From Candidatus Hydrogenedentota bacterium (lineage in GTDB: Bacteria; Hydrogenedentota; Hydrogenedentia; Hydrogenedentales; SLHB01), in NCBI GenBank assembly GCA_045863335.1, contig BTVY01000046.1, forward strand, positions 1 through 60,294: a DNA stretch of 60,294 bases, written 5' to 3'. Numbering within the stretch: position 1 is the stretch's first letter; each line of letters begins with the position of its first letter. Positions 1 through 60,294 of this stretch are shown here, piece by piece. Both the position numbers and the translations under genes were made by a program. Below the pieces are notes generated by a model. It saw only the letters and a program-made list of their open reading frames with translations. It was not told the DNA's origin and did not search any database.

Positions 1-54
1 TAAGAGGACATTTCTAATGAGTTCAAAAGAGGACATTATCAGCAAGTTTTGACA
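1..54. mobile_element. Terminal end of an insertion sequence (IS1202/ISNCY-like); element body lies left of the window
   Basis: AAGAGGACATT repeated at 2-12 and 27-37, ending in ...TTTTGACA (TGT on the reverse strand). TGT termini with repeated subterminal motifs are typical of IS1202/IS481-type ends. AT-rich relative to the window. Confidence 0.6.
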
Positions 55-98
55 AACTGGCATATGGCCCTCTGACGCAGGCGTGGCAGCTCAACGAG

Positions 99-136
99 AA
101 AAGCGGCGAGCGATCCGTAACGGACCGCTCGCCGCA
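99..136 (-). terminator. Rho-independent terminator of the EF-G-like gene
   Basis: GCGGCGAGCG...CGCTCGCCGC stem (103-136) followed by TTTT on the minus strand, about 30 nt after the stop codon. Confidence 0.75.
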
Positions 137-166
137 CAAACCTGCAAACTGCTGATAAATATCTGG

Positions 167-2203
167 TTAGCTGGCGTTGGCGCGCTGTTTTTCGTACTCC
201 GCAATAATCTGCTGCGCCACGTGTTCGGGGACTTCGTCGTAGTGGTCGAAGGTTAACGCATAGCTCCCGCGGCCGCCGGTCATGCTGCGTAAGTCCGTCG
301 AATACCGAAGGACTTCGCCCTCGGGTACATGCGCCCGGACCACTTGGCGCCCGCCGCCCACCGGCTCCATCCCGATGATACGACCGCGACGGCTGTTCAG
401 GTCGCCATTGATGTCGCCCATGAACTCGTCTGGGACGGTTACCTCGATGAGCATGATGGGTTCCAGCAGGCAGGGTTTCGCCTCTTTCACGCCCTTCTGA
501 ATCGCCATGGACGCGGCAATTTTGAAGGCCATTTCCGAGGAGTCCACGTCGTGGTACGAACCAAAGTGAAGTTCCACGATGATGTCGACCACCGGGTATC
601 CGGCGATGACGCCTTTCTCCAGGGCGTCCTGGCAACCCTTATCAACGTGCGGGATATACTGCTTCGGCACGACGCCGCCGACGATGCTGTCGACAAACTT
701 GTAGCCTTCGCCCCGGCCATTCGGGGCAACCCGCAAGTGCACGTCGCCATATTGACCGTGGCCGCCGGACTGTTTCTTATGCTTGCCCTGAACGTCCGAT
801 TTGCCTTTGACGGTTTCCTTGTACGCTACCTTCGGCGTATGTGTCTCGGCCTCGACGTGGTATTTACGCTTCATACGGTCGAGGAGGATGTCGAGCTGAA
901 GGTCGCCCATGCCTTTGACGATGTGTTCGTTGGTCGACGTATCGCGGTAGTGGCTGAAGGTCGGGTCTTCTTCCGCGATTCGATTCAGCGCCTCACCGAT
1001 CTTGTCTTCGTCAGCCCGGGACTTCGGCACGATGGCGAGCTTGACCATGGACTCCGGGAGCTTGATCTCGGGTAGGGTAATCTCCGTTCCCGGCGCGGCG
1101 ATGGTATTGCCGAAGTGCGTGTGCTTGAGCTTCGTCATGGCGGCGAGGTCGCCAGGGCCGACCGCGTCGACCTGCACCTGCTCTTTACCGTTCATGAGGT
1201 AGAGCTTCCCCGTGCGTTCTTTGGACTGGGTGGAAACGTTGTAGAAATCCGAATCCGAGCGCAGGGTGCCGGAAAGCACCCGAAAGAGGGTGAGCTGGCC
1301 GACGAAGGGGTCGACCACGGAACGGAATACCTGACCCAGGAAGGGACCTTTGGGATCGATCGTGATCTCGACATCGCCCCCGGAACCGTTCCGCCCCACC
1401 ACTTTTCGTTCGAGCGGAGTGGGAAACGCGTGGGCGATAAGGTCCAGCAGTTCCTTGAGTCCAATTTCCTTTTCGACACTGCCGCCAATGATGGGGACGA
1501 TTTTGCCTGCTCGGATGCCGTTGTGGAGGCCTTGATCGAACTCCTCGGGTGACAGCTCACCCGTCTCGAGGAATTTCTCCAGCAGGGCGTCGTCGGATTC
1601 GGCGACCACATCCACAATGCCGGACCGGACCGCGTCGATCTCGCCCGCGAGTTCGTCGGACTTACCTGTCAAGATATTGACCGCGCCGTGGAGCGACTCG
1701 CCTTCGCCCAACGGAATGACCAGCGGGACGCACTGGTTGCCGTAGGCGCTGCGGAGTTGTTCGACGACGGAGTTAAAGTTCGCATTGTCGCGATCGAGTT
1801 TGTTGACGAAGATCGCGCGCGGCGTGTTGTAGCGGTTCGCGTAGCGCATGGCGTTGTCGGTACCGACCTGCACGCCCGTCGTCGCGTCGACGACGATGAC
1901 CACGCTGTCGAGGACTGGAACGGAAGAAGCGACTTCGCCGATGAAATCGACGTAGCCGGGATGATCGACGAGATGAATGCGGCACCCGTCCCAATCCAGG
2001 TGCGTCAACTTCATGCAGATGGTCTGCTTGCGCTGGACCTCTTCTTCGAGGTAATCGCAGACCGTATTGCCTTCTTCAATCTTACCGACTCGGTTGGTTT
2101 TGCCGGCGGCGTGGAGCACGTGCTCGATAAGCATCGTCTTCCCCGTTCCGCCGTGACCTAGGATGCCAACATTACGTACACTCCCTGACTCCGAACTTGA
2201 CAT
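167..2203 (-). CDS. fusA: Elongation factor G-like GTPase (EF-G2 type)
   Basis: GHGGTGKT, DHPGYVDF, NKLD, KKQSGGHGQYG, GSYHDVDSSEMAF, DLRSMTGGRG. G2 is divergent (RKQTI) and the gene is outside the str operon, indicating a paralogue. Confidence 0.93.
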   Translation of the reverse strand: MSSSESGSVRNVGILGHGGTGKTMLIEHVLHAAGKTNRVGKIEEGNTVCDYLEEEVQRKQTICMKLTHLDWDGCRIHLVDHPGYVDFIGEVASSVPVLDSVVIVVDATTGVQVGTDNAMRYANRYNTPRAIFVNKLDRDNANFNSVVEQLRSAYGNQCVPLVIPLGEGESLHGAVNILTGKSDELAGEIDAVRSGIVDVVAESDDALLEKFLETGELSPEEFDQGLHNGIRAGKIVPIIGGSVEKEIGLKELLDLIAHAFPTPLERKVVGRNGSGGDVEITIDPKGPFLGQVFRSVVDPFVGQLTLFRVLSGTLRSDSDFYNVSTQSKERTGKLYLMNGKEQVQVDAVGPGDLAAMTKLKHTHFGNTIAAPGTEITLPEIKLPESMVKLAIVPKSRADEDKIGEALNRIAEEDPTFSHYRDTSTNEHIVKGMGDLQLDILLDRMKRKYHVEAETHTPKVAYKETVKGKSDVQGKHKKQSGGHGQYGDVHLRVAPNGRGEGYKFVDSIVGGVVPKQYIPHVDKGCQDALEKGVIAGYPVVDIIVELHFGSYHDVDSSEMAFKIAASMAIQKGVKEAKPCLLEPIMLIEVTVPDEFMGDINGDLNSRRGRIIGMEPVGGGRQVVRAHVPEGEVLRYSTDLRSMTGGRGSYALTFDHYDEVPEHVAQQIIAEYEKQRANAS

Positions 2204-2305
2204 GGCAACAATCCTCCGCCCCGTGACATGACATGACTACGCACGGTCGAGGATTGTGACGGCGGCCCGGTTCGACTGTCGTTGACATCCACGACCGGAT
2301 CTCCA

Positions 2306-2334
2306 AGTATACCCCGCCACGAGAGGGGCTACAA
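2306..2334 (-). promoter_or_regulatory. Putative sigma70 promoter for the EF-G-like gene
   Basis: TTGTAG-17 nt-TATACT on the minus strand. Confidence 0.5.
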
Positions 2335-2335
2335 G

Positions 2336-2363
2336 CTTGAACGCCGGACTTGAACGCCGGACT
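2336..2363. repeat. 13-bp tandem direct repeat
   Basis: CTTGAACGCCGGA twice, immediately upstream of the putative -35 box. Confidence 0.8.
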
Positions 2364-2433
2364 GTCAACAGCGAAAGAAAACCGTTCACCCGCGTGGAGT
2401 CCGCCCACAACCCATGGCGCTGCTACTGGCGCC

Positions 2434-2491
2434 AAATTCGAAATCCGAAGCACGAAATCCGAAACAAGCACGAAGGACCAAAATTCGAAAC
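2434..2491. repeat. Degenerate heptamer tandem repeat
   Basis: AAATTCG AAATCCG AAGCACG AAATCCG ... AAGCACG ... AAATTCG. Confidence 0.75.
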
Positions 2492-2563
2492 AATCGCCGG
2501 GCAAGCGTGTGCTCCGGATCGCCCCAAGCTGATCGCCGCTTGGCGGCCTGTTAGAATGGCGGT

Positions 2564-3736
2564 ATGAAACTGGTTTGTCTTTGCAGTGCGTTGGACCTTC
2601 GGTACCGGTATGGGTGTACGCCGGCGTGGTGGCAGTATTTGAAGGGGTTGCATGAGGAGGGGCATGACGTCATCGCGATCCCGTATATGGGAGGGGCGTT
2701 TGAGACGCCGTGGTGGCGGAGTTACCCGAACCCGTGCGACCTGGAGAGCCGTGCGTTTTCGGCGGTGAAGAAGTGGTTCGGCTCGGGGGCGACATCGACG
2801 GAGGAAGGGGCGGGCGCGTGGCTCAACAAGACGCTCCTGGAGACATGGGTCCGGCCGCGTTGGGTGGACCGGTTGTCGGGAATCCTGGCGTCGGAGCGGG
2901 ACGTGGACGCGATTATCGTGTTCACGATTCCGGTGAACCATTTCACAGGGCTGCCGACGATGATTCGCGAACGGTTCAAGGTGCCGGTGCTGTATTTCGA
3001 CGGCGATGTCCCCGCGAGCCTGCCACGGTTCAGCGGGTTCGCATCGGGATTCAAGTCGTACGAAGGCGCGGATCTCAGCGAGTACGACGGGGTTCTGTGC
3101 AATTCCGACGCGGGGGCGGACGAACTTAAGGCCATGGGCGCGCGGGACGTGCGCACAGTTCATTGGGGTATGGACCCCTCCCTTTACGAACCACTGTCCG
3201 TCCGGCAGGATCGCGATGTGTTTTTCTACGGGTATGGGATGGAATACCGGGAGGACTGGTTTGAGACCATGGTACGAATTCCGAGCCGATCGGCGCCGGG
3301 TGTGGGTTTCTTTCTCGGCGGCAAGGCGTTTCCGGATGACGTTGGCGAGGCCACCCTGCTGGGAGACGTTTCCTTTAACGCACTGCGGCTGGCCTGCTGC
3401 CGCAGCCGTATCAATCTGAATATTTCGCGTTCCACCCATGCAAGCGTGCGCGGTTCCTCCACCATGCGGCCTTTTGAGTTGGCGGCGATGGGATGCTGCA
3501 TCGTGACCAATCCGCATGAAGGCATCGAGGAATGGTTCGAGCCGGACAAAGAGATCTGCGTCGTGAATTCCGCAGAGGAGGCGGTAGAGACCTACCGTGC
3601 ACTGCTCGACGATGACGGACGAAGGCGGGCGATGGGCCTTGCGGCCCGGCAACGGGTAATGGAATGCCACACGCATCGCCACCGGGCGCGGGCGATTGTC
3701 GAGTACGTTCAACACATCAATTCGGCCAGCGGGTAG
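2564..3736 (+). CDS. Glycosyltransferase, CgeB/GT-B family
   Basis: C-terminal SRINLNISR...MRPFELAAMG...EEWFEPDKEI...HTHRHRA motifs of the CgeB-type domain. Confidence 0.82.
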   Translation: MKLVCLCSALDLRYRYGCTPAWWQYLKGLHEEGHDVIAIPYMGGAFETPWWRSYPNPCDLESRAFSAVKKWFGSGATSTEEGAGAWLNKTLLETWVRPRWVDRLSGILASERDVDAIIVFTIPVNHFTGLPTMIRERFKVPVLYFDGDVPASLPRFSGFASGFKSYEGADLSEYDGVLCNSDAGADELKAMGARDVRTVHWGMDPSLYEPLSVRQDRDVFFYGYGMEYREDWFETMVRIPSRSAPGVGFFLGGKAFPDDVGEATLLGDVSFNALRLACCRSRINLNISRSTHASVRGSSTMRPFELAAMGCCIVTNPHEGIEEWFEPDKEICVVNSAEEAVETYRALLDDDGRRRAMGLAARQRVMECHTHRHRARAIVEYVQHINSASG

Positions 3737-3782
3737 CGCTGCCAGCCCCGCGTCTATGCTATGCTGGTTTCAAGGAGATCCC

Positions 3783-4898
3783 ATGATTCGACCGGCGCCA
3801 ATTCACGCTATTGCTATCTTGATGCTTCTGCTTGCGGCAGCCACGGCTTCCGCGCAGGTGCGGCTGTCCGCTGGCGCGGGCGTTCTCTATCCCGACGATG
3901 CGACCGCGCTTCGCACTGCGGTGGAGCAATACCTCGCTGAAGTGGAGCCGATCGCGCTTCCGGGCCCGGTGGTGGGGTGCGTCGTCCCCCACTCCAGTCT
4001 GAAGATGTGCGGCCCCGTGATAGCCGGCGCGGTAAAGCCGCTGCAACGCGGACAGTACGATCGGGTTATCCTGTTGTCCCCCGCATTGCTATCGGAATTC
4101 CGCGGCTGTTCGATCCCGGCCGTGCAGTATTTCCGAACGCCCCTCGGTGATATCGAACTGGACGGACCCGCAATCCATCGCATCACGCTGAACTCAATGA
4201 TCGACACGCGATCGGTCATCTACCGGAACAGCGCGTATACCGACCCGGAGATCAACCGCACGCCGCTGCACGAGCGCGAGTTCGCAGGGGACGTGGTGTT
4301 GCCGTTTTTGCAAGTTCAGTTGGGCACATTCAAACTGTTGCCCATCGTAGTGGGTGATTTGGAGCGCAATTTGCACCGAGTCACCGGTGAGTCCAAGTTC
4401 AATTTGGACGAAGAAGCGGTTAAGGACATTGCCCAATCCATCTACGCGGTCATGGACGACCGAACGCTGGTGGTGGTCGTATCGGAGTTCACGCGGTACG
4501 GGGCGGCGAACAACTTCACGCCGTTCAATCGAAACGTGCTGCGGGGCATTGCGGAACTCGACATGGAAGCGTTCAAGCTGGTAAACGAGCGACGGTATAA
4601 AGCCTTCGAGGAATACCTTGCGGAGACGGGCAGTCCAATTACCGGTCAGGTTCCCATCCTGATCGGAATGCGCATTCTGCCGAGGGCCGCACGGGGATTG
4701 CTGATGGGGTACCAGGTATCCGCAAAAATTACGGGTGATCCGAGTACGTCCGTGAGTTATGGGGGAATTTCGTTTGTGGACGGTTCCCGGCCGATTCCGG
4801 CGCCAGCGGTAGAGATTCCCGCGGCCGCGCCCGCCCAAGACGATCCGGCAGAGCCGGAAGAATCCGAGGCAGTCGATACCGATGTTGGACCGCAGTGA
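3783..4898 (+). CDS. Memo-family (AmmeMemoRadiSam protein B-like) protein with signal peptide and degenerate metal site
   Basis: VRxxAxAGxLYP, VVPH, FRTPLGDIELD, LPFLQ, VSYGGI fold motifs. GGAG RBS before ATG 3783; signal peptide ending ASA. Confidence 0.82.
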   Translation: MIRPAPIHAIAILMLLLAAATASAQVRLSAGAGVLYPDDATALRTAVEQYLAEVEPIALPGPVVGCVVPHSSLKMCGPVIAGAVKPLQRGQYDRVILLSPALLSEFRGCSIPAVQYFRTPLGDIELDGPAIHRITLNSMIDTRSVIYRNSAYTDPEINRTPLHEREFAGDVVLPFLQVQLGTFKLLPIVVGDLERNLHRVTGESKFNLDEEAVKDIAQSIYAVMDDRTLVVVVSEFTRYGAANNFTPFNRNVLRGIAELDMEAFKLVNERRYKAFEEYLAETGSPITGQVPILIGMRILPRAARGLLMGYQVSAKITGDPSTSVSYGGISFVDGSRPIPAPAVEIPAAAPAQDDPAEPEESEAVDTDVGPQ

Positions 4899-5490
4899 AC
4901 ACTACCTGACGCCCGACGAGGAACGACTCCTGCTCCGAATCGCACGGGACGCCGTTGAACGGTGGGTGTTGGACGGCACCCAGTTGGAGTTGGATGCGTA
5001 TCCCCTGACGCCAACGTTGCGCGAGCATCACGGAGCTTTCGTTACACTGCGGCTTCATGGTCAATTGCGAGGTTGCATCGGCCACACGACGAATCGCGAG
5101 CCGCTCGCGATCAGCGTCCGGGACAATGCCATCAATGCGGCCACCCGTGACCCCCGCTTTCCCCCGCTCTCTGCCGAAGAATCGCCAGAGGTTGAGATTG
5201 AAGTTTCCGCCCTCACGCCGGGCGACGCCCCGGACACGCCGTTCAAGCGGGTGGAAGACCTCGACGAAATTCGGATCGGTCGAGATGGGCTCTATATCGA
5301 ACGGCTGGATCAACGGGGGGGACTATTGCTCCCCCAAGTCGCCACCGACCACGGCTGGACCGTTGAGCAATTCCTCTCGGCCGTTTGTATGAAGGCCGGG
5401 TACCCCGATGGCGCTTGGGCGGAACCTACAACGCGCCTGTACCGGTTCTCCGCGCAGGTATTCGGAGAACCACCGAAGCCGATCGCCTAG
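4882..5490 (+). CDS. AMMECR1 family (AmmeMemoRadiSam protein A)
   Basis: GAFVTL...LRGCIG, AATRDPRF, IEVSALT, GRDGL, GLLLPQVA, KAG. Confidence 0.93.
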   Translation: MLDRSEHYLTPDEERLLLRIARDAVERWVLDGTQLELDAYPLTPTLREHHGAFVTLRLHGQLRGCIGHTTNREPLAISVRDNAINAATRDPRFPPLSAEESPEVEIEVSALTPGDAPDTPFKRVEDLDEIRIGRDGLYIERLDQRGGLLLPQVATDHGWTVEQFLSAVCMKAGYPDGAWAEPTTRLYRFSAQVFGEPPKPIA

Positions 5491-6224
5491 CGGAAGCTCT
5501 TGTCTTCGAGGACGCGGCGCAGCAGATTAACGAGTCTTTCCGACAACTTCCCGGCTTCCGCGATCACGTCGTCGTGGGTCAACGGTTGCGGACTGCAGCA
5601 ACTGTTCGTCACACATGAAAGTACGGCGGTCCGGATGCCCAACTGCCGGCATCGCTGCACTTCCGGCGCCGTGCTCATGCCAACCACCGATCCGCCCCAT
5701 TGCTGCAACAAGCGCACTTCTGCCGGCGTCTCATACGAAGGACCATGAACCCAGACGTAGGTGCCGGTTGCATCCGCGCCATCCAGTACGAGGTCCGGCG
5801 CGATGGTGTCGGGGCGTTCCGTCCAGCCGGCGAAGGGCCACGTCAACAGCCGATCCACCGCAACGATGGCGCCGGTATCGAGATCGGGTGCGAGCCCCCC
5901 CGAGACATTGCTGAACACGATGGTTCGTATCCCCCACTCGTACAGCAGGTCCACGGGCCGGGTGATGGCACGATAGCCAAGGCCCTCGTAGAAATGGTAG
6001 CGGCCCGATTGGAGTACGACGGATGCCGACCCGACCCGGCCGAATGTGAAGGTACGCAGGTGGCCGGGCAAGGCCCCGGACGCCATCCCGTCAAAGGCGG
6101 AAAACGGCACTACGCGATCGACCTGATCCATCAGTCCGTCGAGGTTCAAACCGGACCCGGAAACGATCCCGATCGCGCCTGCGCAGTTTTGGGGTGTGTA
6201 TTGATTATCCACCGGACAACTCAC
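5487..6224 (-). CDS. Purine nucleoside phosphorylase (trimeric PNP type), shortened
   Basis: SGSGL, GRYHFYEG, GPSYETPAE, VGMSTAPE, SCVTN. Confidence 0.85.
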   Translation of the reverse strand: MSCPVDNQYTPQNCAGAIGIVSGSGLNLDGLMDQVDRVVPFSAFDGMASGALPGHLRTFTFGRVGSASVVLQSGRYHFYEGLGYRAITRPVDLLYEWGIRTIVFSNVSGGLAPDLDTGAIVAVDRLLTWPFAGWTERPDTIAPDLVLDGADATGTYVWVHGPSYETPAEVRLLQQWGGSVVGMSTAPEVQRCRQLGIRTAVLSCVTNSCCSPQPLTHDDVIAEAGKLSERLVNLLRRVLEDKSFR

Positions 6225-6293
6225 CCACGCGATTCTCCCTTCGACGAGCCGCGTCAGCGGACACGAATCAAACTCGAATAAATCACCAACCCG

Positions 6294-7352
6294 TTACGCA
6301 GGCCATGACTTCGGGAAAAAAACCCTCGTATACAACTGCAACGCGTAGGAGTCCGTCATGCCTGCGATAAAGTCTACCGTACGCCGTTCCAGAGAATCCG
6401 AGGCCAGGCCCGCGCTACTTTCCTTGGTGGGGTGCGCGAGCAAATGATAATAGAGTTCGCGAAGAATTTTCTTTGCCTTCTCGATCTCGTTATTGATGGC
6501 TTCACAGGGGTACAGGTTCCGGTACAAATAAGCTCGCAGTTCAGCCGTGGCTTCTCGCACGTCTTCGGTCATTCCGATGGAGCCGTCGCGGCATCCTTCA
6601 ATGAGCGCGATAACCATGCGGTTGATCCGTTCGGAGGATGTACGGCCCAAGACGGCTATGGCGGCACCGGGAAGATCGTCGAGGGTGATGAGCCCGCTGC
6701 GGATGGCGTCGTCGATGTCATGATTGATGTAGGCGACGGCGTCGCAGATGCTGACCACGTTAGCCTCAAGCGTGGCCGAGCCGGAGCTGTCCTTGCCCGT
6801 GAGAATCCCTTTGCTCCGCGAGTGATTGAGTATGCCGTCGCGGACTTCGAAGGTCAGGTTAAGCCCGTGCCCGTGCCGCGTGGATTCCAGCAAGTCCACC
6901 ACGCGAAGGCTCTGCTCGAAATGACGAAACCCCGGTTCGAAGACCTCGTTGAGTACCGCCTCGCCCGCGTGGCCGAATGGCGTGTGGCCGAGGTCGTGAC
7001 CCAAGGCAACGGCTTCGGTCAAGTCCTCGTTCAAGTTCAGGGCACGGGCGACCGTTCGGGCGACCTGCGAAACTTCCAGCGTGTGCGTCAGACGCGTGCG
7101 GTAGTGGTCGCCCTGGGGCGCGAGAAATACCTGCGTTTTCTGCTTGAGACGCCGGAACGCCTTGGAATGTAGGATGCGGTCGCGGTCGCGCTGGAACGCC
7201 GTTCGGTAGTCGTGCTCCGTTTCCGGACGTTGACGGCCCCGGGACTCGGCGGCTAACGCCGCAAAGCCGCTGAGGTTCCGCCGCTCGCGATCTTCCAGTT
7301 GCTCACGGACGGTACGGGGTTCGGGAAATCGTTCCGGACTTGGGATTGACAC
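6294..7352 (-). CDS. dgt: Deoxyguanosinetriphosphate triphosphohydrolase (HD-domain dGTPase)
   Basis: FQRDRDRILHSKAFRRLKQKTQV, RTRLTHTLEV, HDLGHTPFGHAGE, DFIAGMTD. GTG start chosen just after the upstream stop. Confidence 0.92.
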   Translation of the reverse strand: MSIPSPERFPEPRTVREQLEDRERRNLSGFAALAAESRGRQRPETEHDYRTAFQRDRDRILHSKAFRRLKQKTQVFLAPQGDHYRTRLTHTLEVSQVARTVARALNLNEDLTEAVALGHDLGHTPFGHAGEAVLNEVFEPGFRHFEQSLRVVDLLESTRHGHGLNLTFEVRDGILNHSRSKGILTGKDSSGSATLEANVVSICDAVAYINHDIDDAIRSGLITLDDLPGAAIAVLGRTSSERINRMVIALIEGCRDGSIGMTEDVREATAELRAYLYRNLYPCEAINNEIEKAKKILRELYYHLLAHPTKESSAGLASDSLERRTVDFIAGMTDSYALQLYTRVFFPKSWPA

Positions 7353-7356
7353 CGGT

Positions 7357-8085
7357 TTACTTGCCCTTTGCGAGTCGTTTCGCCAGTTCCACGGGCAGTC
7401 CCGCCTGGATGATCTTCCGCTGACACGCGTCGACATCATACTCCACCCGACAGAATTCGAATGTCATCTTTTCTGCGTCGAAGATTCCGTAGGCCGCGCG
7501 AGGATCGCGGTCGCGCGGTTGGCCGACGGCGCCGGGATTGATGAAGTACCGGTTGGCCGGATGAAGCTGGCGAAGATTGGTCGAGTTGGTCGTGGTATTG
7601 CCTTTTTCGCTGAAGAACGAGGGGCGATGGCTGTGGCCAAAGAAGCAGGTGGTGACTTCGCGGCCGTTCAGAAACTCGAGTTGGCGCATCGCGTCGAGCC
7701 AGTCGATGATATAGTCGTCCCGGCTGCTGGGGGAACCGTGCACGCCGAGACAGGTACCGCGAAACGTAATTTGCTCCGGGAGAGACGCCAGCCAGCGCCG
7801 GTTGTCGTCGCGCACTTGTTCGCATTGCCACTCGATGACTCGTTTGGCGGCCGCGCGAAAAAACCAAGGGTCTTCCAGACCGCAGACTGCGGCGTCATGA
7901 TTTCCCATCAGCGTGGGAATCTGCCGTTCCCGGACGATATCGACCACTTCGTTAGGTTCAGCGTTGTACCCCGTCAAATCGCCGAGACAGACGATTTTGT
8001 CCGGTTTTCGCTGATCGATCTCATGGAACACCGCTCTGGTAGCCTCCAGATTGGCGTGGAGGTCAGCAATGATGGCAATCTGCAT
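7357..8085 (-). CDS. Calcineurin-like metallophosphoesterase
   Basis: DLHAN, LGDLTGY, GNHD, HGSP, GHSH, NPGAVGQPRD. Confidence 0.9.
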   Translation of the reverse strand: MQIAIIADLHANLEATRAVFHEIDQRKPDKIVCLGDLTGYNAEPNEVVDIVRERQIPTLMGNHDAAVCGLEDPWFFRAAAKRVIEWQCEQVRDDNRRWLASLPEQITFRGTCLGVHGSPSSRDDYIIDWLDAMRQLEFLNGREVTTCFFGHSHRPSFFSEKGNTTTNSTNLRQLHPANRYFINPGAVGQPRDRDPRAAYGIFDAEKMTFEFCRVEYDVDACQRKIIQAGLPVELAKRLAKGK

Positions 8086-8327
8086 GGTTCACAATTCCCT
8101 GGCGGCAGTTTCCGCTACTCGCGTACGCTGGGAGCGATGGCGGGCATGCAGAAAGTCCGTACTTCCGAGCTTCTGCCGCATCTAGGGTTACTTGAAATCG
8201 GCGCCAGGCGATTCTGGCACTCACGACCGGGCGTCTCTGCGCATGGCGAGCCGCTGTCCGAGCACGCGCTAGAATTGGGACGCCTTCCCCAAAACCTGCC
8301 CCGAATCGGCGCGGATACTGGTAGTTT

Positions 8328-9341
8328 TCAGAAGTCTTGCTCCTGGACTTTGGGCCGTTCATGACGTCCCGATCGATCGATGATTTTCCGTAACTGCAGC
8401 ACTTTCTTGTGAGCGTGTTGGTTGCGTGGATCCAGTTGAAGCACCTTCTCCATCACGGCCAACGCCTCCGAATACTCACGACGCTTAATGTGTTGCACCC
8501 CAATGTTGAATTGGGCTGCAAGACTCTTCTTACGAAGACGCCCAGAATGCGGAAACCGCTTCGCCGCGAGCCGGTACTGCTCAAGGGCCCCAGCATAGTT
8601 GCGCGTCTCGAAATAAAAGTCGCCCATGGTCTCTTCCTGGCTCAGATCGTCGGCGACTTCCTGGGATTTCTTGGCCTCTTTCTCCTCCTTGCGCTTGGCG
8701 GCATATTCTTCAGGAGTATATACATTGGCAACCGCCGACGCTTCAACGAGAATGCTGATATTATTCGTGTTCTCTTCCGTCGGGATCAGATGAAACCGGC
8801 TGTCTTCAACGTTGTACGGGTGCAACGTGCATCCGCGGATTATCTCGCCATCGGAAAACTCGACGACCACTTCGTTGCCTTCGGGTGTCCACTCCCGGTA
8901 ACGAGTGCTGCGATCGTATTTGCCATCGAAGCTTTTGACATAGAACACCGCCTTGATGTCGGCGTAACGGATCTGCGTCGTCGAACCGTAAGAAATTCCT
9001 TGCTCGTCCATCTCGTCCAGATGAAAGGTGGTCTCGCGCGGACTCAAGGCGAAGCAAACGCCGCGCGCCACGCGGCCATCCTTGAAACGGACGACAAGGC
9101 GTTGACGCGTTTGCCGCTTTTTTTGATGTTCGGATCGCCGTTGTATCCGTTCCTCGCGGACTTTGCGCTGTTCCTGCCGTTTGACCCACCATTCGTCGCC
9201 CAGACCGGCGGGGCGGACCTCCGTTAGGTACAGCCCTTTGCGCCCGACTTCGTTGATCGCATCTGCTTCGCTCTCCGCATCGAGAACGCCAAACGTCTCA
9301 TTGCCGCTCGCATCGATTGCCTTGTACGCGTATTTACCCAC
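8328..9341 (-). CDS. Soluble protein: PilC/GspF-like N-terminal motif, duplicated beta module (DUF6982-like), C-terminal TPR
   Basis: N-terminus YxYKAIDxxGxxxxGxLxAxSxxxAxxxVxxxGLY; two repeats VVxFxDGxxxxG...FHL; TPR helices at the C-terminus. GGGAG RBS before GTG 9341. Confidence 0.7.
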   Translation of the reverse strand: MGKYAYKAIDASGNETFGVLDAESEADAINEVGRKGLYLTEVRPAGLGDEWWVKRQEQRKVREERIQRRSEHQKKRQTRQRLVVRFKDGRVARGVCFALSPRETTFHLDEMDEQGISYGSTTQIRYADIKAVFYVKSFDGKYDRSTRYREWTPEGNEVVVEFSDGEIIRGCTLHPYNVEDSRFHLIPTEENTNNISILVEASAVANVYTPEEYAAKRKEEKEAKKSQEVADDLSQEETMGDFYFETRNYAGALEQYRLAAKRFPHSGRLRKKSLAAQFNIGVQHIKRREYSEALAVMEKVLQLDPRNQHAHKKVLQLRKIIDRSGRHERPKVQEQDF

Positions 9342-9673
9342 GGCACGCTCCCTTCGCAGACGTTGAATCCAAGTCGGACACAAAATCGTTCTGCGCCAGA
9401 ACGCACGCTGGCCCGTCGTCCAGGGCGAACACCACGGAACGCCTCAACCGTGCGGGCGGCATTCAGACCCAAGGGGCCATATCAAACGTGTACCACGTCC
9501 GGCGCACTGCGTCAAAAGACGAATTATGCTTAAGTCATTGGCAGGGCTGACCTTTCAATGACTCGAACGAAACCCGGAGCGAACTACGTTGCGAATCGGA
9601 TGGAGCCGTTACAGCGGGCCCCATATCTATCGTAACCAATTACATTCTAAGCAATTACTCCACAGAATACAAG

Positions 9674-11026
9674 TCAACAGTATGTAGCGAAGCCGATGGG
9701 ATCGGCAACAAAAGGGATTACGCCGCATGCCCGTTGACCGGTTCTCCCAACGGTACCGTTTTTGTAGTATTCGCGATCCACCCGTTCGCTAAATCCATCT
9801 ACAGAGTCTGTGGGAACAAGATGGATCGTGCATCCGCCGAAGCCAGCGCCCGTCAGTCGTGAACCGATGCTGCCCGCGGAACGCCCCAGTTCCACGAGCC
9901 GATCCAGCTCCGGGCAACTTACCTGGTAATCGGCGGCGCAACTGGCGTGGGATTCGTTCATCAGTTGGCCGAAGGTCTCGCTGTCACCGGTCACGAGCGC
10001 ATCGCGCCCTGCTTCCACGCGCTGAAATTCGGTCAGAAGATGCCGCGCCCGTGCGCGCAGGCGGAATCCCCCCTCCGGTTCGGGCAAGTCGTCGATCCAC
10101 CGTTCACGAATTTCCGCGGCAGGTACTTCTAGAAACCGGGCGGCTGCCGCGAGAGATGTCCGCTCCTCCGGAAAGGTCTCGAGAAAAAGATCTTCGACTT
10201 CCCGGTCCAACAGACACAGGGGACCGAACCAAAGTTCGCCAAGGGTAGGCAGAACGATTTCCTCGCCAAACGTGCGCTGCGCTTGCTTTTCCACCATGGC
10301 CCGGATGAGGCGGCTCGTAATGGGACCTTCGTTGTATCGTTGGCGGGCGGCCCCGGTTTTGTGAGCGGCGACCATGGAGTCGCAAACGACAAACGTGTGG
10401 TCAGGGAACAGGGGTACGTCCTCCGTGTGAAGCGGGTTAAAATTGACCTTGCATGCGCAACCCTGCCCCCCGAGCAGGATGACTGCCTGGTCCATTCCAC
10501 CACCTTGGGTCCCAACGTAACGCTCCGCTTGCGCCAGGATCCCGGCCAGTTGCAGCCGCGACACATCCTCATCGAGTGGGCGCTTTGCCACCGAAAGATA
10601 GGCGAAAGCGCTGGCGACAACCAGGGCCGTGGAAGAAGAAAGCCCGGCGGCGGACGGTATGCTGCTATCAATGAGGAGGTCCATTCCGAGGGTGCGATCC
10701 AGGTCTAAAGCTTCGTTGAGGCCGACTAGGGCCGCTTTCACGTAGTTCTCCCAGCTCCCTTGCGCAGACGGTTCGATTGTGGGCCCATTTTCAAAGGACG
10801 CGGGAGGATAAGCCGGGTTCTGGTTTTCCAGGCAGATGCGGTTGTCAGCGCGCGGCGCAAAGGCTGCGTACACGGCCTGCCCCAACGTCATCGGGAGGAC
10901 GGGCAGACCGTTGTAATCGATGTGCTCGCCCAACAGGTTGATACGACCCGGGACGCGGCAGGCGCGAGATTCGCGCTGATCGGGAAAACGGGCAAGAAAC
11001 GCTGCCTTTAACTCCTGGATTTCCAT
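9674..11026 (-). CDS. galK: Galactokinase (GHMP kinase)
   Basis: PGRINLLGEHIDYNG, IPSAAGLSSS, GGMDQ, GSRLTGAGFGGC. Confidence 0.9.
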   Translation of the reverse strand: MEIQELKAAFLARFPDQRESRACRVPGRINLLGEHIDYNGLPVLPMTLGQAVYAAFAPRADNRICLENQNPAYPPASFENGPTIEPSAQGSWENYVKAALVGLNEALDLDRTLGMDLLIDSSIPSAAGLSSSTALVVASAFAYLSVAKRPLDEDVSRLQLAGILAQAERYVGTQGGGMDQAVILLGGQGCACKVNFNPLHTEDVPLFPDHTFVVCDSMVAAHKTGAARQRYNEGPITSRLIRAMVEKQAQRTFGEEIVLPTLGELWFGPLCLLDREVEDLFLETFPEERTSLAAAARFLEVPAAEIRERWIDDLPEPEGGFRLRARARHLLTEFQRVEAGRDALVTGDSETFGQLMNESHASCAADYQVSCPELDRLVELGRSAGSIGSRLTGAGFGGCTIHLVPTDSVDGFSERVDREYYKNGTVGRTGQRACGVIPFVADPIGFATYC

Positions 11027-11192
11027 TTCCCGGCGGTGAGATCCTCTGGGTTGCGACGGGTGTCGCGGGATTGTAGCGGCTGGTCCATGGCAGTTCAAAA
11101 GGCCGAACCACACGACGGGCACGTGGGGAACCGCGCCTTGCGTCTGTGTGTTCCACTGACAGTAAATTCTTCCAGCACGTAGGAGCACCGTA

Positions 11193-11879
11193 ATGAAACT
11201 CGCGCATATCCTTGCACTGCTTGCGACAACTCTTGGGTCGCTCACCGTTTGGGGAAGCGAAAATGCATCCGAGGAAAAGCCGGGCCAGGCGCCTTCCGAT
11301 AAAGGGGCATCCACGCATCAGAAAGCCGATAGAAGCTCCGCCTTCAGCCGGATCGACGCGGACGCGAACGGTTCGGTATCACTCCATGAACTGCAGAAGG
11401 TCTACCCACGCGTAACCGAAGACCGTTTCTCGGCGCTCGATACCAGCGGCGACGGGGTGCTCGACCGGCGTGAAGCTATGAAGGCCGCGGAACGGACGGC
11501 GACTGACGTACGGGAGCGGTTTCGGCATGCGGACGCCAATGGGGACGGGCAGGTTACGTACGAAGAACTCCGCTCCAGCAATCCAGGAGTCTCGGCCGCC
11601 CGGTTCAAACAGATGGACCGGAATCGTGACGGCGTCTTGTCGCCGACAGACCGGCAACCGGCACAGAAGGGGAATGATCTGGCCCGGAACGAAACACGTG
11701 GCTCGCGCAATGACGCCGCAAGAAAGCTCATGGAATCCGATGGAGACGGGGACGGCGCCGTCACTTTCGAAGAAGTCGTCAAGGCAAAGCCCGGATTCCC
11801 CAGGGATGCTTTCGATCGCTACGACACGACCAAGGACGGTGTGATCACGTCAGACGACTATTCGTCGCGTCAGAATTAG
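11193..11879 (+). CDS. Secreted EF-hand calcium-binding protein
   Basis: Signal peptide followed by six DxN/DxDG loops (DADANGSVSLHE, DTSGDGVLDRRE, DANGDGQVTYEE, DRNRDGVLSPTD, DGDGDGAVTFEE, DTTKDGVITSDD). Confidence 0.85.
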   Translation: MKLAHILALLATTLGSLTVWGSENASEEKPGQAPSDKGASTHQKADRSSAFSRIDADANGSVSLHELQKVYPRVTEDRFSALDTSGDGVLDRREAMKAAERTATDVRERFRHADANGDGQVTYEELRSSNPGVSAARFKQMDRNRDGVLSPTDRQPAQKGNDLARNETRGSRNDAARKLMESDGDGDGAVTFEEVVKAKPGFPRDAFDRYDTTKDGVITSDDYSSRQN

Positions 11880-13462
11880 GTCCGGCGCCGCCGTAGAAGC
11901 AGCTTGGCGAAGGTCCGCACTTCGGGTACGCCGAGGGCCCAGGAAAGAAGCAGGTAGACTGCCACAGCGAGGGCAAGCGGCACGATGACACAACAGGTTC
12001 GGCTAATCCAGGTGTCCTCCGCGAACAGGCTGAAGGTCCGCACATAGGCGGCGTACGCGACGGCGGCCATTACAACCGCGGAGACGGTCATTCGGAGCAA
12101 CGCGCCAGAGAATGCCCGGTCCCATAGTGCTCCGAAGCGTTGGCCGAGCATCAGGTATAGAACGATGAAGTTCACGGCATACGAAATCGACGTGGCCACA
12201 GCGAGCCCTTTGTATCCGTATGGCGCCACGAGCGCGAAGTTCAACACGATGTTGAGTACCATGCTGCCGCTGGACACGATCACCGGTGTCTTGGTGTCCT
12301 TGAACGCGAAGAAGCCCGTCACACACACCTTCACCCACGCGAAAGTAATGAGGCCGGCCGCGTAAATCGCCAGGGCGATAGAGGTCCATTCGGTATCCTG
12401 GGCGGTGAAGTGCCGGTACTCGAAGAGGAGCTTTACAATGGGCTCGCCGACGACGATAAGGCCCAGTGTCGCGGGCGCAATCATGAAGTAAGACTGCCGC
12501 ATGCCCTGCATCAGGAGCGAGCGAACCGCGGGCTTGTCATCCCGGGCTGCGTGACGCGAGGCGGCGGGCAGCACGGCGGCGGCAACGGCGAATCCGAAGA
12601 TGGAGAGGGGCAATTGGACCAACCGATTCGCGTTGTAGAGCGCGGTCACACTGCCCTCCGCGCTTTTGTATGCGAATAACGTATCGACCAGTTTGTTTAC
12701 TTCGCCAGCAGCCTGACCGAACAGGACCGGGACCATCAAGCCGAGCATGGCGTAAATCTCGGGCCGGTGGACCTTGAACGAGGGAAGGCTGACGCCGACG
12801 TGCCGCGAGAGCGCGAAGTACTGCACCGCAACCTGTGCGACACCGCCGATCCACACCCCGATGACGAGCGCATAAGCTGGATCCGGCAGCATGTGGCGAA
12901 ATGCGAAGACACTCGCGATGATTGCCACGTTGAGCAGGGCGGGCGCCCATGACGGGGTCGTGTAGTGATGTACGGTGAAGAGGGCCGCCATGGAAAACAC
13001 GGCCAAGCCAATCCAGAAGAGATAGGGGAAGGTCCATCTCGACAAGGATGAGACCAGAGCGATCGTGCTGGGGTCCAGTTGCTCGCCCTTGGTGATAGGG
13101 TGCAGGGCATTCAGTCCCTGTAGCAATTGTGGTACGAGCAACACACCGATGACGCTGAGAACCGCGAGAAGGAGGATCATCCCTCCCATGGTCGCGGCGA
13201 CGACCTCCCGGAATTCCTTTTGCGACTTCTTTTCGAGAGTCTCGGAAAAAACGGGGATAAATGCCGCATTCGAGGCGCCCTCTCCGACGAGATCGCGGAG
13301 CATGTTGGGGAACCGGAACGCGACGATGAAGGCTTCGCGCGAACCCTCCGGTATGAAGATGTTCATGACTTGGTCGCGAACGAGGCCGAGCACCCGGCTG
13401 AGCATGGTGCCCCCGGCAAAAATCGCGGCGAATCTGGACAAATTGCGTTCAGGCTGCGACAT
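11876..13462 (-). CDS. murJ: Lipid II flippase MurJ (MviN)
   Basis: SRVLGLVRD, AFRFPNMLRDLVGEGA...AFIPVF, ANRLVQLP, DTKTPV; polytopic membrane protein. Confidence 0.95.
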   Translation of the reverse strand: MSQPERNLSRFAAIFAGGTMLSRVLGLVRDQVMNIFIPEGSREAFIVAFRFPNMLRDLVGEGASNAAFIPVFSETLEKKSQKEFREVVAATMGGMILLLAVLSVIGVLLVPQLLQGLNALHPITKGEQLDPSTIALVSSLSRWTFPYLFWIGLAVFSMAALFTVHHYTTPSWAPALLNVAIIASVFAFRHMLPDPAYALVIGVWIGGVAQVAVQYFALSRHVGVSLPSFKVHRPEIYAMLGLMVPVLFGQAAGEVNKLVDTLFAYKSAEGSVTALYNANRLVQLPLSIFGFAVAAAVLPAASRHAARDDKPAVRSLLMQGMRQSYFMIAPATLGLIVVGEPIVKLLFEYRHFTAQDTEWTSIALAIYAAGLITFAWVKVCVTGFFAFKDTKTPVIVSSGSMVLNIVLNFALVAPYGYKGLAVATSISYAVNFIVLYLMLGQRFGALWDRAFSGALLRMTVSAVVMAAVAYAAYVRTFSLFAEDTWISRTCCVIVPLALAVAVYLLLSWALGVPEVRTFAKLLLRRRRT

Positions 13463-13533
13463 GGCGTTCGTTCAGGTGTTTCCCCATTTGGACGTTAAGG
13501 CGTTCACTCGGTGCTGCGGCATTGCGGCCGCCT

Positions 13534-15099
13534 TCAGACCTTCTTGATAGATCCCCGAAAAGACTGAATCGCTGCCCACCCCGCAAGCAGACTTACGATA
13601 CCCAAAAGAGCGTTCGGTACGAACAGTGGTCCAGGCGGAAACGGATGGGATGCGGGAAGGGCGGCGGGTAAGACGCCCCCCAACCGGTGCATGCGCGTTT
13701 CCGCCGCGTCGACGTCTCCCAACCGGTACATGTTGCCGCGACCGTCGAAGTAGGTGTCGACCAGCGTGAACCGGCCCCAGGGATCGAACATTCCGGTAAT
13801 GCCGGTGTTGGCACAGTGGGCGACGGGCAGGCGCGTCTCGACCGCGCGTACTCGTGCGATCTCCAACTCCTGCTCGAGGGCGCTGCTCGCGCCGAACCAC
13901 CCCAAGTTCGTCATCACGACGAGAAGATCGGCGCCTTCCGCGCGGAGGTGCGCTGACATGGGCGCAAACAAGACCTCGAAACAAATCAGGGGCCCGATCG
14001 TTCGGTCGCCGGCCTTCAGGATCTTCTGGATTGTCCCCGCCTGGATGTCTCCAATGGCGGGAACGACTTTGGATATGAAGGGAAGATACTCGCTCAGCGG
14101 AACGTATTCGCCGAATGGCGCCAGGTGGATCTTGTCGTACGAGTCCACCAGGGTTCCGTCGGGTGCGACCAGATGGCTCGAGTTCAGACTTCCGCCCGTA
14201 TCCGAATCGGATCGGTGGGTTCCGGCAAGGAGGGCGGCTTCCGTATCGAGAACCAGACTTTGCACTTCCCGATAGATCGGCGGCGAATCGATGTCGTCCA
14301 TCACGAGACTTTCCGGCCACACAAAGAGATCGACGGGGGCATTCTGCGCCAGCATGCGCGATTTGGCCGCCGCGTTCTGCACCATGTCGACCGTGTACTC
14401 GGGATCCCATTTCATCTCGAGGGGAAAGTCCGCCTGGAGCAACCCCACATTGTAGGGTGGATCGGCGTACTGCGCCTGGCCAATCAGAGGCCAACCGCCC
14501 GCGTGAGTGACGATGAGCAGGGCAAGTACACCGCCGAGGCGCGGAAGACGGCGTTTGGATTCCGCGATGGCTCCGGCAATCAAGGCATTGCTCAGGATGA
14601 GAAACAGTGATATGAGCGAAACGCCGCCGAATGCCGCCCACTGAAGCAGGGGCAGGTCGAGGCCTTGTGAATAGCCGAGCGCCCCCCATCCGAAGCCGGT
14701 GAAGGCGAAAGACTGAACGTGCTCCATGGCGCCCCAAAGAACTGCCAGCACCAGAGCAGACGGGCTGCGCGGGATCGTTTCGCGGATGCGAATCCACGCC
14801 CACCCCACAACCGCCCAGAACAACGCCATGATGCAAGACAGGGCGACGTAGCCAAGAAACGCCCAGCCACCGGCCCAATAGACGTTCGCCATGAGCCACT
14901 GGAGCAGCACGAGGTAAAATACAACCCCCGTGGCAAAGAATTGCACGGCGGCGGAGCGTGCCGGCATGGCCCACACGCGCGCGAGCACCGGCGCCAGAAC
15001 AAACCATGCGAGCGGGAAGAGGTGATATCCGGGGAACGCCAGCGCAAGGAGCGAACCGGATAACACCGCAAGGCCGAAGGTTTTGAGGAAGGACATCAT
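13534..15099 (-). CDS. lnt: Apolipoprotein N-acyltransferase
   Basis: N-terminal TM helices with GFGW; nitrilase triad VWPE, YDKIHLAPFGEY, ICFE; RAVE...NTGIT. Confidence 0.95.
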   Translation of the reverse strand: MMSFLKTFGLAVLSGSLLALAFPGYHLFPLAWFVLAPVLARVWAMPARSAAVQFFATGVVFYLVLLQWLMANVYWAGGWAFLGYVALSCIMALFWAVVGWAWIRIRETIPRSPSALVLAVLWGAMEHVQSFAFTGFGWGALGYSQGLDLPLLQWAAFGGVSLISLFLILSNALIAGAIAESKRRLPRLGGVLALLIVTHAGGWPLIGQAQYADPPYNVGLLQADFPLEMKWDPEYTVDMVQNAAAKSRMLAQNAPVDLFVWPESLVMDDIDSPPIYREVQSLVLDTEAALLAGTHRSDSDTGGSLNSSHLVAPDGTLVDSYDKIHLAPFGEYVPLSEYLPFISKVVPAIGDIQAGTIQKILKAGDRTIGPLICFEVLFAPMSAHLRAEGADLLVVMTNLGWFGASSALEQELEIARVRAVETRLPVAHCANTGITGMFDPWGRFTLVDTYFDGRGNMYRLGDVDAAETRMHRLGGVLPAALPASHPFPPGPLFVPNALLGIVSLLAGWAAIQSFRGSIKKV

Positions 15100-15163
15100 G
15101 GGAGCGGGATCATGCGCGACCGATCAGAAAAAATCAACCGTCACCGCTGTGAATGCCGCTTCG

Positions 15164-16549
15164 CTACAGTTCCTCATCCATGAGTTCGGCTTCTTGCTGA
15201 AGCTTATCGCGGTTGCGCCACTCCGAGCCGCGCCAGAAGTCGAGTGCGTCCTCCATTGGAGGATTCATCTCGCGAAGATTTACCACGGTGGGCGAGACGA
15301 AAATGAGCAGGTGACTGTTCAAGATGTCGTTGTCACGACCGCGGAATGGAATGCCGAGTACCGGCAAGCGGCCGACAATGGGAACACGCTTTTCCGTCTT
15401 GCGGATAACACGGCTCGAGAGTCCGCCGATGACCAGCGTCTGCGTATTGGGTACGAGCACCGAACCCGTCTGCTTGCGGCTGGAAAACACCGGCACCTGC
15501 AACCCCTGGATGGGCGTATCTCTTAGCCGGTCACTCACTTCGAGGTTGGTGATATCGATCTGAATAATGTCGTTCGGCAGAATAACCGGCTTCAAATTGA
15601 TGTTGACACCCAATTGGCGCCACTCAATTTTGAGCAAGGGGACGCCGTTCTTGTACTCCACGCCCTGAAATGGGACGTCGTCACCGGCTTTGATCTCGGC
15701 AATCTGCTCGTTGATGACGAGCAACTCGGGTTTGGAGATCAAGTCCGAATCCGACTTCGTCTCGATGGCGCGCAGGATTCCGTCAATGGTGCCGCGGTCA
15801 TCGTCGATGATGCTATACGTCAGCCCCGCGCCCCGTTGCGTATTCAGCTGAGACTCGCCGGGGCGGTTCGGATCGTTTACGAGCGAATTGCCGGGCGTCC
15901 ATGCAGTATCCGACTCCGGAGTCAGCCGCACGTTGTCCGGATACGGGCTTCCATCCGGCGCAGGCAACGTCGACTGAAACGTCTGATCGGTCGGCACAAA
16001 GGTCTCCGTGCGAACGCGTTCGAGCGAACCGCTCTGCTCGTCGCCGCGAACAAACCGGGTGTAGTTGATATTCGAACCGATTTCGCGCGCTCCGTCCTCG
16101 TCGGTCTGGCTGATCCAGACCTGGATCTGGACCTGCCTGATATCGACCGGCGGCGGTGGGGGCGGCGCTTCTGCCGGTGGCGCCTCTGCCGGCGGCGCTT
16201 CTGCCGGCGGCGCTTCTGCAGGCGCGGCCTCTGCCGGCGCGGCCTCGGCCGGCGGCGGTGGTGCTGCCTCAGCCGGGGGCGGTGGAGGCGCTGCCTCGGC
16301 CGGAGGCGGCGGTGCTGCCTCAGCCGGGGGCGGTGGAGGCGCTGCCTCGGCCGGCGGCGGTGTTGCCTCAGCTGGAGGTGGTGTTTCAGCAGGGGGCGGC
16401 GGCGCGGCTTCGGCTGGAGGTGGTGGAGGAGGAGCCTCTGCCGACGGCGGTGGCGCGGCCTCGGCTGGAGGCGGATCCTGGGCGAAAGCAGTTGGTAAAA
16501 ACGTGACTGCAATCAGGACGAGACAGCAAAGTACTGCGCGTGCCATCAC
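15164..16549 (-). CDS. Secretin-family outer-membrane protein lacking N-domains, with a Pro/Ala/Glu-rich N-terminus
   Basis: Signal peptide, ~110 aa of PAEAAPPP repeats, then core QVQIQVWI...LISKPELLV...GVNINLKP...TLVIGGL...VPIVGRLPVLGIPF...LLIFVSPTVV. Confidence 0.85.
   Translation of the reverse strand: MMARAVLCCLVLIAVTFLPTAFAQDPPPAEAAPPPSAEAPPPPPPAEAAPPPPAETPPPAEATPPPAEAAPPPPPAEAAPPPPAEAAPPPPPAEAAPPPPAEAAPAEAAPAEAPPAEAPPAEAPPAEAPPPPPPVDIRQVQIQVWISQTDEDGAREIGSNINYTRFVRGDEQSGSLERVRTETFVPTDQTFQSTLPAPDGSPYPDNVRLTPESDTAWTPGNSLVNDPNRPGESQLNTQRGAGLTYSIIDDDRGTIDGILRAIETKSDSDLISKPELLVINEQIAEIKAGDDVPFQGVEYKNGVPLLKIEWRQLGVNINLKPVILPNDIIQIDITNLEVSDRLRDTPIQGLQVPVFSSRKQTGSVLVPNTQTLVIGGLSSRVIRKTEKRVPIVGRLPVLGIPFRGRDNDILNSHLLIFVSPTVVNLREMNPPMEDALDFWRGSEWRNRDKLQQEAELMDEEL
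16148..16476 (-). repeat. Coding tandem repeat (PPPAEAA/PAEAP units)
   Basis: Multiple near-identical GCCGAGGC/GCTGAGGCAGC units visible in both DNA and protein. Confidence 0.9.
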
Positions 16550-17700
16550 GGACTGCCTCCCAACTCCGACTCAATTCCCTGTTCACGCCCTTCACCGGCA
16601 ATCCCTTCCGCGATTCCTTCAGGGATACCGGCGATGCCGCCGATCACGTCGCCGATGACATCGGTGGGTTTCATACGTTCTTTGGCTTCTGCATCGTCTT
16701 CAAAAACGGATTCGTCGACCACGGTATACGCGGGACGCCACGCTTCGCACTTGATGAAAAAGACCAGTTCGCGGCGCTGCTCTTCCGTCGTTCGATTACC
16801 CAGCGCGGAGGACACAGGCGAACCGATGAAGTTGCCGGGGACGACGCGTTCGACCAATCCCACGGCAAGGTCTTCGGCCTTGGTCAGGCCGGGCACCGAA
16901 TCCAGGGACTTCGTCTTACGATTGCGGAACAGCCCTCCCAGGATCAGCACTTGCCCGTGGCGGACCCAGACGTTGGTCGTCATGCTGCGAGAGACAAACG
17001 TGGGCGCCACGACTTGGTTCGCTCCCGCGAACCGGTCGTCCACCGCGACGACGATGTCTTCACCCAGTTCCTTCACCTCGGCAAGAAGCTGCAGTTTGAT
17101 AAAGGTGTCGTCCACTGTCGTCCAGTCACCGTCATCGTCAATAACATCAGGAACGCCGACCTGCAGGATAACGCCGGTCTTGCGGAAATCGGTTACACCA
17201 ACGACGGTCGTACCCACAACGGTCGGGTTCTCATAGGGGTTCTCTTCGACGGTTTCGATAACGGTCGGAATGGTATTGCGTACCATTACCATCGCCTTCG
17301 GTCGCGAGAGAATGTAAGCACGGTTCTCGTTCACGAGCCCTTGCAACACGAATTCCATGTCGCCGTCGCTCAACCGAAGGCGGTCCAGAAAAACGGTAAT
17401 TGCCCCTTCCGAATCGAGCGGGAACGTCAGATCGGCAGTCGAGATGGCGCCTTCACCGTCCGAGACCCGGCCGTAGGTCTTGGGTTCCTTGCGGCGGGCA
17501 TAGAAGGCGCTAAGCCCGGTATCCACGCCTTTGGTCGCCTGGAACTCAACCACTTTCATGGTCACGCTCACCTGTTCGGGAGCACCAACCTGTGGCGGGG
17601 TTTCCGGAACGGTAATCTCGATTTGTGGCGTGTCTTGGCCCCAGGCCGCGGCACACAGCAGAGGCGCTAACCACAGTGCTCTGCATAGGCTTCGGTTCAT
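16546..17700 (-). CDS. Second secretin-family protein lacking N-domains
   Basis: Signal peptide, core starts about 20 aa later: QVSVTMKVVE...ILSRPKAMV...KTGVILQV...PTFVSRSMTTNVWVRHGQVLILGGL...RELVFFIK. 4-nt overlap with the next gene. Confidence 0.8.
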   Translation of the reverse strand: MNRSLCRALWLAPLLCAAAWGQDTPQIEITVPETPPQVGAPEQVSVTMKVVEFQATKGVDTGLSAFYARRKEPKTYGRVSDGEGAISTADLTFPLDSEGAITVFLDRLRLSDGDMEFVLQGLVNENRAYILSRPKAMVMVRNTIPTVIETVEENPYENPTVVGTTVVGVTDFRKTGVILQVGVPDVIDDDGDWTTVDDTFIKLQLLAEVKELGEDIVVAVDDRFAGANQVVAPTFVSRSMTTNVWVRHGQVLILGGLFRNRKTKSLDSVPGLTKAEDLAVGLVERVVPGNFIGSPVSSALGNRTTEEQRRELVFFIKCEAWRPAYTVVDESVFEDDAEAKERMKPTDVIGDVIGGIAGIPEGIAEGIAGEGREQGIESELGGSP

Positions 17701-17709
17701 CAGACCTCC

Positions 17710-18711
17710 CTACCGCTCGAATGTCGGGACGCATTCGTAACGGTGAATGTCGTCGATGTTGGCAAAGTTGCTGAAACGAACGCTGAACGCCCGAATCTCT
17801 CCCGGGTTCAAGCGGCCAATATTGACCGTGTTCGTGTCGTACACCATGTTGCCGAATCCGTATATCGTCACGATGACCTGGACGCCGTAGAGCACGCTGT
17901 CTCCGCGGTTCACGGCCTGACCGGTGACGACATAGTACATGCTTTCGCGCGTGATCAAATCGCGCCCGCTCTGGAAAGACGCGGTGTTGATGATGGCCAG
18001 CGGCCGCTTCTCGATCTCCCTGCGCTGCACTTCGCCCGGGGTCAGCACGATGTATCCGCCGGATGGCAGCAATTCAATCCGCGTGCTGACTTCGGGGTCG
18101 CTTGCGACTTCCGGGCTCTCCTTTACGACCCGCGCGTACAACCGGCCCGCATAGTCGTAGTCGCCCCGCTTCCAGAGCATGTCGGCAAGTTTCAGTTGAT
18201 TGCCGACGTTGTTGGGGTCGGCCTTCAATTCTTCTGCTAACTGTCGAATTTCGGCTTCGAGCTTTTCCGCAGTCCAGTATTTCTGCTCGTACTCGTCCTG
18301 GAGATTCGCGGCGTACTGCCGGCTTTCTTCGGCGTAGGGGCCGTCGGGGGCCAAGCGTAAGTACTCGTCGAAGACTTCAATGGCTTCCCGGTAGCTCTTG
18401 ATATTCATATAGGCCACGCCGAGCCAATACCGCGCATCCAGTGAGGAACGCGAGTTGGGGTATTTGGCGATGACCTGCAGCAGCCGGGGAATCACCACGG
18501 TGGTGTCGCCCGACTCGAGCATGCGGCGCGCCTCTTCCACCTCTTTGCTGCTGGACCGCTGGTCAAGCATCCGGTTCTTGGAAACCGGGGTCTCCGTCAT
18601 GGGAGGATTGGACCGGGGCGTCGTACAGCCGGCGGTCACGAAAAGAAGGGCCGATGCCGCCATCACAACAAGCGACAGGCCCCAGCACTGCGCGGATATC
18701 TTAGATCTCAC
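17710..18711 (-). CDS. TPR lipoprotein (BamD/YfiO-like repeats) with C-terminal FxLYD-like beta domain
   Basis: Lipobox TAGC; KYPNS..DARYWLG...YLRLAPDG TPR pattern; C-terminal VTGQAVNRG...LNPGEIRAFSV. Confidence 0.72.
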   Translation of the reverse strand: MRSKISAQCWGLSLVVMAASALLFVTAGCTTPRSNPPMTETPVSKNRMLDQRSSSKEVEEARRMLESGDTTVVIPRLLQVIAKYPNSRSSLDARYWLGVAYMNIKSYREAIEVFDEYLRLAPDGPYAEESRQYAANLQDEYEQKYWTAEKLEAEIRQLAEELKADPNNVGNQLKLADMLWKRGDYDYAGRLYARVVKESPEVASDPEVSTRIELLPSGGYIVLTPGEVQRREIEKRPLAIINTASFQSGRDLITRESMYYVVTGQAVNRGDSVLYGVQVIVTIYGFGNMVYDTNTVNIGRLNPGEIRAFSVRFSNFANIDDIHRYECVPTFER

Positions 18712-18720
18712 TACCGTCCC

Positions 18721-19152
18721 CTATTTTGCCTTTTCATCGTCTCTCGAGGCGTCGTCACCCAACTCCTTGAGAATCAACTCGGTAATATCCTCGGCAGGGA
18801 TGGCAGGTTCAAGACTGGCCAAGTACCCCTGGGCAACGATCAGGTCGTATTCCGTATCCTGGCCGACCTGCGAGATGGCCCGCGTCGTACGATCGCTGGC
18901 TTGGCTCATGAGAATCCAGTACTTACCGGTGCCTCGTTCGACTTTGCTTTTCTTCAGTTGTTTGTACTCAGGCGTGGCTTTCACGACTTCATCATAATCG
19001 ACCTCGCCGGCCTTTTCGAAGCCGGTTGCCGCGCCCCAGTAGACCTTCTGGGGGTCTACCTGGTCCGCGGGGATGGAATGTATCTCCGCCACCGCCATCA
19101 TGGCGAGCGCCGCCACAATAGAACCTGCAACCATTCTTGCGTTGGTACTCAT
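18721..19152 (-). CDS. Small exported protein resembling a truncated OmpH/Skp
   Basis: Signal peptide; GEVDYDEVVKATPEYK...AISQVG...YDLIV...DITELILKEL match both Skp head-domain halves, joined by a very short linker. Confidence 0.55.
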   Translation of the reverse strand: MSTNARMVAGSIVAALAMMAVAEIHSIPADQVDPQKVYWGAATGFEKAGEVDYDEVVKATPEYKQLKKSKVERGTGKYWILMSQASDRTTRAISQVGQDTEYDLIVAQGYLASLEPAIPAEDITELILKELGDDASRDDEKAK

Positions 19153-19238
19153 GGTCGTAGTCCCTCACTTCACCTTATGGTATAAATGGACTTACGCACA
19201 AGACAGGTTTTTCAACCTGTAATCCCGCACAGAATCCA

Positions 19239-19267
19239 ACCCTACTAATTCTGCGAGCCTTTGTCAA
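19239..19267 (-). promoter_or_regulatory. Sigma70 promoter for the Skp-like/TPR/secretin operon
   Basis: TTGACA-17 nt-TAGGGT on the minus strand, about 87 nt upstream of ATG 19152. Confidence 0.65.
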
Positions 19268-19663
19268 CCAATTCCCCGCGATGGCCATTTGTGCTTTCGA
19301 GGGTTAGAAATTGGAGGCTCCCCCAAAATCCCTGCGTCCCCGTTTGTCTACCAAGGAATCGGGCGTTCAAACTTTCCAGTCACTCTTCAAGGTGTATACT
19401 CACAAATACGGGAAAGTTGCACCAGTCGTTACAGAATTTCCAGCCAAATCTCAGTCCAACCTCTCACCATTGCTGGTATCCGATTGCGTCCCAGCAACGT
19501 AGACGCCCCAAGCCATGGGGGTATTCACAGCAATTTTCGGGGGGATTTATGATTGCCGCGACAGAACGCCGCGAGAGGTCTAGTTGGGATTGTACACGCC
19601 CGAGCCGGGATTCGCAATCCCGGAACTATGGCGTCAACGTGGAAGTACTTTCCCACGTTTGCT

Positions 19664-19692
19664 TTGACAGGGTACAGGCTTGCACCTACAAT
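19664..19692 (+). promoter_or_regulatory. Near-consensus sigma70 promoter for the GH42-like gene
   Basis: TTGACA-17 nt-TACAAT, 48 nt upstream of ATG 19741. Confidence 0.8.
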
Positions 19693-19740
19693 GAGCCGTC
19701 CGCAGCATTCACGTTCCCTCACGAGAAAGGACCTCGCTCG

Positions 19741-22392
19741 ATGCACCGTAGTTTGCCGATTCCACTCCTCCTTGGGGCAATATGCCTTCCGTGGTGCGCC
19801 GCCTTCCTGGCGAGAGCCCAAGGGTTACCTGCTGCCTCTGACGCAAGCAAACTGTGGGTCGAGGAGCTGGGCGCCGCCCGGACGCCTCAGGCATCCGTGG
19901 AGGCGACGGTATCCAACCAATTCCTGCTGCCCGCGACTGTGCTTTGGGATGGAACCATCATGGCAGCGGAGCCCTTCGACAAGATCGCCGCGCGCGTCGT
20001 GGTGGAAGGCGAGGATGGGGTGCCACGGTACAAGGGTGAAGTCCTTCTGGATGTCGTGATCGGCGAGAACCCCTTCTCCATCGCCTGGAATCCGGAAGGT
20101 CTTCCGGACGGGGACTACGTTGCGAGACTGACCGTCGACCGTTCCGAAGGCATGGAACTCGCTTCGCGAACGTACCGTATCCGCCGGATTACTGGCTCTC
20201 ATGTCGAGTCGCTGCTTCAGGAACTGGAGACTGATCTTCGGGAACTCGAGAGCCATGTCGCCGCGGTCGCGGGGAGTGTCGTGCCGTACGCCGGGTATCG
20301 GTTGGCGATCGTACATGACTACCTGCCCGCAGCCGCGGCCGCTTACCTGGATGGCTCCTGGCGCAGGGCTTTGGACGACTCCAGGTTTCTACAGTCTTTG
20401 CTCGACACGATTCGCGTGGACCTCAGTTTGCGGACGGCAAAAGACGAACCACTCCTGTCGCCGATCCCGGTTGTCCGAAATGTTGAGATCCGCGACGGGA
20501 TGTTCATGAGCGAAGGGCGGCCGGTCTTTCTCTTCGGCGCAACGGCTGATTACGACGAATTGGTGTCGGCGCTCCCGGCGCTTCGCCGTTACGGTTTGAA
20601 TATCGTGGAGACGCGGGTGGGTCCTGCGGACACCCTGGAGCAACGAAACGGGGCCGGTACGGTGCCACAAGCGGTCACGAGCCTCCTGGAAGGCGCGGAA
20701 GCGGCAGGGATGGGCGTGACGATCAGCCTGGCGCCGGATGCGATGGCGCCATGGGTCTATGATGCGTGGCCGGCGCTGGCGGAAGGGGGAGCCGGTACGT
20801 TTCCCTACGACGTGACGCATCCGCGGCTGGAATCGATTCTGGAGCGCCACGCGCAGACCCTCGTTCCAGCACTGTCGGGCGAGCCTTCGCTGGTCAGCCT
20901 GGCGTTGGCGGACCGCCCCGAAATGCAGTTTCTCGGCGAACCAATTCGGCGCGGCCTGATTACCTTTGCCAAGAATCAGTACGGCGACCGGGAGATCATG
21001 AACCGGGTTTGGGGAACCTTTTACCTCGACTTTGACGACGTCGTGTTGAACTGGAATCTGGATCGCCCGGCGTACCGGCACGATCTGTCGCTGTATCAAT
21101 ACCAACTGGGAACGGCTTTCCTCGAAGGCTTGAGCGATCTCGCCCGCCGGTATGCCCCGGATGCGGCCATTCAGGTTAATCAGTCTGACAGGGCATTCGA
21201 AGCGGGAGAATCCGCGTTTGGATTGAATCGGGAAAGTGTTGCGCAGTTCACGGACGTCAGCGGTTGCACGGCGATGGAATCGCTCGAACATCCGTATCTT
21301 GTTCTCGGATACCCATCGCAGAGTTTGAACTACACCCTCCATCAATCCTTGGATCAGGATGCGCCGGTATTTAATACCTGGGATTCCTTCGTCCCGGGTG
21401 AAACCGCGCCAGCGAGCGTGTTAGGTGTGGCGGCGTATGCGCTGGCCTGGGAAGGGGCAATGGCCGGACTGAATGCGTCCACCGCGCCATTGGGCAAACC
21501 GGACGGCAGTTCCCAGACGCTGCTGGGGCGGCCGCAACGGCTGGAGGGTTACGCCCGCGCCTGCTTGGACCTGAACCGTCTGGCGCCGGTGGTCACCGCG
21601 TTCCAATCTGCGGCGCCGGAAATCGGAATTCTCTGGTCGTTGTCGTCCAAAATCTTTGAGGATGGCACACCCTATCTGGAATCGGTAAAGCATGCCTATG
21701 AGGGGTGTCATACGTTCGGGTTTAAGGTCGGTTTTGTTACCGAGAAGGATATCGTCGACGGCGGGCTGAATGACGTGAAGATTCTGGTTTTGCCGGAAGC
21801 GCCCTCCGTTTCCGACGAAGCATTTGCCCTCATCGATGCGTACATCGCGGGCGGCGGCATCACGATCCGGCAAGGAAAGCCAATCTCGTACAACCCGCGG
21901 GGCTTGTCGCGCCAAGAAACGTTGTCAACGTCCGCGCGCACCATCCTGATTCGCGGAGTGGATTGGCCGACGGAGTATTTGCACGCGTTGGACGCGGCTT
22001 GCGACCTGGATGGAGCGCCTTCGGTGCCGCGCGCCACCAACGCGTCGCGATATCCTCTTGAGGGGGTGAAGACCCGCTACCTTGAGCACAACAACGAGGC
22101 GTATCTCTACGCGATTAACCTGCGGAAAGAGCCCGTAACGGTCTATCTGGCCGGCCCCTTCACACGAGGTGTCGACTTGATCGGTGGAAACGAGGTTCAT
22201 TTCCCCACGGTCATGGCGCCAGCCGAGCCGGTACTTCTGCGACTCGCTCCACCGGATGTGGTGATCGTTGCGGAAAGTGACACACCGTTGGATGCGGACC
22301 TGCCACTCGGTGTGGTTGAACCGATCCAGCAGGAGACCCCGAAAGAACAGTCCACCAGGCCTCCGGTGCGTCACCAGGAAATCAAGCGATAA
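19741..22392 (+). CDS. Exported GH42 beta-galactosidase-like protein, probably non-catalytic
   Basis: AAGGA RBS and signal peptide ending ARA; GRPVFLFG, APWVYDAWP, QYGDREIMNRVWGT; C-terminal trimerisation-like domain (IGILWS...ILVLPEA). Confidence 0.68.
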   Translation: MHRSLPIPLLLGAICLPWCAAFLARAQGLPAASDASKLWVEELGAARTPQASVEATVSNQFLLPATVLWDGTIMAAEPFDKIAARVVVEGEDGVPRYKGEVLLDVVIGENPFSIAWNPEGLPDGDYVARLTVDRSEGMELASRTYRIRRITGSHVESLLQELETDLRELESHVAAVAGSVVPYAGYRLAIVHDYLPAAAAAYLDGSWRRALDDSRFLQSLLDTIRVDLSLRTAKDEPLLSPIPVVRNVEIRDGMFMSEGRPVFLFGATADYDELVSALPALRRYGLNIVETRVGPADTLEQRNGAGTVPQAVTSLLEGAEAAGMGVTISLAPDAMAPWVYDAWPALAEGGAGTFPYDVTHPRLESILERHAQTLVPALSGEPSLVSLALADRPEMQFLGEPIRRGLITFAKNQYGDREIMNRVWGTFYLDFDDVVLNWNLDRPAYRHDLSLYQYQLGTAFLEGLSDLARRYAPDAAIQVNQSDRAFEAGESAFGLNRESVAQFTDVSGCTAMESLEHPYLVLGYPSQSLNYTLHQSLDQDAPVFNTWDSFVPGETAPASVLGVAAYALAWEGAMAGLNASTAPLGKPDGSSQTLLGRPQRLEGYARACLDLNRLAPVVTAFQSAAPEIGILWSLSSKIFEDGTPYLESVKHAYEGCHTFGFKVGFVTEKDIVDGGLNDVKILVLPEAPSVSDEAFALIDAYIAGGGITIRQGKPISYNPRGLSRQETLSTSARTILIRGVDWPTEYLHALDAACDLDGAPSVPRATNASRYPLEGVKTRYLEHNNEAYLYAINLRKEPVTVYLAGPFTRGVDLIGGNEVHFPTVMAPAEPVLLRLAPPDVVIVAESDTPLDADLPLGVVEPIQQETPKEQSTRPPVRHQEIKR

Positions 22393-22528
22393 CGGACCGC
22401 GCACATACTGGATCAAGTCCCAGGCCTGATCGCTTTTGAGCCGCTTTTGCGGGTTCTGGTATTCTCACACCAAAACCGGGTTCGCTCCGGGAATTCGCGG
22501 AGCGGGAAACCCCAATGCGGAGTACATC

Positions 22529-23062
22529 ATGTCGGTCCTGAATGTCGTTCTATATCCGGACGATCCGTTGACGAAAACGGCTGCGCCCGTGGATTCCTTT
22601 GGCCCCAACCTGGCTGAACTGGCGTCCAATATGTTTGAAACCATGTACGCCTTCGACGGCGTGGGCCTTGCCGCACCGCAAGTGGGGCTCGAGATGCGGT
22701 TGTTTGTCCTCCATGAACCGGAAGGCGAAAAGATGTGTCTCGTGAATCCCGAGATCGTAGAACGGGACGGCGAGGAATTCGGACAGGAAGGATGCCTGAG
22801 TCTGCCCGATATCTACGTGCAGGTTCCGCGCGCGAAGCGCATCGGCGTCCGGGCCCAAGACGTCTACGGGGAAGCGCTGGAGTTTGAGGCGAACGACTTT
22901 CTGGCGCGGATCATTCAGCACGAATCCGATCATCTCGACGGCGTGATTTTTCTGGACCGGGTCGATGTGCTGACGCAGAACGCCATGTTGCAGGAGTGGA
23001 AAGGAATCCGCGAGCGATTGCTGGCGACCTCCACGACCGGGAGCAGGCCCCGTGCTTTTTGA
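22529..23062 (+). CDS. def: Peptide deformylase
   Basis: GVGLAAPQ, EGCLS, QHESDH. Confidence 0.96.
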   Translation: MSVLNVVLYPDDPLTKTAAPVDSFGPNLAELASNMFETMYAFDGVGLAAPQVGLEMRLFVLHEPEGEKMCLVNPEIVERDGEEFGQEGCLSLPDIYVQVPRAKRIGVRAQDVYGEALEFEANDFLARIIQHESDHLDGVIFLDRVDVLTQNAMLQEWKGIRERLLATSTTGSRPRAF

Positions 23063-23654
23063 GTCGCCCTCGGTGGAGCGGCTGGTCGAAGCCTTCCGCC
23101 GGTTGCCCGGAGTCGGGAAGCGCTCCGCGGAGCGGTACGCGTTGCACGTGTTGAGCGCACCGCCTGAAGAAGCGCAGTTTCTGAGCGAGGCCATCCGCGA
23201 TGCGCGGGAACGGATCACGACCTGCTCGACGTGCTGCAATCTCACCGAGACCGACCCCTGCCCCATCTGCGCGCATCCCAACCGGGACAAGAGCACCATC
23301 TGCGTTGTGGAACGCCCGAGCGGGGTGATGGCCATCGAGAAAGGCGCGAGTTATCGCGGGCTCTATCATGTGTTGAATGGCGCCTTAAACCCCTTGGAAG
23401 GCGTGGGGCCGGATGAAATCACGGTGGGACGTCTGATGGCGCGGTTGAAGCAGGGCGGCGTGAGCGAGGTGATCGTGGCGACCAACGCGACCGCGGAAGG
23501 CGAAGCCACGGCCATGTACCTGTCGCGGCAGATCGGGGAACTCGGGATCATGGTCAGCCGGATCGCCCATGGCGTTCCCATGGGTAGCGGGTTGGAGTTC
23601 GCCGACGACGTCACGCTTTCGCACGCGTTGCAGGGCCGGACAAGGCTGGGGTAA
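23052..23654 (+). CDS. recR: Recombination mediator RecR
   Basis: LPGVGKRSAER HhH, C4 zinc finger, Toprim EGEATA...SRIAHGVP. Confidence 0.96.
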   Translation: MLFESPSVERLVEAFRRLPGVGKRSAERYALHVLSAPPEEAQFLSEAIRDARERITTCSTCCNLTETDPCPICAHPNRDKSTICVVERPSGVMAIEKGASYRGLYHVLNGALNPLEGVGPDEITVGRLMARLKQGGVSEVIVATNATAEGEATAMYLSRQIGELGIMVSRIAHGVPMGSGLEFADDVTLSHALQGRTRLG

Positions 23655-23667
23655 GGGAGAATCCAGG

Positions 23668-24477
23668 ATGCGGAATCTGAAACAGCTCTTCGAAAACAAC
23701 GAAGCCTGGGCGGCCCGAATGGTCGAACGGGATCCCCAGTTCTTCGAGCGGCTGTCGAAACAGCAAGCTCCGGAATACCTGTGGATCGGCTGTTCAGACA
23801 GCCGGGTGCCCGCGAATGAGATTGTGGGGCTGTTGCCGGGCGAGATGTTCGTGCATCGCAATGTGGCGAATGTGGTCGCCCACACCGATCTCAATTGCCT
23901 TGCCGTGCTTCAGTACGCGGTGGAAGCGCTGCGCGTGAAACACATCATCGTGTGCGGCCACTACGGGTGCGGCGGTGTGCAGGCCGCCGTGCGCAACGAC
24001 AAGCTGGGGCTTATTGACAACTGGCTTCGCCGGGTGCAGGAGACGCGCTCGAAGCACCACGCCGCGTTGGAAGGCGTTCGCGATGAGGCGGCGCTGTGCA
24101 ACCGCATGTGCGAACTCAACGTCATTGAGCAGGTCTACAATGTAAGCCGTACGACCATCGTCGAAGATGCATGGTTACAAGGCCAGTCGCTGACGGTCCA
24201 CGGTTGGATCTACAGCCTGAAGGACGGTCTCCTCCGCGACTTGGGGATGTGCGTTTCCGGGAAGGATGAGATTGCGAAGAGCTATGATGCGGCCGTCGAA
24301 GCCGTGGCAAAGGCTTCGCGACAAGCCACCCCAAAGGCCACCACGCAACGAGCGTCGACGGCTAAGCCATCTACGCTTCCCGAAAGCGCTCCGCCTCCAG
24401 CAACGCCACCGCCCGCGCCCATGAAGATCACATCCGAGAGCCGCGCGACACCGCCGCCCTTGCCTCGATTGAAGTAA
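23668..24477 (+). CDS. can: Beta-class carbonic anhydrase with Pro/Ala/Thr-rich C-terminal tail
   Basis: IGCSDSRV, HRNVAN, GHYGCGG. Confidence 0.94.
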   Translation: MRNLKQLFENNEAWAARMVERDPQFFERLSKQQAPEYLWIGCSDSRVPANEIVGLLPGEMFVHRNVANVVAHTDLNCLAVLQYAVEALRVKHIIVCGHYGCGGVQAAVRNDKLGLIDNWLRRVQETRSKHHAALEGVRDEAALCNRMCELNVIEQVYNVSRTTIVEDAWLQGQSLTVHGWIYSLKDGLLRDLGMCVSGKDEIAKSYDAAVEAVAKASRQATPKATTQRASTAKPSTLPESAPPPATPPPAPMKITSESRATPPPLPRLK

Positions 24478-24498
24478 TCCGTTCTCTCCGACTCATTC

Positions 24499-24585
24499 CA
24501 TGTAGCGCAGGCGTCCTCGCCTGCTTTCGGACAGGTTCAAGGCCGCCTGGATGAAGAATGCAGGCGGGGACGCCTGCGCTACATG
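24499..24585. repeat. Inverted pair of GTAG-type REP elements (REPIN-like)
   Basis: CATGTAGCGCAGGCGTCCTCGCCTGC ... GCAGGCGGGGACGCCTGCGCTACATG. Confidence 0.8.
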
Positions 24586-24660
24586 TGGCGGATGTCCGTG
24601 TTTGCGATTGCCGCGGGGAGACTGGTTTAATCATTCCGTAGCATTTGAGGGGGATTCATC

Positions 24661-26046
24661 ATGAAATTTCACTTGCGGCGTTTGTGTTGTGTGCTACTCG
24701 TTGCGGCGTGTGGCTTGAGTCTTATCGCGACGGCCCAGGAGTCGCCGGCGGAACGCGATGCGCGGATGGCTTGGTGGCGCGAGGCGCGCTTCGGCATGTT
24801 CGTCCATTGGGGGTTGTACTCCGGGCTCGCGGGCACGTGGAAGGGCGAAGCCGTCGGTGACCGCGGCGGGATGGAATGGATTCAGCAGCGGGTGAAAGCC
24901 GACACGTGGGAGTACGCCCACGAAGCGGTTCCCCACTTCCGGCCTGAAGCAGGATTCGCGGAGGATTGGGCGCAATTGGCGAAGGACGCGGGGTGCCAGT
25001 ACGTGGTGTTCACGTCCAAGCATCACGACGGGTTTGCTCTGCACGATTCTTCTGTAACCGACTACGACGCGCACGACCTCGTGGGACGCGATCTGTGCAA
25101 GGAAATCGTTGACGCCGTGCGCACGCAAGGGTTGCGCGTCGGGTTCTATCATTCCGTCATCGATTGGCACCATCCCCAGTACGACTACGACGCGGCGAGC
25201 AGTCTCCCCCATCCGCTGCATGGACAACCCTCGCCGAATGGTCCGCGCAATCACGCGATCTACCTCGAATACCTCCACCACCAGGTGCGCGAGTTGATGT
25301 CCAACTACGGGACCATCGACATCCTGTGGTGGGACTATTCGAAACCTGAGAATGAAGGGCCGTTCTGGCGCGCGGACGAACTGGTGGCTATGGTGCGGGA
25401 ACTGCAACCCGCGATCATCACCAACGATCGGCTCTATGCCATCCCGAATATCGAGAAAGACGACTCCGTTGGGCGGTTGCACCAGTGGAAACCCGAACGC
25501 GGCGACTTCACGACTCCGGAGCAGACGGTGCCGTCTACAGGCGTGCCGGGTGTGGACTGGGAAGTCTGCATGACCATGAACACGACCTGGGGCTATTCGG
25601 AACACGACCACGCGTGGAAATCGACGGAGACCCTGTTGCGCAACCTCATCGACATCGTCTCCAAGGGCGGCAACTACCTGCTCAACATTGGTCCAAAAGG
25701 CGACGGCTCCATCCCCGAGGAAAGCATCACCAGCATGCGCGCCATCGGCGATTGGTTGAAGGTCAACGGCGAGGCCATCTACGGCACCACCGCCAGCCCC
25801 TTCGAGCCTCCCGCCTGGGGACGCTACACGGCCAAGCCTGGGAAGTTGTACGTACACGTATTCGATTGGCCGGCGGATGGGATGTTGCAGATTCCACTAA
25901 CCTCCGGTCCACCCCATACTGCTTACTTGCTGGCGAACTCGAGTCGCAACGCACTGCGCGTGGATTCCTCCCAGGAAGGTATCGTCATTCATGTACCAAG
26001 CACAGCCCCGGATGCCATTGCATCCGTTATTGAGATTGAATTGTAG
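24661..26046 (+). CDS. Alpha-L-fucosidase (GH29), exported
   Basis: WWREARFGMFVHWG, SKHHDGF, ILWWD nucleophile, GGNYLLNIGP...G.WLKVNGEAIYGT. Confidence 0.93.
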   Translation: MKFHLRRLCCVLLVAACGLSLIATAQESPAERDARMAWWREARFGMFVHWGLYSGLAGTWKGEAVGDRGGMEWIQQRVKADTWEYAHEAVPHFRPEAGFAEDWAQLAKDAGCQYVVFTSKHHDGFALHDSSVTDYDAHDLVGRDLCKEIVDAVRTQGLRVGFYHSVIDWHHPQYDYDAASSLPHPLHGQPSPNGPRNHAIYLEYLHHQVRELMSNYGTIDILWWDYSKPENEGPFWRADELVAMVRELQPAIITNDRLYAIPNIEKDDSVGRLHQWKPERGDFTTPEQTVPSTGVPGVDWEVCMTMNTTWGYSEHDHAWKSTETLLRNLIDIVSKGGNYLLNIGPKGDGSIPEESITSMRAIGDWLKVNGEAIYGTTASPFEPPAWGRYTAKPGKLYVHVFDWPADGMLQIPLTSGPPHTAYLLANSSRNALRVDSSQEGIVIHVPSTAPDAIASVIEIEL

Positions 26047-26226
26047 ATGGCGCAACACGGTTTGCACGATTCGAAGGCTTCGAACCTTCGCCATCGATGC
26101 ACGTCACGCGGCGGCGTCACAATTCCGTATTGTCCTTGAAGGCTCCCGCCGCTTTGGCCAAGAATGGGGTCTACGATTGATGCGCAGGCGTTCGAAGATT
26201 TTGGAGTCGCTATCGTGCAATACGAG

Positions 26227-27522
26227 ATGAATCGCAGGGAATTCTTGGGGACGGGCACGGCCGTGGGTATCGCCGCGGCCGGACTGATGAGCGGGCAAGC
26301 CTCCGCGCAGGATGCCAAGCCGGTTCGTGTCGGTGTGATCGGCACGGGCAACCGCGGGAGCGCCCACTTGCGCTTTCTGACGCTCATGCCCGATGTGGAA
26401 GTCCCGGCCATCTGCGACATCCGTCAGGAAGCAGTCGACGCGGGGAGCAAGATCGTGACCGATTCCGGACGTCCCGCGCCGGAGACGTATACGCGCGACG
26501 AGTACGTCTATCAGGAAATGGTCACGCGCGACGACCTTGACGCGGTCATCATCGCGACGCCGTGGAACTGGCATACGCCCATGGCGGTGGACACGATGAA
26601 GGCGGGCAAGTACGCGGGGGTCGAGGTTCCGGCTGCGATGACGGTGGAGGAATGCTGGGCGCTGGTGAATACGTCGGAAGAGACCGGCGTGCCCTGCATG
26701 ATGCTGGAGAACTGGAGTTTTCGCAGAGACAATTTGGCGGTGCTGAATATGATCCGTGAGGGATTGCTCGGCGAGATTCAGCATTGCCACTGCTCGTACT
26801 CCCACGATTGCCGGTATTGGTTTTACGATCCCGAGGGCAACCCGCGATGGAGCGGCGAGTATCTGGACCAGCGCAATTGCGCGCAGTACCCAACCCACGG
26901 GGTAGGGCCGGTGCTTAGCTGGTTGGACATCAACTGCGGCGACGCCTGCGCGAGCATGGTTGCCATGGCCACAGGTTCGAAGGGAATCAATACGTATTTC
27001 AAAGAAAAGTACGGAGCCGATCATCCATCCGCAACGCATGAATTCAAGCAGGGCGATATTGTGACCTGCCTCGTGAAGACCCATATGGGCAAGACCATCG
27101 TCATCAACAACGATCTCCTGTTGCCGCGTCCGTATGACAACCGCTGGGCCGTGCAAGGCACGCGCGGCATTTACAACGAACAGCGGAATGCCGTGTTCAT
27201 CGAGGGCCGCAGCCCACAGAGCCATCAGTGGGAATCCTTCGACCCGTACCAGGAAGAGTTCGATCATGTATGGTGGAAGGAGTTGGAGGAAGCGGGCCGC
27301 AAGAGTGGTCACGACGGCACGGACTATCTGGAAGTGAAGATGTTTCTGAAAGCCGTGCGCGAGAAAACACAGACGCCCATCGACGTCTACGACTCGGCGA
27401 CGATGAGTTGCGTGGTGCCCTTATCGGGCGAATCGATCGCGAAAGGCAGCATGCCGGTAGAGTGCCCCGACTTCACGCGCGGCAAGTGGACAGAGCGAAA
27501 GCGGGCGTTCGCGGTGGTGTAG
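26227..27522 (+). CDS. Tat-exported Gfo/Idh/MocA NAD-dependent glycosidase (GH109-like)
   Basis: MNRREFL Tat motif; GVIGTGNRG; ATPWNWH; EVPAA; YPTHG. Confidence 0.85.
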   Translation: MNRREFLGTGTAVGIAAAGLMSGQASAQDAKPVRVGVIGTGNRGSAHLRFLTLMPDVEVPAICDIRQEAVDAGSKIVTDSGRPAPETYTRDEYVYQEMVTRDDLDAVIIATPWNWHTPMAVDTMKAGKYAGVEVPAAMTVEECWALVNTSEETGVPCMMLENWSFRRDNLAVLNMIREGLLGEIQHCHCSYSHDCRYWFYDPEGNPRWSGEYLDQRNCAQYPTHGVGPVLSWLDINCGDACASMVAMATGSKGINTYFKEKYGADHPSATHEFKQGDIVTCLVKTHMGKTIVINNDLLLPRPYDNRWAVQGTRGIYNEQRNAVFIEGRSPQSHQWESFDPYQEEFDHVWWKELEEAGRKSGHDGTDYLEVKMFLKAVREKTQTPIDVYDSATMSCVVPLSGESIAKGSMPVECPDFTRGKWTERKRAFAVV

Positions 27523-27527
27523 AAGAG

Positions 27528-27554
27528 ATAGGACTTATAGGACGAATAGGACCA
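27528..27554. repeat. 9-bp tandem repeat x3
   Basis: ATAGGACTT ATAGGACGA ATAGGACCA. Confidence 0.75.
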
Positions 27555-27601
27555 CTTGCGCTCTTCAACGGGCCGGGCCAGAACGATAAGGAGACGCCTC
27601 C

Positions 27602-29176
27602 GTGAATCGACGACAGTTTATGCAGGTGGCGGGTAGTGGTCTTGCCGCGGCGGCATTGCCGGGATGCGCGCATAGCGCGGCCAAGGCGGAGGCCAAAGCG
27701 AAGCGACCGAACATTCTGATCATCTTCGCCGATGATATGGGCTATTCCGATCTCGGCTGCTACGGGTCGGAAATCCGTACGCCAAATCTCAATCGCCTTG
27801 CCGATGAAGGCATGCGCTTCACGCAGTTCTACAACGTGGCGCGATGCTGTCCGTCGCGGGCATCGCTCTTGACCGGTTTGTATCCGCACCAGGCCGGCAT
27901 GGGCAAGATGGTGAGTCGTGAAGACAAGCCCGCGGAGCCGGGTCCCTACCAGGGTTATCTCAATGATCAATGCGTCACCATCGCGGAGGTGCTGCGAAGC
28001 GCCGGGTATCGTACCTACATGTCCGGCAAGTGGCATGTGGGTGAAGCGCCGGAACACTGGCCGCGTCAGCGCGGATTCGACCGCTACTTCGGGCTGATCA
28101 GCGGCGCGAGCAGTTACTGGAGCCTGGACGAAGGCCGCGCGATGGCCAAGGACGACACGCCGTTCACGCCGGAAGGCGATGATTACTATGCGACCGACGC
28201 GTTCACGGATTTCGCGGTGGAATGCCTGGAAGATCACGAGGAGCGGGATGAACCCTTCCTCATGTACCTGTCCTACACGTCGCCCCATTGGCCGCTTCAC
28301 GCGTGGCCGGAAGATATCGACCGGTATCGCGGACGCTACGACATCGGCTGGGACGAACTGCGCAAGCAGCGGTACGCCCGCCAACAGGAGATGGGCCTGA
28401 TTGATCCCGCGTGGGCGTTATCGCCGCGCGATCCCGAAGTGCCTGCCTGGGAGGACGTGGATGACAAGGAGCGCTGGTCGCTGCTTATGAGCGTCTACGC
28501 CGCGATGATCGATCGCATGGATCAGGGTATCGGGCGGGTACTGGACACGCTGCGCCGCACCGGCGCGGAAGACAACACGCTCATATTCTTCCTTGCCGAC
28601 AACGGCGGTTGTCACGAGGGTCTCGGAGGAAGACGGGATCAGAACCTGCCCGGTTCGCAACCCGGCGAGCCCGGCTCCTACGTCGCTTACGATCGTCCCT
28701 GGGCAAACGCGAGCAACACGCCGTTCCGCATGTTCAAGCACTGGATTCACGAAGGCGGCATTTCGACTCCTCTCATCGCGCGCTGGCCGGGCCAAATCGC
28801 GCCGGGCGGCATGACATCGCAACCGGGGATCATCATGGATCTCATGGCGACCTGCTGCGATGTGAGCGGGACTGCGTATCCTGCGACCTTTGAAGACCGG
28901 ACGGTTCGCCCTCTTGTCGGTAAGAGTCTCTCCCCCATTCTTCGCGGTGGTACGCGGGATCCGCACAAATGGCTCTTCTGGGAACACTTCGGCAACAAGG
29001 GCGCTCGCCATGGCGACCACAAACTCGTGGCGACCAAGGATGGCGAATGGGAACTCTACAACATGGCGGCCGACCGGACGGAACTGCACGATTTGTCCGG
29101 CGAGCAACCCGAGCGCGCGCAGGCACTCGACTCCGCCTGGAATGCTTGGGCGGCGGAAAACGGCGTTACGACGTAA
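27602..29176 (+). CDS. Tat-exported arylsulfatase (Cys-type)
   Basis: RRQFM Tat motif; DDMGYSD; CCPSRASLLTG; GKWH; DNG. Confidence 0.93.
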   Translation: MNRRQFMQVAGSGLAAAALPGCAHSAAKAEAKAKRPNILIIFADDMGYSDLGCYGSEIRTPNLNRLADEGMRFTQFYNVARCCPSRASLLTGLYPHQAGMGKMVSREDKPAEPGPYQGYLNDQCVTIAEVLRSAGYRTYMSGKWHVGEAPEHWPRQRGFDRYFGLISGASSYWSLDEGRAMAKDDTPFTPEGDDYYATDAFTDFAVECLEDHEERDEPFLMYLSYTSPHWPLHAWPEDIDRYRGRYDIGWDELRKQRYARQQEMGLIDPAWALSPRDPEVPAWEDVDDKERWSLLMSVYAAMIDRMDQGIGRVLDTLRRTGAEDNTLIFFLADNGGCHEGLGGRRDQNLPGSQPGEPGSYVAYDRPWANASNTPFRMFKHWIHEGGISTPLIARWPGQIAPGGMTSQPGIIMDLMATCCDVSGTAYPATFEDRTVRPLVGKSLSPILRGGTRDPHKWLFWEHFGNKGARHGDHKLVATKDGEWELYNMAADRTELHDLSGEQPERAQALDSAWNAWAAENGVTT

Positions 29177-31088
29177 GCGCGTGCTTGGCGATGCGAGTCA
29201 CGTACTGGTTCTCGTCGCCTTCGGTCGCTTCCAGGGCAGCGCGAACCTCTGGCGTGTCGATCTCCAACCGATCGATCGCCTCCGCGGCGCGTAGACGGAC
29301 GAAACCGTTCGGGTCGTTTAACCCCGCGAGGAAAACCGGGATCGTTTCCTCCGGACCATCGACCGGGTGAAGTGCGCGCGCGGCCGCGATGCGCACGGGC
29401 ATGGCGGCGTCGGCCTTGGCGTTGCGTAGCGCTTCCAATGCGTCCGGTGAGTGCGCACCGTAACTCCCCAACGCCATGGCCGCCCAGAAGGCTACTGCCG
29501 AATCCTCCTCGCCTAGCGCACGAATAAGAATGGGTTCAGCGTCCTCACCCAACACGCCCAGCGTCTTGATAGCCCAGAGCCGCGTGAGGCGATCGTTGCT
29601 GTTCAATCGATCGACTAAGTCGTTGACGGCCATTCCGTAGACCGTTACCGCCGCATCGGATAGATGGTTGTACTTCGGAGCCGTGACCGTCCAGCTCTCC
29701 TCGCCGCGATGTTCCAAGCATTCTTCCAGCGCGAATTCAGGCACTGCGCCCAGATCGCGGGTCGTACGCATCCACGTGTTCATCGCATCGCGGAACCGGT
29801 CCAGTTTCTCCGCGTATTCAGGCGAGTCCGCGAGGTTGTTCAGTTCATGCGGATCGGTCTCGGTGTCGTAGAACTCCTCAAGCGGCTTGCGGTCGCGGAA
29901 GAACAATGTTTCCGGTCCCTTGAGTTCGCCCGCCTTCTCGACGCGCCGCATCTCCTGAAGGACCGGGAAACTCTCCGGGTAGGTCAGGTACTGGTCGTAC
30001 GCGCGATCCGGCTCGTAGTTGCGAATGTACTTGTACCGCTTGTCGCGCACAGCGCGTATGAGGTCGTAGGTTTCATCCATACGATCCCTTGCGGCGAAGA
30101 TGTACTCTCTCGGCGAGCGAGCCGACGCACCTAGGAACGGTATCCCCTGCATGTGGCCGGGCACCGTTACCCCCGCGCAGGAGAGCGCCGTGGGCCCGAA
30201 GTCGACGAAGCTCACGAGCCGATCGGTGCTGGTGCCTGGCTCGATTTGCCCCGGCCAGCGCACGATGAACGGAACGTGCAGACCCGAGTCCCACATCCAC
30301 CGTTTTGCGCGGGGCAGCCCGACGCCATGGTCGCCAAAAAAGAAGACGACGGTGTTTTCCGCGAGCCCGTCTTCTTCGAGTTGCTGCAGCACTTCGCCCG
30401 CTTGCCGATCCATTGAGGTAATCAAATCAAAGTAGTGGGCCCAATGACGGCGCGTGACGGGCGTATCGGGATAATACGGAGGCAAATCCGCCTTGTCGGG
30501 ATCGTGCGGCGGATCGACGAGTAACTTGCGCTCGCTCTCGCCCAAGTCGTCGGGCAAGGTCCCGATTTTGGATTCGTGGGTGATCGTGAAGTTGAACACG
30601 GCAAAGAACGGCTGATCCGGGTTGGGCCGGTTACGCCAGTGCGCCTGTTTGCTGGATTCGTCCCAAGCATTCTCAGGCACGGGAAAGTTGTAGTCGGTTT
30701 TGACGTTGTTCGTGCAGTAATAGCCCGCGTTGCGGAGGTATTCGGAGAAACACTTCACGTTCTCAGGCGGCGGATTGTTGCAGCGCATGTGGCAGGTGCC
30801 GAGCGACGTCGGATACATGCCAGTGATGAGGCAGGAACGGCTCGGCGCACACACGCCCGCGACGGAAAAGGCAAGATCGTAGCGAAGGCCTTCGCTCGCG
30901 AGCTTGTCGAGGTTTGGCGTGGTGGCTTCAGCATACCCGTAGCAGCCGAGATGAGGGCTGGTATCTTCGCAGGTGATCCAGAGGATGTTCGGGCGTGATG
31001 GCGCTGCTTGGGTGCGTTCCTGGCCTTGCGCAAGCGCTGTCGCCAGCATTCCCCCGCCCGCCGCGAACAAGAACGATCTGCGATTCAT
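29166..31088 (-). CDS. Tat-exported sulfatase with C-terminal HEAT repeats
   Basis: RRSFL; CAPSRSCLITG; GDHG; HEAT-like repeats after about residue 500. Confidence 0.9.
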   Translation of the reverse strand: MNRRSFLFAAGGGMLATALAQGQERTQAAPSRPNILWITCEDTSPHLGCYGYAEATTPNLDKLASEGLRYDLAFSVAGVCAPSRSCLITGMYPTSLGTCHMRCNNPPPENVKCFSEYLRNAGYYCTNNVKTDYNFPVPENAWDESSKQAHWRNRPNPDQPFFAVFNFTITHESKIGTLPDDLGESERKLLVDPPHDPDKADLPPYYPDTPVTRRHWAHYFDLITSMDRQAGEVLQQLEEDGLAENTVVFFFGDHGVGLPRAKRWMWDSGLHVPFIVRWPGQIEPGTSTDRLVSFVDFGPTALSCAGVTVPGHMQGIPFLGASARSPREYIFAARDRMDETYDLIRAVRDKRYKYIRNYEPDRAYDQYLTYPESFPVLQEMRRVEKAGELKGPETLFFRDRKPLEEFYDTETDPHELNNLADSPEYAEKLDRFRDAMNTWMRTTRDLGAVPEFALEECLEHRGEESWTVTAPKYNHLSDAAVTVYGMAVNDLVDRLNSNDRLTRLWAIKTLGVLGEDAEPILIRALGEEDSAVAFWAAMALGSYGAHSPDALEALRNAKADAAMPVRIAAARALHPVDGPEETIPVFLAGLNDPNGFVRLRAAEAIDRLEIDTPEVRAALEATEGDENQYVTRIAKHALTS

Positions 31089-31180
31089 GGATTCCTCCCT
31101 ATGGTTGACGAGCTTCGATTATGGAGGATGAATCGATTGGTGTCCAATGGAGTGCGTTAAGAAATGAAGTGGAGGAGGAT

Positions 31181-31216
31181 CAGGGATAGCAGGGACAACA
31201 GGGACGACAGGGACGC
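31181..31216. repeat. 9-bp tandem repeat x4
   Basis: CAGGGATAG CAGGGACAA CAGGGACGA CAGGGACGC. Confidence 0.78.
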
Positions 31217-31239
31217 GAAGGAACACAGATAGCCGATAC

Positions 31240-31283
31240 AAAGAGGGAGAGCGGCGGGACCCGTACCCGGGCCGCCGCCGCTC
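31240..31283 (-). terminator. Probable terminator of the pilin gene
   Basis: GAGCGGCGG...CCGCCGCTC stem followed by a weak pyrimidine tract. Confidence 0.5.
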
Positions 31284-31318
31284 AACCCCCGCTTACGCGC
31301 TGGGATTAGGAGCCTGGT

Positions 31319-31813
31319 TTAGTTCAGCGGAGCCGAGGTGGCGCCGACCGCGGTACCGTCCGCGGTGAAGCGAATCACGCCGGACTCGTCAACGAAATAC
31401 TGGCGGTAACCCGTGCGGCCCGCGGCAGCCGGGGTCGCCGTGCAGGTGTAGGCCGGCAACGTGGCGGCCGTACCGTTGGTCACCGCAACCGTGAACACAT
31501 AGCCGTGCTTCTGGCCGTTGCCAAGGACCTGGTCGATGAACGGGGGCGTCGCGCCGCCGCCATCAGGGTCGGCCAACTGGGCCAGCGTGCCATAGTCGCC
31601 CACCCCATCCGTGTCGGTGTCGACGAAGGCCGCCGTCTGGAACGCCACTTCACCCGTGGAGATGGTGCGCATGGCGCCCGCCGCGCCCGCTTCGTTCGCG
31701 CTCATCCGCGAGCGGAGCAGGTTCGGAATGGCGATAGCCGCGATGATCGCGATAATGGCGACCACGATCATCAACTCGATCAGCGTGAAACCGGATTTCT
31801 TCGATGCTTTCAT
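31319..31813 (-). CDS. Type IV pilin (class III signal peptide)
   Basis: KKSG|FTLIELMIVVAIIAIIAAIAIPNL; GGAGG RBS. Confidence 0.9.
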   Translation of the reverse strand: MKASKKSGFTLIELMIVVAIIAIIAAIAIPNLLRSRMSANEAGAAGAMRTISTGEVAFQTAAFVDTDTDGVGDYGTLAQLADPDGGGATPPFIDQVLGNGQKHGYVFTVAVTNGTAATLPAYTCTATPAAAGRTGYRQYFVDESGVIRFTADGTAVGATSAPLN

Positions 31814-31888
31814 TCTCGTACCCTCCAGAGTTCCCATAAACCACCGGCCCAGTGGGCCGACTCATTCCTCAACTTTCGCCATGGCCAA

Positions 31889-31904
31889 GGCAATTGGCGT
31901 GCCA
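31889..31904 (-). promoter_or_regulatory. Sigma54 (-24/-12) promoter of the pilin gene
   Basis: TGGCAC-GCCAA-TTGC, an exact consensus match. Confidence 0.85.
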
Positions 31905-31922
31905 TTTTCGTGGACAACTTCG

Positions 31923-31935
31923 TAAATTATTGACA
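31923..31935 (-). promoter_or_regulatory. Putative IHF site
   Basis: TGTCAATAATTTA vs WATCAANNNNTTR (one mismatch), just upstream of the -24 box. Confidence 0.5.
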
Positions 31936-32126
31936 CACAATGCGTTAGACAATTCGCCCATTAGAGACCGGTTCTACTTCAGGGCAAAAACACTGACGAA
32001 GACGGGTTCAGAACGACAATTCTTGTCACTCCGGGAGCCCCGCCGCATTGCCTTAAGCCCATCGATGTGGCTTGCCCATCAAACAGTTATAATGAGCGTG
32101 GGACGGTTCCCCGATGGAGATTGGTC

Positions 32127-33443
32127 ATGAGCAAAAGAGCGATTCGGTGGCTGTATGACGAGTTACCTGAATTGGTCCGGGAAGGCGTGGTCTCGCAGGA
32201 AACGGCTGACCGTGTACGCGCACACTACGGGGACGTGCCTGAGACGAATCGCACATCTATCGCGATAATGATTTGCAGCGCGGTGGGCGCCACATTGATC
32301 GGGCTCGGCGTCATTCTTGTGCTCGCACACAATTGGGAACAGCTTTCCCGACCGCAACGCGCCGTGTTGTCTTTCGCGCCGCTTGTCATTTCTCAGCTCC
32401 TGGTGGCGTTCACCTTGTGGCAGAAGCGCCAGTCGGTTGCGTGGTGCGAAGGGACGGGGACGCTCCTCGCGCTCAGTATTGGCGCATCCATTGCTCTCGT
32501 CGGCCAGACCTATCAGATCGCCGGCGACTTTGGATCTTTCATGCTGAGTTGGACCCTGCTCGCGCTCCCAATCGTATATTTACTGAACGCCAGTGTTCCG
32601 GCGGTGTTGTACATGGCCGGCATCACGGCGTGGTGCGGGTATCAACAATCGGAGCATGGCTACGCCGAAGCGTTCTGGATTCTGGCTGTGCTGATTGCGC
32701 CACACATCTGGCACTCATTTCGGCGGGATTCCTTCGGGATCCGGTCGACCTGGCTCTCGTGGACGGGTGCGCTCACGCTGTGCGTGGCGACGGGGATATC
32801 GCTTGAACGTTCGTTACCCGGACTTTGGATCCTGATCTACACCAGCCTATTCACGTTTCTATACCTGGCAGGCGTCGTCTGGGTGGGTTCGCACAGGGCA
32901 TTGTGGCGGCGGCCCTTCCGGAATGTCGGAGGCATCGGGATCGTCGCACTGGCGGTCATGCTGAGCTACGAGTGGCCCTGGGAGCGAATCGGCTGGAATC
33001 ATTACCGTACGGGGCCGGAATTTGACCTCATCGGCAATATCATGGACCTCCTGCTTCTCGTCGCCCTGTTCACCGTCTCGATGATTATGCTGGGGAGAAC
33101 AATTCGCGGTTCCGATCGCTTGTGCGCCGTGCTCGGAATCTCACCGATTGTCGCGCTCATTGGCTATGTCTTGAGCGCCACGATTGAAGCGCCGGTTCCC
33201 GCCATGCTTCTGTACAACGGATACTTGCTCGCGTTGGGTATCGGCATTACCCTCATCGGGATACAGGGCGAGCGGTTGGGAACGCTGAATTTCGGGCTTG
33301 TTATTCTTGCGGCATGGATTACCGCGCGCTTTTTTGACAGCAATATGGATTTTGTTACTCGGGGTCTGGTGTTTATCGTATTGGGAATCGGTTTCCTGGT
33401 GGCGAACCTGACGATGCTTCGCCGCAAAAGGAGGCACGCATGA
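32127..33443 (+). CDS. DUF2157-like polytopic membrane protein
   Basis: GATLIGLGVILVLAHNW, IALVGQTYQI; many TM helices; overlaps a GDYXXLXY gene, the usual pairing. Confidence 0.8.
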   Translation: MSKRAIRWLYDELPELVREGVVSQETADRVRAHYGDVPETNRTSIAIMICSAVGATLIGLGVILVLAHNWEQLSRPQRAVLSFAPLVISQLLVAFTLWQKRQSVAWCEGTGTLLALSIGASIALVGQTYQIAGDFGSFMLSWTLLALPIVYLLNASVPAVLYMAGITAWCGYQQSEHGYAEAFWILAVLIAPHIWHSFRRDSFGIRSTWLSWTGALTLCVATGISLERSLPGLWILIYTSLFTFLYLAGVVWVGSHRALWRRPFRNVGGIGIVALAVMLSYEWPWERIGWNHYRTGPEFDLIGNIMDLLLLVALFTVSMIMLGRTIRGSDRLCAVLGISPIVALIGYVLSATIEAPVPAMLLYNGYLLALGIGITLIGIQGERLGTLNFGLVILAAWITARFFDSNMDFVTRGLVFIVLGIGFLVANLTMLRRKRRHA

Positions 33444-34021
33444 ATCGGGCCGTTCTGTTAGCAATTTTTGCGATCGTGGCGGTGGCCCAACTCGCAGTAC
33501 CGGCACAAATGATCTGGTCACGGGAGACCATCATGGACGAGGGCGCGCTGTACAAGTTTCTGGCCCAACCGATCGACCCCTACGATCCCTTCCAGGGGCG
33601 TTATGTCTCGCTGAGCGTGGGCCAGATGCGAGCGCCGCTTCCAAAGGAATGGTACCCCGTTTACGGCGAATCGGTCTACGCAACGCTGGGCACCGACGAG
33701 GAGGGCTATGCGACGGTGAAATCAGTCACGCAGACCCCTCCCGAGGATGGTGACTACATCCGTGCTACCGTGCAATGGGTAGACGATCAAGGTCAGGAGT
33801 TGTCGCTGGATCTGCCCATCGACCGTTACTACATGAACGAGTGGGCGGCTCCGCAGGCGGAACGGGCCTATTGGGACAACCAGCGGCAAGAGGATACGGA
33901 TGTCTACGTCACGGTGCGGGTTCTGGCTGGAGAGATCGTCATCGGGGGATTGTTCATCGATGACGTGCCTATTGAAGAGTACGTGAGAACCATGGCCACA
34001 ACCGATGGAGGAAACCCGTGA
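33440..34021 (+). CDS. GDYXXLXY-family membrane-anchored protein
   Basis: [23 protein letters not shown]. Confidence 0.8.
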
Positions 34022-35034
34022 TGAGCACGCTGATGCACGACAAACGCGTTCTGGTCCTGGGCGGACTCGGCTTTATCGGAAGCAATCTTGCGCTGAAATG
34101 CCTGGAACATGGCGCGCGGGTGACCGTATACGATTCGCTGATGGACCACGGCGGCGGCAACATCGCCAATCTGGACGACCATCCTGCGGTGCGCGTGGTG
34201 GTCAACGACATTCGCGACGTAAATCTGGTCGATAAGGCCATCCGCGATCAGGATTACATCTTCAACTGCGCGGGACACACGTCGCACGCGTATTCCATGC
34301 GCGATCCGTACCTCGACGTCAACATCAATTGTATCGGTTCGATGAACGTGCTGGAAAGCGTGCGCAAGGCGAACCCGGAGGCCCGAGTGGTCTACGTGGG
34401 CACGAGCACCCAGTGCGGGCCCATGCAACAAGAGCCCATGACCGAGATGCATCCCGAGTATCCGCTGGATATTTACTCAGCGAATAAGAGCGTGGCAGAG
34501 AAATACCACCTGATTTATCACCGCGCGCACGGAATGCGGACCTCTGTGGTACGCCTCGCCAATGTCTACGGGCCGCGCGCCAACATTCGCAGCAGCGATG
34601 CGGGCGTCTTGAATTATTTCATCGGCCTCGCCTTGCAGGGTATCGAGTTGACGATCTTCGGCGAAGGCAATCAGCGGCGCAACATGCTGTACGTGGACGA
34701 TTGCGTGGACGCGCTCATCAAGGTTGCCCTTGCGGATAAGACCGAAGGGGAAGTGCTTTTCGCGGCTGGTGATACCGAACACACGATCCAGGAATTCGCC
34801 GAGATGGTGGCCGAAGTCATTGGTTCGGTGGGCATCAAACACGTTGCCTGGCCGTCCGACTGGCGGCCCATGGACGTGGGCGACGTGTCTATCTCCAACG
34901 AAAAGATCCGCGCCTTCATCCACTGGATGCCGACTGTCGCCGTCCCCGACGGCCTCGCCCGTACCAAGGAGTTCTTTCAGGACCGCCTCTCCACCTACCT
35001 CGGCGAACGCCGCTGGGGCGTCATGGTGCATTGA
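34018..35034 (+). CDS. NAD-dependent nucleotide-sugar epimerase/dehydratase (extended SDR)
   Basis: GGLGFIG, YSANK, NVYGP. Confidence 0.9.
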
Positions 35035-35039
35035 GCAAG

Positions 35040-35080
35040 CAAAGCGCCCGCCAGGGGAGTCCCGGCGGGCGCTTCATTTC
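35040..35080. terminator. Bidirectional terminator between convergent genes
   Basis: AAGCGCCCGCC...GGCGGGCGCTT stem flanked by A and T tracts. Confidence 0.75.
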
Positions 35081-35085
35081 ATCGA

Positions 35086-36240
35086 TTACGCAAGCGACAC
35101 CTGCATGGTACTTCGGATGATCTCCGCCAGATCTTCATCGGATATTGCGCCTTTGCAGTTCTGGGCGACCTCGATGAACTGGCGGTAGACGGCGTCGGCG
35201 GTGCCGTTGGACAGGTCGAAGCCCATCTCCCGCGCTTTATACTCGATGGCGCGGCGGCCGGAACTGGCGGTCAGGACGAAGCGGTGCCCGGATACGCCGA
35301 CCATCTGGGGCGGGACGTATTCGTAGCAGGCCGGATCTTTGATGATCCCATCCTGATGGATGCCGGAGCTGTGGGCGAAGGCATTTTCCCCCACGACGGG
35401 CCGGTTGGGTTGGACGACCACGCCGGTCACTTCGGAGACCCGGCGGCTCAGCGCGGCCATGCGCGTCAGGTCCAGCCCGGTGTGGGCGACGCCTTTCAGC
35501 GCGCACACCGTGCCTACCTGCTCGACGGCCGTATTGCCTGCGCGCTCGCCGACACCGTTTACGGTCACCTCGACTTGCCGCGCGCCCGCCTGAATGGCGG
35601 CGACGGTGTTGGCCGTGGCCAACCCCATGTCGTCATGGCAGTGGGCGCAGACCATCGCGACGCCATCCACGTAGCGGACCACATCGCCGATCAGTTCCGC
35701 ATATTCGCCGGGCATGGCGCAGCCGACGGTGTCGGGGATGTTGATACGCGTCGCGCCGGCGTCGACGGCGGTCTCCACGCATTGCCGCAGGAACACGCGC
35801 TCCGTACGGGTCGCGTCTTCGGCGCTGAATTGAACGACCTCGACGCGCTCGCGAGCCTGCGTCACCGCGCGCTCGATGGCGCGGATCGCCTCGGCGCGGG
35901 TCATACGCAGCTTCCGGGACAGATGGATGTCGGACACGCCCAGGAATACATGCACGACGGGATGGACCGCCTGAGCAACGGCTTCGCACGCGGCTTCCAC
36001 GTCGCCGGAGACGCACCGGGCCAGCGCGGCGACCTCGCAGCGCTCTGCCGCTTTGGCCACGTCTGCCACCGCCGCCTTGTCTCCGGGCGATGAGGCGGGA
36101 AAGCCGGCCTCGACCGTGGCCACGCCAAAGTCCTCCAGCATCCGTGCGATCTCTACTTTGGACGCGGCAGGGATGTGCACGCCGGGGGTCTGTTCCCCGT
36201 CGCGCAGGGTTGTATCGAAGATTCGCACTTGAACGGACAT
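35086..36240 (-). CDS. leuA: 2-isopropylmalate synthase, short form lacking the C-terminal regulatory domain
   Basis: DTTLRDGEQ, HCHDDMGLA, GERAGN, HSSGIHQDG; 384 aa; AGGAG RBS; Leu-rich leader upstream. Confidence 0.85.
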   Translation of the reverse strand: MSVQVRIFDTTLRDGEQTPGVHIPAASKVEIARMLEDFGVATVEAGFPASSPGDKAAVADVAKAAERCEVAALARCVSGDVEAACEAVAQAVHPVVHVFLGVSDIHLSRKLRMTRAEAIRAIERAVTQARERVEVVQFSAEDATRTERVFLRQCVETAVDAGATRINIPDTVGCAMPGEYAELIGDVVRYVDGVAMVCAHCHDDMGLATANTVAAIQAGARQVEVTVNGVGERAGNTAVEQVGTVCALKGVAHTGLDLTRMAALSRRVSEVTGVVVQPNRPVVGENAFAHSSGIHQDGIIKDPACYEYVPPQMVGVSGHRFVLTASSGRRAIEYKAREMGFDLSNGTADAVYRQFIEVAQNCKGAISDEDLAEIIRSTMQVSLA

Positions 36241-36376
36241 GAGTTGTCTCCTCTTACGTAAGTTGCTTGCAGAAAACGCATTAGAACTTCCGTAAGCATT
36301 CAAGCGCTTGGACATTGCCCGTTACACGAGCCCCATGTCCATATGACATCACCTCCTTTCGGTCGTCCCGCGGGAC

Positions 36377-36414
36377 AAAAGAAATGAGGCCGCGAGCGAT
36401 TGGCTCGCGGCCTC
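36377..36414 (-). terminator. Attenuator terminator
   Basis: Perfect 12-bp stem GAGGCCGCGAGC/GCTCGCGGCCTC followed by ATTTCTTTT. Confidence 0.88.
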
Positions 36415-36438
36415 TACCTAAAACCCTATGTGGGGAAG

Positions 36439-36528
36439 TTATTTAGGAAATTCGAGGCACATCGAGCCCGCGCCCTCCAGAAGGAGGAGTGGGAGAAGCA
36501 GGCTCTTGATATGGCTCGAATTACACAT
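36439..36528 (-). CDS. Leucine attenuator leader peptide (29 aa)
   Basis: MCNSSHIKSLLLPLLLLEGAGSMCLEFPK has 7 Leu codons in an 8-codon stretch and lies directly before a terminator and leuA. Confidence 0.8.
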   Translation of the reverse strand: MCNSSHIKSLLLPLLLLEGAGSMCLEFPK

Positions 36529-36674
36529 TGAATACTCTTTCTCTATTGGCGCAAGAGTACCACATGCCGCGCCCGCAATGCAACGCTGGCCCGACAAGTC
36601 ACAGACATGGTACAGTGCTTCCGCGGCGAATCGGAGGACAGAAGGTTGGAGTTGAGTGAGGAGGGAATCCCGCA

Positions 36675-39278
36675 ATGCCATTCATGATCAACGGCTTCGG
36701 CACATGGAACGTCGGAAGGAAGAATGTGCATGCGACGGTAAGTCAGTGCGATCAGTGCAGCTCTATCGTGACGCTCAAGTCGTACGATACCCGACGGTAT
36801 ATCATGGCGGTCTTTATTCCTGTCATCCCTCTCGGACGCTTGCGGGTCGTGAACCATTGCGGACGTTGCGACCGCTTTCGTGTCATGAAGTTGACGCAGT
36901 GGAATGCCGGGCTGGCGGAGATGCGATCCAAGGTAGAGGCGGCTATGCAAGAGGACCTCGACTCGGAGCAGGTCGTCGAACAGGTACTGGCCCCGGTGAT
37001 CGGTTTTCAGGATATGGACACTTTCGCACGGGTGGCGAGCCCTCTTCGCCAACGCTACGCGGGGGATCCGTATGTTCTGATGCATCTCGGCAACACCTAT
37101 ACCTATTTCAATTCCTTTCAGGGCGCGGAGGAGGCCTATAACGCATCCCTGAACGCGGGCGATTCGCAGGAATGCCGGGAATCGCTGGCGTGGCTTTACC
37201 TCCTTCAGGAGCGGCCGGACGAAGCGTGGCCGACGCTCGAACACATTCTGGAAACCAAGAATGGCGAAAAGGCCGGTCTTCTGTTCCATCTTGCCGTTTC
37301 GTACCAAGCCGTCGGGAAACATCAGCAGGCGATCAACGTCATCGACGAAGTGTTCGCCGCGTTTCCCGAATTGAGTTCGGCCAAGGACTGGGCGAAATTG
37401 CGGAATACGTCGGAGAAGAACCTGACTTCCGGCAAGCCGATCAAGAAAGGATCGATCTCGCAAGTCTACGAAGTTCCGAAACAACAGACCGGCCGTTGGG
37501 CTCTGGTTCTCGCGCCGATCGTCATATTGATATTGCTCGGTTTCTATCTCTTCGCCTGCGTGGAGGCCGCGAAAAACCGCGCCGTCCACGTTGTGAACGG
37601 GCTCACGATTCCTTATGACGTGCAAATCGACGAAACAACGGTGCAGATGCAACCCAACAGCCGCCGAGTCACCTACATGGACGAAGGCACGCATCGGTAC
37701 CGTGTGGATACGCTCAAAATTCCGGAACAGACCTTCGATTTGCACTCAAACTTCTTCCTCAGACCCTTTCAAGAGAATGAAGTATTCGTGCTGAACCCGG
37801 ACCAGGTGGCCATCCTGACGGAAGAAGACACCGAGTACATGGAACACGTGGATGACTCGGCCAGGTACGAGTACCGCATCGTGACGAACGAGGCGTTCTA
37901 CCGGTTTCACAATGTCCATTTTCCGTTCCAGGCGTTTCCGGATGAGCTGGAGATGGATCGCAACCGGGAGATGCGGCGGCGCGTCGATGCAGTATTGACC
38001 GAGTCGATATTCGACGTTCTTGGGATACTGGCGAGCGAAGGGGACGACGAGGCGCTCCTAACGAACTTGACCCGGCGGTTTCATCTGCAGCCCGAGGAGT
38101 CGGCGTCCAGCGAAATCTTGATTTCACTTCTTGGGCTGGACGAATTCACGCGGGAAGCGGCGTCCGAATTGGCGGCCCGGCCTCCGCTCATCGAAGTGCA
38201 CCGCGCATACCAGAATGCGGTCGACATTCAGCTGCCGGAGACTGATCTCCAAAGCGAATACGAAGCGCTACTCGCGGAGAATCCGGAAAACGGGGACCTG
38301 ATGTACCTACTCGCGAGAGTCACGGTCAATCCCGATAAAGCAATCGCGCTGTTCAAACAGGCCGCATCTCCCCCGTACAACAGCCAGTACGCAGTCGCGG
38401 CGCTGGCCTTCGACTCCCTGACCCGTGGATCGTTCGAGGAAGCGAAAGTACTTGTTGAGTCTGTCGACCCCGCTACGGTACGCGAGATGCTGTTTGGCTG
38501 GCTTGCCGACGAAGTCCGAATGGCATGCCAGGAGTACGACGCGATTCTCAACGGTATACCGCGATCTCCTTCGGGAGTGCCGCTGTCGGAGAACGATGCG
38601 TGGACGGACGTCCACTTTCGTACGCTGCGGGGAGATACAGACGAAGAGTTTGAGGAGTGGCTGGGGGCGTTCTGCGCCTATTTGCCCTCGATTGGTTACG
38701 AAAAGGCAGGGATCGATCAGTTTCGAGAGGTTTTGCGCAGCCAGCGCATGTACGCTGCCGGAGACCTTGACACCTATTTCGCGACCGTCGATACGGAAGG
38801 CGACCCGCAGTTGGCGTTTGAACGCGCACTGCACGAGGGTAACCTGGATGCGGCCTCGGCCTTGCTTAGTGATGAACAACTGGCGACGGACCCGATCAAC
38901 CATCTCACCCTGTTTCTATGCGCTGCCCAATCGGGTAAGCAGGACCTGGCCGAGACGCACCTGGCAATGGGTGCCGATCTATTGGGCGACGGCGACAATG
39001 AATCGCGAGACCACGCAGCCATGTTGAAAGGGGAAACGCCGCTGGACGTGGAGCGCGCACTCCGAACCGGTACCATTCCGCTCACGAAACGCGTGGTGCT
39101 CGCCGCATTGGGCGCACGTTTCCCGGAACATGCAGCACCGCTCCACGAGCTTGCGCGGAAGCTGAACTACAGCAGGACGTTCCCGTACTACGTGCTTGCC
39201 GGCGCGCTCGCCACGCCCGAACCGGCTATCCCGGCGGCTCCGGATCTGACTGCTGCTCCAACCGCATCGGCGGAATGA
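36675..39278 (+). CDS. Bitopic membrane protein: N-terminal zinc ribbon, TPRs, one TM helix, large external TPR-containing region
   Basis: CDQC...FIPVIPL...CGRC; TPR-like helices; TM WALVLAPIVILILLGFYLFA. Confidence 0.7.
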   Translation: MPFMINGFGTWNVGRKNVHATVSQCDQCSSIVTLKSYDTRRYIMAVFIPVIPLGRLRVVNHCGRCDRFRVMKLTQWNAGLAEMRSKVEAAMQEDLDSEQVVEQVLAPVIGFQDMDTFARVASPLRQRYAGDPYVLMHLGNTYTYFNSFQGAEEAYNASLNAGDSQECRESLAWLYLLQERPDEAWPTLEHILETKNGEKAGLLFHLAVSYQAVGKHQQAINVIDEVFAAFPELSSAKDWAKLRNTSEKNLTSGKPIKKGSISQVYEVPKQQTGRWALVLAPIVILILLGFYLFACVEAAKNRAVHVVNGLTIPYDVQIDETTVQMQPNSRRVTYMDEGTHRYRVDTLKIPEQTFDLHSNFFLRPFQENEVFVLNPDQVAILTEEDTEYMEHVDDSARYEYRIVTNEAFYRFHNVHFPFQAFPDELEMDRNREMRRRVDAVLTESIFDVLGILASEGDDEALLTNLTRRFHLQPEESASSEILISLLGLDEFTREAASELAARPPLIEVHRAYQNAVDIQLPETDLQSEYEALLAENPENGDLMYLLARVTVNPDKAIALFKQAASPPYNSQYAVAALAFDSLTRGSFEEAKVLVESVDPATVREMLFGWLADEVRMACQEYDAILNGIPRSPSGVPLSENDAWTDVHFRTLRGDTDEEFEEWLGAFCAYLPSIGYEKAGIDQFREVLRSQRMYAAGDLDTYFATVDTEGDPQLAFERALHEGNLDAASALLSDEQLATDPINHLTLFLCAAQSGKQDLAETHLAMGADLLGDGDNESRDHAAMLKGETPLDVERALRTGTIPLTKRVVLAALGARFPEHAAPLHELARKLNYSRTFPYYVLAGALATPEPAIPAAPDLTAAPTASAE

Positions 39279-40875
39279 ACTCACCGACCAACTCGCGGGA
39301 CCACCAGTTTCCAGTCTCGCGTTTCGTCGCGATATCGGTCATGCGATATTCGTAACGCAATGCGCGAACCTCGATAGGCGGCTCGTCTGGGAACGGGTTT
39401 TCATCCAGCAAAGCGAGTACGTCAGGCTCGCCTTGAAGCAAGCGATAGCAAAAATTCAGGAACCACGCGGGTGGCCGGGGCCGGAATGTGGCGAACCACA
39501 TCTGCCAGTCGAGCCGGGGCTGGTGCGGCGCCACCCGATGCGGCGCCTCGTCGAGATTGTCCGGCTTGTACTTGAACTCGTAGGCATTCCATTCACCGTC
39601 CGGCCCCCTCCCTTCGACGATGATTTCGGGCCGGTTGGTGGTCATGTGCGCGAAGAGCCCGTACCGGTTGGCGATGTAGTAGGGGTAGGCGCGTTGCACC
39701 AGGGGAAACAGGAGGGCCGGCGGTCCGGACGAATTTGGCAGCAGTTGGGCCATGTGCGACCCGGTGATCAATGCAATGAGGACGGCGATCCCGCCCATGA
39801 ACGCCTTCCGGTAGAACGGGAGCGGCCGGATGGTCTCCGGCGGGTTCAGCCAAGCGACGGCGCGTTTCGGCAGCACGCCGCGCCAGTGACGATCGTCGAT
39901 GAGCAACAGGCAAAGCGCGATGGCGAGGAGATTGAAGAACGTAAAGTTCCCAGTCGCCATGATGATGACTTGAAAGGCGATCAGAAAGACCGCGGAAATT
40001 CCGCGCAGACGACGCGGCGCAAGAACGAGGAACGGGACGAGAAGTTCTATGGTAAGGGCAGAGGCAACGGACACCCGATGGAACCATTCAGGCAATTGAT
40101 GGAAATACCAGCCGATTACCGTCGGCAACGGCTGCGTTTCGTAGTGAAAATTCAGGGCAGTGAGGTTTCGCCAGGTAACGTCATCCAGCTTCACGACGCC
40201 GGACATGAACATCAACCGAAACAGCAACCACCGCAGCAGCAACAGCATGACTCGGGAATGGACCTGTTCCCGGGCAATGTTGGGGCGCCACTGCATGGGA
40301 GCAAAGAAGATCGCGAGAAAAGTGGCTTCCAGTAAAAGCGTGTCCCACTGGAAGGCGAGGAAATCGGGCGCAACGGACACCAGCGACAAGTACAGCACAT
40401 AGAGCATCGCCAGGCACAGTGGCGGCGCATATCCCAAAACAAGGACGACGGCGAAGAACAATCCGGATCCGCAGATGGCGTGAAGAAACCAGTCGCTGCT
40501 GTTCAGCCAGCACAGCGTTGGGAGTTTCCAGTACCGGTCGATCCCGGTTCGACTCTGGACGAGTTCCAGGAACAGGTTTACGGGCGCGATTCCCCTGCTG
40601 CCGATAAGGCCGCTTAGCTGAACCCAGATCGACAAGAACGCAATGACGTGGATGATTCCCAAGAACCGGAGAAAGATCCACCGGGTGATGAAGTAGCGCG
40701 GGGAAACGCCGCCAACCAGGAAGTCACGGCGCAGGAGCCGGTGGAATCGTTCATAGCGTGAGAGGGGCTCAGGGGGAGATTCCTGTTCCGGCGAGGAGGT
40801 CGTCGAACTCTCAACAGGGGGTACATCGTCGCCGGGGCTTTCCGACGCAACCTGGTGACCGTCTGACTCCTTCAC
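39226..40875 (-). CDS. Lipase maturation factor (LMF) family membrane protein
   Basis: FLAFQWDTLLLE, LLFRLMFMSGVVK, HYETQPLP, TGNFTFFN, HQPRLDWQMWF. Confidence 0.9.
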   Translation of the reverse strand: MKESDGHQVASESPGDDVPPVESSTTSSPEQESPPEPLSRYERFHRLLRRDFLVGGVSPRYFITRWIFLRFLGIIHVIAFLSIWVQLSGLIGSRGIAPVNLFLELVQSRTGIDRYWKLPTLCWLNSSDWFLHAICGSGLFFAVVLVLGYAPPLCLAMLYVLYLSLVSVAPDFLAFQWDTLLLEATFLAIFFAPMQWRPNIAREQVHSRVMLLLLRWLLFRLMFMSGVVKLDDVTWRNLTALNFHYETQPLPTVIGWYFHQLPEWFHRVSVASALTIELLVPFLVLAPRRLRGISAVFLIAFQVIIMATGNFTFFNLLAIALCLLLIDDRHWRGVLPKRAVAWLNPPETIRPLPFYRKAFMGGIAVLIALITGSHMAQLLPNSSGPPALLFPLVQRAYPYYIANRYGLFAHMTTNRPEIIVEGRGPDGEWNAYEFKYKPDNLDEAPHRVAPHQPRLDWQMWFATFRPRPPAWFLNFCYRLLQGEPDVLALLDENPFPDEPPIEVRALRYEYRMTDIATKRETGNWWSRELVGEFIPPMRLEQQSDPEPPG

Positions 40876-41052
40876 AACTTCCCCCTGTTCCGCAAGATCT
40901 GTGCAACGGCAGGGAGTGTACCACAGTCGGTAGCGAAGCTGCCGATCGCAAGTTCCCTTTCGGCACGCTTGCACGACCGCTCGAAAAACGTGGCATATCG
41001 GTTCTCAAACCTGCTACGCTATCCGGGCAACTTGGGAGAGGGACAGTCAGGC

Positions 41053-41436
41053 ATGTCGAATACGCTGACCCAACGAATTCGCGTTCGGTGCGAAAGTTAC
41101 TTCGTGCCGGAACGGTCCAGCCAAAACGAGAACCTTTACTATTTCGGCTACCGGATTCGAATCACGAATGAGGGTATGGAACCGGTCCAGCTCATCAGCC
41201 GGCACTGGACGATTACGGACGGTCTCGGCAAGGTTGAGGAAGTGAGGGGTCCCGGCGTCGTTGGGCAGCAGCCGCGATTGGATGCGGGCGAGACCTTCGA
41301 GTACACCAGCGCCTGCCCGTTGCACACCAGCTATGGGACGATGCAGGGCCGGTACCGGATGGCGCGGGACGACGGTTCGACGTTTCACGCGGAAATTACG
41401 CCTTTTGAGATGATTGTTCCCGCGGTTCTGAACTAG
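41053..41436 (+). CDS. apaG: ApaG protein
   Basis: YRIRITN, QLISRHWTITDG, GPGVVGQQP, FEYTSAC, GTMQG. Confidence 0.95.
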   Translation: MSNTLTQRIRVRCESYFVPERSSQNENLYYFGYRIRITNEGMEPVQLISRHWTITDGLGKVEEVRGPGVVGQQPRLDAGETFEYTSACPLHTSYGTMQGRYRMARDDGSTFHAEITPFEMIVPAVLN

Positions 41437-41473
41437 CCGATTCTCTCAGGCCACGACGAGGACAAACGTCCCC

Positions 41474-42349
41474 ATGAAGGTTCGCGTCATTGCCAATCCC
41501 ATCTCCGGCGGAGGCCGCGGACGCCGTCTTGGCGAAGCAATGTCCACCGCACTCAACGCACGGGGCATATCCGCAGACCTACACGTCACCACGCGCGCGG
41601 GCGAGGCTGGTGAGATCGCGACCGAAGTCGGCTATGACTGCGTCGTCAGCGTTGGCGGCGACGGCACCACGAACGAAATTGCCAACGCGCTTGTGGGAAC
41701 CGACATCGTCCTCGCCATCCTTCCCCTCGGAACGGCCAACGTCGTAGCCCGGCAACTCGGCATTCCCCTGAACGCGGAAGCTGTCGCCGATCTGATCGCC
41801 CGCGGTTCGGTTCGGCAGATGGATGTCGGCCGCTGTGGCGATCGGATATTTCTGCTCGGGACCGGCGCAGGACCGGATGCGGCAATCGTGGAAGCCATCC
41901 ATGCGCGGCGGGGCCGGCGGTTGGGCTATTCCGGCTACTACGTCCCCACGCTGCGCACCTTGTGGCGGTACGATTGGCCCCGCATCCGCGTCACCGTAGA
42001 CGGCGAACAACTGTGCGACGACGGGCATTATGCCATCGTGGGAAACTGCCGCTTCTCCGCGGGGGTATTCCCGTTCACACCGGAGGCCCGCATCGACGAT
42101 GGGCTGCTTGACGTCTGTGTCATGCGCAACTTAAACATGTGGCGGCTGGCCTGGCACGCGGTCGCGTCGTGGCGGTCCGGGTTCATCGCGCGCAAAAACG
42201 TGCTCTATCGCACGGGCACCCGTGTGCGCTTTGAAGCCGTTGATTCCAGCTCGATTTCTCTTCAGATCGACGGCGACCCCGCCGGAACCCTCCCTTCGGA
42301 ATTCTCCGTCGACCCGGCGGCGCTTCGTGTATTCGCGCCTACCGCGTGA
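41474..42349 (+). CDS. Diacylglycerol/lipid kinase family (YegS/DgkB-like)
   Basis: NPISG, GGDGT..E, PLGTAN, DDGLLDV, QIDGD. Confidence 0.9.
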   Translation: MKVRVIANPISGGGRGRRLGEAMSTALNARGISADLHVTTRAGEAGEIATEVGYDCVVSVGGDGTTNEIANALVGTDIVLAILPLGTANVVARQLGIPLNAEAVADLIARGSVRQMDVGRCGDRIFLLGTGAGPDAAIVEAIHARRGRRLGYSGYYVPTLRTLWRYDWPRIRVTVDGEQLCDDGHYAIVGNCRFSAGVFPFTPEARIDDGLLDVCVMRNLNMWRLAWHAVASWRSGFIARKNVLYRTGTRVRFEAVDSSSISLQIDGDPAGTLPSEFSVDPAALRVFAPTA

Positions 42350-42451
42350 TACGCGTTGTTCGGGTGAATCCCGCATCCTGTGTTGCTACAATGCATGGAG
42401 TTTTGATTCGCGTGCGGAGCGCGACAGCAGCGTTAACGAGAGGAGCCTCTG

Positions 42452-43468
42452 ATGCGGCGCGTTTGTTCAATTCTGGTTTTGGCATTTTCAATCGCCCTCC
42501 CACTCGCCGGTGCGGCAGAAGACGATGGCGTCATGGGCGTGTGGCAAGGTTCGTTCCTTAGCGGGGACTGGCAGGACAAGGCGTTTTCCTCCCAAATCAT
42601 CGCACAGGGACCAGTGGAAGGCGCGGAACGCTGGCGCATGATTCTCCTCATCGGCGACTGGCAGAAGCCGGATGCGAAGGCGGAGATTGAAGGTGTGCGC
42701 GCGCAGCCCGATGCCAAGACGGTCCAGTTCGGCGGTGAAGTCGACCTGGGCGAGGCTTTCGGCGGTTCCTATCGCGTGGCGGCGGAGTTGGTGGACGGCA
42801 CGATCAGCGGCACGATGAACGGCAAGGGAAAACCGGTCGAGTTTAAGCTGCAGCGAGTGGAAATCAAGCCGCCGACACTCGGCCAAGCCCCGCCGGAAGG
42901 TGCAGTGGTGCTGATGGACGGCACCAACCTCGACGCGTGGGAACGGTATCCGTTGAAATGGAGCCTGTTGGGAAACGGCGCTACGCAGGTCACCGGCAGC
43001 AATTTCAAGACAATCGAAGAGTTCGGCAGCGGCCTATGGCACGTGGAATTCATGTCGCCCTTCATGCCGGACGAACGTGGACAAGGCCGCGGCAACAGCG
43101 GCGTGTATGTCTTGGGCCGGTATGAAGTGCAGGTGCTTGACAGCTTCGGGCTGGACCCCGCGGACAACCTGTGCGGAGGAATCTACAAGATGGCCGTGCC
43201 GCGTGTGAATGCCTGCCTTCCGCCGCTCACGTGGCAAACCTATGACATCACGTTTACGACAGCTCAGTTTGACGCTTCAGGAAACAAGACGGCCAATGCC
43301 CGGATTGCCGTGGTTCACAACGGCGTACTCATCCACGATGACGTGGAACTCGCCAATCCCACGCCGGGCGGCGTGAGCGGCGAGGATGCCGCCACTGGAC
43401 CGATGCTTTTCCAGGATCACAGCGACGCCGTCCAGTTCCGCAACGTGTGGTTTGTTCCGGCGGACTGA
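42452..43468 (+). CDS. Exported DUF1080 (3-keto-disaccharide hydrolase-like) protein
   Basis: HVEF, GNSGVY, YEVQVLDS, WQTYDI, QDH...FRNVW. Confidence 0.87.
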   Translation: MRRVCSILVLAFSIALPLAGAAEDDGVMGVWQGSFLSGDWQDKAFSSQIIAQGPVEGAERWRMILLIGDWQKPDAKAEIEGVRAQPDAKTVQFGGEVDLGEAFGGSYRVAAELVDGTISGTMNGKGKPVEFKLQRVEIKPPTLGQAPPEGAVVLMDGTNLDAWERYPLKWSLLGNGATQVTGSNFKTIEEFGSGLWHVEFMSPFMPDERGQGRGNSGVYVLGRYEVQVLDSFGLDPADNLCGGIYKMAVPRVNACLPPLTWQTYDITFTTAQFDASGNKTANARIAVVHNGVLIHDDVELANPTPGGVSGEDAATGPMLFQDHSDAVQFRNVWFVPAD

Positions 43469-43524
43469 TGAGATTTCCGGTAGTCATATTCGCGTGCGCG
43501 GTTCGTCATGGAGAGGTTTGAGCA

Positions 43525-44235
43525 GTGCGTCTTTCCATTGTGATTCCCGCGTACAACGAAGAAGAGCGCATTGGATCGACGATCGAAGCCATCGACGCGT
43601 ATCGCGCAACGCTGGAATACGATTCCGAAGTGATTGTGGTTGACGACGGAAGCACGGACAACACCGTTTCCGTCGTCCATGATGCCGATCCAAGCGCTCA
43701 GGTCATCTCATACAATCCCAATCGCGGCAAGGGCCATGCCGTGCGCACGGGCATGACCGCGGCCAAGGGTGAGATTCGGCTATTCTACGATGCCGACGCC
43801 TCCACCCCCATCGACGAAGTGGGGAAGTTGTGGCCCCATTTTGAGGCGGGTGCGGAGATTGTGATCGGCTCCCGTTCGCTACCCGGGTCGGACGTGCAGA
43901 TCCACCAACCCTGGTACCGTGAGAACATGGGGCGCGTGTTTAACGGAATCATTCGTGTACTGGGCGTCACGCGGTTTCCCGATACGCAATGCGGTTTTAA
44001 GGCCTTCACCGCGCACGCGTGCAGTATTGTGTTTCCCCGTCAGACCATCGAGCGGTTCAGCTTTGACGCGGAATTGCTCTACATCGCGCAGAAACACGAA
44101 CTGCCGATCGCGCAACTGCCTATTCGATGGATCAACTGTCCTCACACGAGCCTGAACCCCCTCTCCGATTCCACGCGCATGTTCTGGGACGCAGTGACTA
44201 TCCGGTTCAAGGACATGATGGGGCGCTACCGGTAA
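43525..44235 (+). CDS. GT2 polyprenyl-phosphate glycosyltransferase (Dol-P-Glc synthase-like)
   Basis: IPAYNE, VDDGSTD, GKGHAV, DAD, DTQCGFK, FDAELL. Confidence 0.9.
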   Translation: MRLSIVIPAYNEEERIGSTIEAIDAYRATLEYDSEVIVVDDGSTDNTVSVVHDADPSAQVISYNPNRGKGHAVRTGMTAAKGEIRLFYDADASTPIDEVGKLWPHFEAGAEIVIGSRSLPGSDVQIHQPWYRENMGRVFNGIIRVLGVTRFPDTQCGFKAFTAHACSIVFPRQTIERFSFDAELLYIAQKHELPIAQLPIRWINCPHTSLNPLSDSTRMFWDAVTIRFKDMMGRYR

Positions 44236-45858
44236 TTACTGCCGCGTTTCCATGAATCGATCCCAGAGATCGGAGCGGATCTCGGTCACCCACAATACAC
44301 CGGGGCGCAGGGATTTCGTGTCGACCTGGTAGTCGCGTTTGAGGTGCGGATCGATGGCGGTCTTGATCTTTGCGGGCGCGAGAATGACGGACGCGTCTGC
44401 CTTTTCGGGGATCGTCGTCCAATATCCCACCCGCGTGAACTTGCGCAGGTACCACGGCAGAGGCCAGTAGTCCCCGTTGGGACTGATCACGCGAATCAGC
44501 ATGTCCCGGCCTTCGGGACTAATCGCCGCGATGTCCTCCACGCGTTGGACCATCTGCATGAAGGCGGAAGACGTGTGGGCGTAGACGTACGGATTGCGCA
44601 CGTCCGCGTCGAACACGTAGGCCGCGCGATAGGCCTGTGCGCCCAACTGCGCAATCCCGCCAGCAAGCGCCAGGACTGCTACTGCCCGCAACAGACGATA
44701 TCGAAGCACGTTGAACAGCCAGACCGCGCCCGCGCCCGCGAGGACGATCAGCGGTTGCAGGAAATTAAGCGCGTTCCACGGCGTCTTGTAGGGGATGTAC
44801 GCGTACACCGCCGTCACAAAGAGCGTGTATAGCGCCAGAAAGACCAGGAAGTACGTACGGGAACGTCGTTCGCGTCGTAACCCGAGTACCGCCGCGATCA
44901 TGCCGAGCAATCCAAGCCCCAGGATGAGCCCTTCGCTGAAGACGGGTTTCGGCGTGCGGTGCGTATACGCGAGCAGATGCAGGTAGTAGTACCAAGGCTT
45001 GTCGTGGATGTGACTGGAGTCCGCCTTCTGAAAGTAGTTTGCGTAGGTCAGAACGGAATCGACAACCCCGCGCGGGTGCGTGAAGAAGGACGAGTAAAAC
45101 AGAACCGACACCGCCACGGCCGCGAGTACACATGCTACGGCGTGATGGATTTTGCATCGTTGCGGGTTCTCTATGATACGATTCGGCCCGTCAAACCGAT
45201 TGTATAGAATCGCCGTTGGAATCGCCGCGAATACCATCCCCGCGAAGGCAATGACACAGGTCTCTTTGGATGCGTGGGCAAGTCCGGCGAATATCCCCGT
45301 GGCGACGGCCCATCCAATGGAGCGGGTCATCACGTACCGCCATCCGCACACGATGACGCCAAACACGAAGCAAACGAGCAGCATCTCCTGGATGAAGTAC
45401 CGGCTGTAGAAGACCATCGCGGGTGATACCGCAGTCAGCACGGCGGCAGTCACGACGGTTGCGGTACCCAATGTTGCGCGTAACGGAATCAGCAGAAGAA
45501 TTGCGCCGGCGCCGAACATGAGCGGGACAAGTCGAAACGTCCATTCCGTCGTTTCCGCGAAGCCGGTCGCGCCGGACACCCAGGCTACGGGCAGCGCAAG
45601 GTAATAGAGGGTAGGTCCGTGGTGCTCGACGGGGTCGTAGGCGTATTCGCCGGTGTCGAGCAGGATGCCGGCCTTGACGGCCTGATTGGCTTCATCGCCA
45701 TGCATGGGCCGCGCGTCAAGCGACGGCAGCCGGAACGCGAACGCTCCGGCTGCCGTAATGAGTAACAACACAAGGCCGATTCGGCCCCTGCGGGTGTGAG
45801 TCCCGCTGGTCGATCCCGGAGGAGAGGTGTCTTTTACAACGTCACCGTTCCGGGCCAT
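44236..45858 (-). CDS. PMT-like GT-C membrane glycosyltransferase (TIGR03663-like)
   Basis: RPMHGDE, YDPVEHHGPTLYY, YSRYFIQE, SKET, YKTPW, WPLPWYLR. Confidence 0.8.
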   Translation of the reverse strand: MARNGDVVKDTSPPGSTSGTHTRRGRIGLVLLLITAAGAFAFRLPSLDARPMHGDEANQAVKAGILLDTGEYAYDPVEHHGPTLYYLALPVAWVSGATGFAETTEWTFRLVPLMFGAGAILLLIPLRATLGTATVVTAAVLTAVSPAMVFYSRYFIQEMLLVCFVFGVIVCGWRYVMTRSIGWAVATGIFAGLAHASKETCVIAFAGMVFAAIPTAILYNRFDGPNRIIENPQRCKIHHAVACVLAAVAVSVLFYSSFFTHPRGVVDSVLTYANYFQKADSSHIHDKPWYYYLHLLAYTHRTPKPVFSEGLILGLGLLGMIAAVLGLRRERRSRTYFLVFLALYTLFVTAVYAYIPYKTPWNALNFLQPLIVLAGAGAVWLFNVLRYRLLRAVAVLALAGGIAQLGAQAYRAAYVFDADVRNPYVYAHTSSAFMQMVQRVEDIAAISPEGRDMLIRVISPNGDYWPLPWYLRKFTRVGYWTTIPEKADASVILAPAKIKTAIDPHLKRDYQVDTKSLRPGVLWVTEIRSDLWDRFMETRQ

Positions 45859-45866
45859 GGGTCACA

Positions 45867-46559
45867 TTACTTCGCGGGCTGACCGTAGACTTCAACCTCG
45901 ACGTAGTGGTTCGTCTCGTCGGACGTATTGCCGTTGGTGTAAAGGCGGACGAAGCGTCCCTTGATGCCCTTATCCGCCAACGGAATCAAACGGCCTTCAT
46001 AAGTCTCCACGTACTCTTTGTCTTTGCCGACGCCGAGCCCGGAGGAATTATCGTGGTCGTTGTTGTAGACCGTCTGGACGTTCTCGGTGAATTCGGCATC
46101 GTCAGCGGTCTTCACGACCATGTCGAAGTACACGCGCTCGGCGGCATGGAAGTGCCACACCAGGATTGCGTAGATGTCCGAAACCTGACCGAGGTCGATC
46201 TGCACCCACTGGACGGCCGTGTCGAGTTCGACGAGGTAGTCCTGCTGATAACCCTTTTCACCGTCCGTGACGAAGGCCAATTTGCCGTAGTTCGGATCGG
46301 GGTCGCTGCTGGTGACCGGCTTGCCGGCGGCAAGGTTGGTCGCGCCCGCGGGAGCCATGTACGGTTCGCGGGGCTTGTAGCTGCGTTCTTCCAGATTCTC
46401 CCCAAAATAGTCGAGCGGCGTGCCGCCAAAGTACGGCTGCGGCAACTCGATCTTCAGTGCTTCTTCCTGCGCGACGGCGGCGGGTGCGGCCGCAAACATC
46501 AACGCCGCGATCGCCGCAATCGCCAAGGCGCCAAGCGGCGTAACTGCATATCTCACCAT
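45867..46559 (-). CDS. Secreted discoidin/F5-8 type C-like protein
   Basis: Signal peptide; NLAAGKPVTSS, VTDG, WVQIDLG, GRFVRL, EVEVYG. Confidence 0.75.
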   Translation of the reverse strand: MVRYAVTPLGALAIAAIAALMFAAAPAAVAQEEALKIELPQPYFGGTPLDYFGENLEERSYKPREPYMAPAGATNLAAGKPVTSSDPDPNYGKLAFVTDGEKGYQQDYLVELDTAVQWVQIDLGQVSDIYAILVWHFHAAERVYFDMVVKTADDAEFTENVQTVYNNDHDNSSGLGVGKDKEYVETYEGRLIPLADKGIKGRFVRLYTNGNTSDETNHYVEVEVYGQPAK

Positions 46560-46729
46560 GATTTCCTCCTTCATTCCTTAATCCGTTGACACGAGAATCG
46601 CCACGCGCATCTCGCCGCATTTATGGACGAGGAACTGTGGCGGGTTATTCAGGGTTAGTATCTCGCCCGGAGGTGGGAAAAGTCAAACTGGCGTTGGTCA
46701 CAGGCAACGCCATGCAGATGACGCATCCG

Positions 46730-47302
46730 CTACTCAGCCGTATGAATCACCGGTTCTTTTCGCCGCCGCGCGATGAGGGCGAGCGTGACCGCGCCGAAAC
46801 CGCGAACTTTGGTGGCAAGCGAAAGGAGCTGCCCGAGGATCGGCACGAAGAAAGCGCCTTCGATAACCAGTCCGCCCAGCATGAGCGCGCCGGGGCGGTT
46901 GTCCCATCGCGCGGGGAGAGGAATCGTCACGCCGGCGCTCCGGTAGCCGACGGCATATCCGAGATAAGCGAACACGATGAGCGCGAGCATCAGGGCGATG
47001 CCGAAGAGGGCGAGCACTTCGGTGCTGAGCAAGATGATAGCAAGGATGACGCCGGCGACGATGTTGACGAATCCGACAAGGACGCAGCGCATAGGATCGT
47101 TCCGGTAGGTATGCAACATCGCGTCGCTGAGTTCCGGATAGCGCGAATCGAACCATAGGGCGGCAAGAATGGAGCCGAGCTTAAGCACGATCAATACGGT
47201 GAGGGAGGTCAGCACCAGCATGCAGAGCCCGCCCAACCCGAGCGTTCGCACCAACTGGTCCAATCCGTCTTCGCTGAGCAATCTTACCGATACGGTGTCC
47301 AT
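46730..47302 (-). CDS. Hypothetical membrane protein in the ECF operon
   Basis: Several hydrophobic helices; AAGGGA RBS; follows the anti-sigma gene. Confidence 0.6.
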   Translation of the reverse strand: MDTVSVRLLSEDGLDQLVRTLGLGGLCMLVLTSLTVLIVLKLGSILAALWFDSRYPELSDAMLHTYRNDPMRCVLVGFVNIVAGVILAIILLSTEVLALFGIALMLALIVFAYLGYAVGYRSAGVTIPLPARWDNRPGALMLGGLVIEGAFFVPILGQLLSLATKVRGFGAVTLALIARRRKEPVIHTAE

Positions 47303-47319
47303 ATCCTGTCCCTTTACAA

Positions 47320-47886
47320 TTACCGTGCGTGAGAATCCGAGCCGGAACCCGTGTGACCGCCGGCCCGGCGGATCGCCGCGTTGAACGCGACGAGCAGTAT
47401 GGCGAGTACGGCAATGCTTGCCCCGGAAATCCACGGGCTTTGTACGCTCCCCAGGAATTCGGGCAACGCGACGGCCGCCCAGGCCTCCCGGCCCCACTCG
47501 ACAAATGGTATGAACAGGCCGAGAGATACCGAAAAGTCCGGCTGCCATGTGGCTACTTGCGTCATCCAGGAATCCGCATACGCTGCCACGGGAAGGTGCC
47601 ATCCCACCAGGATCAGCACGATTGACACACATGCGACGAGACCAGCGCCCCACGCCATTGTCGCCGGTCGTCGTTGTCCTCGAACTTGCGCTATGAGAGC
47701 ATCCTCGAATCCGGGCGATGGGGCTTCAACGGGCAAATCCGCAAAGCTGGCCTCGAGGGCACGAAGGCGCTCCAGATACGCGCGGCAGGTATCGCAGGAT
47801 TCGAGGTGCGTCTCAAACCCCTCCTCCAGGGGAAGACCCTGGTCGAAGCGTTCCCGCAACCAGGCTTTCACGGTCGCGCAGTTCAT
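47320..47886 (-). CDS. Zinc-binding transmembrane anti-sigma factor (zf-HC2)
   Basis: MNC...HLESCDTC motif plus TM helices; ATGA overlap with the sigma factor stop. Confidence 0.85.
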   Translation of the reverse strand: MNCATVKAWLRERFDQGLPLEEGFETHLESCDTCRAYLERLRALEASFADLPVEAPSPGFEDALIAQVRGQRRPATMAWGAGLVACVSIVLILVGWHLPVAAYADSWMTQVATWQPDFSVSLGLFIPFVEWGREAWAAVALPEFLGSVQSPWISGASIAVLAILLVAFNAAIRRAGGHTGSGSDSHAR

Positions 47887-48506
47887 GGTTTGTCCTCCTC
47901 GCACAGGCGCTCGCGCAGTTCCTTCCGCGCCCGGCATAAGGCGACCTTGGCCGCGGCGGTGCTCATGCCGACAATCTCGGCCGCTTCTCGGATCGGGAAG
48001 CCCTCCGTGTAATGGAGTTGCATCAAGAGCGCTGTCCTCGGCGGCAACGTGGCGAGCGCCGAGCTAACTTCGTCGCGGAGTTCCGTGCCGCGATGGGCAT
48101 TCCGGCCGGACGGCTCTTCGATCTCTCCCGACGTCTCCACGAGGGCGTTGTAGGAAACATTCGCACCCTTCCCCCGCCGCTGTTGCGACCGGATCGCGTT
48201 GAGGCCCACGCGCGTGGCGATGGTATAGAGCCACGCCCGCAAGGACTGGCCGTCCTCCAGCCGATCCAGGTAGCGGAACGCCCGGATGAAGGTCTCCTGG
48301 GCGACGTCCTCCGCATCTTCCCGGTTCAGCATGAGGCGGTAGAGGTGGCGGTAAATCGCGTTGCCATAGCGGCGCACGATGGCGTCAAAAGCGGCCTGCT
48401 CCCCCTGCTGGACACGGCGCACCCACTCCGCGTCGGAAGGCGCGGCGTCTCCTTCGGTGGCAGGGATGGCCTCCAAAACGGATTTGTTCGGCGTTTGGGC
48501 TTCCAT
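47883..48506 (-). CDS. ECF RNA polymerase sigma factor
   Basis: DAEDVAQETF, AWLYTIA, region 4 EAAEIVGM...VALCRARKEL. Confidence 0.9.
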   Translation of the reverse strand: MEAQTPNKSVLEAIPATEGDAAPSDAEWVRRVQQGEQAAFDAIVRRYGNAIYRHLYRLMLNREDAEDVAQETFIRAFRYLDRLEDGQSLRAWLYTIATRVGLNAIRSQQRRGKGANVSYNALVETSGEIEEPSGRNAHRGTELRDEVSSALATLPPRTALLMQLHYTEGFPIREAAEIVGMSTAAAKVALCRARKELRERLCEEDKP

Positions 48507-48658
48507 CGGGCGCCACCGTGACCTTACCGCATCTGCTTGTCGAAACATCGCGTACGCCACATCTACCTCGGGCGCCGGCGCCGTACGGTGGCCGCCGTCG
48601 CTGCTTTCTTATACACCAGTTTGCAGGGAAAGGTAACGCGGCGGTGGGGCAAAACCAA

Positions 48659-48703
48659 ACCGATCAGACCGATCAGACGGATCCAACCGATCCGATCGAT
48701 CGG
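48659..48703. repeat. 9-bp tandem repeat x5
   Basis: ACCGATCAG ACCGATCAG ACGGATCCA ACCGATCCG ATCGATCGG. Confidence 0.8.
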
Positions 48704-48729
48704 AAGAGTCGACGGCGTTTCAGTCCAGC

Positions 48730-49050
48730 CTACGAGGTCGTATGCAGCTTGAGGCCAACAACCCCGGCGACGATGAGCACAATACAGGCGATCCGCCAGA
48801 CGGCGCGGGATTCCTCGAAGAACCACATGCCGAATAGGGTGGTGCCCACGACCCCGATACCGGTCCAGACGGCGTACGCGGTGCCGACGGGAAGGGTCTT
48901 CACCGCCTGGGCCAGGAACACGAAACTGAGCACCATGGTCACCCATGAGACGAGCGTCGGCCAGCCACGGGTGAAACCTTCGGAGTACTTGAGCGCCACG
49001 GCCCACGTCACTTCGAAGGCTGCGGCGATAAGCAGATAAATCCAGGCCAT
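48730..49050 (-). CDS. sugE: SMR-family exporter, Gdx/SugE subtype
   Basis: MAWIYL...FEVTWA..LKYSEGF, LPVGTAYAVWTGIG. Confidence 0.88.
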   Translation of the reverse strand: MAWIYLLIAAAFEVTWAVALKYSEGFTRGWPTLVSWVTMVLSFVFLAQAVKTLPVGTAYAVWTGIGVVGTTLFGMWFFEESRAVWRIACIVLIVAGVVGLKLHTTS

Positions 49051-49081
49051 GGGGTCTCCTTGGTGCGTTTTGATTGGACCG

Positions 49082-51124
49082 TCAGGATTCCGATGGACTT
49101 GCGCCGTCGCGCAAGATGTCAAGCAATTCGTCCTTCGTCGATCCGCCGGCGAGCGCCACGACCCGGTCGCCGCGATGAAGCTGGGTATGGCCGCGCGGGA
49201 CGACGGTCCGCCCCCCTCGCTGCACGGAGACGACGACGCAGTCTGCGGGCAGCGAGATGTCGCGAAGCCGTTTTCCTACCGCCGCCCAGCCACGCTCCAT
49301 GTCGATCTCCACGAGTTCGGAGTTGGTTGCGGTCTCGAGCCGGAGCCGTTCGATGTGCCGATCCCGCTGGTGCTTGTCGAGAAGCGCATGGGAGTATGTC
49401 CGAATCACATCGCCGCGGCGCAGAACGCCCAGCAGTTTCTTGGGATCGCGGCGATCGACGACCGGCAAACGCCCCACGCCCATGGCGCCGAAATGGCGAA
49501 GCGCATCGTCGAGCGTTTCATCGTAGTAGGCGGTCAACACGTTGGTTGTGCAGATATCGCCCACCGTCTTTTCGATGCTGCCTGCCGCCATGGCGCGTTC
49601 AAGATCGGAATGGGTCACGACGCCATGGAGATCGCCGTTCTCGGCGAGCACGACGAATCCGTGATGGCCGGTTTCCTGAAACCAGAAGGCCAGCTCCATA
49701 AGCGGGGTCTCGGGCGTCACGGTCGTGAGTTCGGCTGTGGGCGTCATCGCCTCTTCGACGAGGATGGCGCGCATGAGATTCTCATCCTTGCGGGCGCGCA
49801 CGTCGAGCCCTTTTCGCTTGAGTTTCAGCGTGTAGATACTCTCCGGCTCGACCATCTGCGCGAGCGCCGTACTCACGACAGTCGCAAACATAAGCGGGAG
49901 GATCATGCGGTAGTCCTGGGTCATTTCGAAGAGGATGATGATGGCGGTGATGGGGGCGCGCGCTGAACCGGCGAACACGGCGGCCATACCGACCATAGCA
50001 TAAGCGCCGCTTGATTCCGTCATGCCGGGAAACACCATGCCAACCACTTTACCGTAGGCGCCACCGAGCACGGCCCCGATAAACAGGGCCGGCGCAAATA
50101 CTCCGCCGGACGCGCCGGAGCCGAGTGTGAACGACGTTGCGATTATTTTGGCAATCACAAGTATGGCGAGCAGGGACAAGGTGATGTTGCCGTGCAATGT
50201 CTCGGCAATCGTCTCAAATCCCGTTCCAAAAACCTGGGGAACGAAGAAACCAAGGACGCCGAGCAACAGCCCGCCGACCGCAGGCTTGAGGTAAGCCGGG
50301 AACTTCCATCCGTCAAAGAGATCCTCAAAGAAGTAAAGCACCTTTATATAGAACAGCGCGACGCCCGCGCCCAGCACGCCGAGTCCGAGATACAAGAACA
50401 ATTCCCACGGACTATGCAGATAGAACGAGCGGGGTACTTCAAACGCAGGAAAGTCGCCCAGGGCGGCGCGGCTCACCACGCTCGCAGTGACGGATGCAAT
50501 AACGATGGTACTGAAGGCGTGAACGCCGAACTCGGCGAGGATCACTTCGAGCGCGAACATGACGCCGGCGATGGGCGCGTTGAAGGTGGCGGCGATGCCC
50601 GCTGCGGCGCCGGACGCGACGAGGGTTACGATTCTGCGGTCATTGAGTTTGAAGTACTGGCCAATGGTGGAGCCCAAGGCCGATCCAATCTGAACGATGG
50701 GCCCTTCGCGCCCGACCGATCCGCCGGAACCAATCGTGATGGCCGAACACACCGCCTTCGCCAGCACGACCACGGGGCGGATACGGCCGCCGCGGGTTGC
50801 GACCGCGGTCATGACTTCGGGTACCCCGTGGCCTTTCGCTTCGGGCGCAACGAAGTAGACGATGGGCCCCACCAGCAGTCCGCCGATGGCGGGAAGAATG
50901 ATGACGTGGTAGCCGCCCATGAACGCGAGGTAATCGGAACCGGCACCGAAAAACAGGTGCTCGAAGAATTCGATCATCCGGACGAACGCGATAGTACCGA
51001 GGCCGGCGCCAATTCCGACAACGACCGCGAAGGTCATCATGACCGCGGTCTCGGACGTCCAGAAGTGCTGGAGGACGCCCGATAATCCACGGCCGTTTCG
51101 CGTGCGGGATGAGGTTGCACCCAT
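49082..51124 (-). CDS. CLC chloride channel/antiporter with CBS pair and C-terminal TrkA-C (RCK_C) domain
   Basis: GHGVPE, GREGP, FNAP, GGVFAP, ESIY; CBS domains; C-terminal VGKRLRDI...PRG..L..GD. Confidence 0.92.
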   Translation of the reverse strand: MGATSSRTRNGRGLSGVLQHFWTSETAVMMTFAVVVGIGAGLGTIAFVRMIEFFEHLFFGAGSDYLAFMGGYHVIILPAIGGLLVGPIVYFVAPEAKGHGVPEVMTAVATRGGRIRPVVVLAKAVCSAITIGSGGSVGREGPIVQIGSALGSTIGQYFKLNDRRIVTLVASGAAAGIAATFNAPIAGVMFALEVILAEFGVHAFSTIVIASVTASVVSRAALGDFPAFEVPRSFYLHSPWELFLYLGLGVLGAGVALFYIKVLYFFEDLFDGWKFPAYLKPAVGGLLLGVLGFFVPQVFGTGFETIAETLHGNITLSLLAILVIAKIIATSFTLGSGASGGVFAPALFIGAVLGGAYGKVVGMVFPGMTESSGAYAMVGMAAVFAGSARAPITAIIILFEMTQDYRMILPLMFATVVSTALAQMVEPESIYTLKLKRKGLDVRARKDENLMRAILVEEAMTPTAELTTVTPETPLMELAFWFQETGHHGFVVLAENGDLHGVVTHSDLERAMAAGSIEKTVGDICTTNVLTAYYDETLDDALRHFGAMGVGRLPVVDRRDPKKLLGVLRRGDVIRTYSHALLDKHQRDRHIERLRLETATNSELVEIDMERGWAAVGKRLRDISLPADCVVVSVQRGGRTVVPRGHTQLHRGDRVVALAGGSTKDELLDILRDGASPSES

Positions 51125-51552
51125 GGTTGTTCAGATTCCCTGAATTCGTGGAGTGGGCTGGCGCGCCACGTAACCCGGCATCCGACGGATGCGCGTCCGG
51201 CGGGCAGCGGTTCGTGTGGCCGCAGCGCGAGTAACGACTCAACCCGGAATCGAGGCGGGGCAAACCGAAGGATACCGGCGGATAACATAGCACATGCGAG
51301 GGGCGCATCCAAATTGATTGGCAAAACCCCCGGCTAGAATCTGAGTACAGGCCAGTGCAATCAAAGGTACAAGATGTCTACGTCGGCGCGAGACGACATC
51401 CCCCTTGATCCCCCTTCAGTGCTGTCCTAAACATCTGCGCAGTGCAATCGAGGGAAAGGCCCAACACGCCATTTTTCAGAGAAAACGAGCTTTGCAGTTT
51501 GAGGTTGGTGCTCGACACGCTCCAGGCGCGTCTGTCTGGGAGTGAGTTTCGC

Positions 51553-51847
51553 ATCGCGTCATCCTGAGCGACGGACCACGCTGGGGGCGTGGCGAATCGC
51601 GGGCGAACATTCGCGAGCGCCAGCACCCATTGTTGATATCGCTATCGGGATCGGTATCGGGATCGAAATCGCTGTGCGCTTCCCACTCGATACCGATCCC
51701 GATAGCGATCCCGATACCGAGAAACCACAGCTATTGATACAAAATGACTTGCGGACCATGTTCTTAGCAGCGATTAGCGAAGGATCTCTTGGGAATCGAC
51801 GCACAACTGACTAGAGATCCTTCGCTAATCGCTCAGGATGACGCGAT
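51553..51847. repeat. GTCATCCTGAGCG...GAAGGATCT palindromic element, left arm interrupted
   Basis: Right arm AGAGATCCTTCGCTAATCGCTCAGGATGACGCGAT is the exact reverse complement of the left arm once 51572-51773 is removed. Confidence 0.8.
51638..51720. repeat. Inverted arrays of ATCGNN hexamers
   Basis: ATCGCT ATCGGG ATCGGT ATCGGG ATCGAA ... CGATAC CGATCC CGATAG CGATCC CGATAC. Confidence 0.82.
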
Positions 51848-52109
51848 ATCCGAATGCCTTGAGGAAGTTGTTTAGGACAAGAATGATCCCCCTTCAAAGG
51901 GGGAATTGCGCTCATCCAAGTGTATAGGTGAATGCGCCGCGCGATGCGTCATTCGATTGTTCACATTCACCCGGAGCACAGCGCGAAGCGTTGTGGATAA
52001 CTCCCCCTTTGAAGGGGGATCAAGGGGGTGTTCTTCCAGAAAAAGCGGCGTCTAGAAGTGTATCCTTAATTGCGGAGAGTTGTACTGAGTGATGTCGGTT
52101 ACACAACGA

Positions 52110-52889
52110 TCACGGAATTGGCACCACGAGCCCGTCGGTCGCGGCGATGACGGGGATCCCGAACTCGTCGCTTAAGTCTGTTGCGACACGCTCCGGGTCG
52201 GCTTCGAGCATGCTCATGCCGAAGTGGGTCAGCACGACCTTTCCCGGTTGGGCTTCGCGAACGATCGTGCGGACATCGTCGACGCCCAAGTGGAGGATGC
52301 GCGGGTGCGGAGGCGATTCATGGAAGGTCACGTGAATGACCAGCGTGTCCACGCCCGCGTACATGCCGGGGAGTTCTGGGAAGAAGCGCGTATCGACGAG
52401 AAAGGCCAGTTTCGCGCCGTCTACGTCAAACGTAATTCCGAAGGTGTCGACGCCGTGGTGGTGGGGCGCGGACGTGGTGAAGCGGAGCCGGCCGAACGTG
52501 TACTCGCGACTGGGCTCGAGCGCGACAATCGAATCGAGAAAGGGCCGCAGGTAGCGAAGCAGGATCGCGTGCTCTCCCTCGAGACACGTTGCAGGGGCAA
52601 AGAGCGCACCGCCTTTGTTAAAGCCCCCGCCGGTCATGGAGTCAATGAGGATGTTAACGTCGTTGCAGTGATCGATGTGGCTGTGCGTGACGAAGATCGC
52701 TTCCAGCGACGCGGGATCGATGGGCGGTTCCGCCTGAGCGCAACGCACCAGCGCGCCGGGTCCGGGATCGAGGTACATACGATGGCCGGCAAGAGACAAA
52801 AACACGCCGCCGGACGCGCGCAGTTGGCGCGCCACGACCCAGCGCGAGCCGGACGTACCGAGAAACTTGATGTAGTTATCGTTAGACAC
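52110..52889 (-). CDS. MBL-fold metallo-hydrolase
   Basis: FLGTSG, DPGPG, THSHIDH, DT, H...LTHF. Confidence 0.88.
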   Translation of the reverse strand: MSNDNYIKFLGTSGSRWVVARQLRASGGVFLSLAGHRMYLDPGPGALVRCAQAEPPIDPASLEAIFVTHSHIDHCNDVNILIDSMTGGGFNKGGALFAPATCLEGEHAILLRYLRPFLDSIVALEPSREYTFGRLRFTTSAPHHHGVDTFGITFDVDGAKLAFLVDTRFFPELPGMYAGVDTLVIHVTFHESPPHPRILHLGVDDVRTIVREAQPGKVVLTHFGMSMLEADPERVATDLSDEFGIPVIAATDGLVVPIP

Positions 52890-53078
52890 GTGGAAGCGAA
52901 CACCTTCGAGGGTCAAAACCTTCGCGAGGGATTCCGAACGGGGCGCCGGAGTCTTCGTGTCACGGAGAATGGCTGAGAAGAGCGCCCCCGCGGATCGCAG
53001 AACCGACCCGCGAATCCTGAATGCTTTTCCTTGCAGCGAGATTACGCGAACGCGTCGAACAGATCAAACGATTCCTGA

Positions 53079-54008
53079 TTACGGGACCGACTCGTATGCC
53101 GCAAAAGCCTCAGCGATCCCCGCCTCGTCCGCCGATCCGCGATGGACCAGCATCCGGTAGCGCAACTCAAAGGACTCGCCCGGTTGCAGGGTGAACGGAT
53201 CGTTGTGCGGCCAGGACGCGCCGAGAAACGCGTAGTGCCGGAAGATCCAGCCCTTGTGCGGATACCCGGGATTGGACGGATGTTGGAAGATTGCCGCGCC
53301 TGCGTAAGGGCCGTCGGTGAAGGCTCGCCACGAAACGTCGGCCCACGGCGTCTCAAACGATAGGGCGTCTTCCGCGGTTACCCCTTTCGCCGTCGTGAAC
53401 GTAAACGGCTTGAAGACCTTGTCAGGCCGGAAGCAGAATCCGCCATACCCTTTCTGGTCGACCGGTGACCCAAGGAAGGTCACGGGGTCGGCGGCGATAT
53501 TCTCAAAACGGAGCACGAAGTCGATGGCGCGGGTGTCGCCTTCAGCCGGCCGCACGGTGATATCAATGTGCTCGCGGATGGGCGTGACGCCGTCCTCGTC
53601 GAATCGCCAGAGATTCTGCACCGCAAGGTGGGCAGTCTCCCCCGCCTCACGCGCGATCCATCGATCGAAAACGGGACGAACGCCGTCGAGCGCCCAGACG
53701 TCCATGGGCCGATCACCGACGGTGCAATTGGGCCAGGTCCAGAACACGCCGCGGTGATGGTAATGATCGTCGGGAAAATCCTGACTGATGACACCGCCGT
53801 CGAGATCGTACAAGGGTTGAATGTAGCTCGAACGCCGGTAACGGGTATCGATTCCTTCGGGCGGAGTCACCATGCCGTAGTTGTAGGCCAGCACGGGTTT
53901 GCCATCCTCCGTGACGAGGATGCGCGAGCCGTCATTGTCCAATGCAAACTCCGCGTTCGCGACAGTCGCCAACAACAAGACGCCGAGTATCATCACTGCC
54001 GTCTTCAT
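53079..54008 (-). CDS. Exported PmoA-like (DUF6807-type) protein
   Basis: Signal peptide; YIQPL, DHYHHRGVFWTW, YGGFCFR, HPSNP. Confidence 0.72.
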   Translation of the reverse strand: MKTAVMILGVLLLATVANAEFALDNDGSRILVTEDGKPVLAYNYGMVTPPEGIDTRYRRSSYIQPLYDLDGGVISQDFPDDHYHHRGVFWTWPNCTVGDRPMDVWALDGVRPVFDRWIAREAGETAHLAVQNLWRFDEDGVTPIREHIDITVRPAEGDTRAIDFVLRFENIAADPVTFLGSPVDQKGYGGFCFRPDKVFKPFTFTTAKGVTAEDALSFETPWADVSWRAFTDGPYAGAAIFQHPSNPGYPHKGWIFRHYAFLGASWPHNDPFTLQPGESFELRYRMLVHRGSADEAGIAEAFAAYESVP

Positions 54009-54096
54009 ACGATCACCTGTTCCTTCGCATTTCGTCAATAATGTGCCGCGTTATGCAATCGCAGTTTACACGTTCAGGCACTCTTCCCGCATCAAG

Positions 54097-54246
54097 AACA
54101 TTCCCCTTGCCCCCTTCAAAGGGGGAATGTTCACAACGCGTTGCGTTGCGAAGCCAACCACTCCAAGTCGAAATATGAGACGTCACAAATCCCAATAGCT
54201 GCGGCGCACAAACTCCCCCTTCGAAGGGGGATCGAGGGGGATGTTC
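54097..54246. repeat. Intact inverted pair of CCCCCTTCAAAGGGGG REP-like elements
   Basis: AACATTCCCCTTGCCCCCTTCAAAGGGGGAAT ... CTCCCCCTTCGAAGGGGGATCGAGGGGGATGTT. Confidence 0.82.
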
Positions 54247-54301
54247 TTCGAACTATTTTCCGTCACTCGCCGCGCACTCGGCTTCATCATTCGCGCGTTG
54301 A

Positions 54302-55531
54302 CTATGAAGCGGCCTTCGTTTGCTCGACCAGTTCGGCTACTTTCTCCTCGTCGACTTCGATGCCAAGGCCCGGCCCTTTCGGGATGCGCACCTTACCGCC
54401 TTCGGGCACGAAGGGCTCTTTGATGACGCTGGCGCCGAGGAACTGCGGACCATTCAGCGCCGCCGGGTACTTCAGGCCGAACGCGCCGTACAGAATGAGT
54501 GACGCCGCAAGAGAGACATCCGGATCGGTCAAACCACTTCCGAGAAATGTAAGCCCCGCGTTCTCCATGATCTCAATCTGTTCCACCGACGAAACGAGCC
54601 CCCCGCAGCGCGCGGGCTTCATAGCCACGCCATCGCAGCACCCCAGTTTCATGAACTCGAGCAAATCGGATGGAGAGATTACCCCTTCGTCCATGATGAT
54701 GGGCAGGGCGCCTTGCCGTTTGAGTTCCTGATAGCCGGTCAACTGATTGGCCTTCAGCGGCTGCTCGAACACCTCCATCCCCGCGTCGGCGAGCTTGGGC
54801 GCCACGGACAACGCCGTGGAGAGGTCATACCCACCGTTCGCGTCGCCCCACAGGAATCCGTCGGGTGCGAGCCGCTTCACGATTTTGCACATTTCGATGT
54901 CGAACTCGGGGTCCGGTGCGACCTTGATGTTGAAATTCTCGAAGCCGCGTTCCCGGCCCTTCTCGATCAGCGGCTCGATCTCGTCGAGCGTTTTCGGATT
55001 CAAGGTCCAGCTCAACACGAGATCATCCGGCAACGTTCGGCCCCAGAGATCCGCGATATTCCTGCCGGTGATCTTGCCAATCAGGTCGTGCAGGGCAATG
55101 TCGAGACCGGCCTTCGTGATGGGAGCACCGGTCGAGAAGGAGTTCGCGATCTCGCGGTTCATGGCTTCGTGGATGCCCTTGAGATCGAAGGGATTCATCC
55201 CGGTGACGATGGGAATCAGGTAGTTTTCGAAGGTGCTGATGGCGCCTTCGAAGGTCTCATAGCTCCACCGGGGCACGGGAACGCTCTCCCCCCAACCCAC
55301 GGTTCCATCGTCTGCGGTGACCTTGATGAGAATCGCCGCGCGCCCCGTCCCGGACGTCGGCCCCTCAAAAAACTTGAAGCGCATAACCGTCGGATACTTG
55401 ACGGGGAAGATCTCGATGTGTTCGATTTTCATCGGTTGAGTTGTCACGGCCTCCACAGGGTATCGAAGTGAGAGTGCGGCTACAATTCCCGTTGCACCCG
55501 CCAAGAAATCCCGGCGCGTCAGACTTTGCAT
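54302..55531 (-). CDS. Tat-exported enolase-superfamily enzyme (muconate-lactonizing/dipeptide epimerase subgroup)
   Basis: TRRDFL; GWGE, DIALHDL.GK, DAN, EQP, DE, K, PxGPGLGIEVD. Confidence 0.87.
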   Translation of the reverse strand: MQSLTRRDFLAGATGIVAALSLRYPVEAVTTQPMKIEHIEIFPVKYPTVMRFKFFEGPTSGTGRAAILIKVTADDGTVGWGESVPVPRWSYETFEGAISTFENYLIPIVTGMNPFDLKGIHEAMNREIANSFSTGAPITKAGLDIALHDLIGKITGRNIADLWGRTLPDDLVLSWTLNPKTLDEIEPLIEKGRERGFENFNIKVAPDPEFDIEMCKIVKRLAPDGFLWGDANGGYDLSTALSVAPKLADAGMEVFEQPLKANQLTGYQELKRQGALPIIMDEGVISPSDLLEFMKLGCCDGVAMKPARCGGLVSSVEQIEIMENAGLTFLGSGLTDPDVSLAASLILYGAFGLKYPAALNGPQFLGASVIKEPFVPEGGKVRIPKGPGLGIEVDEEKVAELVEQTKAAS

Positions 55532-55819
55532 ATCCTAATCTCCCGGGTCTATCCCATTCTTCTACAAAGAAGCATTTTGCACCCCAAGTTCCCCATGGGC
55601 TCGCGGCGAGATAGATTTTGCGGAACCCCTCCGAATGCGCTACGCTCCCGAGCGCTCAACTGGATAGTAAGGCAACGAACGAAGCTTTTGTCAAATGAAT
55701 GAGACCATCAACCGGGCCATCGCGTGGCTGTTCGATCCTGCATGCCGTGTGGACGCAGAACACCTCTGTCGTCCGGCAATCCGGGGAGTGAATCAGTCTC
55801 CCCGCATGAGAAGCACGAG

Positions 55820-57694
55820 TTGAATTCCTTGAACCGAGACCAGCGCGGCGCTTCGTGGTGGGACGTCGCCGTCTTCTCCTTCGTCTTGGCCACGCTCCAG
55901 TTGCTGATCTTTCGTTATCAGTTCGGGACCGATGTCCAGGTCGAGACGCTGTGCCAGATTTACCGAAAGTTGAATCCGGATTTTCTGACCAAGGACTTCT
56001 TCGTCAATGCTTCGGACGACTTCGGCGCGCGGACCTACTATGCGACCATCGTCGCGGCGATGTGCCGCGTAATTCCAATCCCGTATGTGTTCTGGTTCCT
56101 TTCCTGGATCTCGCACGCCCTTGTCGTCGGAGCGACGTTCACTTTCGCACGGAATCTCTTTCGTGGTTCCGACACGGCCGGCTACGTAAGCGGTGGCATG
56201 GTCCTCGCCGTGACGGGCTTCTCGATCGCCGGGTATGCGGTACTACAAGCCAGGACCTTGGTACCGGCTATCGTTGCCCTGCCCTGGGCGCTTCTCGCCA
56301 TGACGCAGGCATTGCAGGGCCGAGCGGTCGCGTCTTTCGCGTTCACGACGATCGCCGCCATCATCCACCCTGTGGGACTCGAAGTCGGATTCATTGCGTT
56401 GGCAACGGTTGGCGTATCGTCGTTGTGGGAACTTCGGCAAGATGCGACTGGCGAGCGGCGGCAGGCGGTTCGCAACCTCATTTCGGCATCGCTCTGCGGT
56501 CTGGTCCTTGGGGCGCTTACGTATCTCTTTTGGATACGCCCTTACGAGGCGATCCTCAGTCCCGAACGCTTTCGCGATATCTACGCGCAGTTCCGCGTTC
56601 CCCATCATTTGGTGCCTACCACGTTCGGCCTCAAGTCTTGGGCTTTGCTTGGAATGTTCTTGGTCGCCGTGACATCCATGGGAATCTCGTGCTACTTACG
56701 AAATGAGTTCGAGCGGCTGATAGCCATACGCGGCGCAATCGCCGTCGTGATAGTGCTCTTGATCTGCATTGCCGGTTACGTTGGCGTGGAGATTGTTCCC
56801 ATACGGGCGATTATCGCGGCGAATGTGTTCCGGCTACTCAATCTGGTCAAGTGGATTGGGCTGGTGGTTCTCGGGGGAACCATAGTGGGATTGCTGAAAA
56901 GTTCGTCCGCGGCGCGAAGTCCCTGGTATGGGCTTACGCTTTGGGCCGCGAATGGCCCGTGGCAACCCGCGATCATCCTGGGCGTGTGGCTGATTCGATG
57001 GGGTCATGAAAGACTGGCGCCCCACAGACTGCGCTGGGCCGGAATGGTCGTCCTTTCGATCGTCCTATTCATACTCTCTCGTGTCGGGCATCGTGAAGAA
57101 GGCGGCGCAGTAATCCTATACGGACTTGTTGCCACGTGGTTCCTCGTAGTCCCGCGACCACTGGTTCGCCGTACCTTGCCGCTTGCGGCGTGTATCGCTG
57201 TGGTTGCGACACTGGCCATGGCTCGGCACCACCCCGAAACGCGGATCGCTCAGATGCTGGCCCGCTATCAACCCATCCTCTCCATGGAGGACAACCAGGA
57301 CGAAGTATTTGCATTGGGAAAATCCATTCGGGAACGAACGGACAAAGACGCGGTTCTCCTGGTACCTCCGGACGGCCCGCGATTCCGGTTAACCGCGAAT
57401 CGCGCGGTTGTGGTGGACTTGAAGGCCTTCCCATTCAATGATTCGGCGATGCAGGAATGGTATGACCGGGTTACGTTTTGTTATGGCCCGTTTTCGCGTC
57501 CCTTCAAATTGAGCGATAATGAGGTGTTGAACAACTATCTGGCAATCACGGACGATAAAATCGCGGACGTTGGCCGGGCGTATGGAGCCACCCACGCAGT
57601 CCTGTACAGGGCCACAGAAACCCGGTATCCAGTGCTCATCGAAACTCCAAGGTACCAAGTCGTGGCTATAGAAGCGAATCAACCGCGCACCTGA
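55820..57694 (+). CDS. Polytopic membrane protein with C-terminal periplasmic domain (DUF6798-like, GT-C-like)
   Basis: Many TM helices; DFFVN, RVPHHL, FRLTANRAVVVDLKAFP...EWYDR. Start uncertain. Confidence 0.65.
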   Translation: MNSLNRDQRGASWWDVAVFSFVLATLQLLIFRYQFGTDVQVETLCQIYRKLNPDFLTKDFFVNASDDFGARTYYATIVAAMCRVIPIPYVFWFLSWISHALVVGATFTFARNLFRGSDTAGYVSGGMVLAVTGFSIAGYAVLQARTLVPAIVALPWALLAMTQALQGRAVASFAFTTIAAIIHPVGLEVGFIALATVGVSSLWELRQDATGERRQAVRNLISASLCGLVLGALTYLFWIRPYEAILSPERFRDIYAQFRVPHHLVPTTFGLKSWALLGMFLVAVTSMGISCYLRNEFERLIAIRGAIAVVIVLLICIAGYVGVEIVPIRAIIAANVFRLLNLVKWIGLVVLGGTIVGLLKSSSAARSPWYGLTLWAANGPWQPAIILGVWLIRWGHERLAPHRLRWAGMVVLSIVLFILSRVGHREEGGAVILYGLVATWFLVVPRPLVRRTLPLAACIAVVATLAMARHHPETRIAQMLARYQPILSMEDNQDEVFALGKSIRERTDKDAVLLVPPDGPRFRLTANRAVVVDLKAFPFNDSAMQEWYDRVTFCYGPFSRPFKLSDNEVLNNYLAITDDKIADVGRAYGATHAVLYRATETRYPVLIETPRYQVVAIEANQPRT

Positions 57695-57779
57695 CCGCCG
57701 CGTTGGAAGAAGAAGTCCGAGTAGAAGCGTTCAGGGGCCAAGCGTCGTCGCGTATCGCAGTGTCGAGACTACGTGAACT

Positions 57780-59885
57780 TTGTGGAGATATGAGACAGTG
57801 TCAGATCCGGTGGCGGACTCGTTCTGGGAATCTTTTGGCGCGAAGCGGTGGCTCCTGGCCGTGCCGCCAGGGATCGCGATCGTTCAGATTGAACTCATGA
57901 AGGCCTTGCGATCGTCGTTCTGGGCAGGATTCAATGCCACGGAATGGATCGCCATTGGGCTTGCTCTCGTCGCGTTCTGCCTGGTGATAGGAATCGGCGC
58001 GTGGCTACTGGAAGCGTTTCTGCGTATGGTCCGCGTGCTGCCTCATCCGGGCCCGGGAACGATCGCCGCGTTGCACTGGGTGATAGCGGCGGCAATATGG
58101 ATGCTGTTGACTATCGCGGGTCAAACAGCCGGGGCACGATCGAACCTGGCCCTATGCTCGATCCTGATTGCAGCAGGGATAGCTGCGGCAACGCTTGCCC
58201 GCGTTCGCCGACTAGGCCCCACCGCAACTGCTCTGATCGCCACGATTTCGGTCGCCGCCGGAATCGTGACGACACTCGCTTGCGGGCTCTCCTTGACCTT
58301 CGAGATCGTAAAGCGCGCCGAACTGATTCTCATCCTGCCGCCGCTTGCGATAGCAGCCACCGGCGCCGTTCTCGTTCTCGTCGTTTCACTCGTCCGCGAT
58401 GCCGCACGCCGGGTGGCGGGCGTCGTTCTCGTGACCGCACTCTTCCTGGGGCTGCCAATCGTGGCGCTTCCGCGCCTAGTCACCGGCGCGCCGTCCGAGG
58501 GTAGCGAGAAGTTGAATCTGTTGCTGATCACCAGCGATGCCCTTCGGGCGGACTATTGCTCGACCTACGGCGGCCACGTCCCCACTCCGGCGCTGGATCG
58601 GCTTCGGAACGAGGGCGTACGGTTTCCGAACTCGTATTCCCTGGCTCCGTGGACCGTGCCGGCCATGTACGGAATGTTCTCCTCGTCCTATCCGGCCAGT
58701 CTTACGATAGGCGCCGACCGCGAAACGTGGCGCCGCGACATCACGTTGTATCGCTTCAGCACGAAAGAACCGACCTTGGCGGAGCGTCTCGAGGCAACCG
58801 GGTATTACACAGCCGCGTTTGTTGGCAACCCGGTCCTGGACGATCCGGACGGTCTCCTGCGCGGAATGCAGCACTCTATCGTGTATCCTGCCCACACGCC
58901 GGTCTATCGGGGCCCGCTTCTGGGTCTGCCAACTCTTCGCGAGGCCCTCCGCAATGTTGCGCCCGATCTGGTTCCGTTGCGGCAGGCGGATACGGTTCGC
59001 ATTCAAACCGAGCAAGCGTTGGCGTTCCTGGACCGCCACCGGCAAGCGCCATTCTTCCTATGGGTTCATTTCATCGATCCTCACACGCCATACGACCCGC
59101 CTGACGAGTATCGCACCATGGACGGGCCATGGTCTCTGTTCTCGCCTCAAGCCCCATACTGGCCTTCACCGCAATTGCAGGACGACGGCAGCATCGAGGT
59201 CGCTGAGGAGGACGTCCCGTACGTGCGCCATCTCTATGAAGGCGAGATCCAATACATGGACCGTCACGTGGACGGCATTCTCAATGCGTTGGACGGGATA
59301 GGATTGGCCGACAACACCATCGTCTGTTTCTCAGCGGACCATGGGGAGGAATTCTGGGATCACGGCCGCTATGGTCACGGACAATCTGTCTACAACGAAC
59401 TAATTCGCGTGCCCCTCCTGTTCCGAGGACCGGGAATTGGCGCCGGGGTTGACGTGGAAGCGCCGGTGTCCGGCCTGGACCTGATGCCAACCTTTGCCGA
59501 GCTGCTCGGCATCAAATCGACGGGATGGCGTGGGACCAGCCTCGTGGCTGACATGAAGGGATCGCCGTCGCCGCGCCCGCCCGTATTTTCTCGTGGGACC
59601 AATCGTTATGCGTGGCCGGACACGTTCGAGGCGGTCGTTCGCGGCAATTACAAACTGATTCAGAACTCGCGGACGGAGTCGTACCTCCTTTTCGATTTGC
59701 TGACAGATACCGGCGAAACGGTGGATATCTCCGGAGAAAACCCTGAGATTGCGTCTGAACTGCTCCGCGCCTTGGCGGAATGGCGGACCGCGCTCTCGTC
59801 ATCGGTCGCCGACCAGGCACCGCCGGACGCCGGCCCGGACGAGAACATGGAGGAGTTGCTTCGGTCTATCGGCTATATCGAATAG
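57780..59885 (+). CDS. Membrane-anchored sulfatase/alkaline-phosphatase-superfamily protein with Thr at the nucleophile position
   Basis: N-terminal TM helices; ITSDALRAD, PWTVPA, HFIDPHTPY, ADHGEEF. Start uncertain (57780 or 57897). Confidence 0.82.
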   Translation: MWRYETVSDPVADSFWESFGAKRWLLAVPPGIAIVQIELMKALRSSFWAGFNATEWIAIGLALVAFCLVIGIGAWLLEAFLRMVRVLPHPGPGTIAALHWVIAAAIWMLLTIAGQTAGARSNLALCSILIAAGIAAATLARVRRLGPTATALIATISVAAGIVTTLACGLSLTFEIVKRAELILILPPLAIAATGAVLVLVVSLVRDAARRVAGVVLVTALFLGLPIVALPRLVTGAPSEGSEKLNLLLITSDALRADYCSTYGGHVPTPALDRLRNEGVRFPNSYSLAPWTVPAMYGMFSSSYPASLTIGADRETWRRDITLYRFSTKEPTLAERLEATGYYTAAFVGNPVLDDPDGLLRGMQHSIVYPAHTPVYRGPLLGLPTLREALRNVAPDLVPLRQADTVRIQTEQALAFLDRHRQAPFFLWVHFIDPHTPYDPPDEYRTMDGPWSLFSPQAPYWPSPQLQDDGSIEVAEEDVPYVRHLYEGEIQYMDRHVDGILNALDGIGLADNTIVCFSADHGEEFWDHGRYGHGQSVYNELIRVPLLFRGPGIGAGVDVEAPVSGLDLMPTFAELLGIKSTGWRGTSLVADMKGSPSPRPPVFSRGTNRYAWPDTFEAVVRGNYKLIQNSRTESYLLFDLLTDTGETVDISGENPEIASELLRALAEWRTALSSSVADQAPPDAGPDENMEELLRSIGYIE

Positions 59886-59972
59886 GCATATTCAAAATCA
59901 GCACGACCGCGCCGAACAGGTTACGGCCTGTACGTTATGGACAGTTTCAGTGCTAAGAGTCGGACAGTTTTC

Positions 59973-60002
59973 TTGACTAAAACGGGGGCAGGTTGCTACA
60001 AT
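59973..60002 (+). promoter_or_regulatory. Sigma70 promoter of the 6S RNA
   Basis: TTGACT-18 nt-TACAAT with extended -10 TG. Confidence 0.7.
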
Positions 60003-60019
60003 TCGGACTGGAACTATGC

Positions 60020-60204
60020 TTTTCCCTGCCGTGTTCGATATGGGCGGAGAAACTTTGTACCTTAGTCTTTTGAACCGGGAGCCCGACATCCGTTGTAGCT
60101 AACGACAGGCCGCCAGTGAGTGGAAGTCGGCCGGCTATCGTGAGGGCACCCCCTTAGCGGGTAGGTTCAAGAGTTTCCCACCCAACGGCAATGTGCGGGG
60201 AAAA
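60020..60204 (+). ncRNA. ssrS: 6S RNA
   Basis: About 185 nt. Ends pair (TTTTCCCTGC/GCGGGGAAAA; GAAACT/AGTTTC; TTGAACC/GGTTCAA). Internal GGGAGC and GAGGGCACCC and 3' CGGCAATGTGCGGGG resemble known 6S RNAs. Has its own promoter and terminator. Confidence 0.8.
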
Positions 60205-60210
60205 ATTCTG

Positions 60211-60243
60211 AGCGGGACCTGAAAAGTGTCCCGCTTTTCTTTT
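60211..60243 (+). terminator. Rho-independent terminator of the 6S RNA
   Basis: AGCGGGAC...GTCCCGCT stem followed by TTTCTTTT. Confidence 0.87.
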
Positions 60244-60294
60244 GTGCGCCCGGCAGGGCGCGTTCACTTGAGGGTGCAAGTCCCTTACAGGCCT
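60244..60294 (+). mobile_element. 5' end of a group II intron, class IIC (continues beyond the window)
   Basis: GTGCGCCCGGCAGGGCGCG...GAGGGTGCAAGTCCCTT begins right after a terminator U-tract, the IIC target context. Confidence 0.8.

Follow-up and report, generated by a model that had tools for sequence, protein, structure and literature searches.

Do two tandem secretins that lack N domains, encoded next to a TPR lipoprotein and a small Skp-like protein, make up an outer-membrane channel of their own? The question is raised by a locus of a Candidatus Hydrogenedentota bacterium, located in a window of 60,294 nt (the whole stretch of DNA analysed, from contig BTVY01000046.1). The ORF listing places four genes at 15164-19152 on the minus strand, in the order Skp-like protein, TPR lipoprotein, secretin A and secretin B (Table 1), spaced by 9 nt, 9 nt and, at the A/B junction, a 4-nt overlap. 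The ORF coordinates agree with the order and spacing given in a preliminary description of this DNA, and the putative export signals that it assigned to all four proteins can be read from their ORF sequences. Downstream on the same strand lie lnt and then murJ. The lack of adjacent machinery noted earlier was borne out by Pfam searches of 23 further ORFs (167-39278), which revealed no T2SS/T4P ATPase, platform or pilin gene near the cluster. A lone prepilin-type N_methyl protein (31319-31837) is the sole related item in that range.

Table 1. Coordinates of the secretin cluster and its neighbouring features in the window.
Feature	Position	Strand	Basis
Skp-like (OmpH-like) small exported protein (putative), 143 aa, first cluster gene	18721..19152	-	ORF; OmpH PF03938 below cut-off
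TPR lipoprotein, outer-membrane (predicted), 333 aa	17710..18711	-	ORF; lipobox Cys29; FxLYD match
Secretin A, 384 aa	16546..17700	-	ORF; Pfam Secretin; AF2 model
Secretin B, 461 aa, GTG start	15164..16549	-	ORF; Pfam Secretin; AF2 model
Tandem DNA repeats (periods 15, 27, 45 and 51 nt) encoding the Pro-rich tract of B	16161..16383	-	
Promoter-like motif TTGACA-17-TAGGGT, unproven, upstream of the Skp-like gene	19239..19267	-	
lnt (apolipoprotein N-acyltransferase), frequent downstream neighbour	13534..15099	-	TIGR00546, 280 bits vs cut-off 132.9
murJ (lipid II flippase), frequent downstream neighbour	11876..13462	-	TIGR01695, 372.6 bits vs cut-off 235.6

The promoter described upstream of the first gene is present as a motif, with TTGACA at 19267-19262 and TAGGGT at 19244-19239 of the minus strand separated by a 17-nt spacer. 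Its status as a promoter is unproven, since the -10 hexamer matches 3/6 consensus positions and the site is unlisted in a consensus promoter scan whose overall counts are at chance level (3 found vs 2.5 expected). Contigs from RNA libraries extend over the whole cluster and across each of its gene junctions; they may contain DNA, and in run X2 the intergenic region and the divergent gene are covered equally. One metatranscriptome contig ends at 19227, a position that, as with any contig end, cannot reveal the transcript start.

Both proteins match the Pfam Secretin family (cut-off 27.5 bits), A with 60.3 bits over residues 123-273 and B with 103.5 bits over residues 261-423, and neither has a match to Secretin_N, STN, AMIN or BON at E ≤ 0.1, which is the outcome that had been anticipated for an HMM scan. 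The domain content is Secretin-only in 60/60 members of the A family and 61/61 members of the B family (Pfam, E ≤ 0.01). Secretin A consists of a signal peptide, a 19-residue linker, a secretin domain (~41-325) in which the amphipathic-loop region is enlarged, and a conserved C-terminal tail (325-384). In secretin B, the signal peptide is followed by a Pro/Ala/Glu-rich repeat tract (24-136), the secretin domain (~137-428) and two helices (430-460) that end in an acidic stretch plus Leu; the last residue after this stretch is Leu or Ile in 50/61 sequences. Close relatives of B (84-94% identity) span 378-479 aa, so the Pro-rich tract varies in length. The public gene call for B in the window (P0128) covers only 277 aa, without the signal peptide and the tract.

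The AF2 models of both proteins are of moderate confidence (A: pLDDT 65.4, residues 77-105 below 50; B: pLDDT 67.6, residues 173-203 below 50) and are all-beta after the signal peptide. The A model matches secretins at E 2e-11 (Foldseek), and a profile alignment pairs the B strand QVQIQVWISE with EpsD from residue 223. In f1 pIV, N0 spans residues 1-88, N3 spans 108-172 and the secretin domain starts at 175 (PMC8563730). Structure alignment places residues 41..322 of the A model on pIV 175..403 (Z 11.4, rmsd 5.3, 155 residues aligned), residues 135..424 of the B model on pIV 172..403 (Z 11.6, rmsd 4.8, 171 aligned), and the B model on V. cholerae GspD 314..619 (Z 12.4). In both models the match to solved secretins begins at the first secretin-domain strand, so neither A nor B, as modelled, carries N3 or any other N domain. 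The N-domain-less architecture originally claimed is therefore retained, a search for an N3-like fold in the AF2 models against pIV having detected none.

Both proteins are short and their relatives are auto-annotated as GspD, PulD or CpaC, as might be expected of decayed or truncated, functionless remnants of ordinary PilQ/GspD genes. This explanation is scarcely credible and is already contradicted by several results. Reading frames are intact and lengths are kept (~340-430 aa) down to 35% identity in 128/135 genomes. When 1.84 billion representatives were searched with a profile and no limit on length, no full-length orthologue emerged; the best non-family proteins of at least 500 aa reached E ~1e-14, vs 33 matches with E values of 1e-30 or lower. 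Two trees place A and B in short-secretin clades, away from every long secretin, and the secretin phylogeny proposed earlier as a check thus leaves neither of them nested among full-length secretins. The A orthologues and the B orthologues of Hydrogenedentota and Sumerlaeota form separate groups in these trees, and the A/B split therefore predates the two phyla. Core-only secretins are not specific to this locus: metagenomes contain a wider class of them, 290-360 aa long, and a truncated mitochondrial GspD with a paralogue, GspDL, has been published. Three findings had been named in advance as counting against the proposed system, namely an N3 fold, lost synteny and nesting in long clades; all were looked for and none was obtained.

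A gene-neighbourhood survey, likewise suggested in the preliminary description, found the four genes syntenic, with the order skp-TPR-A-B recurrent across Hydrogenedentota; since it recurs across a phylum, the arrangement is far beyond chance. A was found in 128/135 and B in 127/135 genomes of this phylum (85/86 and 84/86, respectively, of those of high quality). B follows A in 69/69 loci, and the stop codon of A overlaps the start of B in 69/73 (by 4 nt in 53, 1 nt in 15 and 11 nt in 1). The TPR gene lies directly upstream of A in 65/67 loci, and in 57/59 the Skp-like gene is found no more than 2.5 kb upstream of A, while lnt follows B in 45/60 (counting loci whose sequence extends at least 2 kb beyond B) and murJ is located within 4 kb after B in 36/53. 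When five genomes without A and B were re-searched, two were found to keep the TPR and Skp-like genes at contig ends and three (G101, G038 and G030) lacked all four genes; as G101 is 95% complete, the module may be dispensable. Sumerlaeota carry TPR-A-B, with A and B overlapping or abutting, and have no adjacent Skp-like gene or lnt/murJ (TPR matches in L110 and L112-L114, A- and B-type matches in L112-L115; B of L110 was called from the adjacent ORF plus its A2-profile score). TPR-A-B is also present in both deep Hydrogenedentota lineages, the Skp-like gene being missing at the G002 locus. The conserved core is thus TPR-A-B. The mini-Skp, which had been counted as part of the same unit, and the lnt/murJ linkage, for which co-transcription had been raised as a possibility, are lineage-specific additions.

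The TPR lipoprotein comprises a lipobox Cys29 (at least 90% conserved among 42 sequences), a TPR region (~56-205) and a C-terminal FxLYD beta-domain (259-320; NF038353, 32.8 bits vs a cut-off of 23), the last being matched in 42/42 family members, Sumerlaeota included. This domain resembles DUF3426-type beta-sandwiches among Atlas models (TM 0.60-0.67), which we treat as a lead only. The TPR matches are generic and below cut-off (BamD 33.8 vs 81.4, PilW 28.1 vs 154), and no pilotin family scored above its cut-off for this part. In the 143-aa protein, OmpH PF03938 is matched by the C-terminal 50 residues only (E 5.8e-5, 23.8 bits vs a cut-off of 32.4); weak OmpH matches occur in 30/46 family members, and the family profile found nothing significant among solved structures. 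The name mini-Skp can therefore be kept for this C-terminal likeness, as a weak label. Its gene is single copy in its own genome, where a canonical skp sits beside bamA on contig C44 and bamD, lptD, lpxC and tolC-type genes are also encoded; given the canonical bamA+skp and bamD elsewhere, the TPR and Skp-like genes of the cluster are extra copies.

This last point bears on whether the two proteins are general envelope-biogenesis factors (BamD-/Skp-like paralogues) that happen to lie beside lnt and murJ, with no specific link to the secretins. We consider this improbable. In many loci the cluster runs on into lnt and murJ, the lipoprotein has weak BamD and CpoB/YbgF-type TPR matches, and one public record names it BamD; yet the TPR gene almost always directly precedes A, the Sumerlaeota module is intact without lnt, murJ or Skp-like neighbours, and in G101, G038 and G030 the TPR and Skp-like genes are missing along with A and B.

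The distance matrices of A and B correlate with r 0.88 over 33 loci, and with a partial r of 0.76 after removal of lnt+murJ divergence; the partial r of other pairs in the same comparison is 0.20-0.46. This rate correlation carries no significance test, the 33 loci are related to one another, and it could stem from constraints common to the families instead of from contact. To our knowledge, all characterised secretins are homo-oligomers, a precedent that fits the 13- to 15-fold single-chain entries among the matched structures. A and B might accordingly each build a homo-oligomeric ring of its own, the two rings having different functions or being nested or stacked, sharing a lipoprotein factor and linked for co-regulation only. 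Their identity of only ~19% over the aligned core and the additional tandem copies of B, or of A and B together, in G119 and G121-G124 would suit such rings, and the A-B-B arrangement or doubled pairs argue against a strict 1:1 requirement. Nevertheless, the start-stop overlap, the joint presence or absence of A and B and the strength of their partial correlation speak against separate rings, which we regard as unlikely though compatible with each of these facts.

The TPR-A-B module points to an undescribed envelope channel. We hold the chances to be evenly balanced that A and B co-assemble into a minimal pore with a dedicated TPR-FxLYD lipoprotein, a Skp-like holdase and a housekeeping role. 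A and B would be anciently diverged paralogues, each little more than a secretin C-domain, produced in fixed proportion from translationally coupled genes and joined in one gated, secretin-type double-beta-barrel outer-membrane pore without a periplasmic N-domain vestibule. The lipoprotein would serve as a dedicated outer-membrane assembly or anchoring factor, like TadD, PilF or PilW, perhaps clamping the conserved acidic C-terminus of B, and in Hydrogenedentota the small Skp-like periplasmic protein may have been added as a dedicated holdase. The pore would fulfil a housekeeping envelope function, given that the module is retained, as one copy, in almost all genomes of the phylum. We infer that a pore forms, that A and B join in a hetero-complex, that the lipoprotein and the Skp-like protein act as pilotin and chaperone, that the function is a housekeeping one and that the pore is uncoupled from any inner-membrane machine. 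As N3 is reported to be needed for GspD pore assembly (PMC8134430), a bacterial secretin reduced to its core might be unable to assemble by itself.

Uncoupling has a possible, if doubtful, alternative: the A/B pore could be the outer-membrane exit of a type IV filament-type machine encoded elsewhere, or an accessory to a T4aP PilQ with a PilF/PilW/Tgl-type pilotin. At the G002 locus, TPR-A-B is followed after ~500 nt, on the same strand, by pilM, pilN, pilO, a pilP-like gene and PilQ, but this is one locus among more than 80 examined, neighbours elsewhere are lnt/murJ or unrelated housekeeping genes, and the T4aP cluster of G002 already owns a PilQ (873 aa, with AMIN and Secretin_N). The genome of the window encodes 8 GspE/PilB-class ATPase genes (at least 340 bits) vs 5 long secretins, and four of the ATPase genes lack a long secretin within 100 kb or on the same contig, although these counts rest on a 105-contig draft. 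Weak PilW and Tgl matches (24/42 and 5/42 lipoproteins, respectively) would fit a pilotin of this type. Without N0-N3, however, A and B offer no known surface for GspC/PilP-type coupling (PMC8134430, PMC10499894).

The closest published analogue of the proposed A/B pore is the truncated mitochondrial GspD/GspDL pair of the T2SS-derived miT2SS of jakobids, heteroloboseans and others (Horvathova et al. 2021, PMC8134430). According to that report, the truncated GspD without N0-N3 keeps the amphipathic helical loop, oligomerises, enters liposomes and forms pores in vitro, and its authors read the GspD and GspDL paralogues as an elaboration of the pore. Compared by description, both systems combine an N0-N3-less secretin C-domain protein with a second, more divergent C-domain paralogue. 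The miT2SS is eukaryotic and organellar, however, and comes with GspE, F and G homologues and separate Secretin_N-type GspDN proteins, whereas here the secretin domain is complete in both A and B, helices resembling an S domain are retained in B, and linked Gsp genes are absent.

The Tad pair RcpA-TadD and the T4aP pairs PilQ-PilF/PilW/Tgl each combine a secretin with a co-encoded TPR outer-membrane lipoprotein on which it depends; RcpA binds TadD via its last four residues (PMC10499894), and B has a conserved C-terminus. As described there, RcpA and PilQ differ in having periplasmic N domains, operons with ATPase, platform and pilins, and one secretin per system. The TadD, PilF, PilW and Tgl pilotins are TPR-only, whereas the cluster lipoprotein adds the FxLYD beta-domain and stays below the PilW and Tgl cut-offs. 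The smallest well-characterised secretin, f1 pIV, is the best-fitting compact template for A and B, but keeps N0 and N3, which serve coupling to pI/pXI and gating, and forms a homo-15-mer with no known pilotin (PMC8563730). The company that a small periplasmic protein of OmpH type and a TPR lipoprotein keep with outer-membrane beta-barrel proteins also recalls BamA-Skp-BamD, although the canonical genes lie elsewhere in the genome and the cluster versions score below the family cut-offs. GspD/PulD, with the S-domain pilotins PulS and AspS, have N0-N3 and a gsp operon, and B and A reach only 97 and 44 bits, respectively, against the GspD equivalog cut-off of 351; they nevertheless give the best fold matches of B (Z 12.0-12.6, model ~125-461), in which the C-terminal helices of B align with the S-domain region.

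Six minus-strand genes follow one another in the window, namely those for the Skp-like protein, the lipoprotein, secretin A, secretin B, Lnt and MurJ (see table). The first four are tightly linked, as the preliminary description had it, with two 9-nt gaps followed by an overlap of 4 nt (GTGA), and all four are single-copy in their own genome (G000). The TTGACA-17-TAGGGT motif proposed as their promoter is present, but as a promoter it lies below the grade of our scan, and promoter and terminator counts across the window equalled the shuffled (chance) expectation. The public gene call for B on the same contig (P0128) has only 277 aa, its start lying past both signal peptide and Pro-rich tract. 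Relatives favour the longer reading of B, as does the conserved overlap of the B start with the A stop. Overall, the anatomy first described was right, and the functional model attached to it is a plausible proposal.

Features of the gene cluster and of other parts of the window
Feature	Position	Strand	Basis or remark
murJ	11876-13462	minus	clear Pfam/NCBIfam match
lnt	13534-15099	minus	clear Pfam/NCBIfam match
Secretin B, 461 aa	15164-16549	minus	Pfam Secretin
C-terminus of B	15164-15205	minus	acidic stretch
Secretin A, 384 aa	16546-17700	minus	Pfam Secretin
Lipoprotein, 333 aa	17710-18711	minus	ORF; generic TPR matches and FxLYD
Skp-like protein, 143 aa, exported	18721-19152	minus	ORF
TTGACA-17-TAGGGT motif	19267-19239		sequence motif
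Large divergent ORF, up to 1043 aa	19261-22392	plus	internal signal-peptide-like Met start
Glycan-degradation gene run	24661-31088
Prepilin-like protein, 172 aa	31319-31837		N-terminal methylation motif
DUF6982 and TPR repeat protein, 351 aa	8328-9383

Secretins form heat- and SDS-resistant outer-membrane rings of 12 to 15 subunits. Textbook members are homo-oligomeric portals whose N domains link to an inner-membrane motor, and the N3 domain is regarded as required for assembly. The only domain matched by A and by B is Pfam Secretin, PF00263 (60.3 and 103.5 bits, gathering cut-off 27.5), which is also matched by 60/60 A-family and 61/61 B-family members. Secretin_N, STN, AMIN and BON are absent from A and B (Pfam, E ≤ 0.1), and no N0/STN, Secretin_N (N1-N3), AMIN or BON domain was found in the 60 A-type and 61 B-type relatives (Pfam, E ≤ 0.01). 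Both proteins also score below the cut-offs of the GspD equivalog TIGR02517 (A 44.2 and B 97 bits versus 351.35) and the PilQ equivalog TIGR02515 (A 37.3 and B 99.6 bits versus 284.35).

The AF2 structure models are of moderate confidence (pLDDT 65.4 for A and 67.6 for B), poor within the domain at 77-105 of A and 173-203 of B, and contain only beta structure past the signal peptides; an alpha/beta N3-like fold was sought in both and not found. Foldseek matched the A model to secretins with an E-value of 2.2e-11. In structure alignment to solved entries (VIA), 28 secretin entries were retrieved with each model, at Z 9.7-11.9 for A and Z 9.4-12.6 for B, the next entries having Z < 6. The predicted folds superpose on solved secretin protomers across the whole C-domain: A 41..322 aligns with 175..403 of the f1 phage secretin pIV (Z 11.4, rmsd 5.3, 155 aligned) and B 135..424 with 172..403 (Z 11.6, rmsd 4.8, 171 aligned). 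In pIV, N3 spans residues 108-172 and the secretin domain residues 175-405 (PMC8563730). A profile alignment of B with Vibrio EpsD likewise starts at the first strand. Ahead of this strand lie 19 residues in A and, in B, a structureless 113-residue Pro/Ala/Glu tract, which is encoded by tandem DNA repeats and differs in length between close relatives. The C-terminus of B comprises two helices that align to the GspD S-domain region. Within the reach of these methods, A and B are the N-domain-less secretins initially described, and they fall outside the canonical T2SS, T3SS, T4P and phage secretins, which carry at least one periplasmic N domain before the C-domain.

By the names of its homologues, the organism belongs to Hydrogenedentota. 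Gene neighbourhoods were surveyed in 79 loci obtained by scanning genome contigs with the A alignment, all from Hydrogenedentota-type MAGs, some of which are labelled otherwise. The four genes are syntenic across these loci. B follows A in 69/69 loci with enough sequence, the lipoprotein gene directly precedes A in 65/67, and the Skp-like gene is found within 2.5 kb upstream in 57/59. The A stop and B start overlap in 69 of 73 loci (by 4 nt in 53, 1 nt in 15 and 11 nt in one). Downstream, lnt comes after B in 45/60 loci and murJ lies within 4 kb in 36/53. Many MAG records carry the module under the labels Nitrospiraceae, Nitrospirales, FCB group or even Bathyarchaeia (L025, L033, L037, L052, L056-L059, L068 and others); wrong taxonomic labels or contaminated bins are the probable cause. 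Extra tandem copies occur as A-B-B in genus g28 and as two copies each of A and B in G119; the genomes concerned are G119 (C288), G121 (C631), G122-G124 and G125 (C477).

Within the phylum, A is present in 128 of 135 genomes (85 of the 86 of high quality) and B in 127 (84 of the 86). Five genomes without A and B were searched again using the lipoprotein and Skp-like profiles. Two of them have the lipoprotein and Skp-like genes at contig ends, which indicates an assembly break, and all four genes are missing in G101 (95% complete), G038 (84%) and G030 (79%). Over the 33 loci with all six genes, the matrices of pairwise A distances and pairwise B distances have r 0.88, and a partial r of 0.76 once lnt and murJ divergence is regressed out, versus 0.20-0.46 for other cluster pairs. 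This fits co-evolution of A and B; the loci are interdependent, and such a correlation says nothing about physical contact.

When 1.84 billion representatives were searched by profile without a length filter, 33 matches reached E ≤ 1e-30. Below this level followed a long series of secretins of 290-360 aa in which the match begins right past the signal peptide, and whose named members are all Sumerlaeota/BRC1. Using one Sumerlaeota protein (P0392) as query, five Sumerlaeota metagenome loci with matches were obtained, with A-type and B-type secretins adjacent, overlapping or abutting; the B gene of L110 fell below the tblastn threshold and was called from its ORF and a score of 95 bits with the A2 profile. 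Four of the five loci (L110, L112-L114) also encode the lipoprotein, at 26-29% identity over residues 55-332, FxLYD included. No Skp-like gene, lnt or murJ was found within the fetched stretches. The module is also present in the two deep lineages of Hydrogenedentota.

Phylogeny was assessed with a FastTree of 143 secretin domains (the A and B sets, representatives of at least 280 aa and the long secretins of the own genome) and an IQ-TREE quick tree of 65 hand-chosen rows from these. The two trees agree in outline. Both are unrooted, have sampling biased to the A profile and SH-type support only, and were built without named reference secretins. The A-type clade counts 45 rows in FastTree (SH-like 96), three of them 429-494 aa long and the rest short secretins, and 22 almost wholly short rows in IQ-TREE (SH-aLRT 99). 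Support for the B clade is 89 and 94, respectively. In IQ-TREE, a branch with support 94 has all 22 secretins longer than 400 aa to one side; in FastTree, 4 of the 37 representatives above 400 aa fall inside short-secretin clades, and all six long secretins of the own genome and G002 fall in a separate group of 63 rows. A and B thus belong to clades of short secretins, apart from the long secretins of these two genomes. The A and B proteins of Sumerlaeota fall with A and with B, respectively, which places the A/B duplication before the split of the phyla. Decay or truncation of ordinary secretin genes was rejected on the phylum-wide conservation, the profile search and the trees. Elsewhere in the own genome, a 246-aa ORF (G000:C9:23951-24691) with a signal-peptide-like start and a weak Secretin match of 21.9 bits, below cut-off, may encode a third secretin-like protein of very small size, to which neither profile (A or B) has a match.

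By function, pilotins are lipoproteins that bind a partner secretin, which needs them for localisation or assembly. The lipobox Cys of the cluster lipoprotein is conserved, and its FxLYD domain (NF038353; 32.8 bits, domain cut-off 23) is found in 42/42 relatives (best E 2.4e-10). Its match to the pilotin PilW (TIGR02521) is below cut-off, at 28.1 bits versus 154, and its relatives give weak PilW matches in 24/42 cases and weak Tgl matches (NF033762) in 5/42. For BamD (TIGR03302) it scores 33.8 bits versus 81.4, and a copy above cut-off sits on contig C20. Compared with solved structures, its TPR profile retrieved generic TPR proteins only, and a search with its C-terminus retrieved only Hydrogenedentota orthologues among the 120 matches listed.

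Proteins of the Skp/OmpH family have a trimeric body with helical arms. The product of the first gene of the cluster, initially designated a mini-Skp, is a small exported protein whose OmpH match is below the PF03938 gathering cut-off (23.8 bits versus 32.4), only profile positions 92-141 being matched. Weak OmpH matches occur in 30/46 relatives (best E 3.6e-5). The family profile has no significant match among solved structures (best LptA, E 0.39), and in Atlas the protein falls in unnamed clusters only. Canonical bamA with skp, bamD, lptD, lpxC and many tolC-type genes are located elsewhere in the own genome, so the TPR and Skp-like proteins of the cluster are additional. The presence of BamA, Skp, BamD, LptD, LpxC and TolC-type proteins also rules out the module as a stand-in for a missing envelope machine.

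In the likeliest reading, to which we assign about an even chance, A and B would co-assemble into a single secretin-type gated outer-membrane pore without a vestibule, the TPR-FxLYD lipoprotein would be its pilotin or clamp, and the Skp-like protein a lineage-specific holdase. The nearest bacterial model is RcpA-TadD, likewise a secretin with a TPR lipoprotein: TadD binds the last four residues of RcpA (PMC10499894). At its C-terminus B has an acidic stretch followed by a final Leu or Ile in 50/61 sequences, the last residue being Phe or Tyr in deep-lineage and Sumerlaeota forms; this acidic end resembles the C-terminal peptides held by TPR clamps. By description, A and B are also comparable to the mitochondrial pair of a core-only secretin and a divergent paralogue, in which GspD oligomerises, forms pores and co-occurs with GspDL (PMC8134430).

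Alternatively, the pore could be used in trans by secretin-less ATPase loci, which is possible but weakly supported. The own genome has eight GspE/PilB-class ATPase genes versus five long secretins. In G002, one of the deep Hydrogenedentota lineages (L108, G002:C4 6938-15991), TPR-A-B is followed after roughly 500 nt, on the same strand, by pilM, pilN, pilO, a pilP-like gene and pilQ, the sole such adjacency; its PilQ has 873 aa with AMIN, Secretin_N and Secretin, and the Skp-like gene is absent at this locus. The wider form of the co-assembly reading, in which Hydrogenedentota and Sumerlaeota would have, among their core envelope components, an autonomous hetero-oligomeric secretin pore of two core-only paralogues and a TPR-FxLYD lipoprotein, with no coupling to an inner-membrane machine of the type IV filament type, is held only tentatively, and we consider it rather unlikely.

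The module, with A and B translationally coupled, is a real and conserved secretin variant that is apparently undescribed. Its public annotations (GspD, PulD, CpaC, BamD, hypothetical) have hidden the family. A full-text search of part of the literature returned nothing on Hydrogenedentes or Sumerlaeota secretins, on orphan, minimal, truncated or stand-alone bacterial secretins, on FxLYD or on the TPR-A-B module itself; papers beyond that scope may exist. If the autonomous-pore reading is true, this would be the first mixed-subunit secretin, the first stand-alone outer-membrane-channel secretin, and a free-living bacterial counterpart and comparison point for the puzzling truncated mitochondrial GspD/GspDL. 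The module would show that a secretin barrel is usable without a vestibule and, probably, with subunits of two kinds. With its three or four genes, it is a small natural system in which to study the C-domain's own abilities, pilotin-secretin recognition and gate opening without a piston.

The window is partly covered by 22 listed sequencing runs from 17 studies (sludge, bioreactor, wastewater), three of them recorded as RNA; all data used are Logan contigs, in which DNA carry-over is possible and from which a single transcript cannot be read, and uncovered parts carry no weight as evidence. In RNA library X2, contigs cover 13284-15641, 16370-17840, 17879-18842 and 18902-19700, crossing the murJ/lnt, lnt/B, B/A, A/lipoprotein and lipoprotein/Skp-like junctions. 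In X18, a wastewater metatranscriptome that is 92-96% alike, the genes for the Skp-like protein and the lipoprotein are covered, and B and murJ in part. Only small parts are covered by X22 and X19, the latter probably DNA.

Outside the cluster, the large divergent ORF has no Pfam match at E ≤ 1e-5. The protein with a prepilin-type methylation motif stands alone, at a distance of 12 kb from the cluster and without neighbouring pilus genes. The glycan-degradation run encodes an alpha-L-fucosidase, a GH109-like oxidoreductase and two sulfatases, gene content that points to a lifestyle of sulfated-polysaccharide degradation. A further TPR repeat, combined with DUF6982, occurs in a protein encoded beyond murJ.
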